Assembly (NCBI GenBank): GCA_902803575.1
Contig: CADCQK010000259.1
Span: 1 to 56,889 of the forward strand
Direction of reading: 5' to 3'
From: Oscillospiraceae bacterium
GTDB lineage: Bacteria; Bacillota; Clostridia; Oscillospirales; Oscillospiraceae
DNA: 56,889 nt
Of the stretch, positions 1 through 56,889 are shown piece after piece. The notes beneath the pieces are model-generated. The model had not been told where the DNA came from, did not search any database, and saw nothing but the letters and a program-made list of their open reading frames with translations. Within the stretch, counting starts at the first letter, position 1; the number at the start of each line of letters is the position of its first letter. The translations under genes were made by a program, and so were the position numbers.

Positions 1-11
1 ACGGAGCTTTC

Positions 12-85
12 TGGAGCGGGTGATGGGAATCGAACCCACGTATCCAGCTTGGAAGGCTGGTGTTCTACCATTGAACTACACCCGC
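12..85 (-). tRNA. tRNA-Gly, anticodon UCC, CCA encoded
   Basis: The reverse complement folds as a cloverleaf. Acceptor GCGGGTG/CACCCGC, D stem GTTC/GAAC, anticodon stem CCAGC/GCTGG with loop CTTCCAA, T arm GTGGG-TTCGATT-CCCAT, then T-CCA. Length 74 nt. Confidence 0.95.
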
Positions 86-231
86 ACAATGGTTGTCCTT
101 CCGACAATTCAGCTTATCGAATATACCATTTTATGAGGCGTTTGTCAAGCAAATTTTTATTCAAATTAAAAATATTCCTAAAGCGGTTAAAAACAGGTTC
201 TTCGGGGCAAGCTTTCCCTGAGGTGATTAAT

Positions 232-693
232 ATGAACACGCAGCTTACCCAGAAGGAACAGACCCTGCTCAAGGAACTCAAGGGCCAGGAGCAGCTGTGC
301 ATTGAGAAATACTCCAAGGGCGCAGCAGCCGCAGTGGACGGTCAGCTCAAGGGACTTTTTGCCCGGATCGCACAGATCGAGCAGCAGCATCTGGACACCC
401 TGACCCAGATTGAGAACGGCAATGTCCCCCAGCCGCCCGCAGGAGGCGCGCAGGCCCTCCCCACTTTCACCCAGACCTACGGCATCGCCGAGACCCCGGA
501 CAAGAAAAACGACTGCTATCTCTGTACCGACGCCCTCGGCACCGAGAAGCACGCTTCCACGGTCTACAACACCTGTATCTTCGAGTTTCAGGATGAGCAG
601 ACCCGAAAGGTGCTGGGTCACATTCAGGGTGAGGAACAGGATCACGGAAAGATGATCTACGACTATATGAAAGTCAACCACATGTACAGCTGA
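232..693 (+). CDS. Spore coat protein F (CotF)-like protein
   Basis: SD GAGGTGA at 220-226, ATG at 232. Translation begins MNTQLTQKEQTLLKELKGQEQLCIEKY and ends EEQDHGKMIYDYM, helical Q/E/H-rich repeats typical of the Coat_F family. The longer 49..693 ORF would overlap the tRNA, so I trimmed it. Confidence 0.7.
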   Translation: MNTQLTQKEQTLLKELKGQEQLCIEKYSKGAAAAVDGQLKGLFARIAQIEQQHLDTLTQIENGNVPQPPAGGAQALPTFTQTYGIAETPDKKNDCYLCTDALGTEKHASTVYNTCIFEFQDEQTRKVLGHIQGEEQDHGKMIYDYMKVNHMYS

Positions 694-696
694 AGC

Positions 697-725
697 AAAA
701 ACCGGAGGGTTTCCTCCGGTTTTTG
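697..725. terminator. Bidirectional rho-independent terminator
   Basis: AAAA-ACCGGAGG-GTTT-CCTCCGGT-TTTT hairpin between convergent genes. Confidence 0.8.
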
Positions 726-1937
726 TTATTCTTTCGGTTTTCGGACCAGAGAGAGCGGCGCGGCAGGGATCGGCAGCGGCATGGAGAATCGCTGCATGGG
801 ATGAGGCACGCTGTCGATGGGCTCCCCTTCCTCGTTTTTCATATTCTCTGCCACGAAGCGGATCGGCGGATGATCTCTGGTGACCAGTTCCAGGGTTTCT
901 CCGGCAAAAAAGCGGTTCCGCTGGGTGAGCATGCCGCCCTCTTCCACCACGGCGCAGAACTCCGCACCGGAGAAATAAGCGGATTCGGAGGTGTACTGCC
1001 CCGGTTCCCCGAAGTAGAAGCCAGTGCTGTATGGCCGGTGGCTGATCTGCTCCGTCTCCCGGATCCAGACGGGGTCAGGGACTCTCCCCTGCTTCACGTC
1101 ATCCATGGCGTGTCGGTAGGCGTTGGTCACGGCACCCACATAATAGGCGCTCTTCATCCGACCTTCTATTTTCATACTGGAGATTCCGGCGCTCAAAAGT
1201 TCCGGCAAGTACTCAATCATTCGCATATCTCTGGAGTTGAACACGAAGGTGCCGCCGTCTTCCACGATGTCATAGACCTCGCCGGGGCGCTGCTTTTCCA
1301 CCAGACCGTATTCCCAGCGGCAGGGCTGGGCGCAGCGGCCGCGGTTGGCGTCTCTGCCGGTGAGATAATTGGAAAGCAGACATCTGCCGGAAAACGACAC
1401 ACACATGGCGCCGTGGACGAAGGCCTCCAGCTCCAATTCCACCGGCGTATTCGCGCGGATGGCCGCGATCTCGTCCAAATGCAGTTCTCGCGCCAGAACC
1501 ACCCGTTTTGCGCCCAGCTCATAGAGCGCGTTGGCGGAGGCGGAGTTCACCACCCCGAACTGGGTGCTCACATGGAGGGCCACATGAGGCGCATAACGCT
1601 TGACCATCTGCATGACACCGAAGTCCGCCGCGATCACCGCGTCCGCGCCGATCTCTTCCAGCAGCTCCAGAAAGGCCGGGAGCGCCGCCAGCTCGTCATC
1701 TCGCGGCAGGGTGTTGCAGGTCACGTGCACCTGTGCGCCAGCGCTATGGGCAAGCTGCACAGCCTCCCGCAGAGCTTTCTCGGTGAAATTCCCCGCGAAA
1801 GCCCGCATGCCGAATTGTTCACCTGCCAAATAAACCGCGTCAGCACCAAAATGGAGCGCCATTTTCAGACGCTCCATATCCCCTGCCGGAGCCAGAAGCT
1901 CCGGCAGATGTTCGATTTTCTTACGTTCCTGATCCAT
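726..1937 (-). CDS. Peptidase U32 family protein (YrrO/TrhP-like)
   Basis: N-terminus MDQERKKIEHLPELLAPAGDMERLKMALHFGADAVYLAG and the Cys-rich motif GAMCVSFSGRCLLSNYLTGRDANRGRCAQPCRW fit the U32 signature. The first 34 aa of the track ORF overlap mltG and were dropped. Confidence 0.85.
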   Translation of the reverse strand: MDQERKKIEHLPELLAPAGDMERLKMALHFGADAVYLAGEQFGMRAFAGNFTEKALREAVQLAHSAGAQVHVTCNTLPRDDELAALPAFLELLEEIGADAVIAADFGVMQMVKRYAPHVALHVSTQFGVVNSASANALYELGAKRVVLARELHLDEIAAIRANTPVELELEAFVHGAMCVSFSGRCLLSNYLTGRDANRGRCAQPCRWEYGLVEKQRPGEVYDIVEDGGTFVFNSRDMRMIEYLPELLSAGISSMKIEGRMKSAYYVGAVTNAYRHAMDDVKQGRVPDPVWIRETEQISHRPYSTGFYFGEPGQYTSESAYFSGAEFCAVVEEGGMLTQRNRFFAGETLELVTRDHPPIRFVAENMKNEEGEPIDSVPHPMQRFSMPLPIPAAPLSLVRKPKE

Positions 1938-1938
1938 A

Positions 1939-3417
1939 TTAGTTGGAGTAAGACTGTCTCGCCACGAAAGCGGAGAACTCGCTGTAGCTGGTGAAGAACT
2001 GGTGGGTACCGCTCTCGGCGTCCAGGGCGTAATACACATAGTTGGTGTTGGCCGGCTTCACCGCGGCGGTGATGGACGCAGCACCCGGGTTCGCGATGGG
2101 CGTGGGCGGAAGGCCCGTATGCTGATAGGTGTTGTAGGGACTGTCGATCTTCGTGTCTTCCACGGTGAGGGTGTCGCCGTGCTCCTCCAGCACATACATG
2201 ATGGTGGAGTCCACCTGCAGCGGCATGTCGCGCCGCAACCGGTTGTAGATAACCGATGCGATCACGGTGCGCTCATCGTCGTTGGCGGCTTCCTTCTCGA
2301 TCATGGAGGCGATGTTGATCACATCCTTCAGCGAGAGGCCACGCTCCGCAGCCAGGTCGATGGTCTCCTCGGTGAGACGGTTGTGGAAGTTCACCAGGAA
2401 CTTGTTGATGGCACTGGAGGCCTGCATGCCCTGATAGAACTCGTAGGTATCCGGGAACAGGAAGCCCTCCAGTCTGGTGGGATCGCCGATGGCATTCTCG
2501 TCCAGGAAGGAGTAGTTATAATTATAGTTGGCGGCGGCCTCCATCAGGTCGTCGTAGGAGCAGACGTTCTCTTCCTCCAGCTTCTGGAAGATCTGCTTCA
2601 TGTTGTAGCCCTCAGGGATGGTGACCTTGGTGGTGACCATGGCGCCGGAGCCGATCTGCATCTTCTTGACCAGAGCGCGATAGTCGTAATTCGTGTTCAG
2701 CTCATAGGTGCCGGGGTCGATCTGCCGGTCCGCGTGGGAGAAATTGCAGTAGAGCTTGAAAAGGCTCTTATACTGAATGATGCCGGCGGTCTTGAGCTGA
2801 TCGGCCAGATAGTCCAGATCCACGCAGCGGACGGTTTCCCGCTCCTCGCTGCCATTTTCGTTTTCCACGGTGACGACTTTTTCGGAGAAGATGTCCTTGT
2901 CCAGGGTAATGGTGGCTTCGATGGGCTCTTTGTTCAAAGCCAGCACGTCGGAAGCCGCCAGCCAGCCGACACAGGCCAGAATGATGCTGACGCTCAGCAC
3001 GAAAGCGAAATAGATCACGCCGCCAAGGCAGCCGCTTTGTCCGTCGCGCCGCTTGCGGATGGGGGCGTCGTCCTCGTACTCCGGTTCCTCCACTTCCGCT
3101 GCGTAGAACCGCTGAGCGGCTGAGACCGGCTGACGGGCAGGCGCAGACTGCCGCACGCTTCTGGCAGCTTCCGCCCGCTGAGCGGCCCGCTGCTGGGCAG
3201 AATTCACCGTTCTTACAGCATTCTGAACCGGCTGCGCCGGTCTCGCTGCGGGCGCGGCAGGCTCCGCGCTCTGGGGAGCAGCCTCCTGCTTCGCGGCGGC
3301 CCGCTGACGCTGGGCGGCCTGCTGCTGCGCTGAACGCTGCTGCTGGGCAGCCTGACGCAGGGCGCGGTTGGCCTCCGCTGCGGATTCGTCGTATCGTTTG
3401 TTGATCGGGTCAGACAT
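1939..3417 (-). CDS. mltG: Endolytic murein transglycosylase MltG (YceG-like) with a long Q/A/R-rich cytoplasmic N-terminal tail
   Basis: SD AGGAGGA precedes the ATG at 3417. There is one TM segment (GGVIYFAFVLSVSIILACVGWL). The YceG core contains EGFLFPDTYEF, ASMIEKEA and YNTYQHTGLPPTPIANPG. Confidence 0.9.
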   Translation of the reverse strand: MSDPINKRYDESAAEANRALRQAAQQQRSAQQQAAQRQRAAAKQEAAPQSAEPAAPAARPAQPVQNAVRTVNSAQQRAAQRAEAARSVRQSAPARQPVSAAQRFYAAEVEEPEYEDDAPIRKRRDGQSGCLGGVIYFAFVLSVSIILACVGWLAASDVLALNKEPIEATITLDKDIFSEKVVTVENENGSEERETVRCVDLDYLADQLKTAGIIQYKSLFKLYCNFSHADRQIDPGTYELNTNYDYRALVKKMQIGSGAMVTTKVTIPEGYNMKQIFQKLEEENVCSYDDLMEAAANYNYNYSFLDENAIGDPTRLEGFLFPDTYEFYQGMQASSAINKFLVNFHNRLTEETIDLAAERGLSLKDVINIASMIEKEAANDDERTVIASVIYNRLRRDMPLQVDSTIMYVLEEHGDTLTVEDTKIDSPYNTYQHTGLPPTPIANPGAASITAAVKPANTNYVYYALDAESGTHQFFTSYSEFSAFVARQSYSN

Positions 3418-3582
3418 GCGTTGTCCTCCTGAGGTGGTGGTAACGTCCCAAATCGGGACGGCATAGGATAGGGCGTCGGCGGGAGCAGGGCCCGCTCCGC
3501 CAGCATAGATGAAGATCGGCTGCACCCGTCCGTGCAAGGCAGCCCGGAAGCAAATCCCCTGCGCGGAGAAAGGATCAAACCA

Positions 3583-3723
3583 ATGTTCTGCAACAATAAC
3601 AACGGCAGCTGCTACAGTGCGCTCTGGATCATTCTCATCCTGATCATCCTGTTCGGCTGCGTTGGCAACAACGGCGGCTGCGGCTGCAACAATGGCTGTG
3701 GCTGCAACGACGGCTGCTGCTGA
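3583..3723 (+). CDS. Tiny (46 aa) Cys/Gly/Asn-rich single-TM protein
   Basis: SD GGAGAAAGGA at 3565-3574, 8 nt before the ATG. Sequence MFCNNNNGSCYSALWIILILIILFGCVGNNGGCGCNNGCGCNDGCC. Two terminator hairpins follow. It lies in what the track shows as a spurious N-terminal extension of mltG on the other strand. Confidence 0.7.
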   Translation: MFCNNNNGSCYSALWIILILIILFGCVGNNGGCGCNNGCGCNDGCC

Positions 3724-3801
3724 CGTCAGAATGGACGCGCTGCGCTCTGCAGCCAGGCACCAGACCTGACGGCTTCGCATCCGCTTCCCCATTCTTCCTT
3801 A

Positions 3802-3829
3802 CCAAATGGAAAAAAGTTTTTCCATTTGG
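3802..3829 (+). terminator. Perfect 13-bp-arm palindrome hairpin
   Basis: CCAAATGGAAAAA-AG-TTTTTCCATTTGG followed by CTTTT. Confidence 0.5.
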
Positions 3830-3840
3830 CTTTTAACGGG

Positions 3841-3868
3841 CGGGGTCTCTTCGGAGGCCCCGTTTTTT
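3841..3868 (+). terminator. Rho-independent terminator (UUCG tetraloop)
   Basis: CGGGGTCTC-TTCG-GAGGCCCCG followed by TTTTTT. Confidence 0.8.
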
Positions 3869-3895
3869 GACGTAGAAAAGCAGAAAAAGTTCTGA

Positions 3896-4621
3896 TTATC
3901 TCTTTCTGCGGAAACGCTCTCGGATGGTGGCGAAGAGGAACTTCGGCAGCTGCATCATGCGTCCGATGCGCCAGGGCTCTTTCATCAGACGGTAGAACCA
4001 CTCCAGCCCCAGCTTCTGAAAGAGCTTCGGCGCACGCTTCACCGTTCCGGCAAAGACGTCCAGGCTGCCGCCGAGACCGGCCATGATGCCGACCTTCAGC
4101 TTCGAAGCATTGCGCTGCATCCAGAGCTCCTGCTTCGGCGCGCCGAGGCAGACGAACAGCAGATCCGGTTTTGCCTCGTTGATGACTTCAATCACCGGGG
4201 TGTCATCTTTAAAGTAACCGTCCTGTGTGCCGCAGATGGTGAGACCGGGATAGCGGTTTCGGAGGGTTTCCGCCGCCATTTCCGCCACGCCAGGCTTCGA
4301 GCCCATCAGAAACACACGGCCGCCGGTTTGGGAGAGCTCCCCCATCAGCGCCTGGACAAAGTCGATGCCGGGAACCTTCTGCTTCAGGGGCGTTCCCAGG
4401 ATCTTGGCGCCATAGACCACGCCGATGCCGTCCGGCAGAACCAGATCGGCCTTCTGCACCGCGTCCATCACGTTTTCGTCCGCCCGGCACATCATGACGA
4501 TCTCCGGGTTCGGCGTCACCACATAGGCGCTCCGATGCTCGGAAATCAGGCGCAGCGCCTCGGTGACGACTTCGTTCAGTGTGAGACTGTCAAATCCCAC
4601 ACCCATTACATCAATTCTCAT
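3896..4621 (-). CDS. tagA: WecG/TagA/CpsF family glycosyltransferase (UDP-ManNAc transferase type)
   Basis: Starts MRIDVMGVGFDSLTLNEVV. Contains VVTPNPEIVM, LPDGIGVV, GAPKQELW and a LEWFYRL-type C-terminus. SD GAGGT lies upstream of the ATG at 4621. Confidence 0.85.
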   Translation of the reverse strand: MRIDVMGVGFDSLTLNEVVTEALRLISEHRSAYVVTPNPEIVMMCRADENVMDAVQKADLVLPDGIGVVYGAKILGTPLKQKVPGIDFVQALMGELSQTGGRVFLMGSKPGVAEMAAETLRNRYPGLTICGTQDGYFKDDTPVIEVINEAKPDLLFVCLGAPKQELWMQRNASKLKVGIMAGLGGSLDVFAGTVKRAPKLFQKLGLEWFYRLMKEPWRIGRMMQLPKFLFATIRERFRRKR

Positions 4622-4628
4622 GGATACC

Positions 4629-5345
4629 TCAAATCCGGGAGAACACATCGCCGATCTTCTCATGAATGATCAGATTGGCCGCACTGTCATAGGGCGTGGC
4701 GCTGCGGTTCACCAGCACCAGTTTATTCCCCCGATAATAATTCAGCAGGCCCGCCGCGGGATAGACCGCCAGCGAGGTGCCGCCGACGATCATCATATCG
4801 GCGTTGCGGATATAGTGGATGGACTTTGCGAGAACCTCCTCGTCCAGCGCCTCCTCATAGAGGACGATGTCCGGACGGATGATGCCGCCGCAGTCACATC
4901 TCGGGATCCCGGTGCCCAGATTCATCCGGTCGGCGGGATAGGGTCTGCCGCACTGCATGCAGTAGCAGCGATGGATGCTGCCGTGGAGCTCCAGAACGTT
5001 CTTGCTGCCGGCCGCCTGGTGGAGACCGTCGATGTTCTGGGTGATGACGGCTTTCAGCTTTCCCTCAGCCTCCAGCTCCGCCAGACGCAGGTGGGCCCGA
5101 TTGGGCTTCGCCTCCGGCGCCACCAGCTTGGCACGATGAAACTCGTAGTATTCATCCGGATGCGCCACGAAAAAGGAATGGCTCAGGATCGTCTCAGGCG
5201 GGTATTTATACTGCTGATTGTAAAGCCCGTCCACACTGCGGAAATCCGGGATCCCACTCTCCGTGGAGACACCGGCGCCGCCGAAGAAAACGATGTTGTC
5301 GCTCTCCTCCACAAGCTTCTTCAATTCCAATACCGGATCGGACAT
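4629..5345 (-). CDS. cobB: NAD-dependent protein deacylase (Sir2 family)
   Basis: Contains GAGVSTESGIPDFRS, TQNIDGLH, LHGS, a Zn ribbon (CxxC ... CDCGG) and a GTSLAVYPAA motif. Confidence 0.9.
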   Translation of the reverse strand: MSDPVLELKKLVEESDNIVFFGGAGVSTESGIPDFRSVDGLYNQQYKYPPETILSHSFFVAHPDEYYEFHRAKLVAPEAKPNRAHLRLAELEAEGKLKAVITQNIDGLHQAAGSKNVLELHGSIHRCYCMQCGRPYPADRMNLGTGIPRCDCGGIIRPDIVLYEEALDEEVLAKSIHYIRNADMMIVGGTSLAVYPAAGLLNYYRGNKLVLVNRSATPYDSAANLIIHEKIGDVFSRI

Positions 5346-5433
5346 GCTGCACCGCTCCTTTCAGTTTTGATTGAATCAATACATTATACAACGCATTTCA
5401 CCGCAATTCAAGCTTTCTCAGAAAAGTTTCAAC

Positions 5434-5465
5434 AAAAAACAGGCAGCTCAAACCTGAGCTGCCTG
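5434..5465 (-). terminator. Rho-independent terminator
   Basis: Minus strand reads CAGGCAGCTCA-GGTT-TGAGCTGCCTG followed by TTTTTT. Confidence 0.8.
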
Positions 5466-5479
5466 AAATCATTTATGGA

Positions 5480-5965
5480 TCATTCCTCGGGATGGACGAA
5501 GTATTCCACCAGTTCCTGCTGGGTGCCGTCGTTGTTGATCCGGGTCAGGAGCAGAGCGCCATCCTCATCGAAGGCGGTCTGGTACATCTCCACTGCCCCG
5601 GCGTCGGTGACGAAGGTCAGAACATTCCCCTGCATAGCATATTCAAAGCTCACCGAAGTGTCCGCCGCAGTGACAGAACCGGTGCCGTTGTCCGCAAACA
5701 CATAAACGCGGGTCTCCTCGGTCTCCACAGCTGCCGCATCGGGATCGGTGGTGCTCACCGTCTTGTCCAGCGTCCAGGTGCCGATCAGCGCCTCCACGTC
5801 CGTGCCGGACTGGATGCCGGAGGTGACGTTGGAGTCAGAAAACGGAGCGGCGGTGGTCTCCGGCGGCGTGCTCTCCACAGGAGCGGAATTGCTCCCGCAG
5901 CCGGCGATCAGCAGTGTGCACAGCAGAAATACCGCGGTGATGACGAACTTATAATTGAACTTCAT
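5480..5965 (-). CDS. Hypothetical lipoprotein
   Basis: Signal peptide with lipobox MKFNYKFVITAVFLLCTLLIAGC. SD GGAGGGAG upstream. An alternative ATG at 5971 is possible. No recognisable domain. Confidence 0.6.
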   Translation of the reverse strand: MKFNYKFVITAVFLLCTLLIAGCGSNSAPVESTPPETTAAPFSDSNVTSGIQSGTDVEALIGTWTLDKTVSTTDPDAAAVETEETRVYVFADNGTGSVTAADTSVSFEYAMQGNVLTFVTDAGAVEMYQTAFDEDGALLLTRINNDGTQQELVEYFVHPEE

Positions 5966-6135
5966 AAGCATTCTCCCTCCGGAGTTCTTGAAATACCTGA
6001 TTTTGGGGTCCTTCCCCAGCAACCGCATCATATCATGGAGGCGGGAAAATGTCAATGATTTAATAATTATTTAATCATATTATGTGAAGCAATTCGATTA
6101 TTTTCGGCAGAAAATACAAATATTGGACATTCAAA

Positions 6136-6154
6136 TTATGGAATAACTCCATAA
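6136..6154. promoter_or_regulatory. Inverted repeat TTATGGA-N5-TCCATAA in an AT-rich divergent intergenic region
   Basis: Read directly from the sequence. It lies between the lipoprotein gene and the cupin gene. Confidence 0.3.
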
Positions 6155-6274
6155 GATTTTTACATTTTATCACTATTTCAAACAGTTTTTACAAAAATAT
6201 TTAATCTTGTAATTTCGGAGGCGCTGTGCTATCGTGGATCCAGAGACCAAATACTGTGAAAAGGAGCGATTTAC

Positions 6275-6631
6275 ATGGCATTCAAGCGCAGACTTCCGGA
6301 GACGCCGATCATTCTGGAGCACTTCCAGGGCGGCGCGGGCGAGCTGGAGAAATACGACATTCTCAACGGCCCCGACGAGATGTACCAGAAGGGGCGGGTG
6401 TGCTCGATCATGAAGCTCAAGCCGGGCTGTGAGATTGGCCGCCACCGCCACAACGGCGACGGTGAGGTGTACTACATTCTCTCCGGCAAAGGCAAATATC
6501 TGCTGAATGAGGAGCTGGTAGACATCGTCCCCGGTGACATCCTCTTCTGCGAAGACGGCGAAGAGCATCAGGTCATCAACGACACCGATCAGGACCTCTG
6601 CCTGTTGGCCGTGGTATTGTATTCCAAATAA
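6275..6631 (+). CDS. Cupin domain protein
   Basis: SD AAAGGAG upstream. Cupin motifs GCEIGRHRHNGDGEVYYILSGKG and PGDILFCEDGEEHQVIN. Confidence 0.8.
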   Translation: MAFKRRLPETPIILEHFQGGAGELEKYDILNGPDEMYQKGRVCSIMKLKPGCEIGRHRHNGDGEVYYILSGKGKYLLNEELVDIVPGDILFCEDGEEHQVINDTDQDLCLLAVVLYSK

Positions 6632-6640
6632 GTCATGAAA

Positions 6641-6668
6641 ATCCCGGTATGCCTCGGCACACCGGGAT
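6641..6668. terminator. Bidirectional terminator hairpin
   Basis: ATCCCGGT-12 nt-ACCGGGAT, with T-runs on both strands, between convergent genes. Confidence 0.6.
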
Positions 6669-6672
6669 ACTT

Positions 6673-8943
6673 TTATGCTTTTTTCCGGTCTCGATTGTAG
6701 TTGATCAGGCAGCCGGCCTTGACGATGGCCCGTTCATCCGGGGTCATATCCGCAATGTAGAGCTGCAGGGGTTCAGCCTTTCCGTTTCGGATCAAATAGG
6801 CGGTGATGTCCTTCAGGTCGCCGTCCAGCGCCGCGCGGATGCCGGGGACGAAGATGTAGTCCCCCACCTCGAAGTCCGGGTCCGCCTCCATCTGGAAGGG
6901 CACCATGCCCCAGTTCATCACGTTGGAGCGATACCGCTTGGTGGCGTATTCCTTTGTGATGTTAGCAAGGCCGCCGATCACGCGCTGGCAGCTGGCGGCC
7001 TGCTCTCGGGCGGAGCCGTCGCCGGGCTTCACCGCGTAGAGCATGGAGCCGATCTCCGTCTTGGCGGGGTCGATCTCGGCCTGACCGGGGATGGTGCGGA
7101 TCACGCCGTAAACTTCTTTCAGCTCCGGCTCCGCTGCGAGGACGTCCTCCCCTGCTGCGCGGGCCTTCTCCAGCTTGTCCACAGCCTTGCTGCATCCCAC
7201 ATACTCCGGATCCCGGCGGCTGAGGGTGAACTCCGCCAGACCCAGCGGATTGGAGCGGAAGGAGCTGGTCTCGCCGGAGGGGATCAGCTCGTCGGTGGTG
7301 GTGACGGGATCCAGGATCTTGGAGCAGACCTTCAGGAGGATGTTCTCCGTCAGAGCGCTCATGGCGGGCCAGTCCTTGATGTTGGGGCCGTAGACCAGAT
7401 CTTCGCCGGTGCCCTTTCCGAAGCCCTGATAGACCCGGCGGTCATAGACGCCCTTGTCGAAGTGGTAATCCGGGATACTGTCCCAGCAGTCCAGAGTCTC
7501 CGCACTGGTGAGGATGCCGCCATTGGCTGCGGTAGCCGCGATGCTTCTTGCGTCCATGAGGGCCACGGCGGACATCTGGGCGTTGCCGGGCTTGGAGCCT
7601 TCCCGGTTGGGGAAGTTTCTGGTGGTGTGGCGCACGGAGAGTCCGTTGTTGCAGGGGGTGTCGCCCGCGCCGAAGCAGGGGCCGCAGAAGGCACTGCGCA
7701 CGATGGCGCCGGCTTCGATCAGATCGGCAATGGCGCCGTTTTTCGTCAGCTCCAGATTCACCGGCTGGCTGGAGGGATAGACCGAGAGGCTGAATTCTCC
7801 ATAGCCGCAGCTCTTGCCCCGGAGGGCGTTGGCAGCCTGCACCACGTTGGTGTAGTTGCCGCCGGCGCAGCCAGCGATGACGCCCTGCTGAACGCGCAGA
7901 CGACCGTTTTCGATCTTATCCAGCAGCGTGTATTCCGCCCGGCCGCCGGCCACCTTCTTTGCCTCGGCTTCCACAGAGGCAAGAATGTCCTCCAGATTTG
8001 CGTTCAGCTCGTCGATCTCATAGACGTTGGAGGGATGGAACGGCAGGGCGATCATGGGCTTGACGGTACTCAGATCCACATAGACACAGCCGTCATAGTA
8101 GGCCACATCGGCGGGATTCAATTCTTTATAGTCCTCGCCGCGTCCGTGCTGCTCCAGATAGGCCTTCGTGTCTGCGTCGGTGCGCCAGACGGAGCTGAGA
8201 CAGGTGGTCTCGGTGGTCATGACGTCCACGCCGTTTCGATAGTCGGTGGACATGGAGGCCACGCCGGGGCCAACAAACTCCATGACCTTGTTTTTCACAT
8301 AGCCGTTCTGGAATACCGCACCGATGATGGCAAGGGCGATGTCCTGGGGGCCGACCCAGGGCTGCGGCTTGCCGGTGAGATACACCGCCACTACGCCGGG
8401 ATAGGCCACGTCGTAGGTGTCCTCCAGCAGCTGCTTGACCAGCTCTCCGCCGCCCTCACCCACCGCCATGGTGCCGAGAGCGCCATAACGGGTGTGGGAG
8501 TCGGAGCCGAGGATCATCTTTCCACAGCCGGCGTGCATCTCCCGCATGTACTGGTGGATGACCGCAATGTGCGGCGGGACGTAGATGCCGCCGTATTTCC
8601 GCGCGGCGGAGAGGCCGAACATGTGGTCGTCCTCATTGATGGTGCCGCCCACGGCGCAGAGGGTGTTGTGACAGTTGGTGAGCACATAGGGCAGCGGGAA
8701 GCGTTCCATGCCGGAGGCCTTCGCCGTCTGAATGATGCCCACGAAGGTGATGTCGTGGGAGGCCATGGCGTCAAACTTCAGCCGCAGCTGCTCCATACTC
8801 CCGGAGGTATTGTGGGCCTTCAGAATGCTGTATGCAATGGTGCCCTTCCGGGCCTCCGATTTCTCATAACCCGCGGCCTCCGCCTCGGGGAGCAGCGTCT
8901 CGCCATTGAGGAGATACACACCGCCGTCATAGAGCTTCACCAT
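6673..8943 (-). CDS. Aconitase-family hydratase (aconitate hydratase-like, 756 aa)
   Basis: Contains [17 protein letters not shown] and a C-terminal swivel domain with [18 protein letters not shown] lies 8 nt before the ATG. Confidence 0.85.
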
Positions 8944-9014
8944 TGGAAAATCCCTCCAATTTCGTTTTTACAGGCAACTATTATACGCGCTTTTTTCAAA
9001 CGCGTCAATGGTGC

Positions 9015-9043
9015 TTGTCAGGATTGGAAAACCATGGTATATT
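9015..9043 (+). promoter_or_regulatory. Putative sigma-A promoter (TTGTCA-17-TATATT)
   Basis: Hexamers read directly, 33 nt upstream of the start codon at 9076. Confidence 0.4.
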
Positions 9044-9075
9044 GATTCCATAAATATAATATTGAGGTGAAACCC

Positions 9076-10086
9076 ATGACCTTTGACGAAGTTCGGGAAA
9101 GCGCAAAGAAAAACATCTCCAACTGCAAGGCATGTCCGGTCTGCAACGGTCTCGGCTGCGGCAACACCATACCGGGCCCCGGCTCCAAGGCTCCCGGCAA
9201 CGGCGCCAATGTGAACTGGAGCGCGTGGCAGAAGATTGGTCTGAACATGGATGTGTTCGCCCCGGACGGAGCGGTCGACACCGGCTGCGAGCTCTTCGGT
9301 GCGAAGCTGAAGCTCCCGCTGCTGAGCGGCCCCATCGGCTCCCTGACCCAGTACAGCAAGACCGACGTGACGCTGGAATACAACGACGGCGTCATCGAGG
9401 CTGCGGCGAAGTGCGGCTTCATCGACTGCTTCGGAGACGGAGTCACCCCGCAGACGCTCCCCGGCGGTCTCATCAGCATGGAGCACTACCAGGCGGCCGC
9501 CGTCCCGATCCTGAACCCCTTCCCCAATGACGTGATCCTGAAGCACATCGAGAAGATCAACAAATCCTCCGCCGTGGCCGTGGGCGTGGTAGCGGACAGC
9601 GCCGGACTCTCGGTCTGGACCGGCAAGGGGTTAAAATTCGGCTCCAAGACCCCGGATGAGATGAAAGAACTCAGAGCTGCTTCCGAGAAGCCGTTCATCG
9701 TCAAGGGCATTATGACCGCGAAAAACGCCGAGCAGGCTGTGGCGTGCGGCGCGGACGGCATCATCGTCTCCAACCACGGCGGCCGTGTGCTCCCCGGGGC
9801 TCCCGCTACGGCGGAGGTGCTGCCGGAGATTGTCGCGGCAGTCGGCGGCGCAGCGAAGATCATCGTGGACGGCGGCCTTCGCTCCGGATCCGACATACTC
9901 AAAGCCCTGGCCATGGGCGCTGACGCCGTCATGATCTGCCGTCCCTTCCCCGTTGCCTGGTTCGGCGCCGGCGCAGAGGGTGTGACGGTCTATGTGGAGA
10001 AGCTGCGCATGGAGCTGGTGGAGGCCATGTACATGTGCGGCGCCAGAAAGCTCACCGACATTTCCCCCGAAATGGTGCGCGTGTAA
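9076..10086 (+). CDS. FMN-dependent alpha-hydroxy-acid dehydrogenase/oxidase family protein with an N-terminal CxxCxxCxxxxC motif
   Basis: SD GAGGTG lies 6 nt upstream of the ATG at 9076. Contains NCKACPVCNGLGCGN, then TIM-barrel FMN motifs (PFIVKGI, GADGIIVSNHGGR, IIVDGGLRSGSDILKALAMGADAV). Confidence 0.8.
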   Translation: MTFDEVRESAKKNISNCKACPVCNGLGCGNTIPGPGSKAPGNGANVNWSAWQKIGLNMDVFAPDGAVDTGCELFGAKLKLPLLSGPIGSLTQYSKTDVTLEYNDGVIEAAAKCGFIDCFGDGVTPQTLPGGLISMEHYQAAAVPILNPFPNDVILKHIEKINKSSAVAVGVVADSAGLSVWTGKGLKFGSKTPDEMKELRAASEKPFIVKGIMTAKNAEQAVACGADGIIVSNHGGRVLPGAPATAEVLPEIVAAVGGAAKIIVDGGLRSGSDILKALAMGADAVMICRPFPVAWFGAGAEGVTVYVEKLRMELVEAMYMCGARKLTDISPEMVRV

Positions 10087-10187
10087 GAATCACACAAACA
10101 TACGGATTCCCCGGTGTTCTGCACTGGGGAATTCTTAATTTTTGTTTATCATTTCTTCGGCGTTTTCACGATTTTATTTTTGCTTCA

Positions 10188-10216
10188 TTGACAGTCATAT
10201 TCTGTTCCGATATAAT
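10188..10216 (+). promoter_or_regulatory. Perfect-consensus sigma-A promoter (TTGACA-17-TATAAT)
   Basis: TTGACA at 10188-10193, a 17-nt spacer, TATAAT at 10211-10216. Confidence 0.7.
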
Positions 10217-10281
10217 TTATAATAGTGACAAATGTGTTGTTTTTGTAACTATTTGGAAAAAGATGCAAGGAGGAAATGCCA

Positions 10282-13200
10282 ATGAAGTTATTCCGCAAAA
10301 TTCTCGCGCTGGTGATGGTTCTGTGTCTGACCATCCCGCTGTTCGGCGTCCCCGCCGCGGCGGCCGGCGCAAACGATCTTCCCATCGACTTTCAGTTTGA
10401 GGAGGTCAAAGAGTCAGAAGTACCTATGAACGCTGAAAAGCTGTCCTTTGATCCCTTCTCGTCTCTCCAGTGGGACATGAAGCTGATCGGCATGCAGCAG
10501 GCCTGGGATTCCGGTCTCACCGGCAAGGGCGTGCGCGTTGCCATCATCGACTCCGGCGTGTCCAATCTCACGCTGGACATCCCCGGCAGCCGAATCACCA
10601 AGGGTGATAATCTCAGCACCTCCTCCGGTATCTTCGGCTCCACCACGGTGGACATGGAGGGTCACGGTACCTTCATTGCCGGCATCATCGGCGCTGCCAG
10701 AGGCAACGGCGTCAGCATCGCCGGTGTGGCTCCGGAGGTGCAGTTCATCTCCATCAAGACCCTGAGCCGCGACGCCGAGGCGATCCGTGTCGCCGTTGAC
10801 AAATATGACGCCGACGTCATCAACATGAGCATGGGCACACCCTATGACAATCAGGCCCTGCGCGAGGCTGTTCAGTATGCCGCCAGTAAGGGCGTCATCA
10901 TCGTGGCCGCGGTCGGCAACGAGGGCAATGCCCAGCTGCAGTATCCCGCCGCTTACTCCGAGGTCATCGGCGTGGGTGCTGTGGATAAGAACAGCAATGT
11001 CTGCAGCTTCTCCAACAAGAATGACAGCGTTTTCGTCGTTGCACCCGGCGAGAAGGTTCTCAGCCTCGGCCCCGCTCCGCTTCTGGTTTACCGCAGCAGC
11101 GGCACCAGCTTCTCCGCCCCCTTTGTCACCGGTATTGCGGCGCTGCTGAAGCAGGCGCATCCCGAGATGACCGCTTCGGACTTCAAGGCGATCCTTCAGG
11201 CCTCCAGCAAGGATCTGGGCGATGCTGATTACGATACCGCCTACGGTTGGGGTCTGGTTCAGGCTCCCGAAGCCATTCAGGCGGCTGACGAGTATTTCAG
11301 CGCCGAGGCCCAGAATACGGATTCCGGCAAGCCCATCGATCATCAGTATGAGGCGGTTTCCGAGAAGGAAGTCAGCGCGAATGCCCAGAAGCTTTCCTTC
11401 GACGCCTTCTCCTCCCTCCAGTGGGATATGAAGATGATCGGCATGGAGCAGGCCTGGAACTCCGGTCTCACCGGTAAGGGCGTGACCGTCGGCATCGTGG
11501 ACTCCGGTCTGTCCAACCTCACCATGGACATCGACAGAGACCGCATCCTGGAGGGTGTGAATCTCTCCCCCGTAAAGCTGAAATTCGGTTCCCCCGTGAT
11601 GGACACCGAGGGCCACGGCACCTTCATCGCCGGCATCATCGGCGCCAGCAAGGGCAACGGCATCGGCATTGCCGGTGTGGCCCCGGAAGTCACCTTTGCT
11701 CCCATCAAATGCTTTGCCACATTGTTCTCCACGCCTGACGCCGAGATCAGTGGAATCTACGCCGCGGTGGACCAGTATCACTGTGACGTTATCAATCTGA
11801 GTTCCGGAATGACCTCCGATCTGCCCAGAATGAAGCAGGCGATCGATTACGCGATCTCCAAGGGCGCCATCGTCATCAGCACCGTCGGCAACGACGGCGA
11901 CGCCACTTACAACTATCCCGGCGCTTACAGCAACGTCATCGCGGTCGGCTCTGTGGACAAGAACATGAAGGTCAGCGAGTTCTCCAACCAGAACGACAGC
12001 GTGTTCGTAGTCGCTCCCGGAGAGAAGGTCCTCAGCCTCGGCACTCTGCCCTTCACCGTCTACCGCAGCAGCGGCACCAGCTTCTCCGCTCCCTTCGTCA
12101 CCGGCGTTGCCGCTCTACTGAAGCAGGCCCACCCGGAGATGACCCAGGCCGATCTCATGGAGATCCTGAAGGCCTCCGCCAAGGATCTGGGCGACAATGG
12201 CTATGACAGTGCCTACGGCTACGGCCTGCTGGACGCTCCCGCCGCCATCAAGGCAGCCGACGCACACTTCACCAAGACCGATGCTGCCCAGCCCGAGCAG
12301 CCCGCAGAAGTGGAGTTCAACGTTGACGACAGCCTGCCGCTGGATCAGCAGCTCGTCGACGTGAATCTTGGTCAGGTGGACCAGAACGCCGAAAAGCTCT
12401 CCTTCGACCCCTTCTCCCCCCTGCAGTGGGATATGAAGATGGTCGGTATGCGTGAGGGCTGGAAGTCCGGTCTTACCGGCAGCGGTGTCCGTGTCGGCAT
12501 CATCGATTCCGGCGTCTCTCTGAACACCGGCGACATCGACAGCAGCCGTCTGCTCCCCGGCAAGAACCTGGTGAACGCCTCTGAGAATACCGATGACACC
12601 AACGGACACGGCACCTTCATCGCCGGCATCATCGGCGCCACCAAAGGCAACGGTGTCGGCATCGCGGGCGTCGCCCCCAATGTCACCATTGTTCCGCTGA
12701 AAACCTCTACCGACGGTAAATCCGACACCGGGATCAATTCCAGAGCCATTTATGCGGCTGTGGATGAGTTCCACTGTGACGTCATCAACATCAGCATCGG
12801 CTCCATCAGGGGCACCGAGACGCTCCACAATGCCATCAAGTACGCCGAGTCCAAGGGCGTCATCATCGTCTGCTCCACCGGCAACACCGGCACCGAGGAG
12901 ATCCACTATCCCGGCGGCTATGAAGAGACCATCGGCGTCGGCTTCGTGGACATTGCAAAGAAGACCACCTCCTTCTCCAACCACAATGAGACCATTGACG
13001 TTGTAGCTCCCGGCTTCGGCGTCGTCAGCCTCAGCTGCAAGGTGCCCTACATCGCCAAGCTCGGCGCAGGCTCCTCCTACGCGGCTCCCTTCGTGACCGG
13101 TCTGGCTGCCCTGCTGAAGGAGAAGTATCCGGACATGAACAAGACCGACTTCCTGGAGATCCTGAAGATGTCCAGCAAGGATCTGGGCGACAGCGGCTAC

Positions 13201-13872
13201 GACACCACCTACGGCTGGGGTCTGGTCCAGGTTCCCGCCGCCATCCAGGCCGCTGACGCCTACTTCAGCGGCACAGAGGCATCCGAAGGTGAGAAGCTCC
13301 CCGCAGCGGCTTCCCTGATTGAGCGGTTCAAGGATGTACTCAAGAATTCCTGGTTCTACAATGTGATCCAGTACGTCACCGAAAAGGGCTACATGAAGGG
13401 TGTGGATTCCAGCTCCTTCGAGCCCCAGAGCCTGGTGACCCGTGCGCAGATCGCGCAGATCCTCTACAACATTGCCGGCAAGCCGGAGTTCACTCCCGCC
13501 GGCAGCTTCTCCGACGTCTCCAGCAGCGCCTGGTACTACGCGCCCGTCATGTGGGCGGAGCAGGCCGGTCTGGTCAACGGCTATCCGGAAGGAGCCTTTG
13601 GTCCCAACGATCCCGCCACCAGAGAGCAGATGGCTGCGATCCTTCAGCGCTTCGCCCAGTGGAAGGGTCTGAACGCGAATGCCGGCAGCGCCAAGTCTGC
13701 CAGCTTCCAGGACAGCAGCCTGATCTCTGACTGGGCCAGGGGCGCCATGCAGTGGGCCACCAATCTCGGCGTTATGAACGGCGATAACCTCGGCCGCCTG
13801 AATCCCCTCGGCTTCGCGACCCGCGCAGAGGTTGCCTCCATGCTGAAGAACTTCGATCTCAGCGTCAAATAA
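10282..13872 (+). CDS. Secreted S8 (subtilisin-family) protease with three tandem catalytic modules and three C-terminal SLH domains
   Basis: SD AAGGAGG lies 8 nt before the ATG at 10282. Signal peptide MKLFRKILALVMVLCLTIPLFGVPAAAA. The triad motifs IDSG / HGTFIAG / GTSFSAP (GSSYAAP in module 3) occur three times. The C-terminus has three F-x-D-V...W...TR-x-E/Q SLH units. Confidence 0.9.
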   Translation: MKLFRKILALVMVLCLTIPLFGVPAAAAGANDLPIDFQFEEVKESEVPMNAEKLSFDPFSSLQWDMKLIGMQQAWDSGLTGKGVRVAIIDSGVSNLTLDIPGSRITKGDNLSTSSGIFGSTTVDMEGHGTFIAGIIGAARGNGVSIAGVAPEVQFISIKTLSRDAEAIRVAVDKYDADVINMSMGTPYDNQALREAVQYAASKGVIIVAAVGNEGNAQLQYPAAYSEVIGVGAVDKNSNVCSFSNKNDSVFVVAPGEKVLSLGPAPLLVYRSSGTSFSAPFVTGIAALLKQAHPEMTASDFKAILQASSKDLGDADYDTAYGWGLVQAPEAIQAADEYFSAEAQNTDSGKPIDHQYEAVSEKEVSANAQKLSFDAFSSLQWDMKMIGMEQAWNSGLTGKGVTVGIVDSGLSNLTMDIDRDRILEGVNLSPVKLKFGSPVMDTEGHGTFIAGIIGASKGNGIGIAGVAPEVTFAPIKCFATLFSTPDAEISGIYAAVDQYHCDVINLSSGMTSDLPRMKQAIDYAISKGAIVISTVGNDGDATYNYPGAYSNVIAVGSVDKNMKVSEFSNQNDSVFVVAPGEKVLSLGTLPFTVYRSSGTSFSAPFVTGVAALLKQAHPEMTQADLMEILKASAKDLGDNGYDSAYGYGLLDAPAAIKAADAHFTKTDAAQPEQPAEVEFNVDDSLPLDQQLVDVNLGQVDQNAEKLSFDPFSPLQWDMKMVGMREGWKSGLTGSGVRVGIIDSGVSLNTGDIDSSRLLPGKNLVNASENTDDTNGHGTFIAGIIGATKGNGVGIAGVAPNVTIVPLKTSTDGKSDTGINSRAIYAAVDEFHCDVINISIGSIRGTETLHNAIKYAESKGVIIVCSTGNTGTEEIHYPGGYEETIGVGFVDIAKKTTSFSNHNETIDVVAPGFGVVSLSCKVPYIAKLGAGSSYAAPFVTGLAALLKEKYPDMNKTDFLEILKMSSKDLGDSGYDTTYGWGLVQVPAAIQAADAYFSGTEASEGEKLPAAASLIERFKDVLKNSWFYNVIQYVTEKGYMKGVDSSSFEPQSLVTRAQIAQILYNIAGKPEFTPAGSFSDVSSSAWYYAPVMWAEQAGLVNGYPEGAFGPNDPATREQMAAILQRFAQWKGLNANAGSAKSASFQDSSLISDWARGAMQWATNLGVMNGDNLGRLNPLGFATRAEVASMLKNFDLSVK
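10432..11295 (+). repeat. Subtilase module 1 (intragenic duplication)
   Basis: Runs AEKLSFDPFSSLQWDMKLIGM ... AIQAADEYF. Catalytic D92, H130, S278 in track numbering. Confidence 0.85.
11380..12270 (+). repeat. Subtilase module 2
   Basis: Runs NAQKLSFDAFSSLQWDMKMIGM ... AIKAADAHF. Catalytic D409, H447, S602. Shares long near-identical DNA stretches with modules 1 and 3. Confidence 0.85.
12385..13266 (+). repeat. Subtilase module 3
   Basis: Runs NAEKLSFDPFSPLQWDMKMVGM ... AIQAADAYF. Catalytic D744, H778, S934. Confidence 0.85.
13324..13869 (+). repeat. Three SLH (S-layer homology) domains
   Basis: FKDVLKNSWFYNVIQYV...TRAQIAQIL, FSDVSSSAWYYAPVMWA...TREQMAAIL and FQDSSLISDWARGAMQWA...TRAEVASML. 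Confidence 0.8.
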
Positions 13873-13886
13873 GCAAAACCACATAG

Positions 13887-13917
13887 TAAAACTCCACCGG
13901 AAGTCCGGTGGAGTTTT
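13887..13917. terminator. Bidirectional rho-independent terminator
   Basis: AAAACTCCACCGG-AAGT-CCGGTGGAGTTTT. Confidence 0.85.
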
Positions 13918-13929
13918 GCTGTTTATTAT

Positions 13930-14586
13930 TCAATTCAAAGACAAGAGATACGCTTTCAGCTCCGATACGGTGTCCACCACATGCTCTGCCCCGGCAGCTT
14001 CCAGCTCTCCGGGCTCCGGGAAGCCGAAGCGGACGCCGATGCATTTGACGCCGCACTTCGCCGCGCCGAGGACGTCGTATTTCCGGTCTCCGATCATACG
14101 CACCTGTTCGGGGTGCTCCGTGAGACCGAAGTGCTGCATCACATCCGCCACCACCTCGTGTTTTTTCGAGCGGGTGCCGTCAAACTCACTGCCGAGGATG
14201 TAATCGAAATGGTGCACCAGATCATAGTGCTCCAGGATCTTCATGGTGGTGGGCGTGGGCTTTCCGGTACAGACGGACGCCAGGAATCCCGCCTCCCGCA
14301 CAGCGTCCACCAGGTCGATCATTCCCTCGTAGGGCGCGCACTCCAAAAACCCCACGGGCTGGTAGCGCTCCCGGTAGAGCTCCACCGCGTGGTTGGCGGT
14401 CTCGTCGTCGAAGCCGTAGAGCTCCTGAAACATATCATAAAGCGGCGGGCCAATGAACTTTTTCAGATTGCTTTCATCCGTCTCATGGATGCCGAGCTTT
14501 TCCAATGCATAGCGGACGCAGTTCGTGACGCCGAGGCCGGTGTCAAACAACGTACCGTCAAAATCGAACAGCAGCAGCTTTACCAT
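13930..14586 (-). CDS. HAD-IA family phosphatase (phosphoglycolate phosphatase-like)
   Basis: Starts MVKLLLFDFDGTLFDT (DxDGT motif), with a later GDRKYDV motif. SD GAGGTGA upstream. An alternative ATG at 14589 is possible. Confidence 0.8.
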   Translation of the reverse strand: MVKLLLFDFDGTLFDTGLGVTNCVRYALEKLGIHETDESNLKKFIGPPLYDMFQELYGFDDETANHAVELYRERYQPVGFLECAPYEGMIDLVDAVREAGFLASVCTGKPTPTTMKILEHYDLVHHFDYILGSEFDGTRSKKHEVVADVMQHFGLTEHPEQVRMIGDRKYDVLGAAKCGVKCIGVRFGFPEPGELEAAGAEHVVDTVSELKAYLLSLN

Positions 14587-14677
14587 CATTCTCACCTCGG
14601 CTTGATTATACGGGCAGCGGCCGGAATTGTCAAACCCGACAGAATCTGCATAGGATAGCGGGAAATGAGGTGATGGC

Positions 14678-15328
14678 ATGGAGCTGTTTCATGGACCGGT
14701 GACGCTGCCGGGACCATTGAAATACGGAACGGCGGCAGAGCGGCAGGTCAGCCATGGGATCCTTTGGTTTTTGAAGCGGAGCGCGGCGCTCCTGCAGGCG
14801 GCGGGGCTGGTGGACGCCGCCGGAGAGCCCGGATTGGTGCTGACCGAGGATCGAATCGAAGCAAGGAACTTGGGCGAGCAGGCTTCAAACGGGCTGCCGA
14901 AGACGGCGCTCTCCGGCCGGGCAGAGATTGGTTTTTTGCGGAGTTTGACCGTGGATGGGCTGATCGCAAAGTCAATTCCATTTGAAAAAATGATGACTCT
15001 GGAAGACACCTGCGGATTGGGAAACGAGTTTCTCTGTGCCCTGGCACTGAAGGCGCTGGAGAAAGGCCACCGGGTACAGCTCTGCCCTTCCATTTTGGAT
15101 TCTGAAAAGCTGGAGGCCCTGCTGCTGCCGGAGCTGGGGATGGCATGGGTGTCTGACCGGGTCGGCATCCAGGGAGCGACGCTCAGGCTGGATGGGCTTC
15201 CGGATCCGGAGCGGCGGTTCGCGCTGAAAGAAGTGATGGAAAGGGATCAAGAACTCCAGCAGTCTTTGATCCGACAGGCAGAAGCGCAGATGCAGATGGC
15301 AGGAATCCTGTATCAGGTATTCGAATAA
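14678..15328 (+). CDS. Hypothetical protein (possibly a degenerate P-loop ATPase-like fold)
   Basis: Strong SD GAGGTGA at 14667-14673. Composition is not low-complexity, unlike the opposite-strand ORFs. No firm family assignment. Confidence 0.55.
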   Translation: MELFHGPVTLPGPLKYGTAAERQVSHGILWFLKRSAALLQAAGLVDAAGEPGLVLTEDRIEARNLGEQASNGLPKTALSGRAEIGFLRSLTVDGLIAKSIPFEKMMTLEDTCGLGNEFLCALALKALEKGHRVQLCPSILDSEKLEALLLPELGMAWVSDRVGIQGATLRLDGLPDPERRFALKEVMERDQELQQSLIRQAEAQMQMAGILYQVFE

Positions 15329-15434
15329 CCCTCTGGACGCGCCGGTAGGATCCGACGCGTCTTTTGTTTTTCAGAAAACGCCTTGCACCGTTCAGCCGCA
15401 GCGGTTATAATGGTACCATGCATGGGAAAGGCGG

Positions 15435-16163
15435 ATGCTTATGGCATTGTATCGAAAAATACTGAAGAAGCTCGGCAAAGCGCCCTACCGCGCGGCGGTG
15501 ATCGTGGCGGCGGGCTCCTCCACCAGACTGGGGCAGGACAAGCTGACGCTGCAGGTCGGCGGCGCCTCGGTGATCGAGCGGACGCTGACGATCTTTCAGG
15601 TCACGGCCTGCATCGATGAGATCGTATTGGTGACCCGGGCGGATCGGATCGAGGAATTCGCCGCGCTCAGGGATAAGCTGGGCCTCCATAAACTGAGTAA
15701 GGTAGTCGTCGGCGGAAGCACCAGGGCGGAATCCTCCCTCGCAGGTGTGCTGGCGGTCAGCAGCAAGGCAACGGTCATCGGCATCCATGACGCCGCAAGA
15801 CCACTGGTCACACCGGATCTGATCCAGGCCACCTATGAGGCGGCGGAAAAACATCAGGCCGCAGTGCCCACTCTGCCCTTGAAGGACACCGTGAAGGTGC
15901 TGGAGGAAGGTTATCTGGTGAGCACCCCGCCGAGAGAAAGTCTCGCCGCCGTACAGACGCCGCAGGTGTTCCAGGCGGATCTGATCCGCGCTGCGCTGAC
16001 TGAGGCCATCAAAAACAAGCTTCCCATCACCGACGACTGCTCCGCCGTGGAGGCGCTGGACATGAAGATTTTTGCGGTGGAGGGCTCTGAGGAAAACATT
16101 AAGATCACCACCCCGCCGGACGTGCTGCTGGCAGAGGAGATTCTAAGGAGGCGACTGCAATGA
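15435..16163 (+). CDS. ispD: 2-C-methyl-D-erythritol 4-phosphate cytidylyltransferase
   Basis: [34 protein letters not shown] and VQTPQVF motifs. Confidence 0.9.
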
Positions 16164-16639
16164 TGCGGATCGGACACGGCTATGACGTCCACAAGCTGGT
16201 GGAGGGTCGGAAGCTGATCCTCGGCGGCGTGGAGATCCCCCACACCGTGGGCTTGCTGGGCCACTCGGACGCGGACGTGCTGACCCACGCGCTGATGGAC
16301 GCCCTCCTTGGCGCACTGGCGCTGGGTGATATCGGGCACCTGTTTCCCGACAACGATCCCGCCTATGAGGGTGCTGACAGCATCAAACTGCTCAAAGAAG
16401 TCATGAAGCGGATCCGCGCAGAGGGCTATCGGCTCGGAAACGCGGATGTCACGGTACTGGCCCAGGCCCCGAAGCTGGCGCCGCACATTCTGAATATGCG
16501 AAAAAACCTGGCGGAGGCCATGGAATGTGATCTGAATCAAATCTCCGTGAAGGCCACCACCGAAGAGGGGCTGGGCTTCACCGGAGCAAAAGAAGGCATC
16601 GCCGCCCACGCGGTGGTGCTGCTGGAATCGAGGGACTGA
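16160..16639 (+). CDS. ispF: 2-C-methyl-D-erythritol 2,4-cyclodiphosphate synthase
   Basis: [23 protein letters not shown] and GDIGHLFPD motifs. ATGA overlap with ispD. Confidence 0.95.
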
Positions 16640-16641
16640 CC

Positions 16642-17283
16642 ATGCGGACACAGGAACAGATCAACGAGATCATCGATTTGCTGGAGCAGGAATATCCGCT
16701 GGCGGAATGCACGCTGGACTACGAAAAGGCTTATGAGCTGCTTTTCGCTGTGCGGCTGGCGGCCCAGTGCACCGACGAGCGGGTGAACCAGGTGACCCCG
16801 GCTCTCTACGAGCGTTTCCCCTCCCTGCAGGCATTCGCCGAAGCGGACGTACAGGAGGTGGAGCAGTACATCCACAGCTGCGGCTTCTTCCGCTCCAAGG
16901 CCAGAGACATCGTCAAGTGTGCTCAGGTGCTGCTGGCAGAGCACGGCGGCATCGTGCCGGACACCATGGAGGCGCTGGTGGCGCTGCCCGGCGTGGGCAG
17001 AAAGACCGCCAACCTGATCCTCGGTGACGTGTACCACAAGCCCGCCATCGTGGTGGACACCCACTGCATCCGATTGACCAACCGGATGGGGCTGGTGGAC
17101 AATCTGAAAGATCCGGTGAAGATCGAGCGGGCGCTGCAGCCCCTGCTGCCGCCCGAGAAGAGCAGCGATTTCTGTCATCGTCTGGTGCTCCACGGCAGAG
17201 CCGTCTGCGATGCAAGAAAGCCGAACTGCGAGGTCTGCTGCGTCAGGCACCTGTGCCAGCAGTTTGAGGGGGAAAGCGCATGA
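16642..17283 (+). CDS. nth: Endonuclease III
   Basis: HhH-GPD motif LPGVGRKTANLILG and a C-terminal 4Fe-4S cluster motif CxxxxxxCxxCxxxxxC. Confidence 0.9.
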   Translation: MRTQEQINEIIDLLEQEYPLAECTLDYEKAYELLFAVRLAAQCTDERVNQVTPALYERFPSLQAFAEADVQEVEQYIHSCGFFRSKARDIVKCAQVLLAEHGGIVPDTMEALVALPGVGRKTANLILGDVYHKPAIVVDTHCIRLTNRMGLVDNLKDPVKIERALQPLLPPEKSSDFCHRLVLHGRAVCDARKPNCEVCCVRHLCQQFEGESA

Positions 17284-17945
17284 GGCCCGTTGCGAGGATC
17301 CGAAGCGATTTCCCCGAAAAATTCGGCATCCCCAGACAGAGCGGCGTGGTGCCGGAGCTGGAGGCGCGGATCGTGTTTGAGCCGGAGTTCCGGGTCATGG
17401 ACGCCGTGCGGGGACTGGAGGATTTCAGCCACATCTGGCTGATCTGGGAGTTTTCCGAGGCGAAGCGGGATTCCTGGAGCCCCACAGTGCGGCCGCCGCG
17501 CCTCGGAGGGAATGTCCGGATGGGCGTCTTTGCGACCCGCTCCCCTTTCAGACCCAATCCCATCGGTCTGAGCTGCGTGAAGCTGCTGTCGGTGGACGAA
17601 GATCCGGAGCTTGGCCCGGTGCTGCGGGTTGCGGGTGCCGATCTGATGGACGGGACGCCGATCTATGACATCAAGCCCTATATTCCCTACGCCGACTGCC
17701 ATCCGGATGCCATGGGCGGGTTTACGACCACCACCGCCATGCCGGAGGTCAACGTGGTGTTCCCGGACGAATTGCTGCAAAAGGTCCCTTCGGACAAGCG
17801 GGACGCGCTCATCGGGGTTTTGAAGCAGGATCCGAGACCCAGGTATCAAAACGATCCCGATCGGATCTACGGTCTCAGCTTTGCCGGGATGGAGGTCAAA
17901 TTCCGGGTCGATGGCAAGCTGCTGACCGTGCTTGAAATCCAATAG
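17280..17945 (+). CDS. trmO: tRNA (t6A37) methyltransferase TrmO (TsaA/YaeB family)
   Basis: FPEKFGIPRQSG, FSHIWLIWEF, VFATRSPFRPNPIGLS and DGTPIYDIKPY motifs. Confidence 0.85.
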   Translation: MRPVARIRSDFPEKFGIPRQSGVVPELEARIVFEPEFRVMDAVRGLEDFSHIWLIWEFSEAKRDSWSPTVRPPRLGGNVRMGVFATRSPFRPNPIGLSCVKLLSVDEDPELGPVLRVAGADLMDGTPIYDIKPYIPYADCHPDAMGGFTTTTAMPEVNVVFPDELLQKVPSDKRDALIGVLKQDPRPRYQNDPDRIYGLSFAGMEVKFRVDGKLLTVLEIQ

Positions 17946-17949
17946 ATGC

Positions 17950-17985
17950 AAAAAGAGTGCAGACTGAATCTGCACTCTTTTTTTA
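17950..17985. terminator. Bidirectional rho-independent terminator
   Basis: AAAA-AGAGTGCAGA-CTGAA-TCTGCACTCT-TTTTTT between convergent genes. Confidence 0.85.
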
Positions 17986-18115
17986 TCGGTCGCTGGGTCT
18001 CGAGGTCTCCGAGCCGAAGATCCAATCATCTAAATCTGTACCCATTTTCTTCACCCCTCCGCAATCAGCATATACACACCAGTATATGCCGCGCATGGGA
18101 AAAAGTTGCATGGAT

Positions 18116-18970
18116 TCAGTCGACAGTCTTCAGGGTGATGCAGGCGATCTCCGGGTTGTTCAAAAGCCGCGGGAAATAGCGGGTCTGTCCCAGGCCCACA
18201 GAAACGAACATCTGAAACCGCTCTCCGTCGTAGATCCCCGCGTCATAATCGGGAAACAGCGTGCGGTCCTCGCTCATCAGTCCCCCGATAAAGGGCAGCC
18301 GCACCACGCCGCCGTGGCTGTGGCCGCAGAGGATCAGATCCACCGGGAGCGTCGGATATTCCTCCACCCAGTAGTTCCGGTGGGCCAGCAGCAGCGTCCA
18401 GAGGCCGGGGTTCGCCGTCTGCGCATCCTCAATCACCTGATCCGGGGTCGCCAGATCCGCGTAGCTGTTGGGGTCCTCCACCCCGATCATCAGCAGAGAG
18501 TCGCCGTTTCGCTCCAAAACGTCATACTGGTTACGCATGCAGCGTACGCCTTCTGCTTCCAATGAAGCCATCAGCTCCTCTGCCAGCCCGGAGGCCCACT
18601 CGTGGTTGCCGGTGACATAACAGACCGGCGCGATGGAAGTCAGCGATCTTGCCAGTGTCAACGTCACCTGCATCTGCTCAGCATTTTCCACAAAATCACC
18701 GGTGAGCGCGATGAGATCCGGATTGCAGCTTCGAATCTTCTCCACCAGCTTTGTATTGTTTTCTCCAAATTCCGCTCCGTGCAGGTCCGTCAGCTCAACG
18801 ATGCGAAATCCATCGAAGGACGCCGGCAGAGTCTCGCTTTCGATCGTCACCTCGTTGGTCACGATCCGGTGGCCGCTGTCATAGAAAAGGCCGATGACCG
18901 CCAGAGTGACCACCAGCACAAGAACCAATGTGATTTTCAGCGTATTCGGTTTTCTTCTGTTTTCGTTCAT
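18116..18970 (-). CDS. Membrane-anchored metallophosphoesterase (YkuE-like)
   Basis: An N-terminal TM segment, then LTDLHG, GDFV, GNHE and GHSHGG calcineurin-like motifs. Confidence 0.85.
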   Translation of the reverse strand: MNENRRKPNTLKITLVLVLVVTLAVIGLFYDSGHRIVTNEVTIESETLPASFDGFRIVELTDLHGAEFGENNTKLVEKIRSCNPDLIALTGDFVENAEQMQVTLTLARSLTSIAPVCYVTGNHEWASGLAEELMASLEAEGVRCMRNQYDVLERNGDSLLMIGVEDPNSYADLATPDQVIEDAQTANPGLWTLLLAHRNYWVEEYPTLPVDLILCGHSHGGVVRLPFIGGLMSEDRTLFPDYDAGIYDGERFQMFVSVGLGQTRYFPRLLNNPEIACITLKTVD

Positions 18971-19077
18971 GGGCAGTTCCTTTCCCGAACATCATACGCC
19001 TTTTGCGGGCGATTCACAAGTGGCGAAGATGCACAATTTCCAGACTTTTCATTCACAGAATATTTCCATCCATGTGG

Positions 19078-19106
19078 TTGACAGAACACCAGGTATCCTA
19101 TATAAT
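19078..19106 (+). promoter_or_regulatory. Perfect-consensus sigma-A promoter (TTGACA-17-TATAAT)
   Basis: TTGACA at 19078-19083, a 17-nt spacer, TATAAT at 19101-19106. Confidence 0.7.
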
Positions 19107-19170
19107 ATTAAAGCTATTTCAGCAGATGCCGATACAAAAGCATCCATTTTAGAGAAACAGGTGAACCCTT

Positions 19171-20748
19171 ATGAGTGCATCCCAAGACAAGAAAACCCGC
19201 TCCCAGCAGCGTGCTGAGGGTACGGAGCGCCGCCAGGTCGCAGCGCAGAAAAAGGCTGCCGAAGACCGCAAGAGCCGCATCAAGTGGATCAGCGGCTCCA
19301 TCGCCGTCATTGTTCTGATCGCCGCCATTCTGCTGGGCAACTCCAGCCTCTTCTATCGCCAGAAGGCGTTGAAGGTCAATGACGAGACCTACAGTGTGGC
19401 CGAGGTCAACTATTTCTATAACGTTGCTTACCAGAACTTCTACAGCAGCTATGGTTCCTATGCCAGTGCTTTCGGTCTGGATACCAGCAAGCCGATGGAC
19501 GAGCAGGAATATACCATGAGCGATGAGTATGACACCTGGGCTGACTACTTCCTCGGCGAGGCGAAAAAGTCCATGACCGAGATCACCGCACTCAGCAAGG
19601 CCGCGGAAGACGAAGGTATGACTCTCTCCGAAGATGATATGGAAGAGATCGACGAGCAGATCGCCTCCATCGCCGAGTACGCCAAGAGTGCCGGCTACAC
19701 CTCCGCTTCCAAGTATATGGAGGCCATCTACGGCCGCGGCACCAATGAGAAGCTGGTCCGTGAGATGATGGCCAAGAGCATGCTGGCTTCCAACTACGCA
19801 CAGGAGAAGCAGGCAAGCTTCACCTACACTGCAGACGAGATCAAAGAAGAGTATGCCAATCATGCCAACGAGTATGACCTCTTCAATCTGCGTTACTATC
19901 TGGTAGCCGCTGAGACCAAGCAGGCCACCGATGCCGACGGTCACGAGACCGAAGCGCCCACCGAGGCTACCATGGCTGCCGCGAAGGAGACTGCCGACAA
20001 GATCGCCGAAGCTTCGAAGGACGCCGAATCCTTTGCCGCTGCTGTTGCCGAGCTGGGTGAGCCCACCGACGCAGTGGATGAAGATGGCAATCCCACCGGT
20101 GAGACGACCCCCGCTGAGCCCACTGTGGTGGAAAACAGCCAGGGCTCCAACCTGAGCTACTACGGCTTTGCCGACTGGGCCTTTGATGATGCCCGCGAGG
20201 CCGGCGACGTCGGTGTCGTTGAGGAAGAAGGCTCCGGCTACTATGTGGTTCTCTTCGAGGGCCGCGACACCAACGATTACAACACCGTTGACGTGCGCCA
20301 CATCCTGGTTCAGGTCACCGACACTGACGAAGACGGCGAGATCTCCGATGAGGAGAAGGCGGCTGCCGAGCAGACCATGGCGGATATTCAGGCCAAATGG
20401 GAAGCCGGCGAGCAGACCGAAGAGGCTTTTGCCGCTCTGGCAGAGGAGTACAGCCAGGATCATGGTTCCCACCACAACGGCGGTCTCTATGAGCATGTCT
20501 ACAAGGGCCAGATGGTCACGGAGTTCAACGATTTCTGCTTCGACGAGAGCCGCAAGCCCGGCGATGTGGGGCTGGTTTACAATGAGAGCACCGGCTATCA
20601 CCTGATCTACTTCGTGGGCGAGAACGTCCCCTACTGCGATTATCTGGGCGACCAGCAGCTGCGCAGTGAGGATTACAGCGCCTGGAAGGAGGAGTACATG
20701 GCCGACTTCGAGGCCGAGGAGCTCCGCGCGATCCGTTACGTCGGATAA
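19171..20748 (+). CDS. Membrane-anchored parvulin-type peptidyl-prolyl isomerase (PrsA/SurA-like)
   Basis: Basic N-terminus plus a TM segment (WISGSIAVIVLIAAILLG), a SurA-N-like region, and a PpiC domain with VRHILV ... GYHLIYF. Confidence 0.8.
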   Translation: MSASQDKKTRSQQRAEGTERRQVAAQKKAAEDRKSRIKWISGSIAVIVLIAAILLGNSSLFYRQKALKVNDETYSVAEVNYFYNVAYQNFYSSYGSYASAFGLDTSKPMDEQEYTMSDEYDTWADYFLGEAKKSMTEITALSKAAEDEGMTLSEDDMEEIDEQIASIAEYAKSAGYTSASKYMEAIYGRGTNEKLVREMMAKSMLASNYAQEKQASFTYTADEIKEEYANHANEYDLFNLRYYLVAAETKQATDADGHETEAPTEATMAAAKETADKIAEASKDAESFAAAVAELGEPTDAVDEDGNPTGETTPAEPTVVENSQGSNLSYYGFADWAFDDAREAGDVGVVEEEGSGYYVVLFEGRDTNDYNTVDVRHILVQVTDTDEDGEISDEEKAAAEQTMADIQAKWEAGEQTEEAFAALAEEYSQDHGSHHNGGLYEHVYKGQMVTEFNDFCFDESRKPGDVGLVYNESTGYHLIYFVGENVPYCDYLGDQQLRSEDYSAWKEEYMADFEAEELRAIRYVG

Positions 20749-20758
20749 GGAGAACAAC

Positions 20759-20917
20759 ATGGCAAAAGAGATGAAGACCGAGCGCTACAACCGCAAAACC
20801 ATGCGTGCCACCGAGCTGGCTGACGCGCTGGAGCGGGAGAAGGCCGCCGGATGGATTGTCTACAGCGCCGAAAACGAGGATGACGATTACGTAATCACCT
20901 TCGAAAAAGAAGACTGA
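20759..20917 (+). CDS. Small acidic hypothetical protein (52 aa)
   Basis: SD AAGGAGA at 20747-20753, ATG at 20759. Sequence MAKEMKTERYNRKTMRATELADALEREKAAGWIVYSAENEDDDYVITFEKED. Confidence 0.55.
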   Translation: MAKEMKTERYNRKTMRATELADALEREKAAGWIVYSAENEDDDYVITFEKED

Positions 20918-21086
20918 TATCACCATCCCGATCACGATGATTGCAAAGACATGAAAGAAACTCTCGGATTGGTTTGATACCGTTCTGAGAGTTCTTTCAT
21001 TTTGGTCATCCGGAAATCCGGTATCGGCAAAATGCCGTACGCCATAAACGAATTGATTGTAAAAACCGATTTGATGAGGTGATTGT

Positions 21087-23258
21087 ATGAAACGAACCAT
21101 TCGCAGATGGTCGGCACTGCTGCTCTGCCTTTGCATGATGCTGACCCTCAGCACCGCCGCCTTCGGCACATCTATGCCGGAGGTCACATCCGAAATGTCC
21201 AAACCGGGCTACTGGTCTGCGCTGCAGGCCGATCCATCCGCCCTTTTGATGACGCCGGAGGAGATCGCAGCCCAAAACGCCGCGAACATCGCCGAGCCGG
21301 GCACCAACATGACGGATCTCAAAAACCTGCCCGATACCATCGACGGCATTGCCCAGAAAAAAGCGCTGCAGGCCAGCGGTCAGGCCGACGCAAACCATTA
21401 CCTCGGCTGGACCTATCAGACCGACGGCAGCGCAGCCAATCAGGCTTTTTATGACAAGATGATCCGCAACATGTCGGATCCCAAGGCCAGCAAGGAGCAG
21501 CCTCTGCGCTATGCCATCACGGTGAACCGCACGACGCTGCACACCTTCCCTTCCAACGCGCAGATCCTCGATGATCCCGCGGACCCGGAGTTTGACTATC
21601 AGCACCTGACCGGTTTGCGCGTCAATGAGCCGCTGGTGATCTACGGCACCAGCGCCGACGGGAATTTCTATCTGGTGAAATCCATCAGCTGCCCCGGGTG
21701 GGTGCCGGCAGAGGATGTGGCCGTCTGCATCGATAAGGAAGAATGGCTCGACGCCTGGGACTTTGCTCCTGAGGACGCACTGGTGGTCTGGGGCACCTAT
21801 ACCACCGCCCTGTCCCTGGTGGCGCCGGAGGTCTCCCGCCGTCTGCTGACACAGGGCACCGTGCTGCAACGGGTGGAGCTGGAGGATCGCAACACGCTGG
21901 TGAACAACCGCGCTGCCTACAACAACCATGTGGTCTACCTCCCCGTGCGGAACGATGACGGCAGCTATGCCAAAAAGCTCTGCCTGATCGCGGAGCGTGC
22001 AGAGGTCTCTGTGGGCTATCTGCCCATGACCCGGGAGAACATCTCGAAGGCTGCACTCTCCGTCCTGGGTGACGCCTACGGCTGGGGCGGTATGATGCTC
22101 GCGGATGACTGCTCAGGTTATGTGCGGAACATCTACAAATGCTTCGGTCTGGAGCTGGCACGCAACACCAACTGGCAGCAGGCGATGCCGCTGTTCCAGC
22201 TGAATCTGACCGGTCTGAGTGACACGATGAAAGCCGCCGCGATCCGGGAGCTTCCCATCGGCGCGACGCTGTTTTTCAGCGGCCATGAGATGCTCTATCT
22301 GGGCTGCGTCAATGACAAGCTCTATGTGGTCAGCGCCGTCAGCAGCATCATGAATCCCGACGTGGAGGGCAAGCGCCAGCGGGCCAGGGACGTGATGATC
22401 AACACCCTGGACGTCAAACGCGCCAACGGCAACACCTGGCTGACCTCCCTTACCGGTGCGGACGTGCCCTTCTACCCGGCGGATGCCGGTGTGCTGGTGC
22501 CGCAGGAGAGCGAGCACGGCAGTGTGACGCTCAGCCCCATGATCGCGCCCAAGGGCACCGTTGTCACGGCTGCACCGCAGGCTGAATCGGGTTACGGGAT
22601 CCAGTCGCTGATCCTCACGGACGCAGATGGCGCGGAGACCACTGTCACCGAGCCCACCTTCCCCATGCCTGCCGGCATCAACCGTGTTCAGGCGGTCTTT
22701 GAATCGAAGACACTGACGAACATCCCGCCCAAAGAATTCGATGACGTCGCCTCTGACGCCTGGTATCATGACGCGGTACAGTGGGCTGTTGCCAGCGGCG
22801 TCACCAACGGCACCGGCGAGACCTCCTTCAGCCCGGACGCCTCCTGTACCCGCGCCCAGGCGGTCACCTTCCTTTGGCGCGCCGCCGGTTCTCCGGCTCC
22901 CGCCTCCGAGGTCAACCCCTTCCAGGATGTGGCGGAGGACGCTTACTATCACGACGCGGTCATCTGGGCAGTGGAGCAGAAGATCACCAACGGCACGGCG
23001 GAGGGCACCTTCAGCCCCGACGCCTCCTGCACCCGCAGCCAGATCGTCGCCCTCCTCTACCGCGCTGCCGGAAGCCCTGAGACGACCGAGGAATCCACCT
23101 TTGCGGATGTCGCTGCGGACGCGTTTTACGCCGACGCAGTGCGCTGGGCCCTGGAGCAGAAGATCACCAACGGCACCGACAGCAGCCGTTTCAGCCCCGA
23201 GATGACCTGCACCCGCGCCCAGATCGTCACCTTCCTCCAGCGCTTTGAAGCAAAATAA
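21087..23258 (+). CDS. Secreted NlpC/P60-family cell-wall hydrolase with C-terminal SLH-like repeats
   Basis: Signal peptide MKRTIRRWSALLLCLCMMLTLSTAAFG. NlpC/P60 core DDCSGYVRNIYKCFG ... GHEMLYLG. Three SLH-like units at the C-terminus. Confidence 0.85.
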   Translation: MKRTIRRWSALLLCLCMMLTLSTAAFGTSMPEVTSEMSKPGYWSALQADPSALLMTPEEIAAQNAANIAEPGTNMTDLKNLPDTIDGIAQKKALQASGQADANHYLGWTYQTDGSAANQAFYDKMIRNMSDPKASKEQPLRYAITVNRTTLHTFPSNAQILDDPADPEFDYQHLTGLRVNEPLVIYGTSADGNFYLVKSISCPGWVPAEDVAVCIDKEEWLDAWDFAPEDALVVWGTYTTALSLVAPEVSRRLLTQGTVLQRVELEDRNTLVNNRAAYNNHVVYLPVRNDDGSYAKKLCLIAERAEVSVGYLPMTRENISKAALSVLGDAYGWGGMMLADDCSGYVRNIYKCFGLELARNTNWQQAMPLFQLNLTGLSDTMKAAAIRELPIGATLFFSGHEMLYLGCVNDKLYVVSAVSSIMNPDVEGKRQRARDVMINTLDVKRANGNTWLTSLTGADVPFYPADAGVLVPQESEHGSVTLSPMIAPKGTVVTAAPQAESGYGIQSLILTDADGAETTVTEPTFPMPAGINRVQAVFESKTLTNIPPKEFDDVASDAWYHDAVQWAVASGVTNGTGETSFSPDASCTRAQAVTFLWRAAGSPAPASEVNPFQDVAEDAYYHDAVIWAVEQKITNGTAEGTFSPDASCTRSQIVALLYRAAGSPETTEESTFADVAADAFYADAVRWALEQKITNGTDSSRFSPEMTCTRAQIVTFLQRFEAK
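22737..23255 (+). repeat. Three SLH-like repeats
   Basis: FDDVASDAWYHDAVQWA..FSPDASCTRAQAVTFL, FQDVAEDAYYHDAVIWA..FSPDASCTRSQIVALL and FADVAADAFYADAVRWA..FSPEMTCTRAQIVTFL. Confidence 0.75.
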
Positions 23259-23274
23259 GTTTTCCCCAGAAACC

Positions 23275-23314
23275 AACGATCCCACTCCCTGAAATCAGAG
23301 AGTGGGATCGTTTT
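23275..23314. terminator. Terminator hairpin between convergent genes
   Basis: AACGATCCCACTC-12 nt-GAGTGGGATCGTT followed by TT. Confidence 0.7.
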
Positions 23315-23353
23315 CATGAAAACACTTTTATAAAAGCGGTTTCTTGAGATCGA

Positions 23354-23983
23354 TTATTTGGTACCGAAGATACGGTCGCCGGCGTCGCCGAGGCCGGGAA
23401 CGATGTAGCCGTGATCGTTCAGGTGCTCGTCCACCGCAGCGACGAAGATATCCACATCGGGGTGCGCCTTCTGCATGGCGTCCACGCCTTCCGGAGCGCC
23501 GATGATGCTCATGAGCTTGATGTGCTGGGCGCCGGCTTCCTTCAGGAAGGTGACCGCTGCCGCAGCGCTGCCGCCGGTGGCCAGCATGGGATCCACCACG
23601 ATGACGTCGCGCTCTGCGATGTCGGCGGGCATCTTGAAGTAGTACTTCACAGGCTCCAGGGTCTCGGGGTCACGGAACAGACCGATGTGACCGACCTTTG
23701 CATTGGGCATCAAGGTGACCATGCCGTCCACCATGCCGAGACCGGCGCGGAGGATCGGGACGATGGCCAGCTTCTTGCCGGCAATCTGCTTGCAGTGGGC
23801 CATGGCGACGGGGGTCTGCACCTCGACCTCCTCCAGAGGCAGGTCGCGGGTAGCCTCATAGCACATCAGCATGGCGATCTCGGAGATCAGCTCGCGGAAC
23901 TCCTTGACGCTGGTGGCCTCATCCCGGAGGATGGACAGCTTGTGCTGGATCAGCGGGTGGTCAAATACATGAACGTTGCTCAT
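23354..23983 (-). CDS. upp: Uracil phosphoribosyltransferase
   Basis: [31 protein letters not shown] and [17 protein letters not shown] motifs. Confidence 0.95.
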
Positions 23984-24004
23984 AATGGTTTCTCCTTCTA
24001 TCTT

Positions 24005-24703
24005 TCAATTCTGAGATAATCTGGCTTGCCGCTCCCGCTCTGCCTGCGAGAGTCTGAGATACACCGGCTGCAGCTGGTCGCCGGAGACGAATTCCGACTC
24101 CTGCGCCGCCATGGCCACGCCCCAGGCGCTTTGATGGCGGAGATTCTCCGGTGCAAGTGTGAAATCAAATTCCGCTTTCCGGAAGGCTTCCGCGCAGAGC
24201 TCCGCGCCGTCACCCACCAGGAAGGGCGTCCAGTCATTGGAGCGTAATTCCTCCAAAAGCGCCTCTACAGAGATAGCGCGATCTTCACACAGGCGCTCCG
24301 GACGGCCGCTGCGGACTTCGAAAAGTGCATTGTACACCTGGCTGCGTCTGGCGTCCATGCAGCAGCAGATGAGACTTCCCTCACCTGCGGCCACGCCGTT
24401 CCATGCCATGGCGGCCAGGGTGGAGACACCGCAGGCAGGCTTTTCCGCCGCCCAGGCGAGGCCCTTCACTGCCGAGACGCCGATGCGGACGCCGGTAAAG
24501 GAGCCGGGACCGTGGGCCACCGCGAAGCCGTCCACGTCCTTCAACGGAATCCCAGTGTTCTTCAAAAGATCCTCCGCCATGGGCAAGAGGGTCCGGCTGT
24601 GGGTCAGGCCGCTGAGCTGGGTGGTCTGCCCCAAAAGGATACCGTCCCGAACCAGTGCCACAGAGGCGGCCTTTGCCGTGCTTTCCATTGCGAGAATCAG
24701 CAT
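24005..24703 (-). CDS. tsaB: tRNA t6A37 threonylcarbamoyltransferase complex dimerisation subunit TsaB
   Basis: MLILAMESTAKAASVALV and GPGSFTGVRIGVSAVKGLA motifs. Confidence 0.9.
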   Translation of the reverse strand: MLILAMESTAKAASVALVRDGILLGQTTQLSGLTHSRTLLPMAEDLLKNTGIPLKDVDGFAVAHGPGSFTGVRIGVSAVKGLAWAAEKPACGVSTLAAMAWNGVAAGEGSLICCCMDARRSQVYNALFEVRSGRPERLCEDRAISVEALLEELRSNDWTPFLVGDGAELCAEAFRKAEFDFTLAPENLRHQSAWGVAMAAQESEFVSGDQLQPVYLRLSQAERERQARLSQN

Positions 24704-25125
24704 AGGGACTCCCCTCCTTCCACGACAATGCGGCGGCTGTGGTCGCCGGTTTTTTCGAAGCGGACGATGATCTCGTCCCCTTCAAAGGCGTCCTCCACGT
24801 TTTCGCTCCACTCCACGGCACAGACGCTGCCGCGGCGGAGATAGTCCTCCCAGCCGATGTCAAACAGCTCGTCGCCGCTATGGAGACGGTACATATCAAA
24901 ATGGATCAGCTCCCGCTGGCCGCGGTACTCGTTCACGATGGTGAAGGTGGGGCTGCTGACACGGCAGTCGATTCCCATGCCCTTTGCCATGCCGCGAACG
25001 AAGGCAGTCTTCCCGGAGCCCAGCTCCCCGTACATGGCCACAACGCAGCCATCGGGCAGCGACCTGGCGAAGGTCTCCCCCGCCTGTTCGGTTTCGCGCT
25101 CACTGTTGGTGATGAATTCTGTCAT
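24697..25125 (-). CDS. tsaE: tRNA t6A37 ATPase subunit TsaE
   Basis: MYGELGSGKTAFVRG, SPTFTIVNEY and HFDMYRL motifs. Seven-nt overlap with tsaB. Confidence 0.9.
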   Translation of the reverse strand: MTEFITNSERETEQAGETFARSLPDGCVVAMYGELGSGKTAFVRGMAKGMGIDCRVSSPTFTIVNEYRGQRELIHFDMYRLHSGDELFDIGWEDYLRRGSVCAVEWSENVEDAFEGDEIIVRFEKTGDHSRRIVVEGGESLC

Positions 25126-25177
25126 AGTTTTACTTCCGTATTCATATTTCGTGAACCATTATAGCAGGAAATCGCCG

Positions 25178-25206
25178 TTGCGTAAAGTGTTTTTCTGTGT
25201 TATACT
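25178..25206 (+). promoter_or_regulatory. Putative sigma-A promoter (TTGCGT-17-TATACT)
   Basis: Hexamers read directly upstream of the SEDS gene. Confidence 0.45.
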
Positions 25207-25247
25207 ATCAATTTGTAAGGATTCAGAAGAAAGGAGGCATTTGCCCT

Positions 25248-26396
25248 GTGAAACGCTTTCGCGGCGCTGCAAAAGAATTCTTCCAGCGGGCGGATCTGCT
25301 GCTGCTGGGACTGAGTCTGATCTGCGCCATCTTCGGCATCATTGTCATCACAAGCGCCACCGCCTCCTATGACGGTACGGCAAAATATATCGTTGTGCAG
25401 ACGCTGTCCATGTTCCTCGGCATCATCGCCTTCGTGGTCATGACCCTGCTGGACGTGGACATTCTGGCGGACAAATGGCTGGCGCTGACCATTTTCAACG
25501 TCATCTTCATTGTGGGTCTTCTGGTTTTCGGCGTGGACGACGGCACCGGCAACAAGGCCTGGTACCGCTTCCTCGGCATCGGCGTGCAGCCCACCGAGAT
25601 CGTGAAGCTCTCCTTTACCATCGTTCTGGCAAAACAGATCTCCACCCTGCAGAAGAGCCCCCAGGGTCTGAACGCGCCGATGTCCGCTGTTCAGCTGGCA
25701 GGACACTTCATCCTGATCTTCGGCGTCATCCTCGCTGCATCCAAGGATCTGGGCTCTGCTTTGATCTTTTTCTTCATCTTCATTGTCATGCTGTTCGCGG
25801 CAGGCTTCGCACTTCGATGGTTCGCCATCGGCTTTGCGGCCATTGCGGCCATGATCCCGCTTTTGTGGAACTTCGTTTTGAAGGACTACCAGAAGCAGCG
25901 CATCCTAGCCCCCTACGACAGCACCATCGATCCCACCAACACCGGCATCAACTGGCAGGCCCATCAGAGTAAGATCGCTCTGGCTTCCGGAAGACTTACC
26001 GGAACCGGGCTATATCACGGCACCCAAAGTCAGTCCAGCCACTTCCCTGAAAAGCACACCGACTTTATCTTCGGCGTCATCGGCGAGGAGCTCGGCATGA
26101 TCGGCTGCATCGTTGTCGTGCTTCTTTTGACCGCCATCATCATCCGATGCGTCGTGGTGGGCGTCCGCTCCGGCAATTCCATGAGCGCGCTGATCTGCTT
26201 TGGTGTGGCGGCGTTCATGACCTTCCAGGCCTTTGAAAACATCGGCATGTGCATCGGCATCACGCCGGTCATCGGCATTACGCTCCCCTTCTTCAGCTAC
26301 GGCGGCTCCTCCCTGCTGGCAACCTTTGCCGCCATGGGCATGGTCTCCGGTGTGCACTATCGGCCCAAGCGGCGAAGAAGCACCATCTATTACTGA
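25248..26396 (+). CDS. FtsW/RodA/SpoVE (SEDS) family peptidoglycan glycosyltransferase
   Basis: GTG start 10 nt after GGAGG. Multi-TM protein with IQPTEIVKL, TDFIFGVIGEELG and PFFSYGGSSLL motifs. Confidence 0.85.
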   Translation: MKRFRGAAKEFFQRADLLLLGLSLICAIFGIIVITSATASYDGTAKYIVVQTLSMFLGIIAFVVMTLLDVDILADKWLALTIFNVIFIVGLLVFGVDDGTGNKAWYRFLGIGVQPTEIVKLSFTIVLAKQISTLQKSPQGLNAPMSAVQLAGHFILIFGVILAASKDLGSALIFFFIFIVMLFAAGFALRWFAIGFAAIAAMIPLLWNFVLKDYQKQRILAPYDSTIDPTNTGINWQAHQSKIALASGRLTGTGLYHGTQSQSSHFPEKHTDFIFGVIGEELGMIGCIVVVLLLTAIIIRCVVVGVRSGNSMSALICFGVAAFMTFQAFENIGMCIGITPVIGITLPFFSYGGSSLLATFAAMGMVSGVHYRPKRRRSTIYY

Positions 26397-26426
26397 TCCC
26401 ATTTTTTCATTCCCGAAGGAGAAACT

Positions 26427-27968
26427 ATGAAGACTTCCCGTACCCCTGTTTATGTGCTTGTCTGGCTGGCGATGCTTGCTGCGGAGGCTTACTCCGCCTT
26501 TCGCCTTTGGAAGCTCAGCATGCTCCCGCTGCGGCACAAGCTGCTGGTCATCATTCTCTTCACGATGGTGTGGCTCCTTGCCGGATTATTGTACATGCTC
26601 GGCAACAATGCCAGAAAAGGAAAACACCCCGGACTCTGGAGACGGATCATCGCCTGGGTGCTCTCCGTTGTCATGATCGCCGGATCTCTTTACAGCGTCC
26701 GTTTTGCCAACCAGCTGGATGAGACCATCGACAAGGTCACCACTACGGTAGCGGTCACCTCCACCATTGGTGTGTATGTCCTCAAGGACGACCCCGCCGA
26801 ATACATCGAAGACGCTGAGGGCTATACCTTCGGCATCACCAAGAGCTATGACGCCTCCAACACCAGCACGGCTGTCAAACAGCTCAAGGAAAAGCTGGAT
26901 GAGATGGAGACCGAGACCCACGACAGTGTGGTGGACATGGTGGACGCCCTCTACGCTAAGAAGGACAACGCCATCATCCTCAACGAGGCCTATGCCTCTC
27001 TGCTGGAGGATCAGGACGACTACGAGACCTTCAGCGAGGACACCCGCATTCTCTTTGAGATCGTGGTGGAGGAAGGCGACACCGATCAGATCATCTCCAA
27101 TGCCTTCTCCGAGGACGCCAATGTGGAGATGGGCGATTACAACTCCAGCATCGAGAATCTGAAGCCCGTGAACGTCACTGCGGAGCCCTTCGTGGTGTAT
27201 CTCAGCGGTTCTGACACCCGCAGCAAGATGCTCAGCACCAGCCGCAGCGACGTAAACATCCTCATGGTGGTCAACCCCGTGAGCAAGCAGATCCTGATGG
27301 TGAACACGCCCCGCGATTATTATGTGCCGAATCCCGCCGGAAGAGGCGCGCTGGACAAGCTGACCCACTGCGGCATCTATGGCATCGGCTGCTCTGTAGG
27401 CGCCCTGGCGAACCTGTATAACGTGCCGATCAACTATTACGCTCAGATCAACTTCACCGGTTTTGAAACCCTGATCGATGCAATCGGCGGCGTCACGGTG
27501 GAATCGGACTACGCCTTCAAGGGCTTCCAGGTGGGAGAGAATCACCTCAACGGAAAAGAAGCCCTGGTCTTCGCCAGAGAGCGTCACGCCTTTGCCACCG
27601 GTGACAATCAGCGCGGCAAGAACCAGATGAAGATTCTCACCGCCGTCATCGACAAGCTCTCCACCGGCACCATCATCATGCACCATGCCCAGATCCTCAA
27701 CAGCCTGCAGGGCATGTTCGTGACCAATCTGAGCAGCAGCGAGATCAACGATCTCATCAAGATGCAGCTCAATGACGGCGCAAAGTGGAACATCAAATCC
27801 TTCGCCGTCACCGGCAACGGCGGCAGCAATTACACCTATTCCATGCCGAATTTCCGGGCATACGTCATGTATCAGGACGCAGGTCTGGTGAACGCCGCCA
27901 GTGAGCTGGTGCAGCGGGTAATCAACGGAGATACCCTCACCAAAAAAGACGTCTCCAAAAGCGCATAA
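26427..27968 (+). CDS. LCP (LytR-CpsA-Psr) family glycopolymer-to-peptidoglycan ligase
   Basis: N-terminal TM segments, then SRSDVNILMVVNP, VNTPRDYYV, INFTGFETLIDAIGGV and ALVFARERH motifs. Confidence 0.85.
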   Translation: MKTSRTPVYVLVWLAMLAAEAYSAFRLWKLSMLPLRHKLLVIILFTMVWLLAGLLYMLGNNARKGKHPGLWRRIIAWVLSVVMIAGSLYSVRFANQLDETIDKVTTTVAVTSTIGVYVLKDDPAEYIEDAEGYTFGITKSYDASNTSTAVKQLKEKLDEMETETHDSVVDMVDALYAKKDNAIILNEAYASLLEDQDDYETFSEDTRILFEIVVEEGDTDQIISNAFSEDANVEMGDYNSSIENLKPVNVTAEPFVVYLSGSDTRSKMLSTSRSDVNILMVVNPVSKQILMVNTPRDYYVPNPAGRGALDKLTHCGIYGIGCSVGALANLYNVPINYYAQINFTGFETLIDAIGGVTVESDYAFKGFQVGENHLNGKEALVFARERHAFATGDNQRGKNQMKILTAVIDKLSTGTIIMHHAQILNSLQGMFVTNLSSSEINDLIKMQLNDGAKWNIKSFAVTGNGGSNYTYSMPNFRAYVMYQDAGLVNAASELVQRVINGDTLTKKDVSKSA

Positions 27969-27976
27969 CAAATAAC

Positions 27977-28004
27977 CAGGCCGTCCGTCAGGGCGGCCTG
28001 ATTT
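27977..28004 (+). terminator. Terminator hairpin
   Basis: A 10-bp stem CAGGCCGTCC / GGGCGGCCTG with a GTCA loop, followed by ATTT. Confidence 0.55.
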
Positions 28005-28019
28005 GGGAAGGACCCTTTT

Positions 28020-29000
28020 ATGATTCGAATTTACGGAACCCTTGGACCCGCCAGTGAGAGCAAGGAAATCCTGAAAGAAATGCTGCGCGCCGGTATGACC
28101 GGCATTCGGCTGAATCTCTCACACAGTATGCTCGCAGAGGCCGCCGCTGATCTGGATGCGCTGCGTGCGGCAGAAAAAGAGACCGGCATCCCTTCGGAGC
28201 TGCTCATCGATCTGCAGGGGCCGGAGGTGCGCATCGGAAAGCTTCCGAAACCGCTGGAGCTGGAAATAGGCAGCAGCGTCAAGTTCGGAGAAGAGATCCC
28301 GGTGCCGCTGGCGGTCCTTCAGGCGCTGCAGCCGGGACAGAAGCTGCTGCTGGATGATGGAAAGCTGCTGCTGGAGATGGTAACGGAAACCGAAGCGAAG
28401 GTGCTGCGCGGCGGAATGCTCGCCAGCCGGAAGAGCCTCGCCATCGAGGGCGTGGATCTGCACCTCCCTGCGCTGACCGACGAAGATCGCGTCAATCTGT
28501 CCCACGCAGCGGAATTTGGCGTGACCGCAGTCATGCAGCCCTTTGTGCGGGGTGCAGAGGATCTGGTAACGCTGAGAAAGGCACTGGACGACGCTGGCGG
28601 GTCCCACATCAAGATTTTTGCCAAGGTTGAGAATCAGTCCGGCGTACAGCATCTGCCGGAGCTGCTCCCTCATTGTGATGAGATCATCATTGCCCGGGGC
28701 GATCTCGGGAATGCCGTGACGCTGCTTCAGCTCCCGGCAGTGCAAAAAGAAATCGCTGCGATCTGCCGGAGGGCCGGGAAGCCGTTTCTGGTGGTGACCC
28801 AGCTACTGGCCAGCATGGAGCACGCGCCGATCCCCACCAGAGCGGAGGTCAGCGACATTTTCAACGCGGTTCAGGATGGCGCGGATTCCCTGATGCTCAC
28901 CGGGGAGACCGCCGTCGGAGCCTATCCCGTGGATTCGATTCGCTGGCTTCGGGATGCCGCAGATGCAGCTGAGGATTACAGAAATGAAAAAACGCGCTGA
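28020..29000 (+). CDS. Pyruvate kinase-like protein, barrel domains only (326 aa, no C-terminal regulatory domain)
   Basis: GTLGPAS, RLNLSHS, DLQGPEVR, KVENQSG, IIARGDLG, VTQLLASM and PTRAEVSDIFNAVQDGADSLMLTGETAVGAYP motifs. Confidence 0.8.
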   Translation: MIRIYGTLGPASESKEILKEMLRAGMTGIRLNLSHSMLAEAAADLDALRAAEKETGIPSELLIDLQGPEVRIGKLPKPLELEIGSSVKFGEEIPVPLAVLQALQPGQKLLLDDGKLLLEMVTETEAKVLRGGMLASRKSLAIEGVDLHLPALTDEDRVNLSHAAEFGVTAVMQPFVRGAEDLVTLRKALDDAGGSHIKIFAKVENQSGVQHLPELLPHCDEIIIARGDLGNAVTLLQLPAVQKEIAAICRRAGKPFLVVTQLLASMEHAPIPTRAEVSDIFNAVQDGADSLMLTGETAVGAYPVDSIRWLRDAADAAEDYRNEKTR

Positions 29001-29016
29001 AATCAGCGCGTTTTTC
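28986..29016. terminator. Bidirectional rho-independent terminator closing the minus-strand block
   Basis: AAAAA-ACGCGCTGA-AA-TCAGCGCGT-TTTT. It overlaps the stop codon at 28998-29000. Confidence 0.85.
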
Positions 29017-29022
29017 GTTTAA

Positions 29023-29874
29023 TCAGATAAGATCCACCGTGGCGATTCTCGGCTCGAAGCAACAGGTAGGACGGACGCAGACGATCCGGACACCGCTGGC
29101 TCTCTGGGGGCCGACCTTCATGAAGGTGGCGATCACGGAGGTGTTGCCGCCGAGACCCAGGGGTCCGATGTTGGCCTCATTCACTCTGCGGGTGATCTCC
29201 TGCTCCATGTCGCTCTGCACGTCGTAGCGGCCATCCACCTGCGCCTGGAGCATCATGGATGCAGCCTCGAAGTGGCTCCGCCCGACGCCCACCGCCAGCG
29301 TGCAGGGAGAGCAGCCCAACTGTGCTACGCCTTCCTTCGCCCAACTGACGATCTCGTCCAGCACCACCTGGGTGTTGTGCTTGTGGAACACCCGATAGGT
29401 CTTGGCACGGATGGCAGGGCCGCCGCCAAACATGAGGATGTGCAGCCGCAGCACGTTTTCCTCGCAGCGGCGCAGGAGGATCGGAGCAGGCTCCACGCCG
29501 GCGCTGTCAGGGTTCAGACCGCCGCTCTGGTCGATCCGGTGGCTGTCATCCCCCATGATCCCCATGGGGCGGCCAGGGAGCTTTCGGAGCCCCTGCCGGA
29601 CACCCTCGCGGATCTCATCCAGCATCCGACCGGTCACGGCGCAGTCCGGGCCAACCTCCAGCACCAGGTGCGGAATGCCGGAATCATCACAAAGAGGGCT
29701 GCGGTTCTGCTCCGCCGCCTCCGCATTGTCCAATACCGTCTGGAGCACCCATCTGGCCTGCTCGTTCTGCTCTTTTTCGATGGCAGCGCGGTAGGCCGCT
29801 TTTTTGTCCGCGCGGAAGGTGGAGCCGGCCTCCACCAGCGTGTCCCGCACGAGACTTACGATGTCATTTTTCAT
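29023..29874 (-). CDS. Fe-S type hydro-lyase, tartrate/fumarate subfamily, alpha subunit
   Basis: SD GGGAGGAG lies 5 nt before the ATG at 29874. The NRSPLCDDSGIPHL motif corresponds to the CQDTG motif of class I fumarases. Eleven-nt overlap with the beta gene. Confidence 0.8.
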   Translation of the reverse strand: MKNDIVSLVRDTLVEAGSTFRADKKAAYRAAIEKEQNEQARWVLQTVLDNAEAAEQNRSPLCDDSGIPHLVLEVGPDCAVTGRMLDEIREGVRQGLRKLPGRPMGIMGDDSHRIDQSGGLNPDSAGVEPAPILLRRCEENVLRLHILMFGGGPAIRAKTYRVFHKHNTQVVLDEIVSWAKEGVAQLGCSPCTLAVGVGRSHFEAASMMLQAQVDGRYDVQSDMEQEITRRVNEANIGPLGLGGNTSVIATFMKVGPQRASGVRIVCVRPTCCFEPRIATVDLI

Positions 29875-30373
29875 AAATGCTCCTCCCATGGGCTGCGCCG
29901 ATGATCGCAGGGTAGCGATCCACCTTGATCAGATGCAGCGCCTCCATGCCAAGCTCCGGGAAGGCCAGGACCTTCCGCTCGGAGGTCTTAGCCTCCAGCA
30001 GTGCCGTCACCGGCGGGATCACGGCATAGACCGCGTTATATTGATCCAGCGCTTGGATGGTCTCCTTGTGCAGCTCCCCTTTTCCCAGATGCAGCTTGAT
30101 GCCGGCTCTGGACAGCGGGGCGATGCTGCTTTCGATCTCCAGCTTGTTGGAGCTGGTGGGGCCGACGCCGGCCGGACTGACGGCGGTGTGGAAAATCACC
30201 TGACCTCTCAGATCCACGCCAAGCTCCCCCACGGTGCCGTCTTCGATCATTTTCAGCACCTTCGGAAGCACGGCGTCTCGTCCGCAGAGGATATAGCCGC
30301 TGATCTCAACGGTATCTCCCACCTGCAGGGCCGCTGCCGCTTCCTCTGAAATCGGTGTTTTCAATGCAATCAT
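29864..30373 (-). CDS. Fe-S type hydro-lyase, tartrate/fumarate subfamily, beta subunit
   Basis: GDTVEISGYILCGRDAVLPK and HLGKGE motifs, typical of the FumA C-terminal / TtdB domain. Confidence 0.8.
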   Translation of the reverse strand: MIALKTPISEEAAAALQVGDTVEISGYILCGRDAVLPKVLKMIEDGTVGELGVDLRGQVIFHTAVSPAGVGPTSSNKLEIESSIAPLSRAGIKLHLGKGELHKETIQALDQYNAVYAVIPPVTALLEAKTSERKVLAFPELGMEALHLIKVDRYPAIIGAAHGRSIYEK

Positions 30374-30394
30374 ATGAAATCCTCTTCATTCGAT

Positions 30395-30427
30395 TTGACT
30401 GCCTGCTCTTGCGGAACAGGCAGTCAA
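30395..30427 (-). other. Perfect 11-bp inverted repeat (intercistronic stem-loop)
   Basis: TTGACTGCCTG-11 nt-CAGGCAGTCAA between the lyase stop and the beta-subunit SD. No U-tract on the transcribed strand. Confidence 0.5.
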
Positions 30428-30435
30428 TTTGTAAG

Positions 30436-31581
30436 TTACTCATTCACGGCAAAGAGCTTTACATAGCCGCTTTCATTCTTGATCACGCCAAAGGCTCTCG
30501 CCCGGTTGTAGATCTTCTTCGCCCAGTTGGTATGGGGTCTGATCTCGTTCATTTTGTTTCCGCCGGAGCCCTTGACCACACCGCCGTTGGTGCCGAGGAT
30601 CTGACAGGCGTCGTCATATTCCTCCCTGGTCACCGCCATCAAAGCGTTGACGAACTTGACGTGGGTGGGATGGATGACCGTTCTGCCCACAAAGCCGTTG
30701 GCCTTGTCGAGGATCAGCTCCCTCAGCAGACCGTCGATCTCGTTGTTCACCAGCGGCTGACGGCGCATGAGGTAGTCCTCGATCCCGTGGTGGGGCAGCT
30801 CCTCAAACATCAGCTCCTTGGGCGCGCGGAAATACTCCCACACCGGCCCGGAGATCACATAGTCATTGTTGCGGCCGCAGATGTTGATGATGTCGCTGAG
30901 ACACTCACGGACGGTCATAATATCATAAAGACTGTAATCCACCCCGCGGCGCACACCGAACACAGAGCTGAAGTCCGTACCGCCCACGCGCACCTGCAGC
31001 ACCAGATCGTGATACTTGTCCAGGATCTTCTTGATGCCGATCAGCTGCTGCAGCCGGCTCTCCTTGTAGGCGACCTCCGGGTCCTCAATGATGGGCATGC
31101 CATAGAGGATCTCTCCGAAGCGATCGTTCAGATCCTGCAGGTAGGCATAGTACTCATAGCCGTTCTCCGCGTTGAATTTTGGAAAATTGACGCCGCAGAG
31201 AGAACGGACCTCCTGCTTGGTCAGCTTTTCCCCAAAGGCTTTGAACTGGGCCAGGTTCCGGATGCGGACGAAGATCAGCGGCACATAGTCCGGGTCCAGC
31301 GTGCCGTTGTCCACAGCCTCGGTGACCGTGGAAAGCAGATGGTGGACATTCTCCATGGCCTCCGGTACTCTCTCCTCCGGGCAGGCGTCCTCGAAGCAGA
31401 GGACCATGGTGGTCAGTCCGGGCATGGCGTGCTCCAGGATCTTCGGTGTAAAATCCTTGTACCCCGGCATATACATTGTGGCGCCCAGACAGTACTGGAG
31501 CAGCTCACGCTCCGTGTACTTGTTAAAATGCTCCGGCTCGACCACGAACTTGAAATCCGGGTTATACATGTGGTGTCTCAT
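30436..31581 (-). CDS. HpcH/HpaI aldolase / citrate lyase beta (CitE)-like TIM-barrel C-C lyase, long form (381 aa)
   Basis: The LCFEDACPEE motif corresponds to the CitE D/E-L-E-D-A metal motif. RVGGTDF and VIHPTHV motifs are also present. SD AAGGAAG lies 9 nt upstream. Confidence 0.65.
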   Translation of the reverse strand: MRHHMYNPDFKFVVEPEHFNKYTERELLQYCLGATMYMPGYKDFTPKILEHAMPGLTTMVLCFEDACPEERVPEAMENVHHLLSTVTEAVDNGTLDPDYVPLIFVRIRNLAQFKAFGEKLTKQEVRSLCGVNFPKFNAENGYEYYAYLQDLNDRFGEILYGMPIIEDPEVAYKESRLQQLIGIKKILDKYHDLVLQVRVGGTDFSSVFGVRRGVDYSLYDIMTVRECLSDIINICGRNNDYVISGPVWEYFRAPKELMFEELPHHGIEDYLMRRQPLVNNEIDGLLRELILDKANGFVGRTVIHPTHVKFVNALMAVTREEYDDACQILGTNGGVVKGSGGNKMNEIRPHTNWAKKIYNRARAFGVIKNESGYVKLFAVNE

Positions 31582-31650
31582 TTGTTGCTGCTTCCTTTCG
31601 TCTTGCCGTACCGGTATCCCTGCCGGTACAGCGGAAATCCATGGCCGGGA

Positions 31651-32553
31651 TCAGACCAGGCTGCCCTTGGGAGACCATACGGCCTCGGGGTAGTATTCGT
31701 CGATCATACGCTTGACCAGGCTGCACTGCTTGGCGCGCTTGCGGGCGTCGTCCTCGGTGCTGTCCCAGGAGTGGGTGGCAGCCACAGAGCCGCCGGTCTT
31801 CAGATAGATCGGAGCGGCAATGCGGATCATCTCCGGCACCTCGTAGTGGCGGATGAAGCCGCCGGTGGACTTGGGGTTTTCGGTGTGGATGTCGATGGGG
31901 CAGTCCACCGCCTGACGCATGGCGGCAAGCATCTGCAGCTGGATGTCACGCACCGGGTTGATGGAATCGGCGCCGATGGTCTCCAGCAGCTTGGCGGAGC
32001 AGGGGTTGCCGTGGCCCGCGTGAGCGGAAACCTTGAAGTGGCAGTCCTCGGGGATCTCGCCTGCCTTGCGCATCTCGTTTAAGATCCAGAGGCATCCCTC
32101 GTCATAGACCAGGAAGCCGCGGGCACCCAGACGGGCGGCGCGCTTCACATCCTCAATGGCGCGAATGATCTGCTCCTGACCGCGAAGACGGTAGCCCATG
32201 CGGACGCCCTCTTCGGTGTGGACGGAGGCGGAAGTGTCCGTGGTGGCGCGGGGACCGATGGCCAGAATCAGATCCGTCTGCCACTGGTGAGCAAGCTCCA
32301 CCATCTTGCCGATCTCCTGATCCGTCAGACGCATGATGCCCTGGGTCTGGGTCACACGGTGCAGATACAGGCCGTAGGAGTCCATGGCCTCCAGCAGCGC
32401 GCGCATGACCTTGGGCCCCTGAATGCCGGGGACCTCAAAGCGGAACTGGCCGCCGTCCTTGAAGCGCTTCTCAGAAGTGGGCAGATCATAAGCGTCCCCG
32501 CCGGGGAGGCCGACAGATTTCAGGAATTCTCTGGTTTGCTCCATGCTGTTCAT
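31651..32553 (-). CDS. Conserved hypothetical enzyme, probable alpha/beta barrel, family unassigned (300 aa)
   Basis: SD GGAGAAAGGA lies 7 nt before the ATG at 32553. The sequence is globular with alternating hydrophobic and charged segments, plus His-rich segments SAHAGHGNP and IDIHTEN. The opposite-strand ORF is low-complexity. Confidence 0.6.
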   Translation of the reverse strand: MNSMEQTREFLKSVGLPGGDAYDLPTSEKRFKDGGQFRFEVPGIQGPKVMRALLEAMDSYGLYLHRVTQTQGIMRLTDQEIGKMVELAHQWQTDLILAIGPRATTDTSASVHTEEGVRMGYRLRGQEQIIRAIEDVKRAARLGARGFLVYDEGCLWILNEMRKAGEIPEDCHFKVSAHAGHGNPCSAKLLETIGADSINPVRDIQLQMLAAMRQAVDCPIDIHTENPKSTGGFIRHYEVPEMIRIAAPIYLKTGGSVAATHSWDSTEDDARKRAKQCSLVKRMIDEYYPEAVWSPKGSLV

Positions 32554-32589
32554 GTTCAAATCCTTTCTCCGGCAGTGCCGGACGATGTA

Positions 32590-33720
32590 TTATCCGTTCA
32601 GATCGTCGATCAGTTCGTCGATGGCCGCCCGGTGATCGAAAATGATTGGCGGCAGCTTCCGGGTCAGTCCCTTGTGGATGCGGCAGTCGATGAAGGCTGC
32701 CTTGCCGCAGTCCTTCAACTGAGAAATGGCCTCAATCAGTTCTTCTTTCGTGGTGACCGCGTGGCCGACGGTCGCGTAGCCGCAGGCCTCCGCCGCTTTG
32801 GTAAAGTCCACAAGATGTCCCGCCGAGGGCTGACCGCCCACGGACTCATGGGCGCCGTTGTTCAGCACCACATGGAGGAAGTTTGGCGCCTGCACCTTGC
32901 TGACCATGGTCATGGCACCCATGTGCATCATGGCGGCGGAGTCGCCGTCCAGCGCCACGACGTGCCGTTCCGGTCTGGAAAGCGCGATCCCCAGGGCAAC
33001 CGAGGAGCAATGTCCCATGCTTCCCACATTCAGGAAATCCCGGGCTTTCGTCTCTCCCCGCTTCTCTCTGAGGAAAAACAGTTCTCTGGTGGCGCGTCCG
33101 GTGGTGGCACTGTAGACGGTAACCTCCGGCATGTGGTCGAGGATCACCTCAATGGCCTCTTCCCTGCTCATGGGATAGACATCATCCACATTGTTGGGCT
33201 TGTCGGGATCCGCCATGACGCCCTTGGGAGCAATGAGCGCGTAGATGCCGCGGGTCTCTTTGCAGTAGGTCACCGCTCGCTCCACGGTCTCGCTGAACTT
33301 CCGGTCGTCATCCTCCAGAATCGTATAAGGGATGTGCATCACATCCAGCAGACCCGGGGTGATCTCCCCCTGGAGCTTGTGCTGGGGGTGGTTTGGCTCT
33401 GTGTTTCCCTGGCCGCGCCAGCCGATCAGCAGCAGCATCGGAACAGCGTAAACGTCCCGGTCTGCCAGGCTGGCCAGGGGGTTAATGGTGTTGCCCATGC
33501 CGCTGTTCTGCATGTAGACCAGCGGGATCTCTTTGGTGGCGAAGTAATGCCCCGCCGCGATGCCCACGGCGTTGCCCTCATTGGCGGCGATCACGTTCCG
33601 ATCGCCGCAGTGGAGAAGCGCATAGTTGCAAAACCCGTTCAGATAGGAGTCCGGCACACCGGTGAAATAGGTCACGCCGTGATCCCGGAGGGTTTGAAAT
33701 ACGTTGTTCTGGTCCAGCAT
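32590..33720 (-). CDS. Single-chain ThDP-dependent decarboxylase of the phosphonopyruvate / sulfopyruvate decarboxylase family
   Basis: N-terminus YFTGVPDSYLNGF, then ANEGNAVGIAAGHY, LVYMQNSGMGNTINPL, LLLIGWRG, and a ThDP motif region ALDGDSAAMMHMGAM...NNGAHESVG. At 376 aa it is a fused alpha+beta form. Confidence 0.75.
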   Translation of the reverse strand: MLDQNNVFQTLRDHGVTYFTGVPDSYLNGFCNYALLHCGDRNVIAANEGNAVGIAAGHYFATKEIPLVYMQNSGMGNTINPLASLADRDVYAVPMLLLIGWRGQGNTEPNHPQHKLQGEITPGLLDVMHIPYTILEDDDRKFSETVERAVTYCKETRGIYALIAPKGVMADPDKPNNVDDVYPMSREEAIEVILDHMPEVTVYSATTGRATRELFFLREKRGETKARDFLNVGSMGHCSSVALGIALSRPERHVVALDGDSAAMMHMGAMTMVSKVQAPNFLHVVLNNGAHESVGGQPSAGHLVDFTKAAEACGYATVGHAVTTKEELIEAISQLKDCGKAAFIDCRIHKGLTRKLPPIIFDHRAAIDELIDDLNG

Positions 33721-34701
33721 TTACTTTTTCTCGCCCCCTACCGAGCCCTTGCCCTTGTAGAGCGTGAAATACTCCGGGCTGTCGCCCTTGGTGATGGCCC
33801 AGGCCTGCTCAAAGGCCTCCACCACGTCCTCCGGCAGCGGGCCGGCCTGGATGGTCTTCATGTTCTGCTGCAGATGGTTCAGCTTGGAGGCGCCGATGAG
33901 GATCGCGTCCCCCCGGTCGCCGTTCAGCATCGAATGATAGGCCAGCCAGCGGTAGGTGGCCTCGATGCTGGTAATGCCGTGCTTTGCCGCAGCGGCTTTG
34001 ATGAGATCCACCGCGTCAAAGAAGCTCTTCTTCCAGTAGCGTCCCTGATAGTTGGGCCGATGGGTGAACCGGCCGTCGGTGGGCGCGTCCGTATAGGAGC
34101 CGTACTTGCCTGTCAGCAGACCGCCGCACATGGGGTTATAGGCATAAAACCGCATGCCGAAATGGTTCAGACAGTCGTTGAGCTCCGCCTCGGCTCTGCG
34201 GGTCAGCGGATTGTAAACACCCTCGAAGACCGTGGGCTTCACCCAGCCGTGCCTGTCGCAGATGTGCCACACGTCGGTGACCATCCAGGCCGGGAAATTG
34301 GAAATGCCCAGTTCCTTGAATTTGCCCTGATCATGGAGATCCGCCATGGCCTCCAGAACGGAGATCACGGGCGTGGCGGGGTCCGGGAAATGCAGGAACA
34401 TGATGTCCGCGCAGTCCAGCTTCATCCGCTCCAGGCTCTCGTTGACCTGCATATAGGCCGCTTCCGCGTCCAGCTTGCCGGTGATGCGGGGATTCACCTT
34501 TCCCGCGATCTTGAAGGGCCGGTTCAGGTTCGGCAGCACCTCGCCCAGCAGCCGCTCGCAATTGCCCTCGTTATAAACATAGGCAGTGTCCAGCTCATCG
34601 TAACCCGCATCCAGAAATGCGTTGATAAAAGACTCCACATCCGGGGAAAACACGGATTCCCCGAAGGTCATGGTCCCAAGAATCAGTTTTACGTTGTTCA
34701 T
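33721..34701 (-). CDS. Aldo/keto reductase
   Basis: LGTMTFG, LDTAYVYNEG, HFPD and a LIGASKLNHLQQN-type C-terminus. The stop TAA abuts the next ATG. Confidence 0.85.
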   Translation of the reverse strand: MNNVKLILGTMTFGESVFSPDVESFINAFLDAGYDELDTAYVYNEGNCERLLGEVLPNLNRPFKIAGKVNPRITGKLDAEAAYMQVNESLERMKLDCADIMFLHFPDPATPVISVLEAMADLHDQGKFKELGISNFPAWMVTDVWHICDRHGWVKPTVFEGVYNPLTRRAEAELNDCLNHFGMRFYAYNPMCGGLLTGKYGSYTDAPTDGRFTHRPNYQGRYWKKSFFDAVDLIKAAAAKHGITSIEATYRWLAYHSMLNGDRGDAILIGASKLNHLQQNMKTIQAGPLPEDVVEAFEQAWAITKGDSPEYFTLYKGKGSVGGEKK

Positions 34702-34715
34702 GCCATCACTCCTCC

Positions 34716-36050
34716 TTATAGTTCCCTGATCAGGGCATCGACCGGGGCATCGGTCCGATATGCGGTTTGATAGACCGAATTGCTTGTGTCAGGCGAGATG
34801 CCGGCGTATTCCATCAGACCGTCGTAGCGCTCCCGGAATTCCCGGTCATCCAGCGGGTTTTCCGGCTCCCCTTTCGGGAAATCCACGCGGTCGGTGAAAG
34901 TGCCGTCCTTCGTGCGGATCGTGACCACCGCCGCCTGTACATCGGGGAACACGGCACTCAGCTCCGCATCCGCAGAAACCTTGACCTTTTGAGTCAGATC
35001 CAGGACCGCGGCGCCCTGCACAGCCTCCTCCGTGAACTCCTGCAAGCCCGCTTTCCCAAAGAGCAATCCCGCCGCCGTGGCGTAGGGGATGCTCATTTTG
35101 GCGCTGTAGCTGCCGGGGATCTCCGTATGGTCATGGCCGCTGACAGCGAGATCATAGGTCCGGATCGAAATCGATTCCACATCCTCCGGCTTCACCCTGC
35201 TGCGCAGATGGATCGCCGCCTCCACCGCAGGGTGGGTATAGCGGCAGGAGGCATAGGGCTTCGTATAAGACTTCATGATGGCATAGGTGCCATTCAAGAA
35301 CACCGGCTGCAATTCAACAGATTCCTTGCCGGTCATCATCTTCAGAAAGCCGCGGCCGCCCAGCGGGTCGCTGTGTCCTTTGAATCCGCTCCTGGCCAAT
35401 TGCAGCGCCGTGAGCGAAAGCAGCGCCGTCTTAGCCACATTATAGGGCTTCAGCTCACTGCCGTCATCCAGCACCTTCAACATGCCGCTGGCAGCCACAC
35501 AGGCACAGGCAAAGGCCTGAAACCGCTCCTCCTCCGAGAAGTCCAGCAGATAGGCTGCCGCCAGCGTTGCGCCCAGCGTGCCGCAGGTGCCGGTGGCGTG
35601 GTAGCCCATGGCCTTGTGCCCTGGCTGGATGGACACTGCCATGGTGTAGGACGCCTCATAGCCGGTTATCGCCGCCCGGAGCATCTCATCCACTGAAAAA
35701 CCATATCGCTGGCACAGCGGGATCAGCAAACTGAAGATCGGGCTTCCCAGATGGATGATGCCGGAGTTGGTGCCATCGTCAAAATCCAGCGCGTGCCCGT
35801 TCAGGCCGTTCAGAAAGACCGCTTCCTTCAGCACCAGATCCCTTCCGGTTCCGATGGCGCGGAAGGCGCCCTGCTCCGGCTCCGCGAAGGCGAAATAGCG
35901 ATCCAGCTTTTCTCTCTGGAATCTCGCCCCGGCGCAGGTCACAGCCAGATAATCCAGCAGGCTTCGACGCGCGCGGGCCATGACGGTCTCCGGAACCGGT
36001 TGATTCCACACGCCGTCAATGGCTTTCAAAAAATCGATCGATTGATTCAC
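34716..36050 (-). CDS. MmgE/PrpD family protein, paralog 1
   Basis: GTG start 7 nt after GGAGG. ARRSLLDYLAVTCAGA, ALDFDD and HLGSPIFSLL motifs, with the two-domain PrpD layout. Confidence 0.8.
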   Translation of the reverse strand: MNQSIDFLKAIDGVWNQPVPETVMARARRSLLDYLAVTCAGARFQREKLDRYFAFAEPEQGAFRAIGTGRDLVLKEAVFLNGLNGHALDFDDGTNSGIIHLGSPIFSLLIPLCQRYGFSVDEMLRAAITGYEASYTMAVSIQPGHKAMGYHATGTCGTLGATLAAAYLLDFSEEERFQAFACACVAASGMLKVLDDGSELKPYNVAKTALLSLTALQLARSGFKGHSDPLGGRGFLKMMTGKESVELQPVFLNGTYAIMKSYTKPYASCRYTHPAVEAAIHLRSRVKPEDVESISIRTYDLAVSGHDHTEIPGSYSAKMSIPYATAAGLLFGKAGLQEFTEEAVQGAAVLDLTQKVKVSADAELSAVFPDVQAAVVTIRTKDGTFTDRVDFPKGEPENPLDDREFRERYDGLMEYAGISPDTSNSVYQTAYRTDAPVDALIREL

Positions 36051-36102
36051 GCATCATCCTCCTGACAGTCCGTCGTCTATGCGCATGGTCAAGATGCATC
36101 TG

Positions 36103-37893
36103 TCACGGGACAGAAACCTGTACAAAATCGCTGGAGATCTGACCATAGTCGGTCTCGAACTCCACCTTCAGAAGCCATGTGCCCGAATCGTGATTCGTGA
36201 GCACATAGCCGTTGGCCTGCTCCTCCGCTGTGAGGGCGTAAGCGCGGGAAACCGCCATATAGTCCCGGCTGGTCTTCGACAGAACACCGCCGGCATTGTT
36301 GGTATCCGGGTAGCACCAGGCATACCAGGTCGGCTTTGCGTTGGAGGAGGAGAATGTGAGCTTCACATTGCCGTCCTCCAGAACCTCGGCGCCGATCCGG
36401 GTATCGACCACGAGGAAGCTGGCGGGGCGGCTCTGCCCCTCGGGCCCGGTCAGAAACACCTGATAGGATCCGCTGCTGAGATCTTCGTACCGCAGGCAAA
36501 AATCCTCCGGAATCGCCGAAACAGAGACCACTTCGCTGCCCCGTGTGAGCACGGCGCGCTCATAGCTTGCCGCGTTCATTACATCGATCTCCACCGTCTC
36601 TCCCAGGGGCCAGTTGGCCTTGTCGCCCCGTCTGGGACAGAGGTTTTCGTTCAGATGGAAGTGCTTTTCCCAGGAAGTATCCGCAGGCGGAACGTCGTTG
36701 ATCTTCGTATAGCGGTAGATATCATACCCAGCATTGAGCCAGTTGTCGTTGAATTCCCGGCGGGAATAGGTGCGGACGCGAACCTGGGGGGCGCGGGCTT
36801 CCGCTTCCACCAGGTTTATGATCCTGCCGTCCGGAGTGCGCTCCACACCGACGATCATGCAGACGTGGGAGTCCCGCTTCAGGATCATGTCCCCCAGGCG
36901 AATGTTGTCGATGCTCTGATCTTCCAGATACACCAGCCCGTCCAGCAAGCCCAGCTGATGGGTCGTATAGATGCAGGGCAGATCGTAGTTATAGCTGATG
37001 AACGACGAACACACGGAGCCATAGTAGGTGCGGCTGTTCCGCAGCTCGGAAACTCTGGTATAGAGATAGGACTTCGGGTTGCTCGCGGCGCTCAGATAGC
37101 TTTCGAAGGAGACCGCGTTGGGCACATACAGCGACTCCTGACGGGTCGAGGAATACATGACCCCATCCACCCGGGTGTCAGGCGCCACGTCCCCCTTCTG
37201 CCCCGGCAGGACCGCCCGGGTGACGATGGAGAGTTCCACGCTCTGCATGGCGCGGTCAATGGCGTTGCGCACGCCCTGGCTGTTCGGCAGGTCGTGAAAA
37301 AGATTCAGCTTCAGATCCGAGACGATGGAGCAGCCTTCAGGCAGCCGGAAATGCTCTGCGTCAAAAGCCGTTCCGTCTGCATAGCCCAGAATAAAAACCG
37401 CATAGCTCGCACCGCTGACGTCGCCGGCGCTGACGGTTCGGGACACTGCGGAAAACTCAGTTCCCCACAGGAATCGGAAATCCGAATCGAAATAGCCAAC
37501 TAAGTATTGCAGCCCGGACGCTGGGTCCCATGTGACTTCGATGGTGCCAAGAGGCCAGAAGCCGGAGCGGAGCCGATTCTCGTTAACGGTATTGTCGCCG
37601 GATCCGTTGGAGACCCGAATGCCGCCAAGAACAAAGTCATCCACCGCAAAACGCCCCGGGACCAGATTCGTTTGGTTCATATCCTGTCCCCCCGCTTCCC
37701 GGAGTACCGCAAACTGCAGCGGGTCCACCGGCGTCGGTGTGGGCGTCTGCTGTACGGGAGTCGGCGCAGTTGTCGGTTCCGCCAGCACATCGCTGGGATC
37801 CGGCTGCCCTGCCACAGGTGCAGCGGTGCCGCATCCGGTCACAAGCATTATGAGTATAATACAAAATAAAAAACAGGTAAGCTGTCTTCCCAT
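36103..37893 (-). CDS. Lipoprotein with a putative NlpC/P60-like (papain-fold Cys-His) domain
   Basis: SD GGGAGA lies 7 nt before the ATG at 37893. Lipobox LVTGC and a Pro/Thr linker. Candidate nucleophile YGSVCSSFISY (Cys310 in track numbering) and GDMILKRDSHVCMIVGV (His358). Confidence 0.55.
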   Translation of the reverse strand: MGRQLTCFLFCIILIMLVTGCGTAAPVAGQPDPSDVLAEPTTAPTPVQQTPTPTPVDPLQFAVLREAGGQDMNQTNLVPGRFAVDDFVLGGIRVSNGSGDNTVNENRLRSGFWPLGTIEVTWDPASGLQYLVGYFDSDFRFLWGTEFSAVSRTVSAGDVSGASYAVFILGYADGTAFDAEHFRLPEGCSIVSDLKLNLFHDLPNSQGVRNAIDRAMQSVELSIVTRAVLPGQKGDVAPDTRVDGVMYSSTRQESLYVPNAVSFESYLSAASNPKSYLYTRVSELRNSRTYYGSVCSSFISYNYDLPCIYTTHQLGLLDGLVYLEDQSIDNIRLGDMILKRDSHVCMIVGVERTPDGRIINLVEAEARAPQVRVRTYSRREFNDNWLNAGYDIYRYTKINDVPPADTSWEKHFHLNENLCPRRGDKANWPLGETVEIDVMNAASYERAVLTRGSEVVSVSAIPEDFCLRYEDLSSGSYQVFLTGPEGQSRPASFLVVDTRIGAEVLEDGNVKLTFSSSNAKPTWYAWCYPDTNNAGGVLSKTSRDYMAVSRAYALTAEEQANGYVLTNHDSGTWLLKVEFETDYGQISSDFVQVSVP

Positions 37894-37981
37894 CCGGCAT
37901 TCTCCCGCGGTGTATTCGAAAAAGCGGATCATCCGCATCTGATTTGTTTTTTCCGGAAACGCCGGAACCGGCAGCCTGAAA

Positions 37982-38728
37982 TCAATGCACAGACCGCGCT
38001 CTCAGGCGTCCGTAAATGCTGAACAGCTGGCGGTCCTCCACGTTTCCGGAAAACTGAAACGCATCGTCGCTCCGCGTCAGAATCATCTCCAGAGGAACCT
38101 CCGGCACCACCTCATGGCGGTAGTCGATGGCGGCGAAGGCCACCTCATACTGCCGCATGGCCTCGATCCCAAAGCTGTTGCACAGCCAGTCGGCATATCT
38201 CGCGTTGTTGACATGTCCATTGATGTCGATATCGGCGTATTGGGGCTGATGCCGAAAGCGCTTCTCTTCACCGGAAAGAGACTTGACGCCCATGGAGATC
38301 TTCACGGGCGGCACTGCCTCCTCCGCATCGGGGATCACAATGCCCCGTTCCGCCGGTGAGACCGCCTTTCTGGTGGTGCGGTCCATCAGCATCAGCAGTG
38401 AGCCGATGCGGACGATCACCGCCCCCCGCGCGTCCGTTACCAGATAGTATCTCGGACAGAACATGGAGCGGGAGCCCTTGGTGAAGGTTCGCACCGTGAC
38501 GCTTTCTCCGAGGCGCGGGTATCGATCCACATAGAGATCGGTCTTGAACAAAACCCATGAGAGATTCTGCTCGGTCAAATCATCATGCCACAGATGCATT
38601 GCAGCGCTGTGCTCGTTGGCCGTGCTCTGGGCCATCTCCAGAACGGAGCGCAGCATCCATTGGCCGTTGATGTCGCACTCACTGGTGCCAAGGTGAAATC
38701 GCTTTTCAAAAAAGGCCTGTGGATCCAT
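37982..38728 (-). CDS. Acyl-ACP thioesterase (FatA/FatB type)
   Basis: Starts MDPQAFFEKRFHLGTSECDINGQWMLRSVLEMAQ. Contains a NLSWVLFK motif and a second hotdog half with ADIDINGHVNNARY. Confidence 0.8.
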   Translation of the reverse strand: MDPQAFFEKRFHLGTSECDINGQWMLRSVLEMAQSTANEHSAAMHLWHDDLTEQNLSWVLFKTDLYVDRYPRLGESVTVRTFTKGSRSMFCPRYYLVTDARGAVIVRIGSLLMLMDRTTRKAVSPAERGIVIPDAEEAVPPVKISMGVKSLSGEEKRFRHQPQYADIDINGHVNNARYADWLCNSFGIEAMRQYEVAFAAIDYRHEVVPEVPLEMILTRSDDAFQFSGNVEDRQLFSIYGRLRARSVH

Positions 38729-38735
38729 GGTTATC

Positions 38736-40079
38736 TCACCCCCGGAGCCATTCCATCGGGTTGCAGAACGGTCGATCCGACGAAATCTCTCCGATTGCCC
38801 TCTGCAGTCCCGCAAGCTGAACCTCATCTGCGAGACCCTGGGCACATACCCGCAGCTTGGCAACGATGTCCTCTGCCGAAAGCGGATTCTCCGGGTCTCC
38901 CTTCGGCACCAGAACCGTCTGCTTCAAACGCCGGCCGCCGCTGGTCAGAATCTCGATCCTGGCGCCGCGGATGCCTCTGCTGCGATCCTCCATGGTTTCA
39001 TCCGGAATCAGCTGGATCCGGTCAATCATGGATCTGATCGAATCGGTCAGACGACCCGGCTGCATATCCTCAACACCGTAGCTGCCGTTCAGCAGGGCGC
39101 AGGCCAGCGTGTACGGGATGGAAAACTTGGTTTCATCCGGATCCCTGGGATACGGGATTCCGGCAAGCTTGATGGCATTGGGATAAATGAAGACGTTGAC
39201 CGTCCGAATCTCCTCCGCCTGCACCTGATCGTGCAGCAGGATCCCCGCGTCAATGCCGCAGTGGGTATGACGGCAGGAGGGATAGAGCTTAAAATAGCAG
39301 TCGTGCAGCAGCAGATGATCCGAGCCGCGCAGACAGCTTTCATCCACATGATCCGTCACGGCATGGAACCAGCCGTTTGGCCCCTCAAGAGACTCCGTGG
39401 GGCCAAGCATGCCTTCCCTGGCGAGCATCGCAGCGAAGATGCCGTTCTCTGCCGCCTTGCCTGGATTGAGCGGCTTGATCGCCGGTCTGGAATCTCCATA
39501 GGACAACAGGCCGCCGGACATGGTGGTGGCAAGAGCAATGGCGTTTTCAAGCCCATTCGCATCCAGGTGATACAGCCGCGCACAGGCAGCTGCACAGGCC
39601 AGAGTGCCTGCCATGCCGGTGGAGTGAAATCCGTGCTGCACCAGCCCGGGCTGCGCCGCCGAGGAGATGCGGATATACGCCTCATAACCCGCAGCGAGGG
39701 CCAGCAGCACGTCATTTCCGGTGCTGCCCAGCTTTTCTCCCAGGGCAAACACAGCGGGAATCAAATGCACGCCCGCGTGTCCGGCTGCCTTCTTGTTTCC
39801 GTCATCCAGCTCGGCGCCGTGACCATAGACAGCGTTCATAAAGGCCGCCAGTCGGGCGGGATATTTTGTTTTCTGAAAGAGCACCGTGCTCTCTGCAGCG
39901 CCGCCCTGCGCATACACCACCGTCTCCACCGCGTCGTTGAAGACCCGGTTCTGTCGATAGCCGGCGCAGGCAGCCGCGAAAAAGTCGGTGATCAGGATCT
40001 GCAGCTGCGATACATCCCGCTCTGAAAGGTTACAGATCGAAACAAGATCGCGCGCCAGTTCCGTTGTCATACCGCCCAT
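38736..40079 (-). CDS. MmgE/PrpD family protein, paralog 2
   Basis: ITDFFAAACAGY, ELDDGN, HAGVHLIPAVFAL, PSCRHTH and a PKGDPENPL motif near the C-terminus. Confidence 0.8.
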   Translation of the reverse strand: MGGMTTELARDLVSICNLSERDVSQLQILITDFFAAACAGYRQNRVFNDAVETVVYAQGGAAESTVLFQKTKYPARLAAFMNAVYGHGAELDDGNKKAAGHAGVHLIPAVFALGEKLGSTGNDVLLALAAGYEAYIRISSAAQPGLVQHGFHSTGMAGTLACAAACARLYHLDANGLENAIALATTMSGGLLSYGDSRPAIKPLNPGKAAENGIFAAMLAREGMLGPTESLEGPNGWFHAVTDHVDESCLRGSDHLLLHDCYFKLYPSCRHTHCGIDAGILLHDQVQAEEIRTVNVFIYPNAIKLAGIPYPRDPDETKFSIPYTLACALLNGSYGVEDMQPGRLTDSIRSMIDRIQLIPDETMEDRSRGIRGARIEILTSGGRRLKQTVLVPKGDPENPLSAEDIVAKLRVCAQGLADEVQLAGLQRAIGEISSDRPFCNPMEWLRG

Positions 40080-40108
40080 TGCTTGCGTTCCCTTCTGATT
40101 TAAAAAGT

Positions 40109-41380
40109 TTATGCCTTAGATTTTTTCGAAAGCTTCTTTCTCAGCTTCCGGTAATCTGCCTTATCGATGAACAGCATGGTTCGAAACGGGATCCCGGTGG
40201 TGCGGCAGAAATACACGATAAACAGGACAGAGCAGACCGCATAGGAGATGACGCTGGCGAGACCGGCGCCGTAGATTCCGGAGATTGGGATCAGGATCAG
40301 GTTTGCAACCACGTTGCTCAATACGCCGATCCCCAGCAGGACAAAGCTCACAACCTGCTTGCCCATGGCAATGTTGTAAGAGGCGATGAGCTTATAATAG
40401 ATCATCGAAAACACACCGGCGAGCAGGATCAATGTGACCTGATACGCGCCGCTGAACTCGCTGCCAAAGGCAAAATCAATGAAGGGCTTGCCCAGCGCGA
40501 TAATGCCCAGCACAATCACCAGACAAACCGTGTTGCTGATACGGATGACATACGCCGTCTCCCGGGCATCCTTGCCCTTGGCGATGTTGGAAACCATGAC
40601 GCCCTTCATGGCGTCGGGGATCATCCAGATCCGCTCCGCCAGAAGCACGCCGACGGAATACACACCGATGGCTGCATCCGCCACACGGCCGTTGAGCATC
40701 AGGACGTCTACCCGATAATTCAGGGTGGTCATCAGCAGAGAGAGCATCGGGAAAAAGCCGAATTTCACCAGCTTCGGGATCCAGATCTTCAAAGACTCCG
40801 AGGGGACAAAAAACCGCTTTCTCCACCAGCCGGTATAGATGAGTGCCTTGGCGACGTCCTTGATGGTGATGACAAACACACCGATGACGAAGGTGGGCTT
40901 CGCTGTGATCCAGAGGATGACCAGGATCACCAGCTCTGCGAACACCACGGCCATGTCTGAGACGCTTCGCTTGTTCGGCACCTCAATCAGCGTGATGTAA
41001 GAGACGATCTTATCGTAGGTCAGCAGCGGCGTGAGAATCAATACGGCGATGTATTTCGCAGGCAGGTCCATCACGGCGATCGCCGCCGCCGAAATTGCCC
41101 CGTAGAAGAGCAGCAGCAGCAGCGAGAGCTTCATGAAGATGGGCATGATATCCACATCGCTGTTGCGCTTGAAGTAGGGATAGGCGTGATAGATGCCCAG
41201 ACCGAACACGATGGAGGTGATGCTGACGATGCTGTTGACCGTCGCCACCTGCCCCTTAATCTCCGCGCCGAGGTATCGGGACTGGAAGATGGTGAAAACC
41301 AGGCCCACCACAACGCCGAACACTTTCGATATGACGGATAAGGAATATGCGTTTGTGAAGAACTTTTTAATTCCGCTCAT
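40109..41380 (-). CDS. Polysaccharide flippase (Wzx, MOP superfamily)
   Basis: About 12 predicted TM segments. N-terminus SVISKVFGVVVGLVFTIFQSRYLG is typical of the Polysacc_synt family. Confidence 0.8.
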   Translation of the reverse strand: MSGIKKFFTNAYSLSVISKVFGVVVGLVFTIFQSRYLGAEIKGQVATVNSIVSITSIVFGLGIYHAYPYFKRNSDVDIMPIFMKLSLLLLLFYGAISAAAIAVMDLPAKYIAVLILTPLLTYDKIVSYITLIEVPNKRSVSDMAVVFAELVILVILWITAKPTFVIGVFVITIKDVAKALIYTGWWRKRFFVPSESLKIWIPKLVKFGFFPMLSLLMTTLNYRVDVLMLNGRVADAAIGVYSVGVLLAERIWMIPDAMKGVMVSNIAKGKDARETAYVIRISNTVCLVIVLGIIALGKPFIDFAFGSEFSGAYQVTLILLAGVFSMIYYKLIASYNIAMGKQVVSFVLLGIGVLSNVVANLILIPISGIYGAGLASVISYAVCSVLFIVYFCRTTGIPFRTMLFIDKADYRKLRKKLSKKSKA

Positions 41381-41415
41381 GAACTGCTCCTTGCTGTCGC
41401 TCCGGCGATGAATGC

Positions 41416-42885
41416 TCAGGCAAGGGCGATCAGCTGCTTTCTGTCGACCTTACCGTTGTAGGTTCTGGGGATCTCCGTAAGCGGCTCGATGAACTTCGGC
41501 ACCTTATAGGCCTCCAGCTTGGCCGCCAGGAACTCCGCGATCTCTACAGCGTCGAAGCTGCAGCCGTCCTTCATGACGACGAACATCTTCAGGCTTTTCC
41601 CGAACATATTGTCATCAAAGGGGATGCAGGCGCAGTCGGCCACCTTCTCAAACCGAAGGAGCATATCCTCCACCTCGGTGGGCGCCACCTTGAATCCGCG
41701 GATGTTGACAACATCATCCCCTCTGCCGGCAAAGTGCAGACAGTGTCTGTCATCAAAGAACATCAGATCTTTGCCGTAGATGTATCCATCCTTCAGCACC
41801 GAGGCAGTCAGCTCCGGCTCATGATAGTAGCCGAGCATGTTCATATCGCTCTTAGAGCAGATCAGGCCTTCTTTGAAGGGCTCGGTGATCTCATTTCCGT
41901 TCTCGTCCAGGAGCTTCACTTCCACCGACGGATACGGCACGCCCAGGCTGTTGATGGTCTCCCCCGGCGCGTTGTACTGGCAGTTGCAGATGCTGCCGGT
42001 CTCACTGCTGCCGTAGCCCTGGTGAAGCCTGGTGTCCGGCAGAAGCTCCATGAGCGTCTCAATGTCCTTCGTGGGGAAGGGCGCGGAGGCAGTGTAAACA
42101 AACTCCAGCTTGCCGTTGAGTGCGGCCAGCTGCTTTTTAGCAAGGGTGATCAGCATCTTCACAGAGGCCGGCGGCAGATAGGTGTGGGTTACCCCATACT
42201 GATTGGCCAGCTGGAAAAACGCGCGCAGATTCTGCACCCCGTCCAGCAAGATCACGGTGCAGCCAACCGCCATGCACTGGTGTACCCGGTGCAGACCGCC
42301 CACATGGTTCAGCGGCGTGGTCACCAGGAACACAGAGTCCTCTTTGAGGCCGAAGGAAGGGTTGATCGCCGCCATATAGGCCTCAAGGCATTTGGAGGAG
42401 AGCATGACGCCTTTGGATTTTCCGGTGGTGCCGGTGGTAAAGATAATCTCCGAGCAATCCGGAGAGACCCCTGCCGGCGTCCAGTCGAAATCCGTCTCAC
42501 GGTCCATATCCACATCAGCAGCGGAGATCCAGTGAAACTCTCCTGCAGGCTGCTCGGGTGAGATCACAAACGCCGCATCCACAAAACCCGCGATATCGGA
42601 AAGACGGTCCACCGGGGCGCGGTTCTCCGCCGGGATATGCACAGCGCCGATGCCCAGCAGCGCATACTCGCAGACGATGTATTCCGCGCTGGGCGTGGCC
42701 ATGGACAGCACATGGCTGCCGGGTTTTACGCCTTTGGAAAGGAACCAGGCCGCTGCGGAACTGATTTTTTGATACAGCTCCTGATAGGTAAGGCACGCGT
42801 CGCCGACGACGAGCGCAAGCTTCTCCGGGGTCTCAATGGCATGCTGCCGGATCAGCCCGGTAACTGACAAGTGTTCCGCGTTCAT
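41416..42885 (-). CDS. ANL-superfamily adenylating enzyme (acyl/aminoacyl--carrier-protein or CoA ligase)
   Basis: SD GAGGTGA lies 8 nt before the ATG at 42885. AMP-binding motifs IIFTTGTTGKSKGV, YGSSETG and GKVDRKQL. Confidence 0.85.
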   Translation of the reverse strand: MNAEHLSVTGLIRQHAIETPEKLALVVGDACLTYQELYQKISSAAAWFLSKGVKPGSHVLSMATPSAEYIVCEYALLGIGAVHIPAENRAPVDRLSDIAGFVDAAFVISPEQPAGEFHWISAADVDMDRETDFDWTPAGVSPDCSEIIFTTGTTGKSKGVMLSSKCLEAYMAAINPSFGLKEDSVFLVTTPLNHVGGLHRVHQCMAVGCTVILLDGVQNLRAFFQLANQYGVTHTYLPPASVKMLITLAKKQLAALNGKLEFVYTASAPFPTKDIETLMELLPDTRLHQGYGSSETGSICNCQYNAPGETINSLGVPYPSVEVKLLDENGNEITEPFKEGLICSKSDMNMLGYYHEPELTASVLKDGYIYGKDLMFFDDRHCLHFAGRGDDVVNIRGFKVAPTEVEDMLLRFEKVADCACIPFDDNMFGKSLKMFVVMKDGCSFDAVEIAEFLAAKLEAYKVPKFIEPLTEIPRTYNGKVDRKQLIALA

Positions 42886-42917
42886 GTTTCCGATCACCTC
42901 TCCAAAACCAACTGGAA

Positions 42918-43154
42918 TTATTTTGCCTGCAGGGTCTCGATCATGCGGGCCATCGCGTCCACAGAATTGAAGTTCTCAGGCACGATCTCATCGATAGAGA
43001 TCTCAACGCCGAATTTTTCGCTCAGCGTCGTGATTAGGAGCATCAGCTCAAAGGAGTCGATGTAACCGCCCTCGATGATGTTGGTGATACCATCCAGGTT
43101 CTTGGTGGGTTTTACGTCATGCAGGATCTGCAAAACCTGTTCACGAGTCGTCAT
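42918..43154 (-). CDS. Standalone acyl/peptidyl carrier protein, DltC-like
   Basis: 78 aa. Phosphopantetheine site GGYIDSFELMLLI (Ser34). The overall pattern resembles D-alanyl carrier proteins. Confidence 0.8.
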   Translation of the reverse strand: MTTREQVLQILHDVKPTKNLDGITNIIEGGYIDSFELMLLITTLSEKFGVEISIDEIVPENFNSVDAMARMIETLQAK

Positions 43155-43170
43155 GGGAATTACCTCCGAT

Positions 43171-44457
43171 TCAAATTGTATTTCTTAAACGATTGGTGGG
43201 ATAAGCCATCTCACTGGCAGCGACACGACGCCGCTCGCCTTTTTCATGATACCCCTCGGTCAGGAACACGATGAAAAACAGCATATAGAAGGTTCCGTGG
43301 GTATGAGGCGTGAAGAACGACAGACCAATCAGGAAGGCCGCCAGCCAGAAGGACCAGCCGCGCAGATCGATCAGGCACTTCAGATAGAACAAATAGGACA
43401 GCAGCGTGCCGACAATGCCGAATTTGTACATGGTCGCGTTGAAGCCGGTCATGTGGAAATCCAGACCGGAGTAGTGGTCGGAAATGCCGAACACAAGCTC
43501 CCATCCGTGCATCTGGCGGATAAACTCATAGCCGCCCTCAACGCGTCCCGAGACGGCGTTCTTGTAGTCAGAGCCGCTGGAGAAGATGCGGATGACGCTC
43601 CGGTGGAAGAAATCGACCTTGAAAAACATAAAGACCAGCACGGCAGTGATCAGAAGCAGAATCGAAAGATTGCGAGGCTGCAGCAGCTTCGGCAGCAGCA
43701 GCTTGCCGTATCTCCGCTTCTCGCTGTTTCTGGACAGATACACCAGCCAGAGCAGCACCGTCGCGATGATGGCCATGCCAGAGGTGGAGAGGATCATGCC
43801 AGCGGACAGGAAAATTGCCTTCCGTTTTGCCCGGAACCCCGCTCCGGAATGGTAGATTTCATACACCAGCGGCGCGAACAGATAGATGAACATGTGAGAC
43901 GGCTCCAGGAAGAAAGCCGAAGGCCGGTAGAAGGAGATCGGTCGGCCGGTGATGCTGTATCGTCCGGTATTGGCAAGCTTGACCCACTGGTTGGCACTTT
44001 TCAGCAGCAGCGAGGTCGGCACCATCTTCAGATGGAAATGCAGCAGATAGTAGCAGAAATACTGCAAAATGATGCCCACACAGGCTGCCATTGAAATGAC
44101 CGTAGCGACTTTGATCACCTTTTTTGCCTCCAGACAACCGGACAAAAACGCCATCGTGAACACGAAATAAACCAGCACGAGGCCCATTTCGCTTGCGCTG
44201 GTGCCGTGGTCAATGATTTTATAAACTTGAAACAAATACAGTCCGCCGAACACATTCAGGCATCTGGACGACAAAACAGGACGGCCCGCAAATAAAGCCA
44301 AAACCAGAACCATGGCAAGTATGATAACGGTAACGCCGCCGTTGATCACACCCTTATAGTTCTGGAGGATCGGCGCGATCGCCACAGCGATCACAGCCAG
44401 TGTGGCTAAATTCAATACACGGGCCTGACTTCTGCCCCGCGTGATGCTTATCTTCAT
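43171..44457 (-). CDS. Wzy-type oligosaccharide repeat-unit polymerase / O-antigen ligase-like membrane protein
   Basis: About 10-12 TM segments, with a periplasmic loop RPSAFFLEPSH typical of polymerases. Confidence 0.65.
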   Translation of the reverse strand: MKISITRGRSQARVLNLATLAVIAVAIAPILQNYKGVINGGVTVIILAMVLVLALFAGRPVLSSRCLNVFGGLYLFQVYKIIDHGTSASEMGLVLVYFVFTMAFLSGCLEAKKVIKVATVISMAACVGIILQYFCYYLLHFHLKMVPTSLLLKSANQWVKLANTGRYSITGRPISFYRPSAFFLEPSHMFIYLFAPLVYEIYHSGAGFRAKRKAIFLSAGMILSTSGMAIIATVLLWLVYLSRNSEKRRYGKLLLPKLLQPRNLSILLLITAVLVFMFFKVDFFHRSVIRIFSSGSDYKNAVSGRVEGGYEFIRQMHGWELVFGISDHYSGLDFHMTGFNATMYKFGIVGTLLSYLFYLKCLIDLRGWSFWLAAFLIGLSFFTPHTHGTFYMLFFIVFLTEGYHEKGERRRVAASEMAYPTNRLRNTI

Positions 44458-44541
44458 TCTTTCGGTTTCCCTCCATCATTTCTCAGACTGACCGACCGGC
44501 GCGCCAGCCAGCGCTCCCCATCCGGTAAACGCATGGCGGCG

Positions 44542-45105
44542 TCAGGATCCGTGCCGTTGATCGAACCGTTCCCATTCCGCAGCAGCCACCTCCGGGGGCA
44601 TCTGCTGTTTTTTGAACGCGACCGTCTGGTTCTTGCTCATTTTCCGAAGCGCCATGAACATATCAAAGCGCCCGGTGGGCTTGGCGGGAATGCCGGAGGC
44701 AATGGAGTTTTCGGGGATATCCGACGCCACGACGCTTCCGGCGGAGATGATGCAGTTGCGGTTGATTCTCACATTCGGCATGATGATGACGTTCATGGAG
44801 ATATAGACGTTGTCCATCAGCTCGATGCACCCGAGCTTTTCCCGATAACCGAAGTCCGCGTCGGGATCGCAGCCCTTCAGGAAGTTGTTGATCATGTCGT
44901 GGGGAGACAGGTGGGCGCTTTTGTGCACGACCACGTTGTCATGGACCCGGATCAGCTTCGCGTGCAGCGGCAGCAGCCAGGGACCCCACTTGACATTCTC
45001 GCCCATGTGGTCGAAGAGATTGTGCTTGCGAATATAGTCCGCACGCTTGCGGGCGGAACGGCACAGCAGCAGACGGATGCTGTGATAGAGTCTTGCAGCT
45101 CTCAC
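44542..45105 (-). CDS. Hexapeptide-repeat (LbH) acetyl/acyltransferase
   Basis: GTG start 7 nt after GGAGG. Hexapeptide run IELMDNVYISMNVIIMPNVRINRNCIISAGSVVASDIPENSIASGIPAK. Confidence 0.8.
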   Translation of the reverse strand: MRAARLYHSIRLLLCRSARKRADYIRKHNLFDHMGENVKWGPWLLPLHAKLIRVHDNVVVHKSAHLSPHDMINNFLKGCDPDADFGYREKLGCIELMDNVYISMNVIIMPNVRINRNCIISAGSVVASDIPENSIASGIPAKPTGRFDMFMALRKMSKNQTVAFKKQQMPPEVAAAEWERFDQRHGS

Positions 45106-45148
45106 GTAGATTCCTCCATTTTCAGATGCGCATCATGCGCTGCGGGTC

Positions 45149-45172
45149 GATGCTTCTCAACGTCGAAGCATC
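45149..45172 (-). other. Perfect 8-bp inverted repeat (intercistronic stem-loop)
   Basis: GATGCTTC-8 nt-GAAGCATC, overlapping the stop codon of the sugar transferase gene. Confidence 0.4.
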
Positions 45173-45875
45173 AGGAATGGGGCTCCGGCATTTCCTCCGG
45201 TCTCGGCACGGTGCCGGCTTCCCACTGGGCCTTTCGGTAATCCCAGAAAAGCTCCTGCTTGCCGGCCTCGATGATGTCCGCGTGCTTGAACACCTTGGCC
45301 ACCGTCTGAAACAGGATCTTCACATCCAGCCAGAAGGAGACATTCTCAACATAGTAGAGATCGTATTCAAATCGCTTGTCCCAGCTGGCGGCGTTTCTGC
45401 CGTTGACCTGGGCGAGTCCCGTCAATCCCGGCCGGACCGCATGGCGGCGGTGCTCCGCAGGGGTGTAATACGCCAGAGCCTTTTTGTTCCAGGGTCTGGG
45501 GCCCACAAAGCTCATGTCCCCTTTCAGGATGTTCCAGAGCTCCGGAATCTCGTCCAGGCTGGTGGCGCGCAGCATCCGTCCGAACTTGGTCATGCGCTGG
45601 GCGCTGGGCAGCAAGACACCGTTCTCGTCCACATCGTTGGTCATGGAGCGGAACTTGCAGAGGCCGAACAGCTTTTCCTTGCCGGTCTTGGGGTCGATTT
45701 TGCCGGGACGCTGGTGAACAAAAATGACCGGTGAACCGAGATTCACCTTCACCAGGATCGCCACGATGGCGTACAGCCAGCAGAACAGGATCATTGCAAC
45801 AACAGACAGGACAATGTCGAATAACCGCTTAACGACATTGTTATAAAACTTATGCCTGGGTTCGAGTGTTTCCAT
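45171..45875 (-). CDS. Small monotopic phosphoglycosyl transferase (bacterial sugar transferase, PglC/EpsL/WbaP C-terminal type)
   Basis: KRLFDIVLS, SPVIFVHQRPG, KFRSM, DEIPELWNILKGDMSFVGPRP and GLTGLAQVNGR motifs. ATG at 45875 preferred, with TTG at 45902 possible. Confidence 0.85.
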   Translation of the reverse strand: METLEPRHKFYNNVVKRLFDIVLSVVAMILFCWLYAIVAILVKVNLGSPVIFVHQRPGKIDPKTGKEKLFGLCKFRSMTNDVDENGVLLPSAQRMTKFGRMLRATSLDEIPELWNILKGDMSFVGPRPWNKKALAYYTPAEHRRHAVRPGLTGLAQVNGRNAASWDKRFEYDLYYVENVSFWLDVKILFQTVAKVFKHADIIEAGKQELFWDYRKAQWEAGTVPRPEEMPEPHS

Positions 45876-45898
45876 CACTGATTGACTCCCTTTTATAC

Positions 45899-47218
45899 TC
45901 AAGAATCAAAGAATCTCGTCGTGTCAAACGGCGCAAACAGCAGGCTCCGGCCGTCGGTGTCGTCCACCCGGACGTGCGCCTGGATAAAGTGGATCGTGTC
46001 GGCCATTTCCTCCAGGTCGTTGGCGCGGATCTTGAAGGAGATGACCCGCTGCTGGGTGGTGCCGCGGTCCGGGATGTTCTTCCCCACATAGACGTAGGGG
46101 CTGATATCCAGAACATTTTCCCGCCCGCTGACCGCGCTGTAATCCACGTTGCCGACTTCGCCTGCATGGGCATACATCACATAGGTCGCCATCTGCTCTT
46201 TCAGTTCCGGATTGTCCTTGGACAGCGAGTCTCCCATGGAGCCCGTGAGCGAATGGTGGATCATCATCTTCATGTGATTGATCCCGTTGCAGCGGCTCAG
46301 CAGCTTCCAGTCGTTGCCGCCATTGAGACGGAGGCCCATTTCAAAGGCGACGATCCGGTCATCCGTTGCGATGAACTGGAAGCCGGCGATGCCGTTTTTC
46401 ACGCCGATGTCCCGCAGCAGCGACTTGATCTTTTCATCGATCGTATCCCGGTAGCGCCTATAAAACCGCGACGGCGTGATGGCGATGTCACAGAGGGCAG
46501 CGTATTTCGTTCCCTCTCTGGAGAGGTACTTGTCGTTGATGATCGAAAGGCTGATCTCGCCGTCGGCAATGGTATAGATCGCTGTGATCTCCATGCCGGT
46601 CACATACTCCTCCACCACAACGGTGTGGGTTTCAGAGTTCTTTTCCGCAAAGGCCAGAGCATCGTCCAGCTGCTCCTCGGAGTCGCAGATCGTGATGCCG
46701 ATGCGTCCGCCGTAATCCGCCGGCTTGACGATGACCGGGTAGCGGATCGCGCTCCGGTCCAGTTCCGCCGCATGACCGTTTTTGCAGTACTCGGTGGGGA
46801 CCGGCACACCATGCTTTTCGCAGAGGTGCTTGAACGAGCGCTTGTTGCGCGTCAGCTCCACCTGCTCTGGGGTGACATAGAACGGTGTCCCCAGCAGCTG
46901 GGAGAGCCTGGCGGCATAGAACACCTTGCCCTCACTGTAGCCGGAGAACACACCGCTGACGCCCGCCTCGCGGCACTTGTGAACCAGCGTGTCCATGTCG
47001 GAATAGTCGATGTCCCACGCCTCATCAGCGATGGACTTCGCCGGGAGCTTCGAGTAGTCGCTCCCACGCTCAGTGACAATGGTATACACGCCCATCTCCC
47101 GCGCCTGGCGCACGATGTTCATCAGATTCGTCTCGCCGCCGATGATCAGCAGCTTCTTTCCTTTGGCCTGTTCAAACATGTATCTTTTTCCTTTATCCGA
47201 CTGACAGCGGTCTGTCAT
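45899..47218 (-). CDS. ATP-grasp ligase (439 aa)
   Basis: Pre-ATP-grasp KKLLIIGG, followed by KHGVPVP, YPVIVKPADYGG, VVVEEYVTG and FQFI...FEMGLRLNGG. ATGA overlap with the upstream gene. An alternative ATG at 47179 is possible. Confidence 0.75.
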   Translation of the reverse strand: MTDRCQSDKGKRYMFEQAKGKKLLIIGGETNLMNIVRQAREMGVYTIVTERGSDYSKLPAKSIADEAWDIDYSDMDTLVHKCREAGVSGVFSGYSEGKVFYAARLSQLLGTPFYVTPEQVELTRNKRSFKHLCEKHGVPVPTEYCKNGHAAELDRSAIRYPVIVKPADYGGRIGITICDSEEQLDDALAFAEKNSETHTVVVEEYVTGMEITAIYTIADGEISLSIINDKYLSREGTKYAALCDIAITPSRFYRRYRDTIDEKIKSLLRDIGVKNGIAGFQFIATDDRIVAFEMGLRLNGGNDWKLLSRCNGINHMKMMIHHSLTGSMGDSLSKDNPELKEQMATYVMYAHAGEVGNVDYSAVSGRENVLDISPYVYVGKNIPDRGTTQQRVISFKIRANDLEEMADTIHFIQAHVRVDDTDGRSLLFAPFDTTRFFDS

Positions 47219-48177
47219 TTTTTCAGGATCTTGACCTCATTGTATTTCATCATGTAGATCCCCTCATCGTAATCGCCGATGCGCTTTTCGTTGGCCCGGC
47301 CCTGCAGATTATTCAGGATCAGCTTCATGTGGTCGCATCCGGCCTCATAGGCGTGGGGATAACCGCCGCCGAAACGGGGGTTGACTTCGGAGATGTAGTA
47401 GACGCCGTCCACTTCGAAGATGTCAATGTCGATCTGGCCCCGGTAGCCGGCCTCCAGAACGAATTTCTCAATGAGGGCAAACAGCGCAGGGTCCTTGAAG
47501 CTGACCGCCTTGTCCGTCTCACCGGCCCGCATCAGCAGCTTTTTCTTCGTGAAGATCGAGACGACCTCCCCGCTGATCATGTCGATGTAGACGTCCGCGC
47601 CGATCTCCTGCCCGTCCAGAAACTCCTGGATCATCAAATCATTACGCTGCCGGTAGAGCAGATCGATGGTCTCCCGGTCATAGACCTTGGAGATGCTGAT
47701 GGAGGCAGAACCCCGATAGGGCTTGACAAAGACGGGATAAGACACCAAACCGGACTCCACAGCCCGGTAAAACGCCTCCGGCTCTCTCCAGGATCTGGCG
47801 CAGTGATAACCGTGGTCCGTGAGCCACCGGAACATCTGCATCTTGTCCAGAGACATCTCGCAAAGCTCATAGGAGCTGCCGATCACGGTGGTGCCGACAG
47901 CTTCGAACAGAGACGCGTTTTTCGCCAGCAGACTCAGCTCCGGGTCGATCAGACTCAAAACGCCGTCGATCTGCTCCTTGCGGCAGATGTCCAGAATCAC
48001 GTCAATATAGCCCGGAGCCGTGATGGGCGGAACAATATAGTGCTTGTCGGCATCATAGATTGCAGGCCCGAAGGGACTTGCATCCGTCGCTACAATCGTA
48101 CCGACGCCGGCAAAGGCGGCTTTGAAATACTGGACAACTTTATCTCTGGTGCCAGCGGCCAGAATCAGAAAATTCAT
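47215..48177 (-). CDS. ATP-grasp ligase (320 aa, carbamoyl-phosphate-synthase L-chain-like)
   Basis: MNFLILAAG, YPVFVKPYRGSASI, MIQEFLDGQEIGADVY and ISEVNPRFGGGYP motifs. Confidence 0.8.
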   Translation of the reverse strand: MNFLILAAGTRDKVVQYFKAAFAGVGTIVATDASPFGPAIYDADKHYIVPPITAPGYIDVILDICRKEQIDGVLSLIDPELSLLAKNASLFEAVGTTVIGSSYELCEMSLDKMQMFRWLTDHGYHCARSWREPEAFYRAVESGLVSYPVFVKPYRGSASISISKVYDRETIDLLYRQRNDLMIQEFLDGQEIGADVYIDMISGEVVSIFTKKKLLMRAGETDKAVSFKDPALFALIEKFVLEAGYRGQIDIDIFEVDGVYYISEVNPRFGGGYPHAYEAGCDHMKLILNNLQGRANEKRIGDYDEGIYMMKYNEVKILKK

Positions 48178-48189
48178 TTATCTGTTTCC

Positions 48190-49500
48190 TCACTGAAAGC
48201 ATCTGTGAATGATATCGATCACGACATCCTGCTCGGCCGGCGTCATCTTGTTGTCGCTGGGCAGGCACAGGCCCCGTCTGAAGATGTCCGCGCCCACGTC
48301 CACGATCTTGCCGGAGATATAGGCGTTGGTTTCGCCGCGGCCGTTTCCTTCCGCAGTCACGAATGCATTCGTGCGGTAGATCGGCTGCATATGCATGGGC
48401 TTCCAGATCGGACGGCCCTCGGCGTTGAAGGCTGCCAGCGCATCCAGAATCTCCTGAGGGGAACTCTTGCCGGGCTCTGTCTGATAGAGATAATCCCGCT
48501 CGCCGCGCACCATGGGCGCCATGGCTGCCTCATCGATGATCATGCAGCTGAGCCAGAAGTTCGGGATGCACTTGTCCGGATCCCAGGGATTCATCTGTAC
48601 CGGAAGATCCTTCAGCCCTTCAGCATAGCGCTCCCAGACGGCCCGCTTCTGTGCGATGTGCGCGTCCAGATAAGGGGTCTGCCCTCTGACCACGCCGGCA
48701 ATGATATTGCTCATGCGGTAGTTATAGCCGACTTCCTCATGCTGATACCAGGGGGCATCTTCGCGGCTCTGGGTGGACCACTTTCTCACCTTATTGGCAT
48801 CCTCCAGACTGTCGGTCAGGAACATGCCGCCGGCGCTGCCGGTAATGATCTTGTTGCCGTTGAAGGAGATGCAGTTGTAATCTCCGAGGGCGCCGGTCTC
48901 CACCCCCTGGCCGTTCAGCTTATATTTGGCGCCGAGACTCTCGGCCGCGTCTTCGATGATCAGTGCGCCGTGCTTTTCGGCGATGGCCTTGATCTCCTGC
49001 ATCTTCGCGGGGGTGCCATAAAGGTGCGCCACCACGATGAGTCTGACCTCCGGGTAAAGCTCAAAGGCCTTTTCCAGCGCCTCGGGGCTCATGTTCCAGC
49101 TGTCATACTCCGTATCGATGAAAACAGCCTCGCCGTCTTCATAGGCCACCGGATTGACGCTGGCGTCGAAGGTGCAGTCAGAACAGAAGACCCGGTGCCC
49201 GCGGAGGGTACCCTCGTTGGGTCTTGCCTGGCCGTAGAGCTTTTCCCCTGCCAGCTTCGTGGCAAGATGCAGCGCCGCAGTTCCAGCGGAGAGCGCCACA
49301 GCGTACTTGCAGCCGATGAAGGCCGCCAGCTGCTGCTCAACCTCGTTGATGTTCGCGCCCACGGTGCTCACCCAGTTGGTGCGGATGGCGTCATCCACCC
49401 ACTTCTGCTCCTCACCGTGCATGGTCGGCGTGGCAAGCCAGACTTTGGATTGGAAAGGCACGATGCCGGAAAACCTGGGGTCTGTTAAAAATCGATTCAT
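48190..49500 (-). CDS. DegT/DnrJ/EryC1/StrS family PLP-dependent sugar aminotransferase
   Basis: SAGTAALHLA, IIEDAAESLGA, SFNGNKIITGSAGGM (PLP lysine) and GYNYRMSNI motifs. ATG at 49500 preferred over the track start at 49563. Confidence 0.85.
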   Translation of the reverse strand: MNRFLTDPRFSGIVPFQSKVWLATPTMHGEEQKWVDDAIRTNWVSTVGANINEVEQQLAAFIGCKYAVALSAGTAALHLATKLAGEKLYGQARPNEGTLRGHRVFCSDCTFDASVNPVAYEDGEAVFIDTEYDSWNMSPEALEKAFELYPEVRLIVVAHLYGTPAKMQEIKAIAEKHGALIIEDAAESLGAKYKLNGQGVETGALGDYNCISFNGNKIITGSAGGMFLTDSLEDANKVRKWSTQSREDAPWYQHEEVGYNYRMSNIIAGVVRGQTPYLDAHIAQKRAVWERYAEGLKDLPVQMNPWDPDKCIPNFWLSCMIIDEAAMAPMVRGERDYLYQTEPGKSSPQEILDALAAFNAEGRPIWKPMHMQPIYRTNAFVTAEGNGRGETNAYISGKIVDVGADIFRRGLCLPSDNKMTPAEQDVVIDIIHRCFQ

Positions 49501-49635
49501 GTTACATACATCCCAACGATCGTAGTTTTTGTGTGAAATCTGCGTCTGCGGATCGAGCCGCATGCCGCGAAAGAGAAGTCTATTCCGGCCGCACGGTGAT
49601 TCCGCGCAGGCACTAACAAATCATCCGCTCCATCC

Positions 49636-50298
49636 TCAGCGGTTTTCCACCACAGAGAGGAGTTCGGCGTGGATCTCATCGATCCCCCGCATTTCGCCCG
49701 CCCGGCTGCAAAGGACGGTTTTCCAGCCCAGCCGGTTGGCACAGTATTCCGCGGCCTTCCGGGAGCGGTCCAGATAGGCGAGGTTGCTTTCATGGATATC
49801 TTTTCTGCTCTCGTCACCGTGATAGCGCCCGGTCATCAGCTTCTGGCTGACCTCCGGCTCCACCTTCAGATAGAACACCAGATCCGGCGCAGGGATCCCC
49901 AGCAGCCGATATTCAAACTCGAACAGCCAGTCAAGATAGCCGTCCCATTGCTCCTCCGGAAGCTTGGAGCACTGGTGGATGGCGTTGGAGGTCGTATAGC
50001 GGTCGGCAACGATGATGCCGCCTTTCTGATAGAAGCCGCCCCAGTCTTTCTTGAACGAGGCGTAGCGGTCCACCGCATAGAAGGAAGACGCGGCGTAGGC
50101 ATTCACATCCCCGGGGTCGCTGCCGAAGGCGCCGCTCAGATACATCTTGATCAGCGCCGAGGAATCGCTTGCGTAATCCGGGAAAGACACGGCCCGTACT
50201 GCGGTATCCCGGCTTTGGAGTGCCTCGTAAAGAAGCTTTGCCTGTGTTGCCTTTCCACTGCCGTCCAAGCCTTCGATCACGATCAGTTTCCCGCTCAT
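49636..50298 (-). CDS. tmk: Thymidylate kinase
   Basis: LIVIEGLDGSGKATQ P-loop, VSFPDY and DRY motifs. Confidence 0.85.
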   Translation of the reverse strand: MSGKLIVIEGLDGSGKATQAKLLYEALQSRDTAVRAVSFPDYASDSSALIKMYLSGAFGSDPGDVNAYAASSFYAVDRYASFKKDWGGFYQKGGIIVADRYTTSNAIHQCSKLPEEQWDGYLDWLFEFEYRLLGIPAPDLVFYLKVEPEVSQKLMTGRYHGDESRKDIHESNLAYLDRSRKAAEYCANRLGWKTVLCSRAGEMRGIDEIHAELLSVVENR

Positions 50299-50343
50299 AG
50301 TTCTTCCGTCCGCCTTCTGTTCCTGTGGTCTGAATTCTGCTGA

Positions 50344-50385
50344 AATCTTAAGATCATTTCAATTTAGAATCTTAACAAATCTTAA
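50344..50385. repeat. Three direct copies of AATCTTAA (two further AATCTT hexamers at 50468 and 50487)
   Basis: Octamers at 50344-50351, 50368-50375 and 50378-50385, inside a 337-bp AT-rich intergenic region. Confidence 0.5.
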
Positions 50386-50635
50386 AATCATACAGATTTA
50401 ATTTTACACTATTTCTGTCAAATCGTCAACCTGTGAAACTGGTAAAACCGTATAATTGTCAGCACCAAATCTTGTATTGTTTGCATAATCTTCATAGAGT
50501 TTACAAATGGTTTTTCTGGAGGACATGGGTTTCTCGAAGCATGAAAAACAGATCGCCCGATCCTGTCGAACAACGGTTTTTTCCGGTTTGAGCTACCGGT
50601 ATATTCCGTATTCGAAAAGATCGGGTCGATGGAGC

Positions 50636-52399
50636 TCACGGGTTTTGCGACAGCTTTTGAACCAGTGCCTCGTCCGAGGAAGCCAGGATCGTCTGGTACG
50701 TGGTATAGAGCACCATGCCCGGCAGTGCGCCGGCAGGCTTTCGCACGTTACGAACCATGGTGTAGTCCACGGGCACCTTGCCGCCGTCCCGTCCCTGGGA
50801 GTAATAGACGGCCAGAGCGGCTGCCTGCTCAATGGTGGTCTCATCCGGCTCTGCGTCCAGACAGCGGACGATCACGTGAGAGCCGTGGATCTTCTGCACA
50901 TGGAGCCAGAGGTCGGTTCTTCTGGCGAGGCGGTGCGTCAGCTCGTCGTTCTGGGCGTTGGAGCGGCCAACCAGGATCTCGAAGCCCGTATCGGATACAA
51001 ACCGCAGCGGCGCCCGGGGCTTCAGCTTTTCCTTCTTTTTGGACTTCTCCGGCTTCAGATAACCGGTCTGCCGCAGCTCGGCGCGAACATCCGCAAGATC
51101 CTGCTCACTCTCCGCGCGCTGGAGCACATCCAGAACGCTGTTGAGATAGGCAAGCTGCTTCTCCCCCTCGGCGATCAGGCCGGTGAGGTGCTGCTCGGCG
51201 GTCTTTGCCTTCTGATACTGCTTGTAGAGCGCGGCGGCATTCTGCTGAGGCGTTTTCAGCGGGTCCAGGCGGATCTCCACCGTGGGGTAAGCTTCCTCAT
51301 AGAAATCCTCCGCCAGCAGCTTGGTGTCGCCCTTTTTCATTCGGTAGAGGTTCGCGGTGATCAGGTCGGCCTTACGCCTCAGCTGCTCCCGGTCCTCGCT
51401 GCGGTGGAGCTCCTCCGTCCGTAGGGCCAGCTTTTTCGCCGTGCGATCCCGGAGGGTTTTCACGGTTTTCGTCAGAGTCTGGGACTTGCGCCGCATGGAC
51501 TCGGCCTTGTCCCGCCGGAGGTAGAACTCATCCAGCAATTCGGAAAAGCTGTCTCTGGTTTCTGCCTGCAGGGCATCACCGTATTGCGTGATTGGGATCG
51601 CGCTGAAGTCCTTAGGCTTGTCCCCGTCCAGCAGGATCACCGGATGGAGATCCGAAGCGTTGACCTGCTCACAAAGCGCATCCATCTCGCAGAGGAAGGC
51701 TTCCTGCTGATCCTCCGTCAGAGACAGGAATCGCGGTGCTGTCTCTCCGAAAGCACGGTGGCAGAGCTCTCTGCACAGCAGCGGCGAGAGACCGGAAAAG
51801 GTCTTCAAAAGCCAGTCGTCCAAAGCGGCGCCGGCCTCCATTTGATCCAGCAGTTCCCTTCTCTGCTCCGGAGTAGTGTCGAAGAATGCCGGCTTCTCCT
51901 GCTTCGGCGGCAGACGATAGAGCATCCCCGGCAGCAGCGGCCGCACGGCGCTCATGGCGGAGTCCACCCTCCGCATGCAGTCCAGAATCAGGCCGTCCGG
52001 GCCGGTCAGGATCACGTTGGACTGGCGGCCCATCATTTCCACCGCCAGGGTCTTTTCCGTCTCGTTTCCAAGCTCATCTCTTGCGTCCAGACGCAGCAGG
52101 AGGATGCGCTCCCCCTCCGGCTGTTCCACCTCCCGGATCCGGGCGCCCACCAGATGCTTTCGAAGGAGCATGCAGAACATGGGCGGCTCGGCGGGGTTTT
52201 CGAAGCGCCCTTCGGTCAGGTGGACTCTTGCGCTGCCCACACCACCGTGGATCAGAAGTCTGCCGTTGCCATTCAAAAGGCGCAGGCTGAGCAGCAGCAT
52301 GTCCCGCTCGGGCTGCTGCACCTTATCGATTTTCGCGCCGGTGATGCGCGTTTTCAGCTCTCCGGTGACCCCGGAGAGAAAGACTGCATCCAGCGGCAT
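50636..52399 (-). CDS. rqcH: Ribosome quality control factor RqcH (NFACT / FbpA family)
   Basis: Starts MPLDAVFLSGVTGELKTRITGAKIDKVQQPERDMLLLSL. A coiled-coil middle region and a C-terminal NFACT-R region with HGSHVIV. Confidence 0.85.
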   Translation of the reverse strand: MPLDAVFLSGVTGELKTRITGAKIDKVQQPERDMLLLSLRLLNGNGRLLIHGGVGSARVHLTEGRFENPAEPPMFCMLLRKHLVGARIREVEQPEGERILLLRLDARDELGNETEKTLAVEMMGRQSNVILTGPDGLILDCMRRVDSAMSAVRPLLPGMLYRLPPKQEKPAFFDTTPEQRRELLDQMEAGAALDDWLLKTFSGLSPLLCRELCHRAFGETAPRFLSLTEDQQEAFLCEMDALCEQVNASDLHPVILLDGDKPKDFSAIPITQYGDALQAETRDSFSELLDEFYLRRDKAESMRRKSQTLTKTVKTLRDRTAKKLALRTEELHRSEDREQLRRKADLITANLYRMKKGDTKLLAEDFYEEAYPTVEIRLDPLKTPQQNAAALYKQYQKAKTAEQHLTGLIAEGEKQLAYLNSVLDVLQRAESEQDLADVRAELRQTGYLKPEKSKKKEKLKPRAPLRFVSDTGFEILVGRSNAQNDELTHRLARRTDLWLHVQKIHGSHVIVRCLDAEPDETTIEQAAALAVYYSQGRDGGKVPVDYTMVRNVRKPAGALPGMVLYTTYQTILASSDEALVQKLSQNP

Positions 52400-52400
52400 A

Positions 52401-52883
52401 TCAGGCCCTCCCTACGGCGTGGACAGCGTTGAAGAGCTCCGCCAGCCGCTTTGTCTCCCCACGGAGCCACAGCCAGCCAAAGAGGGTCTCCAGTCCGGTA
52501 GCGGCATGATACTCCGAGACATTGGCGTGCTGCGGCACCGAGTTCACCTTGGCGTTGCGGCCCCGCTTATAGACCGCCATCTCCGCATCGGTGAGCAGCG
52601 GCAGCATGGATTCCACGGCGGCAGCCTGGGCAGGGGCGTTGACGCGGCGCACCGTCTCCCGGTGGAGATTCTGAACATGGGTGACCCCCGCCTGCGCCAG
52701 TGCCGTGCGCATCATGAGCTCATAGACGCCGTCCCCGATGTGGGCCAGAGCCAGAACGCTGTATGCGCCGGCCTCAGCGTCGCTGAGCTTCGGTGCAAAG
52801 CCGTCCCCTGAAATGTATTCAACCGGTTTCGCGGGGCCGCCCGAAGGCAGCCCCGCGGTGTTTGCATTAGATTTCATCGTCAT
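52401..52883 (-). CDS. mrnC: Mini-ribonuclease 3
   Basis: LALAHIGDGVYELMMR, RGRNAK and TGLETLFGWLWL motifs. Confidence 0.8.
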   Translation of the reverse strand: MTMKSNANTAGLPSGGPAKPVEYISGDGFAPKLSDAEAGAYSVLALAHIGDGVYELMMRTALAQAGVTHVQNLHRETVRRVNAPAQAAAVESMLPLLTDAEMAVYKRGRNAKVNSVPQHANVSEYHAATGLETLFGWLWLRGETKRLAELFNAVHAVGRA

Positions 52884-55512
52884 TCGATTCCTCTGTGGTG
52901 GGATCCGCGAAATCCATCTGGGTGCGCAGGACCTCGCCGGGGGCGGTGCCCTGCACCAGCTGCATCTCCTGCCACTGCTCTCTGGTGATCAGGATCTTTC
53001 TGGGCTTGGAGCCCTCAAAGGGGCCGACCACACCCATTTCCTCCATCTGATCCACCAGACGGGCGGCACGGGAGTAGCCCAGCTTCAATCTTCTCTGGAG
53101 CATGGAGACGGAGGCCTGTCCGGTCTCCAGGATCACATCCACACCCTGCGGCAGCAGCTCGTCGTAGTCGCTGTCCTTGTCGGCGGGAGCGGCATCATGT
53201 CCGCCGGAGGAGGAAGATCCGGAGCCCTTGGTGTCAGCCTTGACGGCGTTCTGATCCACCTGATCCATGATGTCCTGACTGTAGTCCGCCTCGGAGTTCT
53301 GCTTGATGAAGTTGATGACCTCCTCGCGCTCCTCATCCGACACGAAGGCACCCTGCACACGCAGCGGCTTGCCCAGCGTCACGGGGGCATAGAGCATATC
53401 GCCGTTGCCCATGAGCTTCTCGGCGCCGGGGTTGTCGAGGATGATGCGGCTCTCCAGTGCGGAGGAGACGCTCAGCGCGATGCGGCTGGGGATGTTGGCC
53501 TTCATCAGGCCGGTGATCACGTCCGCGGAGGGACGCTGGGTTGCGATGATCAGGTGCATGCCTGCAGCACGGCCCATCTGTGCCACACGGCAGATGCTCT
53601 CCTCCACCTCTTTGGCTGCGCAGAGCATGAGGTCCGCCAGCTCGTCGATGATGATGACCACCGTGGGCAGCTTTTCGCCTTCGGGGTCGTTCTCCTGCAG
53701 CTCGTTGTAGCTCTTCAGATCGCGGACCTGAACCTCGGAGAACAGGCGGTAGCGCTTGAGCATCTCAACCACCGCCCACTGGAGGGCGCCGGCGGCTTTC
53801 TTCGGATCATTGACCACGGGGATATACAGGTGCGGGATGCCGTTGTAGACCGTGAACTCCACCATCTTGGGGTCGATCATGATGAGACGCACCTCGTCCG
53901 GCGTCGCCTCATAGAGCAGAGACAGGATCAGAGCGTTCAGGCACACGGACTTACCGGAACCGGTGGTGCCGGCGATCAGCATATGCGGCAGACGGGAGAT
54001 GTTTCCGATGATGTTGTTGCCGCCGATGTCCTTGCCGACCGCGAAGGATACCTTGCTCTTGGCATTGCGGAAGTCGTTGGTGTCGATGATGTCTCTGAGA
54101 CCGATGGTGCTCTTGACCTTGTTCGGCACCTCGATGCCCACGGTGGACATCTTGTCCGGCACCGGGGCGATGCGGACATTCTCCACGCCCAGCGCCAGAG
54201 CCAGATCGTTGGCAAGGTTCGTGATCTTGTTGAGCTTTACGCCCGCCTCCAGCTGGAGGTCATAGCGGGTAACCGTGGGGCCGCGGGTGATGTCACAGAT
54301 GTTGGCATTGACGCCGAAGCTGTTGAGGGCAGTCTCCAGCCGGTCACGGTTGAAGCTGACCTCCTCCGAGGCATCGGCCCGGCTGCGGGTCCCGGCCTTC
54401 AGGAAGGAGACCGGCGGCAGCTGATAGGCGGCGTGCTCCCCTGACTGACTGTCAATGGCGGAGGCGATGGCAGCGGTCTCCGCAGCCACGGCGGCGGCAG
54501 CGGCCTTCTTGGTGCCCTTGACGCCGCTGACCTTCTCACCTTCTTCACTGCTGAGATCCACACCGGCCAGATCGGCGGCCTCCTCCATGGTGAGGGGCTT
54601 GACGTTGGTGGTGTCCTTTACAGAGGGCTTGCGCTCCGGCTCTCCGTCCAGCGGAATATCGAAGGTCCAGTTGGTCTTTTGCAGCTTTGCCGCAGGCTTC
54701 TGTGCCTGCACCTGAGTGGGCTGCAGCTGTGCTTTCGGCTTCACCGGCTCCAGCGGCTGCTCAGCAGCGGTGGGAGGCGGCGTGCGGCGGGCAGTTCGCG
54801 TGGCGACGGGCTTCACCGGCTCGTCGTAGAAATCATCGTAGGAATCCTCAGGGGTATATTTTGCCTCGCTGCGCTCCTGGAGCCAGGAGACAAACTTCCG
54901 GATGGTGAAATAGAAGCACCGCAGCAAACAGTAGACAAAGGCCAGAAGCAGCAGCGGGATCGCCACATACTTGCTCAGCGCCGCCTGCAGCAGCATGGCA
55001 AGGCCGCCCGCGATGACGCCGCCGGCTGCGCCCGCCTGCCCGTTCAGATAGAGCTCCCCGATCATGGCGCCCACGTCCCCCTCGGTGAAGTTCACCTTGC
55101 AGAGGATCAGATGCAGAAAACCGCCCATGAGGATCGGCAGCAGGATCGCGGACGCAATGCGGAAAGCCACGCTCTCCCGGTTCCGCGCCACAAGGATCCA
55201 CGCCAGCAGCGCCATGGCAAAGGGAAACGCCCAGTAGCCATAGCCGATGATGCCCATGAGGAAGCTTCTGAAATACCGCAGCAGGAAGCCGTCGTTGGAG
55301 CCCTCCTGCAGGAAGAAGCCGATGAAGGCCAGGATCCCCAGCAGCAGCGCAATTCCCGCATAGACCCACATCATGGGCACCGCGGGCTCCTTCGGCTCCG
55401 GAGCCGCCGCAGCCGTGGTCTTTTTCTTCGACGACGACTTGGTGGGCGCACCCTTCACCGGAGGCCGCTTGGCGGTGGGTTTCGTTTTGTTGTTGGAACT
55501 TGCTTTCGCCAT
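52867..55512 (-). CDS. ftsK: DNA translocase FtsK/SpoIIIE
   Basis: N-terminal TM segments, a linker, a motor with PHMLIAGTTGSGKSV and IIIDELADLM, and a C-terminal gamma wHTH with SVSMLQRRLKLGYSRAARLVDQME. Confidence 0.95.
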   Translation of the reverse strand: MAKASSNNKTKPTAKRPPVKGAPTKSSSKKKTTAAAAPEPKEPAVPMMWVYAGIALLLGILAFIGFFLQEGSNDGFLLRYFRSFLMGIIGYGYWAFPFAMALLAWILVARNRESVAFRIASAILLPILMGGFLHLILCKVNFTEGDVGAMIGELYLNGQAGAAGGVIAGGLAMLLQAALSKYVAIPLLLLAFVYCLLRCFYFTIRKFVSWLQERSEAKYTPEDSYDDFYDEPVKPVATRTARRTPPPTAAEQPLEPVKPKAQLQPTQVQAQKPAAKLQKTNWTFDIPLDGEPERKPSVKDTTNVKPLTMEEAADLAGVDLSSEEGEKVSGVKGTKKAAAAAVAAETAAIASAIDSQSGEHAAYQLPPVSFLKAGTRSRADASEEVSFNRDRLETALNSFGVNANICDITRGPTVTRYDLQLEAGVKLNKITNLANDLALALGVENVRIAPVPDKMSTVGIEVPNKVKSTIGLRDIIDTNDFRNAKSKVSFAVGKDIGGNNIIGNISRLPHMLIAGTTGSGKSVCLNALILSLLYEATPDEVRLIMIDPKMVEFTVYNGIPHLYIPVVNDPKKAAGALQWAVVEMLKRYRLFSEVQVRDLKSYNELQENDPEGEKLPTVVIIIDELADLMLCAAKEVEESICRVAQMGRAAGMHLIIATQRPSADVITGLMKANIPSRIALSVSSALESRIILDNPGAEKLMGNGDMLYAPVTLGKPLRVQGAFVSDEEREEVINFIKQNSEADYSQDIMDQVDQNAVKADTKGSGSSSSGGHDAAPADKDSDYDELLPQGVDVILETGQASVSMLQRRLKLGYSRAARLVDQMEEMGVVGPFEGSKPRKILITREQWQEMQLVQGTAPGEVLRTQMDFADPTTEESNDDEI

Positions 55513-55540
55513 GAAAGTACTCCTTACAATGAATTTACAA

Positions 55541-56377
55541 TCAGAAGATCAGCGAGAGGATCAGCGTCAGCGCGCCGGCGCCCCAGCAGTAATAGCAGAA
55601 GCTGCCGAAGCGGCCGCTGCGGGTGATCCGGGTCACCAGCCGGATGGCAAAGACGCCTACAACCGCTGCGATCACGGTGCCGATCAGATAGGCCGGGATC
55701 AGCGAGGCGTCGATTCCCTCCCGAACCGCATCGACAAAGGTCAGGATCGCAGAGCCCAGCACCGCCGGGACGGACATCAGGAAGGAAAACTTTACCGCGA
55801 AGTCCCGGTCCAGCCCTCTCGCCATGCCTGCGGTGATGGTGGTGCCGGAGCGGGAGATGCCCGGGATCACCGCCACACACTGGCAGATGCCGATCAGCAG
55901 CGCGTCCAGCGCGGTCATGCTCTTTGCGTCCCGATTGCCCTGGGGCATTTTGTCGGAGACATAGAGGATGCAGCCGGTCAGCAGGAAAAACAGGCCGATG
56001 GCGAAGGTGTGGTAATAGAGCTGCTCCAGCTCGCTTTTGATTGGCAGGATCAGCGCCAGCGGGATCGTTGCGATCACGATCATCACCACGAATCGCGCCA
56101 TGGGCAGGGTCGGCTGCCGCTTCCCTTTTTCGCTGCCGCCCCCGGTGAACAGGAGGATCAGCTCCTGCACCATGGAGACGATATCCCTCCAGTAGACGAC
56201 CAGGATGGAGATCAGCGTGCCGAAATGCAGCAGCACATCAAAGAACAGGTGTCCCTGCTCCGTGGTGGACATATGAAACAAGTTTTGCAGCACCGACAGA
56301 TGCCCGGAGCTGGAGATGGGCAGAAACTCCGCGATGCCCTGCACCAGACCCAGTATGATGGCATTGAGAATCGACAC
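55541..56377 (-). CDS. uppP: Undecaprenyl-diphosphate phosphatase
   Basis: GLVQGIAEFLPISSSGHL and PGISRSGTTI motifs. GTG at 56377 (8 nt after GGAGG) preferred over the TTG at 56383. Confidence 0.9.
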   Translation of the reverse strand: MSILNAIILGLVQGIAEFLPISSSGHLSVLQNLFHMSTTEQGHLFFDVLLHFGTLISILVVYWRDIVSMVQELILLFTGGGSEKGKRQPTLPMARFVVMIVIATIPLALILPIKSELEQLYYHTFAIGLFFLLTGCILYVSDKMPQGNRDAKSMTALDALLIGICQCVAVIPGISRSGTTITAGMARGLDRDFAVKFSFLMSVPAVLGSAILTFVDAVREGIDASLIPAYLIGTVIAAVVGVFAIRLVTRITRSGRFGSFCYYCWGAGALTLILSLIF

Positions 56378-56459
56378 AGTCAATACCTCCAGAAAGCGGA
56401 AAAATCACATTATGTAACCCTGAATGTATATCATAGCATACTTTTCGAAAAAGCACAAG

Positions 56460-56490
56460 GGCAGATTTCATGAAGATCATGAAATCTGCC
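56460..56490 (-). terminator. Terminator-like hairpin downstream of the aminopeptidase gene
   Basis: GGCAGATTTCAT-7 nt-ATGAAATCTGCC. On the minus strand it is followed by CTTGTGCTTTTT. Confidence 0.5.
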
Positions 56491-56518
56491 GCGAATGTGT
56501 TGGAATTTCAGCTGTTTT

Positions 56519-56889
56519 TCAGTCCTGATAGGCCGCCAGAACGCCCTTATAGGTCATCCAGCAGTCCAGCTTGGAGACGACTTCAAAGGGGGCGTGCATG
56601 CTCAGTACCGGGACGCCGGCGTCGATGGTGTCGATGTTCCGCTCGGCCATGAACTTGGCAATGGTGCCGCCGCCGCCCTGGTCCACCTTGCCCAGCTCGC
56701 ACATCTGCCAGATGACGTTGTTCTCCGCAAAGAGCTTGCGCAGATAGGCCACGATCTCGGCGGAGGCGTCGCTGGTGCCGCTCTTACCGCGGGCGCCGGT
56801 GTACTTGCAGATGCCCATGCCGTAGTTGATCTTGGCCTCGTTGCGCTTCTCACTGACCTCGGGATAGTTGGGGTCGAAGGCGTTGCAGA
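56519..56889 (-). CDS. M18 family (aspartyl) aminopeptidase, C-terminal part; the gene continues beyond the window edge
   Basis: The frame stays open to the window end. DPNYPEV..., GGGGTIAKF, DAGVPVLSMHAPFE motifs. Confidence 0.8.
   Translation of the reverse strand, partial: CNAFDPNYPEVSEKRNEAKINYGMGICKYTGARGKSGTSDASAEIVAYLRKLFAENNVIWQMCELGKVDQGGGGTIAKFMAERNIDTIDAGVPVLSMHAPFEVVSKLDCWMTYKGVLAAYQD

Follow-up and report, generated by a model that had tools for sequence, protein, structure and literature searches.

The gene at positions 32590..33720 on the (-) strand of the DNA analyzed here (a 56,889-nucleotide stretch from an Oscillospiraceae bacterium, hereafter the window) encodes a fused ThDP decarboxylase resembling phosphonopyruvate decarboxylase (Ppd). 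Phosphonopyruvate decarboxylase is normally fed by PEP mutase (PepM). With moderate confidence, the present protein is predicted to be an active ThDP-dependent 2-oxoacid decarboxylase of Ppd descent that has been recruited into a small-molecule module independent of PEP mutase.

The ORF starts with ATG and encodes 376 aa, and its translation contains both YFTGVPDSYLNGF and LVYMQNSGMGNTINPL...LLLIGWRG, the strings quoted in a sequence-only reading of the window that had described a 376-aa fused alpha+beta ThDP enzyme. The translation bears out that description, as do the Pfam domains TPP_enzyme_N (residues 7-119) and TPP_enzyme_C (residues 229-346). Membership of the Ppd family, which the same reading had proposed, was upheld by a score of 397.6 bits (cut-off 312.5) on TIGR03297, the NCBIfam equivalog model of phosphonopyruvate decarboxylase, and by the phylogenetic place of the protein inside the PepM-linked Ppds; HMM scoring thus put it within, and not outside, the Ppd/ComDE family. 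The TIGR03297 alignment spans model positions 1-343 of 360, leaving the C-terminal tail unmatched. The sulfopyruvate decarboxylase models TIGR03845 and TIGR03846 stayed below their cut-offs (83.9 vs 147.95 and 102.1 vs 221.5 bits). The closest solved structure is the split Ppd RhiEF (9iz3), and the ThDP residues E48, D258-G259-D260 and N288 are common to canonical and cassette Ppds, the latter being those of the gene block described below. NCBI-sourced names label the cassette proteins ‘phosphonopyruvate decarboxylase’.

The sequence-only reading had found neither a PEP mutase, nor an ICL/PEPM-type ORF, nor an EDK-x5-NS loop in the window, and profile, alignment and motif searches agreed. No PEP_mutase/ICL domain was detected by Pfam among 43 predicted window genes, a set that includes every ORF of ~230 aa or more selected as a gene. 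A tblastn search of the window with the Mytilus PEP mutase (a query confirmed to be identical to PDB 1M1B) returned nothing even at E<=10. For an HMM built from 8 PEP mutases and run with filters off against all six-frame window segments of 40 aa or more, the best hit had an E of 3, i.e., noise, and the six-frame translation of the window contained no EDK-x5-NS string. The same PepM queries found PepM in two related loci; both of those sequences are part of the HMM, but the Mytilus tblastn search was independently positive.

The Ppd-like gene belongs to a co-directional (-) block of six-to-seven genes, encoding a PrpD-like protein, an aldo-keto reductase (AKR), the Ppd-like protein, a protein designated U302, a CitE-like lyase and the FumB and FumA subunits of an Fe-S hydro-lyase, with a terminator at its end. 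The PrpD/MmgE-family protein (type 1; 34716..36050, (-)) carries MmgE_PrpD_N and _C domains; among solved structures it is closest to B. subtilis IRG1, IDS epimerase and cis-aconitate decarboxylase, and its gene adjoins that of the AKR in most related loci. The AKR (33721..34701, (-); 326 aa; PF00248, E 2.7e-56) has a stop codon that abuts the start codon of the Ppd-like gene. On the other side of the latter lie U302 (31651..32559, (-); 302 aa) and a CitE/HpcH-like C-C bond lyase of 381 aa (30436..31581, (-)), which matched PF15617 at E 3.6e-112 (375 bits against a gathering threshold of 28.4). Foldseek placed the acyl-CoA lyase beta subunit, malyl-CoA lyase, CLYBL and citramalyl-CoA lyase at the top for the AF2 model of this lyase, a poor model (pLDDT 62.6) because the homologues available for it were near-identical only. 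The Fe-S hydro-lyase is of the class I fumarase / tartrate dehydratase family. Its beta subunit (FumB; 29864..30373, (-); PF05683, E 3.1e-21) was found in 76 loci; its alpha subunit (FumA; 29023..29889, (-); PF05681, E 3.4e-48) scored 97.5 bits on TIGR00722, slightly below the cut-off of 100.65, and has fumarate hydratase 7xky as its nearest PDB entry. The predicted transcription unit ends in an intrinsic-terminator-like hairpin (28987..29016, (-)) with a 13-pair stem followed by a T run, which starts 7 nt past the alpha-subunit stop codon.

U302 is the most conserved gene of the block, and its product has no Pfam or NCBIfam family match. Its AF2 model is a (beta/alpha)8 (TIM) barrel (pLDDT 93.5) for which the best Foldseek TM-scores, 0.42-0.50, were to U32 peptidase, class II aldolases and pyruvate kinase; members of the ICL/PEPM family reached ~0.44-0.45, equal at most to other TIM barrels. 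A profile search of the PDB gave a single match, to 57 residues of 3rj2 (E 0.003), and hhalign assigned profile homology to PepM a probability of 1.8% for U302 and 1.9% for the PF15617 lyase. Given the blank Pfam and NCBIfam searches, the short PDB profile match, the TM-scores of at most 0.50 and the hhalign result, U302 was rejected as a hidden PepM, a ComA or a known aldolase. The charged residues E42, D153, K176, D223, R147, R215 and R237 are invariant, and metal-dependent enolate chemistry on a polyanion would be in keeping with this acidic/basic set. One relative of U302, at 54% identity, has TctABC, a PrpD-family gene and a DHDPS-family gene as neighbors, which points to organic-acid chemistry. 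The contexts of distant relatives are mixed (sugar-acid dehydratases with DHDPS; Amidohydro_2 with SDR and AKR; TctABC with PrpD and DHDPS; hydantoinase A/B pairs) and do not fix the reaction of U302.

With U302 as a marker, 392 matches were obtained in a one-genome-per-species collection, and 80 loci were kept. The U302 proteins of these loci are 89-98% identical across phyla, and the block occurs in Oscillospiraceae, Lachnospiraceae, Erysipelotrichaceae, Bacteroidota, Spirochaetales and Victivallales, its carriers including the isolates Acetatifactor muris DSM 23669, Butyricimonas muris GBG-M4, Hungatella effluvii DSM 24995, Lachnospiraceae bacterium NE2001 and Sarcina sp. DSM 11001. Full-text literature searches covering Ppd, PF15617, sulfopyruvate decarboxylase and the Ter operon turned up no description of the block. 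The block PrpD-AKR-Ppd-U302-lyase-FumB-FumA was seen in 59 of the 68 related loci with enough flanking sequence, and Ppd and AKR occurred together in all 59. Both are missing from the other nine, eight of which have a 2-Hacid_dh (D-2-hydroxyacid dehydrogenase) gene upstream of PrpD. The CitE-like lyase is missing in L048, L054 and L063, and PrpD in one locus. A DctM-like anion permease accompanies the block in 20 related loci and a LysR regulator in 13, and neither is present in the window.

At the locus level, PepM was adjacent to none of the 59 block loci and lay within 10 kb of two, whereas it was immediately adjacent in all seven canonical Ppd loci examined. One locus, L032, contains a PepM fusion (TIGR02320, 400 bits), an Fe-ADH and a separate Ppd (TIGR03297, 449 bits); the cassette Ppd, 9 kb away, shares only 43% identity with it. 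In another, L070, a PepM fusion and LicD are found 2.5 kb downstream of its block, and the 2.9 kb that can be seen beyond contains no second Ppd. As PepM is never adjacent to copies of the block, the Ppd-like enzyme probably acts on a keto-acid other than phosphonopyruvate.

The cassette Ppds were compared with their canonical counterparts residue by residue. Across 7 canonical and 65 cassette Ppds, 47 positions are invariant, including E48, the GDG motif and N288. The canonical L-G-R-P is K-L-P-P in every cassette Ppd, with Arg replaced by Pro in 100% of the 65, and the canonical D-E-PQH has become N-H-PQH or D-W-PQH, so that Glu is replaced by His or Trp; the present protein has LPP for LGRP and NHPQH for DEPQH. 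The canonical motifs are termed family-invariant on the basis of the 7 PepM-linked Ppds, and the Arg of LGRP is also kept by the one ComDE-like split enzyme examined. The two lost residues may have a part in substrate binding. In a neighbor-joining tree the cassette Ppds were monophyletic (100/100 bootstraps) and sister to the AepY of Bacteroidota/Firmicutes, inside the canonical PepM-linked radiation, while the ComDE-like sequence formed the outgroup, outside the cassette clade. By this tree, the cassette Ppds descend from true phosphonopyruvate decarboxylases.

The surroundings of the block are those of a cell-surface glycan locus, a setting absent from the sequence-only reading. Upstream of the block, Pfam and NCBIfam matches and TM-helix counts identified co-directional glycan-assembly genes (40109..49563, (-)) encoding a Wzx-like flippase, an AMP-binding enzyme, a 6-TM protein, a hexapeptide acyltransferase, an initiating sugar transferase, two ATP-grasp ligases and a DegT aminotransferase. 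In 33 related loci the gene directly upstream of the block encodes an ATP-grasp protein, and about half of the 80 kept loci are recognizable polysaccharide loci. Because the module forms the 3' end of polysaccharide loci, right after the ATP-grasp ligases, a cell-surface glycan is the most likely acceptor of its product. The block would most probably supply surface glycans, structures that shape host and phage interactions, with a non-sugar substituent.

We infer the following order of steps, and the glycan destination of the product. The Fe-S hydro-lyase and U302, usually together with the CitE-like lyase and the PrpD-like protein, would convert an organic acid to a 2-oxoacid; the acid could be endogenous, or imported via the DctM-like permease in the 20 genomes where it partners the block. 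The Ppd-like enzyme would then remove C1 of the 2-oxoacid as CO2, and the adjacent AKR would reduce the resulting aldehyde to an alcohol, which would finally be joined to the cell-surface glycan. In the sister version, this 2-oxoacid would instead be reduced to a D-2-hydroxyacid. The order proposed for the enzymes is uncertain, since three loci have no lyase and one has no PrpD. Among the substrates suggested by the sequence-only reading, another 3-substituted pyruvate supplied by the operon is best supported, given the fixed block with AKR, U302, the Fe-S hydro-lyase and usually the CitE-like and PrpD-like proteins, and given the replacement of Ppd and AKR by a 2-hydroxyacid dehydrogenase in the sister block; its sulfopyruvate suggestion found no support. 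Oxaloacetate, 2-oxoglutarate, 4-hydroxy-2-oxoglutarate, pyruvate from itaconate or citramalate, and glyoxylate were considered as candidates, and none is established.

A doubtful but more specific version is a scheme like the methylcitrate cycle, in which the CitE-like lyase might condense or cleave, the PrpD-like protein dehydrate, the Fe-S enzyme rehydrate and U302 cleave, to release oxaloacetate or a similar anionic 3-substituted pyruvate. In the 2-methylcitrate cycle (PrpC, PrpD, aconitase, PrpB), too, a PrpD-family protein works alongside an Fe-S hydratase and barrel-fold C-C lyases, and such a set could in principle release a 2-oxoacid. The block differs in that its PrpD-like protein is nearer to IRG1/CAD/IDS-epimerase than to PrpD, its hydratase is of the fumarase/tartrate dehydratase family rather than aconitase, its lyases are CitE-like and U302 rather than the ICL/PEPM-family PrpB, and its steps are hypothetical. 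The L-tartrate dehydratase TtdAB, which occurs with the LysR regulator TtdR and a transporter, is also a two-subunit Fe-S hydro-lyase, and the LysR genes and anion permeases of related loci recall that arrangement. Its product is oxaloacetate, the carboxy analogue of phosphonopyruvate. However, the alpha subunit of the block reached only 51 bits with the TtdA model, where the cut-off is 365, and the regulator and permease are missing from the window.

Passing the Ppd equivalog model and nesting among true Ppds mean that phosphonopyruvate may remain the substrate. It is possible, albeit unlikely, that the pathway is a split one, with a PEP mutase elsewhere in the genome, an AKR making 2-hydroxyethylphosphonate from phosphonoacetaldehyde for the glycan, and other neighbors that are unrelated. 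The canonical AepY/Ppd clusters (aepX-aepY-phosphonoacetaldehyde reductase-LicD; Segatella copri DSM 18205, Fulvitalea axinellae) also decorate glycans; their aepX-adjacent AepYs are fused alpha+beta ThDP enzymes that match the same HMM and share 44-46% identity with the present protein, and, as in the block, an aldehyde-reducing enzyme follows within a polysaccharide locus. L070, where PepM and LicD lie close to the block and the visible sequence shows no further Ppd, would also suit such a pathway. In the AepY clusters, however, PEP mutase is adjacent, the reductase is an Fe-ADH rather than an AKR, the C-terminal LGRP and the Glu of DEPQH are intact, and the fixed partners of the block (U302, the Fe-S hydro-lyase and the CitE-like and PrpD-like proteins) are absent. 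A mutase elsewhere is disfavored by the contrast in PepM adjacency between block and canonical loci and by L032, where PepM has a separate canonical Ppd beside it. In a published survey, Ppm was present in 4.2% of complete bacterial genomes (PMC8942020). The gene content of the block is kept across distant taxa without PepM, which would be unexpected if the block relied on an unlinked gene, and in the sister version a 2-hydroxyacid dehydrogenase takes over from Ppd and AKR, with U302 and the hydro-lyase retained.

A very unlikely alternative is that the block makes sulfopyruvate, which the Ppd-like enzyme would convert to sulfoacetaldehyde for reduction to isethionate, the sister version giving sulfolactate. 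Isethionate formation does proceed through a decarboxylase and then an aldehyde reductase, a logic that the gene pair would fit by analogy, and ComDE of coenzyme M biosynthesis, which is of the same ThDP subfamily and whose two models matched weakly, exemplifies a Ppd-type scaffold that takes a 3-substituted pyruvate other than phosphonopyruvate. Yet both ComDE models fell far short of their cut-offs, ComDE has two subunits where the block Ppd is fused, the cassette clade branches inside Ppd and apart from the ComDE-like outgroup, and the Arg kept by the single ComDE-like enzyme examined is lost. Furthermore, no ComA, ComB, ComC or sulfonate-related gene was detected among the Pfam-scanned window genes, and no sulfonate-related cluster among the annotated neighbor clusters of related loci. 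Very little credence is given to a route to the C-P bond that bypasses PEP mutase, in which phosphonopyruvate or an analogue would be made by U302 or by the PF15617 lyase, and the reaction would be drawn forward by Ppd or the 2-hydroxyacid dehydrogenase, much as Ppd and VlpB pull it in established pathways. Descent from a true Ppd would agree with it, as might the charged residues of U302, judged fit for enolate chemistry. The alternative downstream enzymes, Ppd-type or 2-Hacid_dh, mirror the known choice between decarboxylation and reduction of phosphonopyruvate, on which Ppd and VlpB (2-Hacid_dh_C family) act directly in published pathways (PMC8942020). The valinophos-type branch, in which VlpB follows PepM, does contain PepM whereas the block does not, and the likeness is one of pathway logic only. 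Neither U302 nor the lyase has profile similarity to PepM, the hydro-lyase and the PrpD-like protein would have no obvious role, the Arg and Glu invariant in the family have been replaced, U302 has relatives in non-phosphonate contexts, and we know of no precedent for C-P bond formation of this kind.

If the cassette clade works without PepM on another keto-acid, as favored here, a misleading phosphonate annotation is carried by hundreds of gut and rumen genomes, and surveys that count Ppd overcount phosphonate producers. The block would then represent an uncharacterized pathway with a Pfam-less protein family, U302, that is 89-98% identical across groups, and the decarboxylase would exemplify a Ppd scaffold given a new specificity in nature through few changes. 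Almost all biological C-P bonds start with PEP mutase. Were phosphonopyruvate nevertheless used without PepM, that rule would be overturned, and phosphonate-decorated glycans of gut and rumen bacteria would be invisible to pepM-based genome mining.

Two further genes lie near the block. A pyruvate-kinase barrel-only gene (28020-29000) was rejected as a PEP-handling partner, being kept only in the nearest relative, L007. A second PrpD/MmgE paralog (type 2; 38736..40079, (-)) is 28% identical to type 1, and in L012, L013, L016, L020, L026, L047, L052 and L058 it is the type 2 protein that takes the place of type 1 beside the AKR.

The open reading frame at 32590-33720 (minus strand) is real: it encodes 376 amino acids from an ATG start, and its translation contains both strings quoted in the sequence-only reading. 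Pfam found two ThDP domains only, TPP_enzyme_N (residues 7-119) and TPP_enzyme_C (residues 229-346), and the suggested membership of the phosphonopyruvate decarboxylase (Ppd, AepY) family was supported by the NCBIfam equivalog model TIGR03297, on which the protein reached 397.6 bits (cut-off 312.5). The closest solved structure is 9iz3, the split Ppd RhiEF (PMC12141560). Seven canonical Ppds were examined, six of them plasmid-borne (Fulvitalea, Segatella copri, Mycetohabitans, Azospirillum, Streptomyces and Rhizobium etli) and one from a related locus, L032; PEP mutase (PepM) is immediately adjacent to all seven, and their pairwise identities range from 32% to 56% in our own alignment. Among them, the AepY proteins encoded next to aepX in Fulvitalea and S. 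copri share 44-46% identity (tblastn) with the window protein. When a neighbor-joining tree was rooted with a ComDE-like split enzyme as outgroup, the Ppds encoded in the same gene block as the window copy (cassette Ppds) were monophyletic in 100 of 100 bootstraps. Their sister was a PepM-linked group from Bacteroidota and Firmicutes, with proteobacterial and actinobacterial Ppds falling outside, and this position marks the cassette clade as a derived offshoot of true Ppds.

The accompanying claim that PepM is missing from the window held in three tests. None of the 43 predicted genes matched PEP_mutase or ICL in Pfam scans; tblastn with the Mytilus PEP mutase, a query checked beforehand to be identical to PDB 1M1B, returned zero matches even at E≤10; and an HMM of eight PepM sequences, run with filters off over all six-frame segments, reached a best E of 3. 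The EDK-x5-NS string was likewise absent from the window.

The Ppd-like gene lies within a long co-directional minus-strand array in which intergenic gaps are short or zero. From its 5' end the array encodes a DegT aminotransferase, two ATP-grasp ligases, an initiating sugar transferase and a hexapeptide acyltransferase, then a 6-TM protein, an AMP-binding enzyme and a Wzx-like flippase, and then a PrpD paralog, an acyl-ACP thioesterase and a lipoprotein. The block follows, comprised of a PrpD-like protein (34716-36050), an aldo-keto reductase (AKR; 33721-34701), the Ppd-like enzyme, U302 (a 302-residue protein of no family; 31651-32559), a CitE/HpcH-like C-C lyase (PF15617; 30436-31581) and the beta (FumB; 29864-30373) and alpha (FumA; 29023-29889) subunits of a class-I Fe-S hydro-lyase, all on the minus strand. 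A terminator with a 13-bp stem directly follows the alpha-subunit gene. The SLH-domain proteins, spore-coat protein and LCP ligase of the window indicate a Gram-positive spore-former, and the closest genome by U302 is the rumen Clostridiales MAG RUG342 (98% identity).

U302 has 5,328 relatives in a protein collection clustered at 90%, and a search of a genome collection with one member per species matched it 392 times. The best 80 of those 392 are 89-98% identical and come from MAGs of Oscillospiraceae, Lachnospiraceae, Erysipelotrichaceae, Spirochaetales and Victivallales and from the isolates Butyricimonas muris (Bacteroidota), Sarcina sp. DSM 11001, Hungatella effluvii and Acetatifactor muris. 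Such similarity across Bacillota, Bacteroidota, Spirochaetales and Victivallales is far above what the taxonomic distances permit, and implies recent horizontal spread of the block through gut and rumen communities. When the window proteins were mapped to 86 fetched loci and all ORFs clustered, U302 and both hydro-lyase subunits were present in every complete locus, and the order PrpD-AKR-Ppd-U302-lyase-FumB-FumA was almost invariant. In 68 distinct loci the sequence extended 2.6 kb or more beyond U302 on its upstream side; 59 of these encoded Ppd, each time with AKR (59/59). Immediately upstream of the block were an ATP-grasp ligase (33 loci), a DctM-like anion permease (20) and a LysR regulator (13), and flippases, sugar transferases and DegT genes were frequent. 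Natural minimal versions exist: L048, L054 and L063 lack the CitE-like lyase altogether (U302 at 10001-10900, FumB from about 10920), and L070 has a polysaccharide pyruvyl transferase (6626-7789) in the PrpD slot.

PepM was found in just two of the 86 loci (1.5 Mb, window included), in both cases fused to two nucleotidyltransferase domains (NTP_transf_3 and CTP_transf_like) within a glycan locus. In L032 the fusion (16049-18094) scores 400 bits on TIGR02320 (cut-off 319.55). It is followed by Fe-ADH and a separate Ppd, which scores 449 bits on TIGR03297 and shares just 43% identity with the cassette Ppd of the same locus; one genome therefore maintains both. In L070 the fusion lies at 16001-18010, and the glycan locus also encodes Wzy.

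Alignment identified 47 positions invariant across canonical and cassette Ppds, among them the catalytic Glu and those of the GDG...N motif. Two positions invariant in the seven canonical sequences are changed in the cassette Ppds: the C-terminal L-G-R-P-x-x-x-P has become K-L-P-P-(L/I)-x-F-x-H in 65 of 65 sequences, and the Glu of D-E-P-Q-H is replaced by His or Trp. The Arg is retained in the single ComDE-like enzyme examined. In ThDP decarboxylases of the PDC/BFDC type the C-terminal segment shuts over the active site, and the lost Arg is therefore a candidate contact for an anionic 3-substituent.

Nine loci lack both Ppd and AKR. Their lyase is more divergent (56-59% identity), as is their PrpD (36-43%), and eight of the nine, together with the more truncated L083, encode a 2-hydroxyacid dehydrogenase of the D-isomer type shortly upstream of PrpD. 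The simplest reading of this gene content is that the common enzymes of the block would yield a 2-oxoacid with two alternative fates: an alcohol, by decarboxylation and then reduction, in one version of the block, and a 2-hydroxyacid, by reduction, in the other.

The AF2 model of U302, a confident one (pLDDT 93.5), is a (beta/alpha)8 barrel with no close solved structure (TM-scores ≤0.50; best matches U32 'peptidase', class II aldolases and pyruvate kinase). Among 31 diverse members S29, F33, E42, G145, D153, S178, R215, R237 and P250 are invariant and D35, R147, K176, N185, D223 and K254 nearly so, a pattern that would fit a metal-dependent reaction on a polyanionic acid. The nearest distinct relative (54% identity) lies beside a GntR regulator, a TctABC tricarboxylate transporter and PrpD-family and DHDPS-family genes; others neighbor sugar-acid dehydratases or hydantoinase pairs. 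In L102 (3214-7894) and L104 (2315-7927), members 42-45% identical lie directly downstream of hydantoinase A/B pairs of the oxoprolinase/acetone-carboxylase type, a context unrelated to that of the window. The PrpD-like protein has its closer relatives in IRG1, cis-aconitate decarboxylase and IDS epimerase, with PrpD itself more distant, and the hydro-lyase is a divergent member of the fumarase/tartrate dehydratase family. The lyase matches PF15617 strongly and, judging from a poor model, may resemble malyl- and citramalyl-CoA lyases.

On balance, we lean towards a Ppd-derived 2-oxoacid decarboxylase that is independent of PEP mutase: co-inherited neighbors would supply a keto-acid, the decarboxylase and AKR would act upon it, and the product would decorate a surface glycan. 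A methylcitrate-cycle-like scheme for the block is possible but doubtful; CitE-like condensation or cleavage would be followed by PrpD-like dehydration, Fe-S rehydration and cleavage by the barrel-fold protein, releasing an anionic 3-substituted pyruvate such as oxaloacetate or an analogue. The scheme assigns each family a role known for it; loci without the lyase or without PrpD make it less likely.

An ordinary split pathway, with PepM encoded elsewhere in the genome, is unlikely; L070, where PepM and LicD lie 2.5 kb downstream of the block and no second Ppd occurs within the 2.9 kb visible beyond them, is the sole observation favoring use of phosphonopyruvate by the cassette enzyme. That sulfopyruvate is the substrate is improbable indeed, as the protein scored well below the cut-offs of both NCBIfam sulfopyruvate decarboxylase models. 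Formation of a C-P bond independently of PepM is the most improbable of these, since profile-profile comparison revealed no hidden mutase, relating neither U302 nor the PF15617 lyase to PepM. The probability left over falls to some other explanation.

No description of the block was found in the searchable literature. The inventory of phosphonate branch points rests on PepM neighborhoods (PMC8942020), and the block would therefore escape it. Its parts are known enzyme families and one family without a model; neither this set of genes nor a Ppd clade uncoupled from PepM seems to have been described before. The block is a real, widespread and testable anomaly.

The two PrpD/MmgE paralogs of the window (34716-36050 and 38736-40079, minus strand) are only 28% identical; either type may fill the slot beside AKR in other genomes, and a third type occurs in the Ppd-less block. 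The acyl-ACP thioesterase (37982-38863, minus strand) overlaps the 3' end of the upstream paralog by 128 nt in its longest ORF, so its real start codon is probably internal. Between it and the block, a 611-residue predicted lipoprotein (36103-37938, minus strand; signal peptide ending LVTGC) matched no Pfam or NCBIfam family and is shared with the nearest relative, L007, only. Convergent with the block, and sharing its terminator region, is a plus-strand gene (28020-29000) for a 326-residue pyruvate-kinase barrel domain alone (PF00224, E 8e-77; no C-terminal domain), kept only in L007 (80% identity). About 20 kb from the block lie genes for an aconitase-family protein (6673-8943, minus strand) and an FMN-dependent 2-hydroxyacid dehydrogenase (9067-10086, plus strand).

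Follow-up and report, generated by a model that had tools for sequence, protein, structure and literature searches.

In the DltABCD system a dedicated adenylating enzyme charges a stand-alone carrier protein of ∼ 78 amino acids at the serine of a DS motif, and the activated acyl group is bound for a cell-envelope polymer. LpxA and LpxD are left-handed beta-helix (LβH) enzymes that acylate a UDP-sugar, LpxA at a hydroxyl and LpxD at an amine, with a carrier-protein thioester as donor, namely the housekeeping fatty-acyl-ACP. Pls/PosA-type single-module NRPSs with a hexapeptide-like terminal domain (TIGR02353) combine an A and a T domain with a non-canonical acyltransferase domain, which hands the carrier-bound acyl group on to a free acceptor. 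Bacillosamine-type pathways of Neisseria and Campylobacter employ a DegT aminotransferase (PglC/PglE), an LβH acetyltransferase (PglB/PglD), an ATP-grasp enzyme (PglB2) and a small phosphoglycosyl transferase (Bac_transf), together with a flippase, a polytopic transferase and few or no glycosyltransferases. In the O1 antigen pathway of Vibrio cholerae, RfbL has been described as activating 2,4-dihydroxybutanoate onto CoA or the RfbK carrier; the acid is thought to end N-linked to the amino sugar perosamine (PMC12208996; PMC3441752).

The 56.9-kb window (the whole stretch of DNA analysed, 56 889 nucleotides) contains an array of 19 minus-strand genes in which no intergenic gap exceeds 84 nt and which is closed by a strong intrinsic-terminator-like hairpin (28987–29016, 13-bp stem followed by a T run); all features of the window given below are on the minus strand. 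The array starts with an aminotransferase, two ATP-grasp enzymes, a phosphoglycosyl transferase, an LβH acyltransferase and a polymerase-like membrane protein, and continues with a carrier protein, an ANL adenylate-forming ligase, a flippase, a PrpD-family protein, a thioesterase and a metabolic module. By Pfam annotation, the remainder of the window holds housekeeping genes only. We consider it fairly probable that the LβH enzyme, the carrier and the ANL ligase form a three-part cytoplasmic acylation module inside a Wzx/Wzy-type cell-surface glycan operon of an Acutalibacteraceae/Oscillospiraceae-like Clostridia bacterium.

The carrier (42918–43154, 78 aa, pI 4.4) matches the PP-binding family (PF00550, 25.2 bits versus a cut-off of 20.8), and its predicted phosphopantetheine site is Ser34, in a DS motif. 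Both strings quoted in a preliminary description of this DNA, EGGYIDSFELMLLI and VEISIDEIVPENF, were found, and the DS-motif serine is indeed residue 34; D33-S34 and the stretch ENFNSVD are invariant among carrier homologues of both context types. The same description called the carrier DltC-like. It shares with DltC the length and the DS-motif serine, but stays below threshold on both DltC models (NF003464, 34.9 bits versus 68; TIGR01688, 25.1 bits versus 52.35), and in a PDB sequence search it is equally close to the stand-alone peptidyl carrier proteins PltL and PigG and to DltC. Directly downstream lies the ANL ligase (41416–42885; PF00501, 7e-63, and PF13193), which has 489 residues from its ATG (the mechanical open reading frame, from a GTG, has 493) and carries the motifs TTGTTGKSKGV from residue 150 and YGSSETG from residue 291, as previously noted. 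Its NCBIfam matches are all far under cut-off, the top one being an acyl-CoA ligase subfamily (254 versus 476), and neither the 25 best NCBIfam models nor the 60 best PDB matches include DltA. A histidine aligns with the Asp of the FDxS motif in LgrA (Asp235-equivalent), the position that binds the α-amino group. Since this His replaces the Asp of amino-acid activators, the ligase is not DltA-like, in agreement with the preliminary description. The code-like positions, as read off the sequence alignment, are H-V-L-A-Y-A-G-S-I-K, and a conserved Arg/Lys and His lie on the same helix. We infer from these sequence features that the ligase activates a non-amino carboxylic acid and charges the carrier.

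Genomic context points to the kind of acid. The ligase has more than 100 homologue clusters at 56–78% identity. Its relatives are found beside transporters of the dicarboxylate/citrate kind or beside the metabolic module seen here, and a LysR regulator with DctM or CitMHS transporters, or the module itself, recurs next to the ANL–carrier pair. These neighbours suggest an acid that is small and hydrophilic rather than fatty. The module in our window is a gene set at the end of the array (29023–36050) that encodes a PrpD (34716–36050), an aldo-keto reductase, a TPP decarboxylase, a 302-aa protein with no assigned family, a PF15617 C–C lyase with faint similarity to CitE, and the Fumerase β and α subunits. 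It also adjoins the triad in five related loci (L088, L090, L101, L118, L167) and on the P0009 contig, and is the probable supplier of the acid; the earlier suggestion that this module makes the acid with which the carrier is charged fits the synteny. The pairing of a dedicated ligase with a stand-alone carrier is likewise upheld, as opposed to the setting of a plain acyl-CoA synthetase. However, a close ANL homologue in L089 has neither carrier nor hexapeptide-repeat protein within 10 kb, and in L001/L090 these two lie ∼ 12 kb from such a homologue, so the ligase may also be able to use CoA.

Two genes upstream of the carrier lies the gene for the LβH acyltransferase (44542–45105, 187 aa, PF00132 Hexapep). 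The protein is basic (pI 9.6), opposite in character to the acidic carrier, and its C-terminal tail is likewise basic and conserved; H69-D70 and N73 are invariant. Its best PDB matches, at ∼ 1e-9, are maltose/galactoside O-acetyltransferases, DapH and QdtC. Because the sequence resembles acetyl-CoA-dependent O-acetyltransferases of the MAT/GAT/WbbJ type, it is the genetic linkage that suggests an acyl-carrier as donor. This linkage is tight. A scan seeded solely with the Hexapep family gave 44 metagenomic loci (members at least 54% identical), and the carrier was adjacent to or fused with Hexapep in all 38 evaluable loci, the ANL gene lying within 700 nt of it in 36 out of 36. The Hexapep partners are still 58–65% identical in loci where ANL identity is only 38–41%. 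The three genes are immediate neighbours in L003/4, L007–L011, L019, L088, L167 and the P0009 contig, and in three contigs (L130, L131, L136) LβH, carrier and ANL form a single polypeptide. The complete fusion ORF of L130 (5992–8454) encodes 820 aa, with Hexapep at 5–186, carrier at 217–291 (serine motif GILDSLSL) and ANL at 329–815. A minimal cassette such as that of L019 has the order DegT–Memb428–Wzx–Carrier–Hexapep–ANL and contains no candidate transferase besides Hexapep. The preliminary description had seen no obvious catalyst for the transfer step; this conserved and sometimes fused partner fills that gap, and we infer that it is the transfer catalyst, with acyl-S-carrier as donor, although it could instead modify the carrier-bound acid and leave the final transfer to another enzyme.

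Set against the described systems, the L130 fusion holds in one chain (LβH–T–A) parts equivalent to those of Pls/PosA enzymes, but the TIGR02353 match is 22 bits versus a cut-off of 423, the domain order differs, membrane segments are missing, the predicted substrate is not an amino acid and the setting is a glycan locus. As in LpxA and LpxD, an LβH acyltransferase would use an acyl-carrier donor, here a dedicated, ANL-loaded one; the similarity to these enzymes is of the generic hexapeptide-repeat kind (25–32 bits, far under cut-off). With bacillosamine-type pathways the locus shares the set of genes listed above for them. Their LβH enzymes, in contrast, depend on acetyl-CoA and carry a PglD_N domain, which the protein described here lacks, and those pathways include no carrier or ANL enzyme. 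Compared by description only, the tetronate module of V. cholerae O1 (RfbK, RfbL/WbeL) also places an ANL enzyme and a dedicated carrier in a glycan (O-antigen) locus, and Morona et al. 1995 reportedly proposed RfbO, a hexapeptide acetyltransferase of the CysE/LacA/NodL type, as its transferase. The model for that system includes the on-carrier reductases RfbM/N, which are absent here, whereas our system belongs to Gram-positive Clostridia, is accompanied by a thioesterase and by another module for making the acid, and is found in some genomes as the LβH–carrier–ANL fusion.

The resemblance to Dlt is real at the family level, since ANL–carrier relatives at 36–50% identity pair with MBOATs (in L005 also with a DHHW protein) and do so without the metabolic module. 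A rival explanation is a Dlt-like extracytoplasmic route: the charged carrier would dock on a membrane protein that acylates a wall polymer outside the cell, and Hexapep would be an ordinary acetyl-CoA acetyltransferase. Its docking partner would be an MBOAT encoded elsewhere or, as a non-MBOAT analogue of DltB, the 428-aa polytopic membrane protein (43171–44457, ∼ 12 TM helices), whose gene is separated by 16 nt from the carrier gene downstream of it and whose homologues accompany the triad in many loci. This protein has no Pfam or NCBIfam match even at E ≤ 10, and its confident AF2 model (pLDDT 88.3, pTM 0.89) finds no PDB fold match at E < 1. Against such a role, its invariant Arg, His and Glu residues (H84, R178, E185, H188, R290, R305, H387) are assigned by the positive-inside rule, on the model, to two large outside loops. 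Charged invariant residues in two large outside loops are the usual pattern of Wzy and WaaL proteins. Moreover, some loci keep the triad but replace the 428-aa protein by unrelated polytopic proteins (hhalign probability < 1%) or by a Wzy_C protein, and a cassette deprived of it would have no polymerase or ligase. Its most likely role in the pathway is that of a Wzy-type polymerase or ligase, not of an acyltransferase. The Hexapep–carrier–ANL fusion is not accounted for by the Dlt-like route either, and the absence of DltB (MBOAT) and DltD noted earlier was confirmed: phmmer searches with two MBOATs, a DHHW protein and a 359-aa partner protein, all from related loci, found no homologue among window ORFs of at least 55 aa. 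We regard extracytoplasmic transfer as improbable; with a soluble LβH enzyme as the linked transferase, transfer is expected inside the cell.

The thioesterase (37982–38728, 248 aa) is a double-hotdog acyl-ACP thioesterase (PF01643 and PF20791, both over cut-offs; best PDB match 2OWN, 1.4e-17) with an intact DxNxH motif (DIDINGHVNN, from residue 166). The gene is on the same strand as carrier and ligase and, in line with the three genes' distance given in the preliminary description, third downstream of the latter, after the Wzx-like flippase and a 447-aa MmgE/PrpD-family protein (38736–40079; PF03972 and PF19305) that usually adjoins it, also in L003 and L087. Its ATG, at 38728, is 7 nt past the PrpD stop; a TTG-extended ORF reaching 38863 is not the gene. 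A bona fide acyl-ACP thioesterase and a ligase whose best NCBIfam matches, all sub-threshold, are named fatty-acid CoA ligases speak for the earlier reading that an acyl chain freed from the housekeeping FAS ACP is reloaded by the ligase onto the dedicated carrier to lipidate a polymer. The enzyme belongs, however, to a small clade (38–90% identity; generic gut thioesterases are ∼ 29% identical) that sits within glycan loci, with members in the triad loci L003, L087, L090, L096, L098 and L167, and in L090 it immediately adjoins the dedicated carrier (Hexapep–Carrier–TE). Many loci in which the triad is retained (L007–L011, L019, L088, L097, L105, L106, L113) have no such thioesterase. Transporters of the di/tricarboxylate type, LysR regulators and the organic-acid module recur in the neighbourhood; lipid genes do not, and nothing in the gene contexts examined points to a fatty acid. 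Of the explanations considered here we hold this fatty-acid route to be the least plausible.

All loci with the thioesterase contain, in addition, either the metabolic module or the transporter and regulator that go with it; this, with the faint CitE similarity of the C–C lyase, favours a scheme resembling citrate lyase (CitC/CitD/CitE): the ligase would prime the carrier, the lyase would make or break a C–C bond on the thioester, the thioesterase would free the acid and the ATP-grasp enzymes, which are plentiful in the locus, would join it to the sugar. There is precedent for the last step in Neisseria PglB2, whose ATP-grasp domain places glycerate on an amino sugar. Yet L007–L011 and L019 keep the triad with no C–C lyase, PrpD or thioesterase within reach, the MBOAT-linked relatives lack the module, and the scheme leaves the fusion of LβH to carrier and ANL unexplained; it seems to us about as doubtful as the Dlt-like route. 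Within the cytoplasmic module that we favour, the thioesterase is probably an accessory that edits or recycles the dedicated carrier.

The DegT/DnrJ/EryC1 sugar aminotransferase (48190–49563; PF01041, 2.9e-67; partial LegC/PseC-type matches) has orthologues at 63–84% identity in those H-type loci that yielded one (L003, L009, L010, L011, L019), and its product, an amino sugar, is likely the acceptor of the acyl group. Two ATP-grasp ligases (45899–47218, 439 aa; 47215–48177, 320 aa, PylC-like), whose genes repeatedly adjoin the triad in related loci, probably form additional amide bonds. The small phosphoglycosyl transferase (45171–45902, 243 aa; PF02397, 7e-61) is predicted to start the lipid-linked sugar. 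The Wzx-like flippase (40109–41380, 423 aa) gives weak NCBIfam matches to HfsF and MATE, and its orthologues in L003 and L090 bear Polysacc_synt. A predicted lipoprotein of 611 aa (36103–37938, lipobox LVTGC), with no Pfam or NCBIfam match, is kept in related loci; its homologues follow the thioesterase in L090 and immediately precede the carrier in L117 and L128. Neither a 4,6-dehydratase nor a phosphopantetheinyl transferase was found in the 56.9-kb window.

We propose that the DegT enzyme makes a nucleotide-linked amino sugar and that the ANL ligase converts a small, hydrophilic, non-amino carboxylic acid into its adenylate and then couples it, as a thioester, to the phosphopantetheine attached to Ser34. 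The acid would come from the downstream PrpD/fumarase-like/C–C lyase/TPP-decarboxylase/reductase module or, in other genomes, possibly from import by DctM or CitMHS. The Hexapep enzyme would then use the charged carrier to acylate the sugar, most likely at the new amino group, with a hydroxyl as the alternative. The small phosphoglycosyl transferase, the flippase and the 428-aa protein (in the polymerase/ligase slot) would assemble and export the glycan, to which the ATP-grasp enzymes may add further amide-linked groups, and wrongly loaded or stalled acyl-carrier would be hydrolysed by the thioesterase where one is present. The triad most likely serves to decorate a sugar of the cell surface with an organic acid of an unusual kind, unlike the D-alanylation carried out by Dlt.

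The locus is an array of 19 genes, all on the minus strand, that runs from 49563 to 29023 with intergenic spacings of -26 to 84 nt and ends at a terminator with a 13-bp stem (29016-28987). In order, it encodes a DegT aminotransferase (48190-49563), a PylC-like ATP-grasp protein (47215-48177), a second ATP-grasp protein (45899-47218), a small Bac_transf phosphoglycosyl transferase (45171-45902), a hexapeptide-repeat (LβH) acyltransferase of 187 aa (44542-45105; hereafter Hexapep), a polytopic membrane protein of 428 aa assigned to no family (43171-44457), a PP-binding carrier of 78 aa (42918-43154), an ANL ligase of 489 aa (41416-42885), a Wzx-like flippase (40109-41380), an MmgE/PrpD protein (38736-40079), an acyl-ACP thioesterase of 248 aa (37982-38728, with the start corrected to the ATG at 38728) and a lipoprotein of 611 aa (36103-37938). 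The remaining genes, which we refer to as the metabolic module, encode a second PrpD protein (34716-36050), an aldo-keto reductase (33721-34701), a TPP decarboxylase (32590-33720), a 302-aa protein of no family (31651-32559), a PF15617 C-C lyase (30436-31581) and the beta (29864-30373) and alpha (29023-29889) subunits of a Fumerase. Housekeeping genes (Tmk, NFACT, mini-RNase III, FtsK and BacA) flank the array on one side, and a pyruvate kinase (PK) barrel protein, an LCP protein and FtsW on the other; according to Pfam annotation the rest of the window consists of unrelated housekeeping genes.

The preliminary description regarded the ligase and carrier as a dedicated pair, which is correct, and saw no catalyst for the transfer step in the locus, which is not: the Hexapep acyltransferase is their conserved and sometimes fused partner. 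Its assignment to the LβH fold follows from a PF00132 match of 38.3 bits (cutoff 27) and from its best PDB matches, which are LβH structures. We fetched the neighbourhoods of ligase homologues from metagenomic contigs and used the window proteins to score the ORFs in them. In the related loci L003/4, L007, L008, L009, L010, L011 and L019 the genes for carrier, Hexapep and ANL ligase (the triad) are directly adjacent in that order and lie in glycan loci with DegT, phosphoglycosyl transferase and flippase, most of which also encode a homologue of the 428-aa protein. The triad is likewise present in L088 and in the contig P0009, and the closest relative of all (L087, 78%) has the order of the window (Hexapep, membrane protein, carrier, ANL, Wzx, thioesterase). 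Hexapep identity is 58-65% across loci in which the ANL ligases are 38-41% identical.

The association also holds in the reverse direction. A scan of metagenome contigs with an alignment of Hexapep only recovered 44 loci whose family members are at least 54% identical; the carrier adjoins or is fused to Hexapep in all 38 that have enough flank, and the distance to an ANL gene is at most 700 nt in 36 of 36 evaluable loci. In one locus (L130, 5992-8454) a single ORF of 820 aa comprises Hexapep (residues 5-186), carrier (217-291, with the serine motif GILDSLSL) and ANL ligase (329-815). The same three-part fusion occurs in L131 (3947-end) and L136 (6001-end), and the fusion gene is flanked by the genes for a phosphoglycosyl transferase and a DegT protein. 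That the three genes are invariably adjacent, and naturally fused in some loci, argues strongly that their products work together. No other candidate transferase is encoded in minimal cassettes, of which L019 (DegT, membrane protein, flippase, carrier, Hexapep, ANL) is an example. Thus, the Hexapep protein is the likely answer to the question of the transfer step, and the linkage (38/38 adjacency and the fusion protein) supports an acyl-carrier thioester as its likely donor. The system in the window is a variant of carrier-dependent glycan acylation that is widespread in gut and rumen Clostridia.

The ligase belongs to the ANL superfamily (PF00501, 213 bits; PF13193, 50 bits) and has the core motifs A3 (TTGTTGKSKGV) and A5 (YGSSE) and the A10 lysine. 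Against NCBIfam it reaches no equivalog; its 25 best models are all acyl-CoA ligase types below their cutoffs, led by a long-chain-fatty-acid CoA ligase subfamily (254 bits versus a cutoff of 476). The top PDB match, the NRPS protein LgrA (1e-65), raised the possibility of an amino-acid adenylation domain. That value is the sum of two adenylation domains (93.7 + 128.9 bits) and is no better than the match to 4-coumarate ligase. In amino-acid-activating domains the FDxS motif supplies Asp235, to which the substrate's alpha-amino group binds; the ligase segment PLNHVGG aligns with this motif in LgrA and places a His at the Asp235 position, so the amino-binding residue is replaced and we rejected this candidate. 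Homologues fall into more than 100 clusters (56-78% identity), most of them unnamed proteins encoded in Oscillospiraceae-type assemblies from metagenomes. The ANL-carrier pairs of Bacteroidales (L026-L048) branch off as an outgroup clade of their own and differ in their pocket residues (Glu at position 299). In L089 (10001-14012) a 59%-identical ANL ligase is accompanied by a LysR regulator and a CitMHS transporter alone, with no carrier or Hexapep gene within 10 kb, so some members of the family may simply be CoA ligases that serve the catabolism of acids.

The carrier scores above the cutoff for a generic PP-binding domain and below those for DltC (NF003464, 34.9 versus 68; TIGR01688, 25.1 versus 52.35). 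In a PDB sequence search it is equally close to the stand-alone carriers PltL and PigG and to DltC. D33-S34 is invariant in three aligned carriers, one from each type of context. No PPTase gene was found in the window by Pfam annotation.

The sequence strings and the Ser34 quoted in the preliminary description are present, and its view that the ligase is not of the DltA type is borne out by the His opposite the FDxS Asp, by the NCBIfam results and by the absence of DltA among the 60 best PDB matches. In Dlt systems DltB (MBOAT) and DltD are encoded with the ligase-carrier pair. Neither is present in the window: Pfam annotation of its genes gives no DltB or DltD, and phmmer queries with MBOAT, DHHW and a 359-aa protein that partners MBOAT in related loci gave no match and revealed no DltD-like gene. 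Relatives that do resemble Dlt exist in Acutalibacteraceae and Ruminococcus MAGs, with the orders carrier-MBOAT-359-aa protein-ANL (L015, 7000-11473) and carrier-MBOAT-ANL-DctM (L024, 8065-12850), or with DHHW and MBOAT adjoining carrier-ANL-CitMHS (L005, 547-6778). These four-gene sets combine a non-DltA ANL ligase with a DHHW protein or the 359-aa protein, which has no Pfam domain. A DctM or CitMHS transporter often adjoins them, which suggests that an organic acid, and not D-alanine, is what they esterify to wall polymer. The carriers of L005 and the window are homologous, and both contain an invariant ENFNSVD motif. In an approximate neighbour-joining tree of the ligases, clades partnered by Hexapep interleave with clades partnered by MBOAT; the ANL-carrier cassette has thus been joined to one of two partners, a cytoplasmic LβH transferase or an MBOAT in the membrane. 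The proposed Dlt logic fits the MBOAT-linked relatives, whereas the window holds the LβH version.

Because its gene adjoins that of the carrier, the 428-aa protein was tested as an analogue of DltB. The family is large (239 proteins at E ≤ 1e-5) and has no Pfam domain; the protein itself matches no Pfam or NCBIfam model, Wzy_C included, even at E ≤ 10. A confident AlphaFold model built from a 38-sequence alignment (pLDDT 88.3, pTM 0.89) found no fold match in the PDB with Foldseek (best E = 1.3, TM < 0.2), and on this model the protein is not detectably like MBOAT/DltB, WaaL or SEDS proteins. Helix prediction and the positive-inside rule give 12 TM segments with both termini inside. On this predicted topology the invariant residues H84, R178, E185, H188, R290, R305 and H387 would all lie in outside loops, the usual pattern in Wzy and WaaL proteins. 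The triad is retained in L088 and in L001/L090 (a single contig), where the 428-aa protein is swapped for unrelated polytopic proteins (hhalign probability < 1%), and a bona fide Wzy_C protein occupies its role in L167 and the P0009 contig. From the gene-slot context and the loop residues we conclude that the 428-aa protein most likely fills a serotype-specific polymerase/ligase slot and is not an obligate partner of the carrier.

Two sources had been considered for the acyl group: a chain released from fatty-acid synthesis by the thioesterase and reloaded by the ligase, or an acid made by the metabolic module. The thioesterase is a genuine member of its family, with both hotdog domains (PF01643, 85 bits; PF20791, 56 bits), an intact DxNxH motif (DIDINGHVNN from residue 166) and 2OWN as best PDB match (1.4e-17). 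Its close relatives (38-90% identity) form about 30 clusters, and generic gut acyl-ACP thioesterases are only ~29% identical. Wherever this could be checked, members of the clade with at least 45% identity are found in triad loci: in the order Hexapep-carrier-thioesterase (L090), after the flippase (L087, L096, L098), next to PrpD (L003) or between Wzy_C and Wzx (L167); more distant relatives (42% and 38% identity) are found in contexts that are unrelated. The gene is missing from the triad loci L007-L011, L019, L088, L097, L105, L106 and L113, which makes it a dedicated but optional accessory. A metagenome scan seeded with the thioesterase protein alone returned 99 pattern matches, of which none was confirmed. 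The context shows no link to fatty-acid synthesis and leads us to doubt that the enzyme acts on acyl-ACP from that pathway; the simplest reading is that it edits or recycles the dedicated carrier. The fatty-acid route is thus disfavoured.

An acid from the metabolic module is favoured, since the same module (L088, L090, L101, L118, L167 and the P0009 contig), or LysR with the organic-anion transporters DctM or CitMHS (L003, L087, L019, L011, L024, L005 and L089), recurs beside the ANL gene. The code-like pocket positions, read from the alignment, are similar across the Clostridial ligase clades (H, V/A, L, A/S, Y, A/S, small, x, I/V, K), and a conserved Arg/Lys and a His lie on the same helix as the code positions. 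Together, these neighbours and pocket positions point to a small hydrophilic acid, probably anionic or hydroxylated. The TPP decarboxylase passes the NCBIfam equivalog for phosphonopyruvate decarboxylase (397.6 bits versus a cutoff of 312.5); its constant neighbours are the 302-aa protein and the PF15617 'C-C bond lyase'. The PEP mutase signature ED[KQ]x5NS is absent from every frame of the window and, given these neighbours, the substrate of the decarboxylase may not be phosphonopyruvate. The 302-aa protein has no relative in Pfam, NCBIfam or the PDB, PDB sequence searches with it and with the C-C lyase gave nothing below E = 0.8, and its single-sequence AlphaFold model was unusable (pLDDT 43.5). 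A literature search for phosphonopyruvate decarboxylase together with PrpD found nothing relevant.

LpxA and LpxD are LβH enzymes able to use carrier thioesters, and in Pls-type NRPSs an A-T module is coupled to a hexapeptide-like terminal domain; here the Pls-type NRPS model gives only 22 bits (cutoff 423). Among described systems the closest analogue is the tetronate module of V. cholerae O1, in which RfbL/WbeL is described as activating 2,4-dihydroxybutanoate, with CoA or the carrier RfbK as the recipient, so that perosamine can be N-acylated (PMC12208996; PMC3441752). At the level of gene architecture (ligase, carrier, hexapeptide transferase and amino-sugar glycan locus) the window resembles it. 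In 1995 Morona et al. reportedly also proposed a hexapeptide acetyltransferase for the V. cholerae module. Our literature search for a glycan module with carrier, ligase and hexapeptide transferase found nothing relevant beyond the statements on RfbL and RfbK.

The chromosomal site itself is variable. L001/L090 is a close relative of the window (phosphoglycosyl transferase 99%, Hexapep 96% and thioesterase 90% identical) and has a different glycan gene set, including GT2, Stealth, UDP-glucose dehydrogenase, Acyl_transf_3 and a different polytopic protein, at the same site (Tmk/NFACT to PK/LCP; 29023-50298 in the window). The locus thus behaves as a serotype-variable region around a conserved core for acylation and metabolism. 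Convergent to the operon end lies a PK barrel-only protein of 326 aa without the C-terminal domain (28020-29000, plus strand), and such a gene occupies the same place in L090 (19655-20635). The 611-aa predicted lipoprotein, which belongs to no known family, recurs in L117 (201-1535) and L128 (749-2083); in some related loci the homologous gene is directly upstream of the carrier, between PrpD and carrier. An aconitase-family protein of 756 aa (6673-8943, minus strand) is encoded ~20 kb from the locus. Elsewhere in the window are a WecG/TagA-type glycosyltransferase (3896-4663), an SLH S8 protease (10276-13872), an SLH NlpC/P60 protein (21087-23258) and an LCP ligase (26427-27968). Anchoring of proteins to a secondary cell-wall polymer is probable in this organism, and the glycan from the array could plausibly end up in that polymer.

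Taken jointly, we tentatively suggest, as a possibility that we would not call probable, that the triad attaches a small anionic or hydroxy acid, not described so far, to an amino sugar of a cell-wall glycan in Clostridia, and that the same cassette is interchangeable between a cytoplasmic LβH and a membrane MBOAT transferase. The acid would be supplied by a phosphonopyruvate-decarboxylase-like enzyme that operates without PEP mutase, two PrpD-family proteins and an Fe-S hydro-lyase, with the PF15617 C-C lyase and the 302-aa protein as further members of the pathway. If this is true, a whole family of Dlt-like systems would esterify wall polymers, using an organic acid in place of D-alanine.

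Carrier-protein-dependent decoration of surface polymers is known mainly from D-alanylation by Dlt, with the V. cholerae O1 antigen as a poorly studied second example. The present analysis defines a widespread, previously uncharacterized module of rumen and gut Clostridia (over 100 clusters of ligases with at least 56% identity, dozens of independent loci) in which a soluble hexapeptide acyltransferase is coupled to ligase and carrier, a linkage that the natural three-domain fusion proves. A further result is that LβH and MBOAT partners of the activation cassette have been exchanged repeatedly, which is useful for annotating the many 'acyl-CoA ligase' and 'hypothetical' genes in polysaccharide loci. 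The three small soluble proteins and a short list of candidate acids are experimental handles toward a new glycan substituent, one that would alter how gut anaerobes of high abundance are charged at their surface, and their antigenicity.

Follow-up and report, generated by a model that had tools for sequence, protein, structure and literature searches.

A glycosyltransferase-free assembly operon in an Oscillospiraceae bacterium and the acylated amino sugar that it may export

What might be made by a glycan-assembly locus that carries a small initiating transferase (PGT), a Wzx-type flippase and a Wzy-like membrane protein, and in which there is no glycosyltransferase (GT) to add a second sugar? 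This question is raised by a stretch of 56,889 nucleotides (the window) from an Oscillospiraceae bacterium, one of the Clostridia, of gut or rumen origin. A preliminary description had listed a DegT aminotransferase, two ATP-grasp ligases, a small PGT, an LbH acyltransferase and a Wzy-like protein, with Wzx further downstream, and all of these gene calls are reproduced here. The region from 43171 to 49563 on the minus strand is the 5′ third of one operon of 19 genes and about 20 kb that runs from 49563 to 29023. Its genes are tightly spaced and there is only one strong terminator, located at the 3′ end. Missing from the preliminary description were the 78-amino-acid carrier protein, the AMP-binding enzyme, the acid and phosphonate-like genes and the continuation of the single operon to 29023. 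Beyond the block originally noted, the operon encodes an adenylating enzyme and a carrier protein that resemble DltA and DltC, as well as a thioesterase and seven genes that form a conserved acid cassette. In all, it encodes three acid-attaching or carboxylate-activating systems plus acid-making genes, a layout that recurs in many uncultured relatives and has not been described before. The features are as follows.

48190-49563, minus: DegT/DnrJ/EryC1 sugar aminotransferase, 457 aa, first gene of the operon (PF01041, 228 bits)
47215-48177, minus: ATP-grasp ligase AG2, 320 aa (PF21360 PylC-like_N and ATP-grasp_3; NF009406, 506 bits)
45899-47218, minus: ATP-grasp ligase AG1, 439 aa from an ATGA start (several ATP-grasp Pfam models)
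45171-45902, minus: small monotopic PGT, PglC-type, 234-243 aa (Bac_transf, 205 bits, model positions 1-179 of 179)
44542-45105, minus: LbH acyltransferase, LacA/Mac/WbbJ type, 187 aa (Hexapep)
43171-44457, minus: multi-TM protein with a Wzy/WaaL fold, 428 aa (AF2 and Foldseek)
42918-43154, minus: carrier protein, 78 aa (PF00550 PP-binding, 25.2 bits against a cut-off of 20.8)
41416-42897, minus: AMP-binding adenylating enzyme, about 490 aa (PF00501, 213 bits, and AMP-binding_C)
40109-41380, minus: Wzx-type MOP flippase, 423 aa (hhalign against Polysacc_synt flippases, probability 97%, E=1e-10, 372 columns)
38736-40079, minus: MmgE/PrpD-family protein PrpD2 (Pfam)
37982-38863, minus: acyl-ACP thioesterase-like protein (PF01643 and PF20791; called as 248 aa, start near 38728)
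36103-37938, minus: putative lipoprotein (lipobox LVTGC)
34716-36050, minus: acid cassette gene 1, MmgE/PrpD-family dehydratase, isomerase or decarboxylase, PrpD1 (Pfam)
33721-34701, minus: acid cassette gene 2, aldo-keto reductase (PF00248, 191 bits)
32590-33720, minus: acid cassette gene 3, fused TPP-dependent decarboxylase, phosphonopyruvate decarboxylase homologue (TIGR03297)
31651-32559, minus: acid cassette gene 4, TIM-barrel protein, distant U32 relative (homologues, AF2, Foldseek)
30436-31581, minus: acid cassette gene 5, PF15617 'C-C bond lyase of the TIM-barrel fold', CitE/HpcH-like (375 bits)
29023-30373, minus: acid cassette genes 6 and 7, two-subunit Fe-S (class I) fumarase/tartrate dehydratase-type hydro-lyase (PF05683, PF05681)
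28987-29016, minus: strong intrinsic terminator, 13-bp stem and T run, ending the operon
26427-27968, plus: LCP (CpsA-like) glycopolymer-peptidoglycan ligase, convergent neighbour (PF03816; NF051849 below cut-off)

The terminator could also serve the convergent gene on the plus strand.

Amino-sugar and acid genes

The DegT protein is presumably a UDP-4-keto-6-deoxy-HexNAc C4-aminotransferase. It matches a LegC-family NCBIfam model below the cut-off, and its orthologues (45-82% identity) are found in 62 of 80 loci that carry AG2, often just after a gene for a CapD/PglF-type dehydratase. In the sister locus L093, for example, a DegT gene whose product is 76% identical is located immediately 3′ of the dehydratase.

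The ligase AG2 matches PDB entry 2pn1 (E=2e-86), and its relatives are spread over 267 species, with identities of 69-85% among the best 80. The genes that usually flank these relatives encode a PGT and DegT and, in addition, a PLP enzyme, GNAT or decarboxylase. AG2 presumably adds an amino acid or another acid to the 4-amine of the sugar. AG1, with the PurD-like 4dim and the L-amino-acid ligase 3vot as its best PDB matches, is a member of the ATP-grasp class that accompanies the acid cassette, and ATP-grasp proteins 31-47% identical to it are encoded next to the Wzy-like gene in three sister loci (L088, L091, L093). The two ligase genes had been described as ATGA-coupled. The overlap is present in the sequence (47215-47218); however, the source assembly starts AG1 39 nucleotides later, at 47179 (426 aa), behind an AAAGGA Shine-Dalgarno-like motif, which makes translational coupling possible rather than certain. 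The PGT that follows has one hydrophobic segment, at its N terminus, and likely starts at 45875, where there is a Shine-Dalgarno motif.

There are biochemical precedents for N-acylation of a UDP-4-amino sugar by an ATP-grasp enzyme next to a PGT, namely B. cereus Pyl, as cited in PMC8987622 (reference 100) and PMC11626204, and Neisseria PglB2 (PMC11130364). The adjacent acid cassette, which travels with these modules, fits the earlier proposal that diversity comes from amide-linked acids installed by the ATP-grasp enzymes.

The proposed analogy to a pglC-pglD-pglE trio fails for one member: the PGT and DegT calls stand, but the LbH protein does not look like an N-acetyltransferase of the PglD/EpsM type, whose architecture it lacks. 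Its NCBIfam and PDB matches to O- and N-acetyltransferases (LacA/Mac/WbbJ/DapH-type) are confined to the LbH region. Instead, the protein is tied to the carrier protein and the AMP-ligase. Both are also encoded in all 11 loci with an LbH homologue of at least 56% identity, and where they are absent LbH is either absent or less than 41% identical. The carrier protein is DltC-like by its size and DSF motif, and is among the gene calls of the source assembly. It is presumably loaded by the AMP-binding enzyme, which falls below the cut-off for all specific NCBIfam models. We propose that LbH takes an acyl or aminoacyl group from the carrier protein as its donor.

Within the acid cassette, PrpD1 is 59-74% identical in sister loci, and the gene 3 product scores 397.6 bits against the TIGR03297 cut-off of 312.5, with a putative phosphonopyruvate decarboxylase alpha/beta pair (9iz3) as its best PDB match. 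There are 5328 homologues of the gene 4 product (995 cluster representatives), the best 120 of which are 84-95% identical. A weak PF01136 match occurs in 30 of 41 diverse members, and the AF2 model (pLDDT 94.6) retrieves class II aldolases, the U32 protein 5d88 and ICL/PEPM-type barrels in Foldseek at TM scores of about 0.45-0.5. The gene 5 product gives weak CitE and RipC matches. The hydro-lyase beta (29864-30373) and alpha (29023-29889) subunits match TtdA, TtdB and FumA models, mostly below the cut-offs. Upstream of the cassette, PrpD2 has copies 65-72% identical in L003, L029, L100 and L127. The putative lipoprotein, which has no match in Pfam, NCBIfam or the PDB, is 89% identical in L003; among the loci examined it is found only here and in L003, and in no metagenome locus.

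Glycosyltransferases and the recurrence of the layout

When every plausible ORF of the window was compared with Pfam, TagA (3896-4621) was the sole Leloir GT, and there was no match to GT1, GT2, GT4, Polysacc_synt_2 or SDR dehydratase models. The full 56.9 kb, translated in six frames, gave no match at E<=10 to HMMs built from related loci for GT4 (three clusters), GT2, GT32, CapD-type dehydratase, SDR epimerase and UGDH. Likewise, the Pfam annotation of the source scaffold includes no GT or 4,6-dehydratase in the 9.5 kb and 6 kb that adjoin the two window ends. The earlier observation that the locus has neither enzyme holds. The 72 kb of scaffold covered in this way contain no dehydratase gene, which leaves the sugar precursor as an assumption. 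In sister loci, a 4,6-dehydratase gene lies directly upstream of the orthologous DegT gene; it is missing here, and the earlier premise of a self-contained locus consequently fails.

A Wzy-like protein at least 32% identical to this one is encoded in 15 metagenome loci that are 13 kb or longer, each with up to 10 kb of flank per side. GT4, GT2 and GT32 are absent from all 15, a result that covers only the families for which HMMs were built, so that other GTs could escape. No other GT family is found inside the module in the Pfam gene tables of eight sister loci. PGT and ATP-grasp genes are present in all 15 of the long loci, DegT in 14 and the acid cassette in 12, in each of these 12 together with PGT, DegT and the Wzy-like gene, and most of the 15 have a flippase. 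The gene tables of L083-L088 and L091-L094 include PGT, ATP-grasp and Wzy-like genes and usually DegT and the cassette, again with no GT4, GT2 or GT32. More distant Wzy relatives (at most 30% identity) mostly adjoin GT4 or GT2 genes. The GT-free design is a conserved architecture and no accident of one genome.

The closest relative, L003, is organized differently. Its AG1, PGT and LbH are 93-98% identical to those described here, but the membrane protein and the Wzx are different ones, and a GT2 and a Stealth protein are encoded as well. The pairing of these sugar genes with GT2 and Stealth genes indicates that a conventional oligosaccharide, too, can be initiated with this decorated sugar. 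GTs are also present in 40 of the 44 AG2 loci with full flanks. The decorated sugar is thus not intrinsically a stand-alone unit, and the single-amino-sugar repeat unit of the preliminary description gains from the conserved GT-free layout and loses from L003 and from the dependence on an unlinked dehydratase.

A proposed one-sugar pathway and its alternatives

The 428-residue Wzy-like protein has no match in Pfam or NCBIfam. A precomputed Pfam domain is found in none of its 239 homologues, and weak Wzy_C matches occur in 3 of 50 family members; the protein founds a family that lacks a Pfam model. Residues R178, E185, H188, R290, R305 and H387 are invariant. The best Foldseek match to its AF2 model (pLDDT 89.5) is the WaaL O-antigen ligase 7tpg_B (probability 1.0, TM 0.48/0.51), followed by FtsW. 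This top match is to a ligase and not to a polymerase, which counts against polymerisation; the PDB search gave no Wzy polymerase for comparison, and a fold search cannot tell Wzy from WaaL. From the modelled fold, the protein is presumed to be a polymerase or ligase of an Und-PP-linked unit. The Wzx protein has about 10 hydrophobic segments and weak HfsF and MATE matches, and is 82% identical in L093.

LCP enzymes carry out the final attachment of polymers in Gram-positive bacteria. The convergent LCP gene might encode the final attachment enzyme of this system, a membership that we infer and that is made plausible by an LCP gene also adjoining the cassette in L089.

We consider it an even chance that what the operon builds and exports is a lipid-linked 4-amino-4,6-dideoxy-HexNAc that is heavily N/O-acylated and receives no further sugar. 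Given the Pyl and PglB2 precedents, a one-sugar unit is plausible but unproven. A UDP-HexNAc 4,6-dehydratase encoded elsewhere in the genome would supply the 4-keto sugar, and DegT would aminate it at C4. The two ATP-grasp ligases would then form amide bonds, AG2 probably placing an amino acid or small acid on N4 and AG1 adding the product of the acid cassette to N4 or to the first residue. The occurrence of FemAB-like transferases in place of AG2 in sister modules is consistent with such an aminoacyl step. The PGT would transfer the sugar-1-phosphate to undecaprenyl phosphate, and the adenylating enzyme, carrier protein and LbH would contribute a third acyl or aminoacyl group. After the unit is flipped by Wzx, the WaaL-fold protein, whose clade is dedicated to such modules, would join units head to tail into a polymer with a one-sugar repeat or, less likely, ligate single units to an acceptor. 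Perhaps the LCP enzyme links the product to peptidoglycan.

The operon might instead only make and decorate the initiating Und-PP-sugar, which TagA or GTs of another locus would extend into a conventional oligosaccharide repeat for Wzx and the Wzy-like protein to handle. This is unlikely. The locus already relies on an unlinked dehydratase, L003 couples the same AG2-AG1-PGT-LbH genes to GT2 and Stealth genes, AG2 usually resides in GT-rich capsule loci, and in L095 a GT4-GT4-Wzy_C series is found just upstream of the module. However, the long metagenome loci that lack the three GT families own a PGT and mostly a flippase, the GT-free gene set is kept in modules of unrelated genomes, and TagA is isolated among housekeeping genes 40 kb away.

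Another unlikely arrangement would have the Wzy-like protein act as a WaaL/PglL-type ligase or O-oligosaccharyltransferase and move one decorated sugar from Und-PP to a protein, teichoic acid or other glycan. SLH or S-layer proteins encoded nearby are examples of possible acceptors. WaaL is the best structural match, there is no Wzz or BY-kinase gene in the window, and the Wzy_C gene beside the L095 module is canonical and separate. Moreover, in the Neisseria pgl system an ATP-grasp/PGT protein (PglB2), a flippase and an O-OTase act on a trideoxyhexose (PMC11130364), and the transfer of monosaccharide glycoforms in Neisseria resembles the step envisaged. Against this, the fold match does not separate WaaL from Wzy, and the LCP gene adjoins the operon here as it does the cassette in L089. 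Five distinct sister contexts have BY-kinase genes no more than about 10 kb upstream, and a Wzz gene is located inside the L095 module; their presence beside several sister modules argues for a polymer.

Finally, it is very hard to see the genes from 29 to 43 kb as a separate small-molecule (phosphonate or peptide-like) cluster abutting a truncated glycan locus: the phosphonopyruvate decarboxylase homologue does exceed its NCBIfam cut-off, and an AMP-ligase, carrier protein and thioesterase are typical of natural-product clusters, but a PEP mutase is absent from the Pfam scans of the window and from the gene tables of those sister loci that have them, the cassette keeps company with PGT, DegT and Wzy-like genes in the 12 long loci, the sole terminator is at the operon end, and the Wzx gene lies between the AMP-ligase and PrpD genes, so that glycan and acid genes are interleaved.

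Extent and gene content of the operon

There are 19 genes on the minus strand between positions 49563 and 29023, and at most of their junctions only 0-85 nucleotides separate one gene from the next. A terminator (28987-29016, a 13-bp stem followed by a T run) lies directly past the last gene and is the only strong one in the region from 27.8 to 47.7 kb. Thus, these genes form one operon of approximately 20.5 kb, and the polymer-assembly block singled out in the preliminary description is its 5' third.

Genes of the operon (coordinates, strand, product and supporting matches)
48190-49563, -, DegT aminotransferase (PF01041, 228 bits)
47215-48177, -, ATP-grasp ligase AG2, 320 aa (PylC-like_N; NF009406, 506 bits; PDB 2pn1, E=2e-86)
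45899-47218, -, ATP-grasp ligase AG1 (ATP-grasp Pfams)
45171-45902, -, small phosphoglycosyl transferase, PGT (Bac_transf, 205 bits, full-length model; TIGR03025, 239 bits, catalytic domain only)
44542-45105, -, left-handed beta-helix (LbH) acyltransferase (Hexapep)
43171-44457, -, Wzy-like protein, 428 aa, multi-TM (no family match)
42918-43154, -, carrier protein, 78 aa (PP-binding PF00550, above cut-off)
41416-42897, -, AMP-binding enzyme (PF00501 and PF13193)
40109-41380, -, Wzx, polytopic, 423 aa (weak HfsF and MATE matches)
38736-40079, -, MmgE/PrpD protein, PrpD2 (Pfam)
37982-38863, -, acyl-ACP-thioesterase-like protein (Pfam)
36103-37938, -, lipoprotein, 611 aa (no family match)
34716-36050, -, PrpD1 (Pfam)
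33721-34701, -, aldo-keto reductase, AKR (PF00248)
32590-33720, -, fused TPP decarboxylase, Ppd homologue (TIGR03297, 397.6 bits against a cut-off of 312.5)
31651-32559, -, U32-like protein, 302 aa (no family match)
30436-31581, -, PF15617 'C-C bond lyase' TIM barrel (375 bits)
29023-30373, -, two-subunit fumarase/tartrate-dehydratase-like hydro-lyase (PF05683, PF05681)

The sequence does contain the ATGA at which, as noted earlier, the AG2 and AG1 genes overlap. An alternative ATG for AG1, located 39 nucleotides downstream of the overlap start, has a better Shine-Dalgarno motif and is the start picked by the gene caller of the source assembly. The lipoprotein carries the lipobox LVTGC, and its CSSF and SHVCMIVG motifs recall papain/NlpC-P60-type Cys-His enzymes. 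It has no Pfam, NCBIfam or PDB match, and among the loci examined it is found only here and in L003, the closest relative of the locus (89% identical). A thymidylate kinase gene (49636-50298, minus strand) is located 72 nucleotides upstream of the DegT gene in the same orientation and could be transcribed together with the operon. Between the LCP gene and the operon terminator there is a plus-strand gene (28020-29000) for a pyruvate kinase homologue of 326 aa, which has the barrel domain without the C-terminal domain and passes the TIGR01064 cut-off. We left this barrel out of the pathway because it is encoded on the opposite strand and is not found in the sister loci examined.

There are no Pfam matches to GT1, GT2 or GT4 glycosyltransferases (GTs), or to Polysacc_synt_2 or SDR dehydratases, on any plausible ORF in the window. 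HMMs that we built from the genes of related loci for GT4 (three clusters), GT2, GT32, CapD-type dehydratase, SDR epimerase and UGDH yielded nothing at E<=10 against a six-frame translation of the whole window. TagA (3896-4621, minus strand) is the sole Leloir GT of the window, and it is isolated amid housekeeping genes. On the source scaffold (ENA ERZ1049550 scaffold_238, 147 kb), we looked at another 9.5 kb and 6 kb past the window ends; these flanks hold only housekeeping genes, with no GT and no 4,6-dehydratase. The earlier claim that neither activity is encoded between 28 and 50 kb is therefore borne out by Pfam across the window and its flanks and by HMMs across the window, and the search proposed there for a UDP-HexNAc 4,6-dehydratase of the CapD/PglF type (Polysacc_synt_2) found none in this region. 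A chain-length regulator (Wzz/PCP with BY-kinase) likewise has no match in the window. The observation of a GT-free Wzx/Wzy-type locus is confirmed as a whole. Its interpretation, a single decorated amino sugar as repeat unit, is partly supported and needs to be widened to the entire operon.

Membrane proteins, sister modules and the decorated sugar

The Wzy-like protein has 239 relatives in the database, and a Pfam domain is missing from all of them. A 50-sequence alignment of the family has an invariant FYRPSAFFLEPSH-type motif (R178, E185, H188) together with R290, R305 and H387, and three of the 50 members give weak matches to Wzy_C. There was no signal when the family was compared by hhalign with two Wzy_C proteins, and a PDB sequence search with its profile returned nothing. 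The AF2 model (pLDDT 89.5, pTM 0.90) finds the WaaL O-antigen ligase 7tpg as its best PDB match in Foldseek (probability 1.0, TM 0.48/0.51), with FtsW second. Because of this top match, the conserved residues and the weak Wzy_C matches, the protein is predicted to be a Wzy/WaaL-fold enzyme that acts on Und-PP-linked glycans, a fold that fits polymerase and ligase alike. For Wzx, a 9-sequence profile aligned with canonical Polysacc_synt flippases over 372 columns (hhalign probability 97%, E=1e-10), and on this profile evidence the protein is a Wzx-type flippase of the MOP superfamily.

A metagenome scan with the Wzy-like family alignment returned 57 loci. There are 15 long loci among them (at least 13 kb, with a Wzy-like protein at least 32% identical to that of the window), and none carries a GT4, GT2 or GT32 gene. 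All 15 have a PGT, 14 have DegT, 12 have the acid cassette described below, and eight have a CapD dehydratase. In contrast, GT4 or GT2 genes adjoin most of the Wzy-like relatives that are 30% identical or less. Thus, the GT-free design is a property of this Wzy-like clade and not of one genome. Upstream of the cassette in Clostridium sp. GCA_015548445.1, Butyrivibrio and metagenomes there are also DegT, PGT, a Wzy-like/Wzy_C protein, Wzx and ATP-grasp genes, with no GT amid this block. Three Wzy-like relatives that were looked up agree with this picture.

Gene order around three Wzy-like relatives
L091: Wzz, BY-kinase (two), UGDH, PGI, DegT, uncharacterised gene, FemAB-like, PGT, ATP-grasp, Wzy-like, carrier protein, LbH, AMP-ligase, LysR, cassette
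L093: CapD dehydratase, SDR, DegT (76% identical), PGT, ATPgrasp_ST, ATP-grasp, uncharacterised gene, FemAB-like, Wzy-like, carrier protein, LbH, AMP-ligase, Wzx (82% identical), thioesterase, LysR, DctM, cassette
L095: GT4, GT4, Wzy_C, CapD, Wzz, DegT, PGT, ATP-grasp, Wzy-like, IS element

BY-kinase genes are located upstream of five distinct sister modules, and Wzz and/or BY-kinase genes lie beside L091/L105, L101/L102, L107, L108, L109 and L095. In sister modules the position of AG2 is occupied by a FemAB-like (aminoacyl-tRNA-dependent) transferase (L091:5848-7904, L093:7906-9971 and relatives), which is partnered by a protein of 336-338 aa that lacks a clear Pfam domain. This substitution points to an aminoacyl residue and hints at peptide-like side chains on the sugar.

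There are relatives of AG2 in 267 reference species, and the best 80 are 69-85% identical. These are mainly from Clostridia and also from Selenomonas, Elusimicrobia, Prevotella, Lentisphaeria and one spirochaete, a spread that implies horizontal transfer. The usual gene order in these 80 loci is dehydratase, DegT, PGT, a variable enzyme, AG2, GT4/GT2 genes and Wzx, with a CapD/PglF-type dehydratase in 31, DegT in 62 and PGT in 70. The variable enzyme is a PLP enzyme (31 loci), a GNAT (29), an Orn/DAP decarboxylase (10), a class I aminotransferase (8) or a 2-hydroxyacid dehydrogenase (7). Where full 10-kb flanks are available (n=44), at least one GT is found in 40 and a dehydratase, upstream of the orthologous DegT gene, in 27. 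An ATP-grasp gene thus adjoins the genes for a sugar aminotransferase and a PGT both in the window and in 60-70 of the 80 related loci. Judging from these neighbourhoods, AG2 is a widespread part of a module for an initiating decorated amino sugar, and its probable role is to attach an amino acid or small acid supplied or capped by the neighbouring enzymes. The dehydratase partnership in sister loci leads us to infer that DegT would act at C4. Across L003-L082, AG2 is far more conserved (69-85%) than the genes around it, and the gene directly upstream differs between loci, which suggests frequent horizontal transfer of a ligase of fixed function.

The rumen MAG RUG342 locus, L003, is 93% identical to the window in AG1, 98% in PGT and 96% in LbH, and the five cassette genes within its flank are 89-98% identical. 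Within 10 kb, the Wzy-like protein of the window type, Wzx and DegT were not found; L003:1121-8448 instead holds GT2, a Stealth protein (hexose-1-phosphotransferase-type), a different 451-aa membrane protein, a Polysacc_synt Wzx, Acyl_transf_3 and UGDH. With the rest of the operon ~90-98% identical, the sequence comparison indicates a clear recombination mosaic. The near-identity of AG1, PGT and LbH in this GT2-bearing locus also means that the decorated sugar can start a conventional unit.

Homologues of the LbH protein that are at least 56% identical are found only in loci with both the carrier protein and the AMP-ligase (11 of 11), and in loci without this pair LbH is missing or less than 41% identical. 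Its sequence matches are confined to the repeat region of LacA/Mac/WbbJ/DapH/QdtC-type enzymes. For these two reasons we assign LbH to the carrier-protein system and not to PglD-like N-acetylation. A PglD/EpsM-type acetyl-CoA N-acetyltransferase was rejected on the same co-variation and on the NeuD/PglB/VioB model, which gives 43.8 bits against a cut-off of 160.8. The bacillosamine-type trio proposed in the preliminary description is thus retained in its DegT aminotransferase and PglC-type PGT and loses its third member. The AMP-binding enzyme (~490 aa) falls below the cut-off of all specific NCBIfam ligase models. There is no match to an MBOAT (DltB-type membrane transferase) on any ORF, and the co-inherited transferase is the soluble LbH protein.

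The acid cassette

The seven genes between 36050 and 29023 are found in a conserved order: PrpD, AKR, Ppd-like decarboxylase, 302-aa protein, PF15617, FumB-like and FumA-like. The 302-aa protein has 5328 relatives, of which the best 120 are 84-95% identical, and 'peptidase' is the sole source name among the matches listed. It is a TIM barrel (AF2 pLDDT 94.6), and as far as weak matches to PF01136 from 30 of 41 diverse family members indicate, it is distantly related to the U32 family. Foldseek found a generic likeness to class II aldolases, the U32 protein Mk0906 and ICL/PEPM-type barrels; a PDB sequence search returned nothing. A role as a PEP mutase has a low probability, since the ICL/PEPM barrels match the model no better than class II aldolases do (TM ~0.45-0.5). 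Four suggestively spaced Cys in the window copy had raised the idea of a UbiU/UbiV-type Fe-S, O2-independent hydroxylase, which we rejected because the 41-sequence alignment shows no conservation of these Cys. A canonical U32 peptidase-family protein (308 bits) is also encoded in the window (726-2039, minus strand); the U32-like barrel of the cassette is highly divergent and lacks conserved cysteines.

The best solved relatives of the Ppd homologue are the 'putative phosphonopyruvate decarboxylase' alpha/beta pair of PDB 9iz3. As in the early phosphonate pathway, there is a Ppd homologue above the TIGR03297 cut-off with a reductase gene next to it. Ppd is encoded in ~83% of Ppm neighbourhoods, and Ppm-Ppd-PhpC routes lead to 2-hydroxyethylphosphonate (PMC8942020). 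In contrast, no PEP mutase (Ppm/PepM) is present in the Pfam scans and gene tables of the window and the sister loci with tables. Moreover, the reductase is an AKR and not an Fe-ADH, and the surrounding genes encode PrpD, CitE-like and fumarase-like enzymes and a U32-like TIM barrel.

Oxaloacetate is isosteric with phosphonopyruvate. One possibility is that a 2-oxo or C4 dicarboxylic acid is processed by the cassette with a logic like that of the TCA cycle. Perhaps PF15617 or the U32-like barrel would form a C-C bond, after which PrpD and the hydro-lyase would isomerise the product via dehydration and rehydration. The Ppd homologue would then decarboxylate it and the AKR reduce it, to yield a hydroxy-carboxylic acid for attachment by an AG1-class ligase. 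The product may also be a genuine phosphonate or sulfonate. On a bolder and rather improbable reading, the Ppd homologue works with no PEP mutase at all. This would imply either that the cassette holds a new decarboxylation route of the oxaloacetate type, leading to a hydroxy acid, or that it enters C-P or C-S chemistry independently of PepM, in both cases with the substrate supplied by one of the two TIM barrels (PF15617 or the U32-like protein). Clostridia of the gut and rumen commonly carry the cassette, and the U32-like member by itself has more than 5000 database relatives. Two TIM-barrel families occur in it together with a Ppd homologue whose usual partner is missing, so that solving the pathway would bring annotations for thousands of genes.

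Directly upstream of the cassette, L093 has genes for a LysR regulator and for the DctM subunit of a TRAP transporter. The window also encodes an aconitase-family protein (6673-8943, minus strand; weak C-terminal domain match) 20 kb from the cassette, and the divergent neighbour of this gene encodes an FMN-dependent alpha-hydroxy-acid dehydrogenase (9067-10086, plus strand).

Proposed pathway and relation to known systems

The system is best read as a variant of the Wzx/Wzy pathway with a decorated initiating sugar of the bacillosamine/AAT type. We propose, as the most likely course, that an unlinked dehydratase would convert UDP-HexNAc to a 4-keto-6-deoxy sugar, DegT would make the 4-amine, AG2 and AG1 would build an amide-linked side chain, and PGT would move the sugar-1-phosphate onto undecaprenyl phosphate. 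The AMP-ligase, carrier protein and LbH would attach a further acyl group. Wzx would flip the unit, and the Wzy-like protein would join units through O3 or a side-chain hydroxyl, the only positions that would be free as acceptor. LCP, encoded convergently at 26427-27968 and with an LCP gene also adjacent in L089, may attach the product to the wall. From the identity of the substrate onward, we infer the whole scheme.

One alternative is that the operon supplies only a primer and that GTs encoded elsewhere extend the sugar. This would fit the coupling of the same genes to GT2 in L003 and the missing dehydratase, and we consider it unlikely. We are similarly doubtful that the Wzy-like protein is a WaaL/PglL-like ligase of single sugars, a role suggested by WaaL as its structural match and by the lack of Wzz and BY-kinase matches in the window. 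An unrelated natural-product cluster abutting a glycan locus is very improbable, since glycan and acid genes are interleaved and are inherited together. The boldest extension of our proposal, that a dedicated Wzy/WaaL-fold clade polymerises a one-sugar, peptide- or acid-bearing unit whose signature acid comes from a seven-gene cassette with a Ppd homologue and no PEP mutase, has a rather small chance of being correct.

ATP-grasp acylation of UDP-4-amino sugars is established for B. cereus Pyl (PMC11626204; Hwang et al. 2014, cited in PMC8987622) and Neisseria PglB2 (PMC11130364). In B. cereus ATCC 14579, Pyl is described as amide-linking 2-oxoglutarate to UDP-4-amino-6-deoxy-HexNAc after the Pat aminotransferase. 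By gene type and order, the UDP-yelosamine genes resemble the window in having an aminotransferase followed by an ATP-grasp beside a small monotopic PGT. However, the window has two ATP-grasps, a carrier-protein system, and Wzx and Wzy-like genes within the module, and its acid apparently comes from a dedicated seven-gene cassette, whereas that of B. cereus comes from central metabolism.

The Neisseria pgl system (PglB2, PglF flippase, PglO/PglL) has the parts list of our proposal: dehydratase, aminotransferase, ATP-grasp 4-N-acylation, PGT, flippase and a user of the Und-PP-glycan. PglB2, an ATP-grasp/PGT fusion, leads to glyceramido-acetamido-trideoxyhexose, and monosaccharide glycoforms exist (PMC11130364). 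This system differs in being Gram-negative, in targeting protein, in the fusion itself, in lacking an acid-biosynthesis cassette and a carrier-protein system, and in the usual extension of the sugar by the GTs PglA, PglE and PglH. The di-N-acetylbacillosamine systems (Campylobacter PglF-PglE-PglD-PglC and B. subtilis EpsC-EpsN-EpsM-EpsL) share a DegT aminotransferase and a small PglC-type PGT acting on a 4-keto sugar derived from UDP-HexNAc. Unlike these, the window locus has no dehydratase, its LbH is not PglD-like, and N4 is presumably acylated by the ATP-grasps instead of acetylated.

Canonical Gram-positive Wzx/Wzy capsule loci (PGT, several GTs, Wzx, Wzy, CpsC/D and LCP) have in common with the window a PGT, a Wzx, a protein of the Wzy/WaaL fold and an LCP gene close by, and with the sister loci also Wzz and BY-kinase. 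The window differs in having no cytoplasmic GT and in a Wzy-like clade that has no Pfam model and goes with modules lacking GTs. For E. coli O units, two to seven residues are reported (PMC7685785). Like the Dlt system (DltA/DltC), the window pairs an adenylating enzyme (~490 aa) with a carrier protein (78 aa, DS(F/L) motif) within a cell-surface polymer locus, but here the partner transferase is a soluble LbH protein and not an MBOAT (DltB) or LPLAT. Other cases of carrier-protein-dependent acylation are V. cholerae AlmEFG and RfbK/RfbL (ACP-ligase pair; tetronate on perosamine).

In the usual teaching, Leloir glycosyltransferases build the oligosaccharide units of Wzx/Wzy pathways. A module that is conserved, shuffled horizontally and free of GTs would extend the logic of surface-polymer assembly and would assign a job to a Wzy-like clade that has no Pfam model. 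If the unit is one sugar, the diversity would lie in the acids that it carries through amide and ester bonds. The product would then be a secondary cell-wall polymer with a logic nearer to peptidoglycan than to capsule, in that a lipid-linked sugar with a side chain built by ATP-grasp or FemAB enzymes is flipped and then polymerised. The searchable literature yielded no account of this gene combination, of what PF15617 does or of Wzy units made of one sugar. Abundant commensals likely display the product as a surface antigen.

There was no pyruvyl transferase seen in the window. There are two surface proteins with SLH domains, an S8 protease (10276-13872, plus strand) and an NlpC/P60-SH3 protein (21087-23258, plus strand). 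Together with the isolated TagA (WecG family), they imply that the organism has a separate secondary cell-wall polymer that binds SLH domains.
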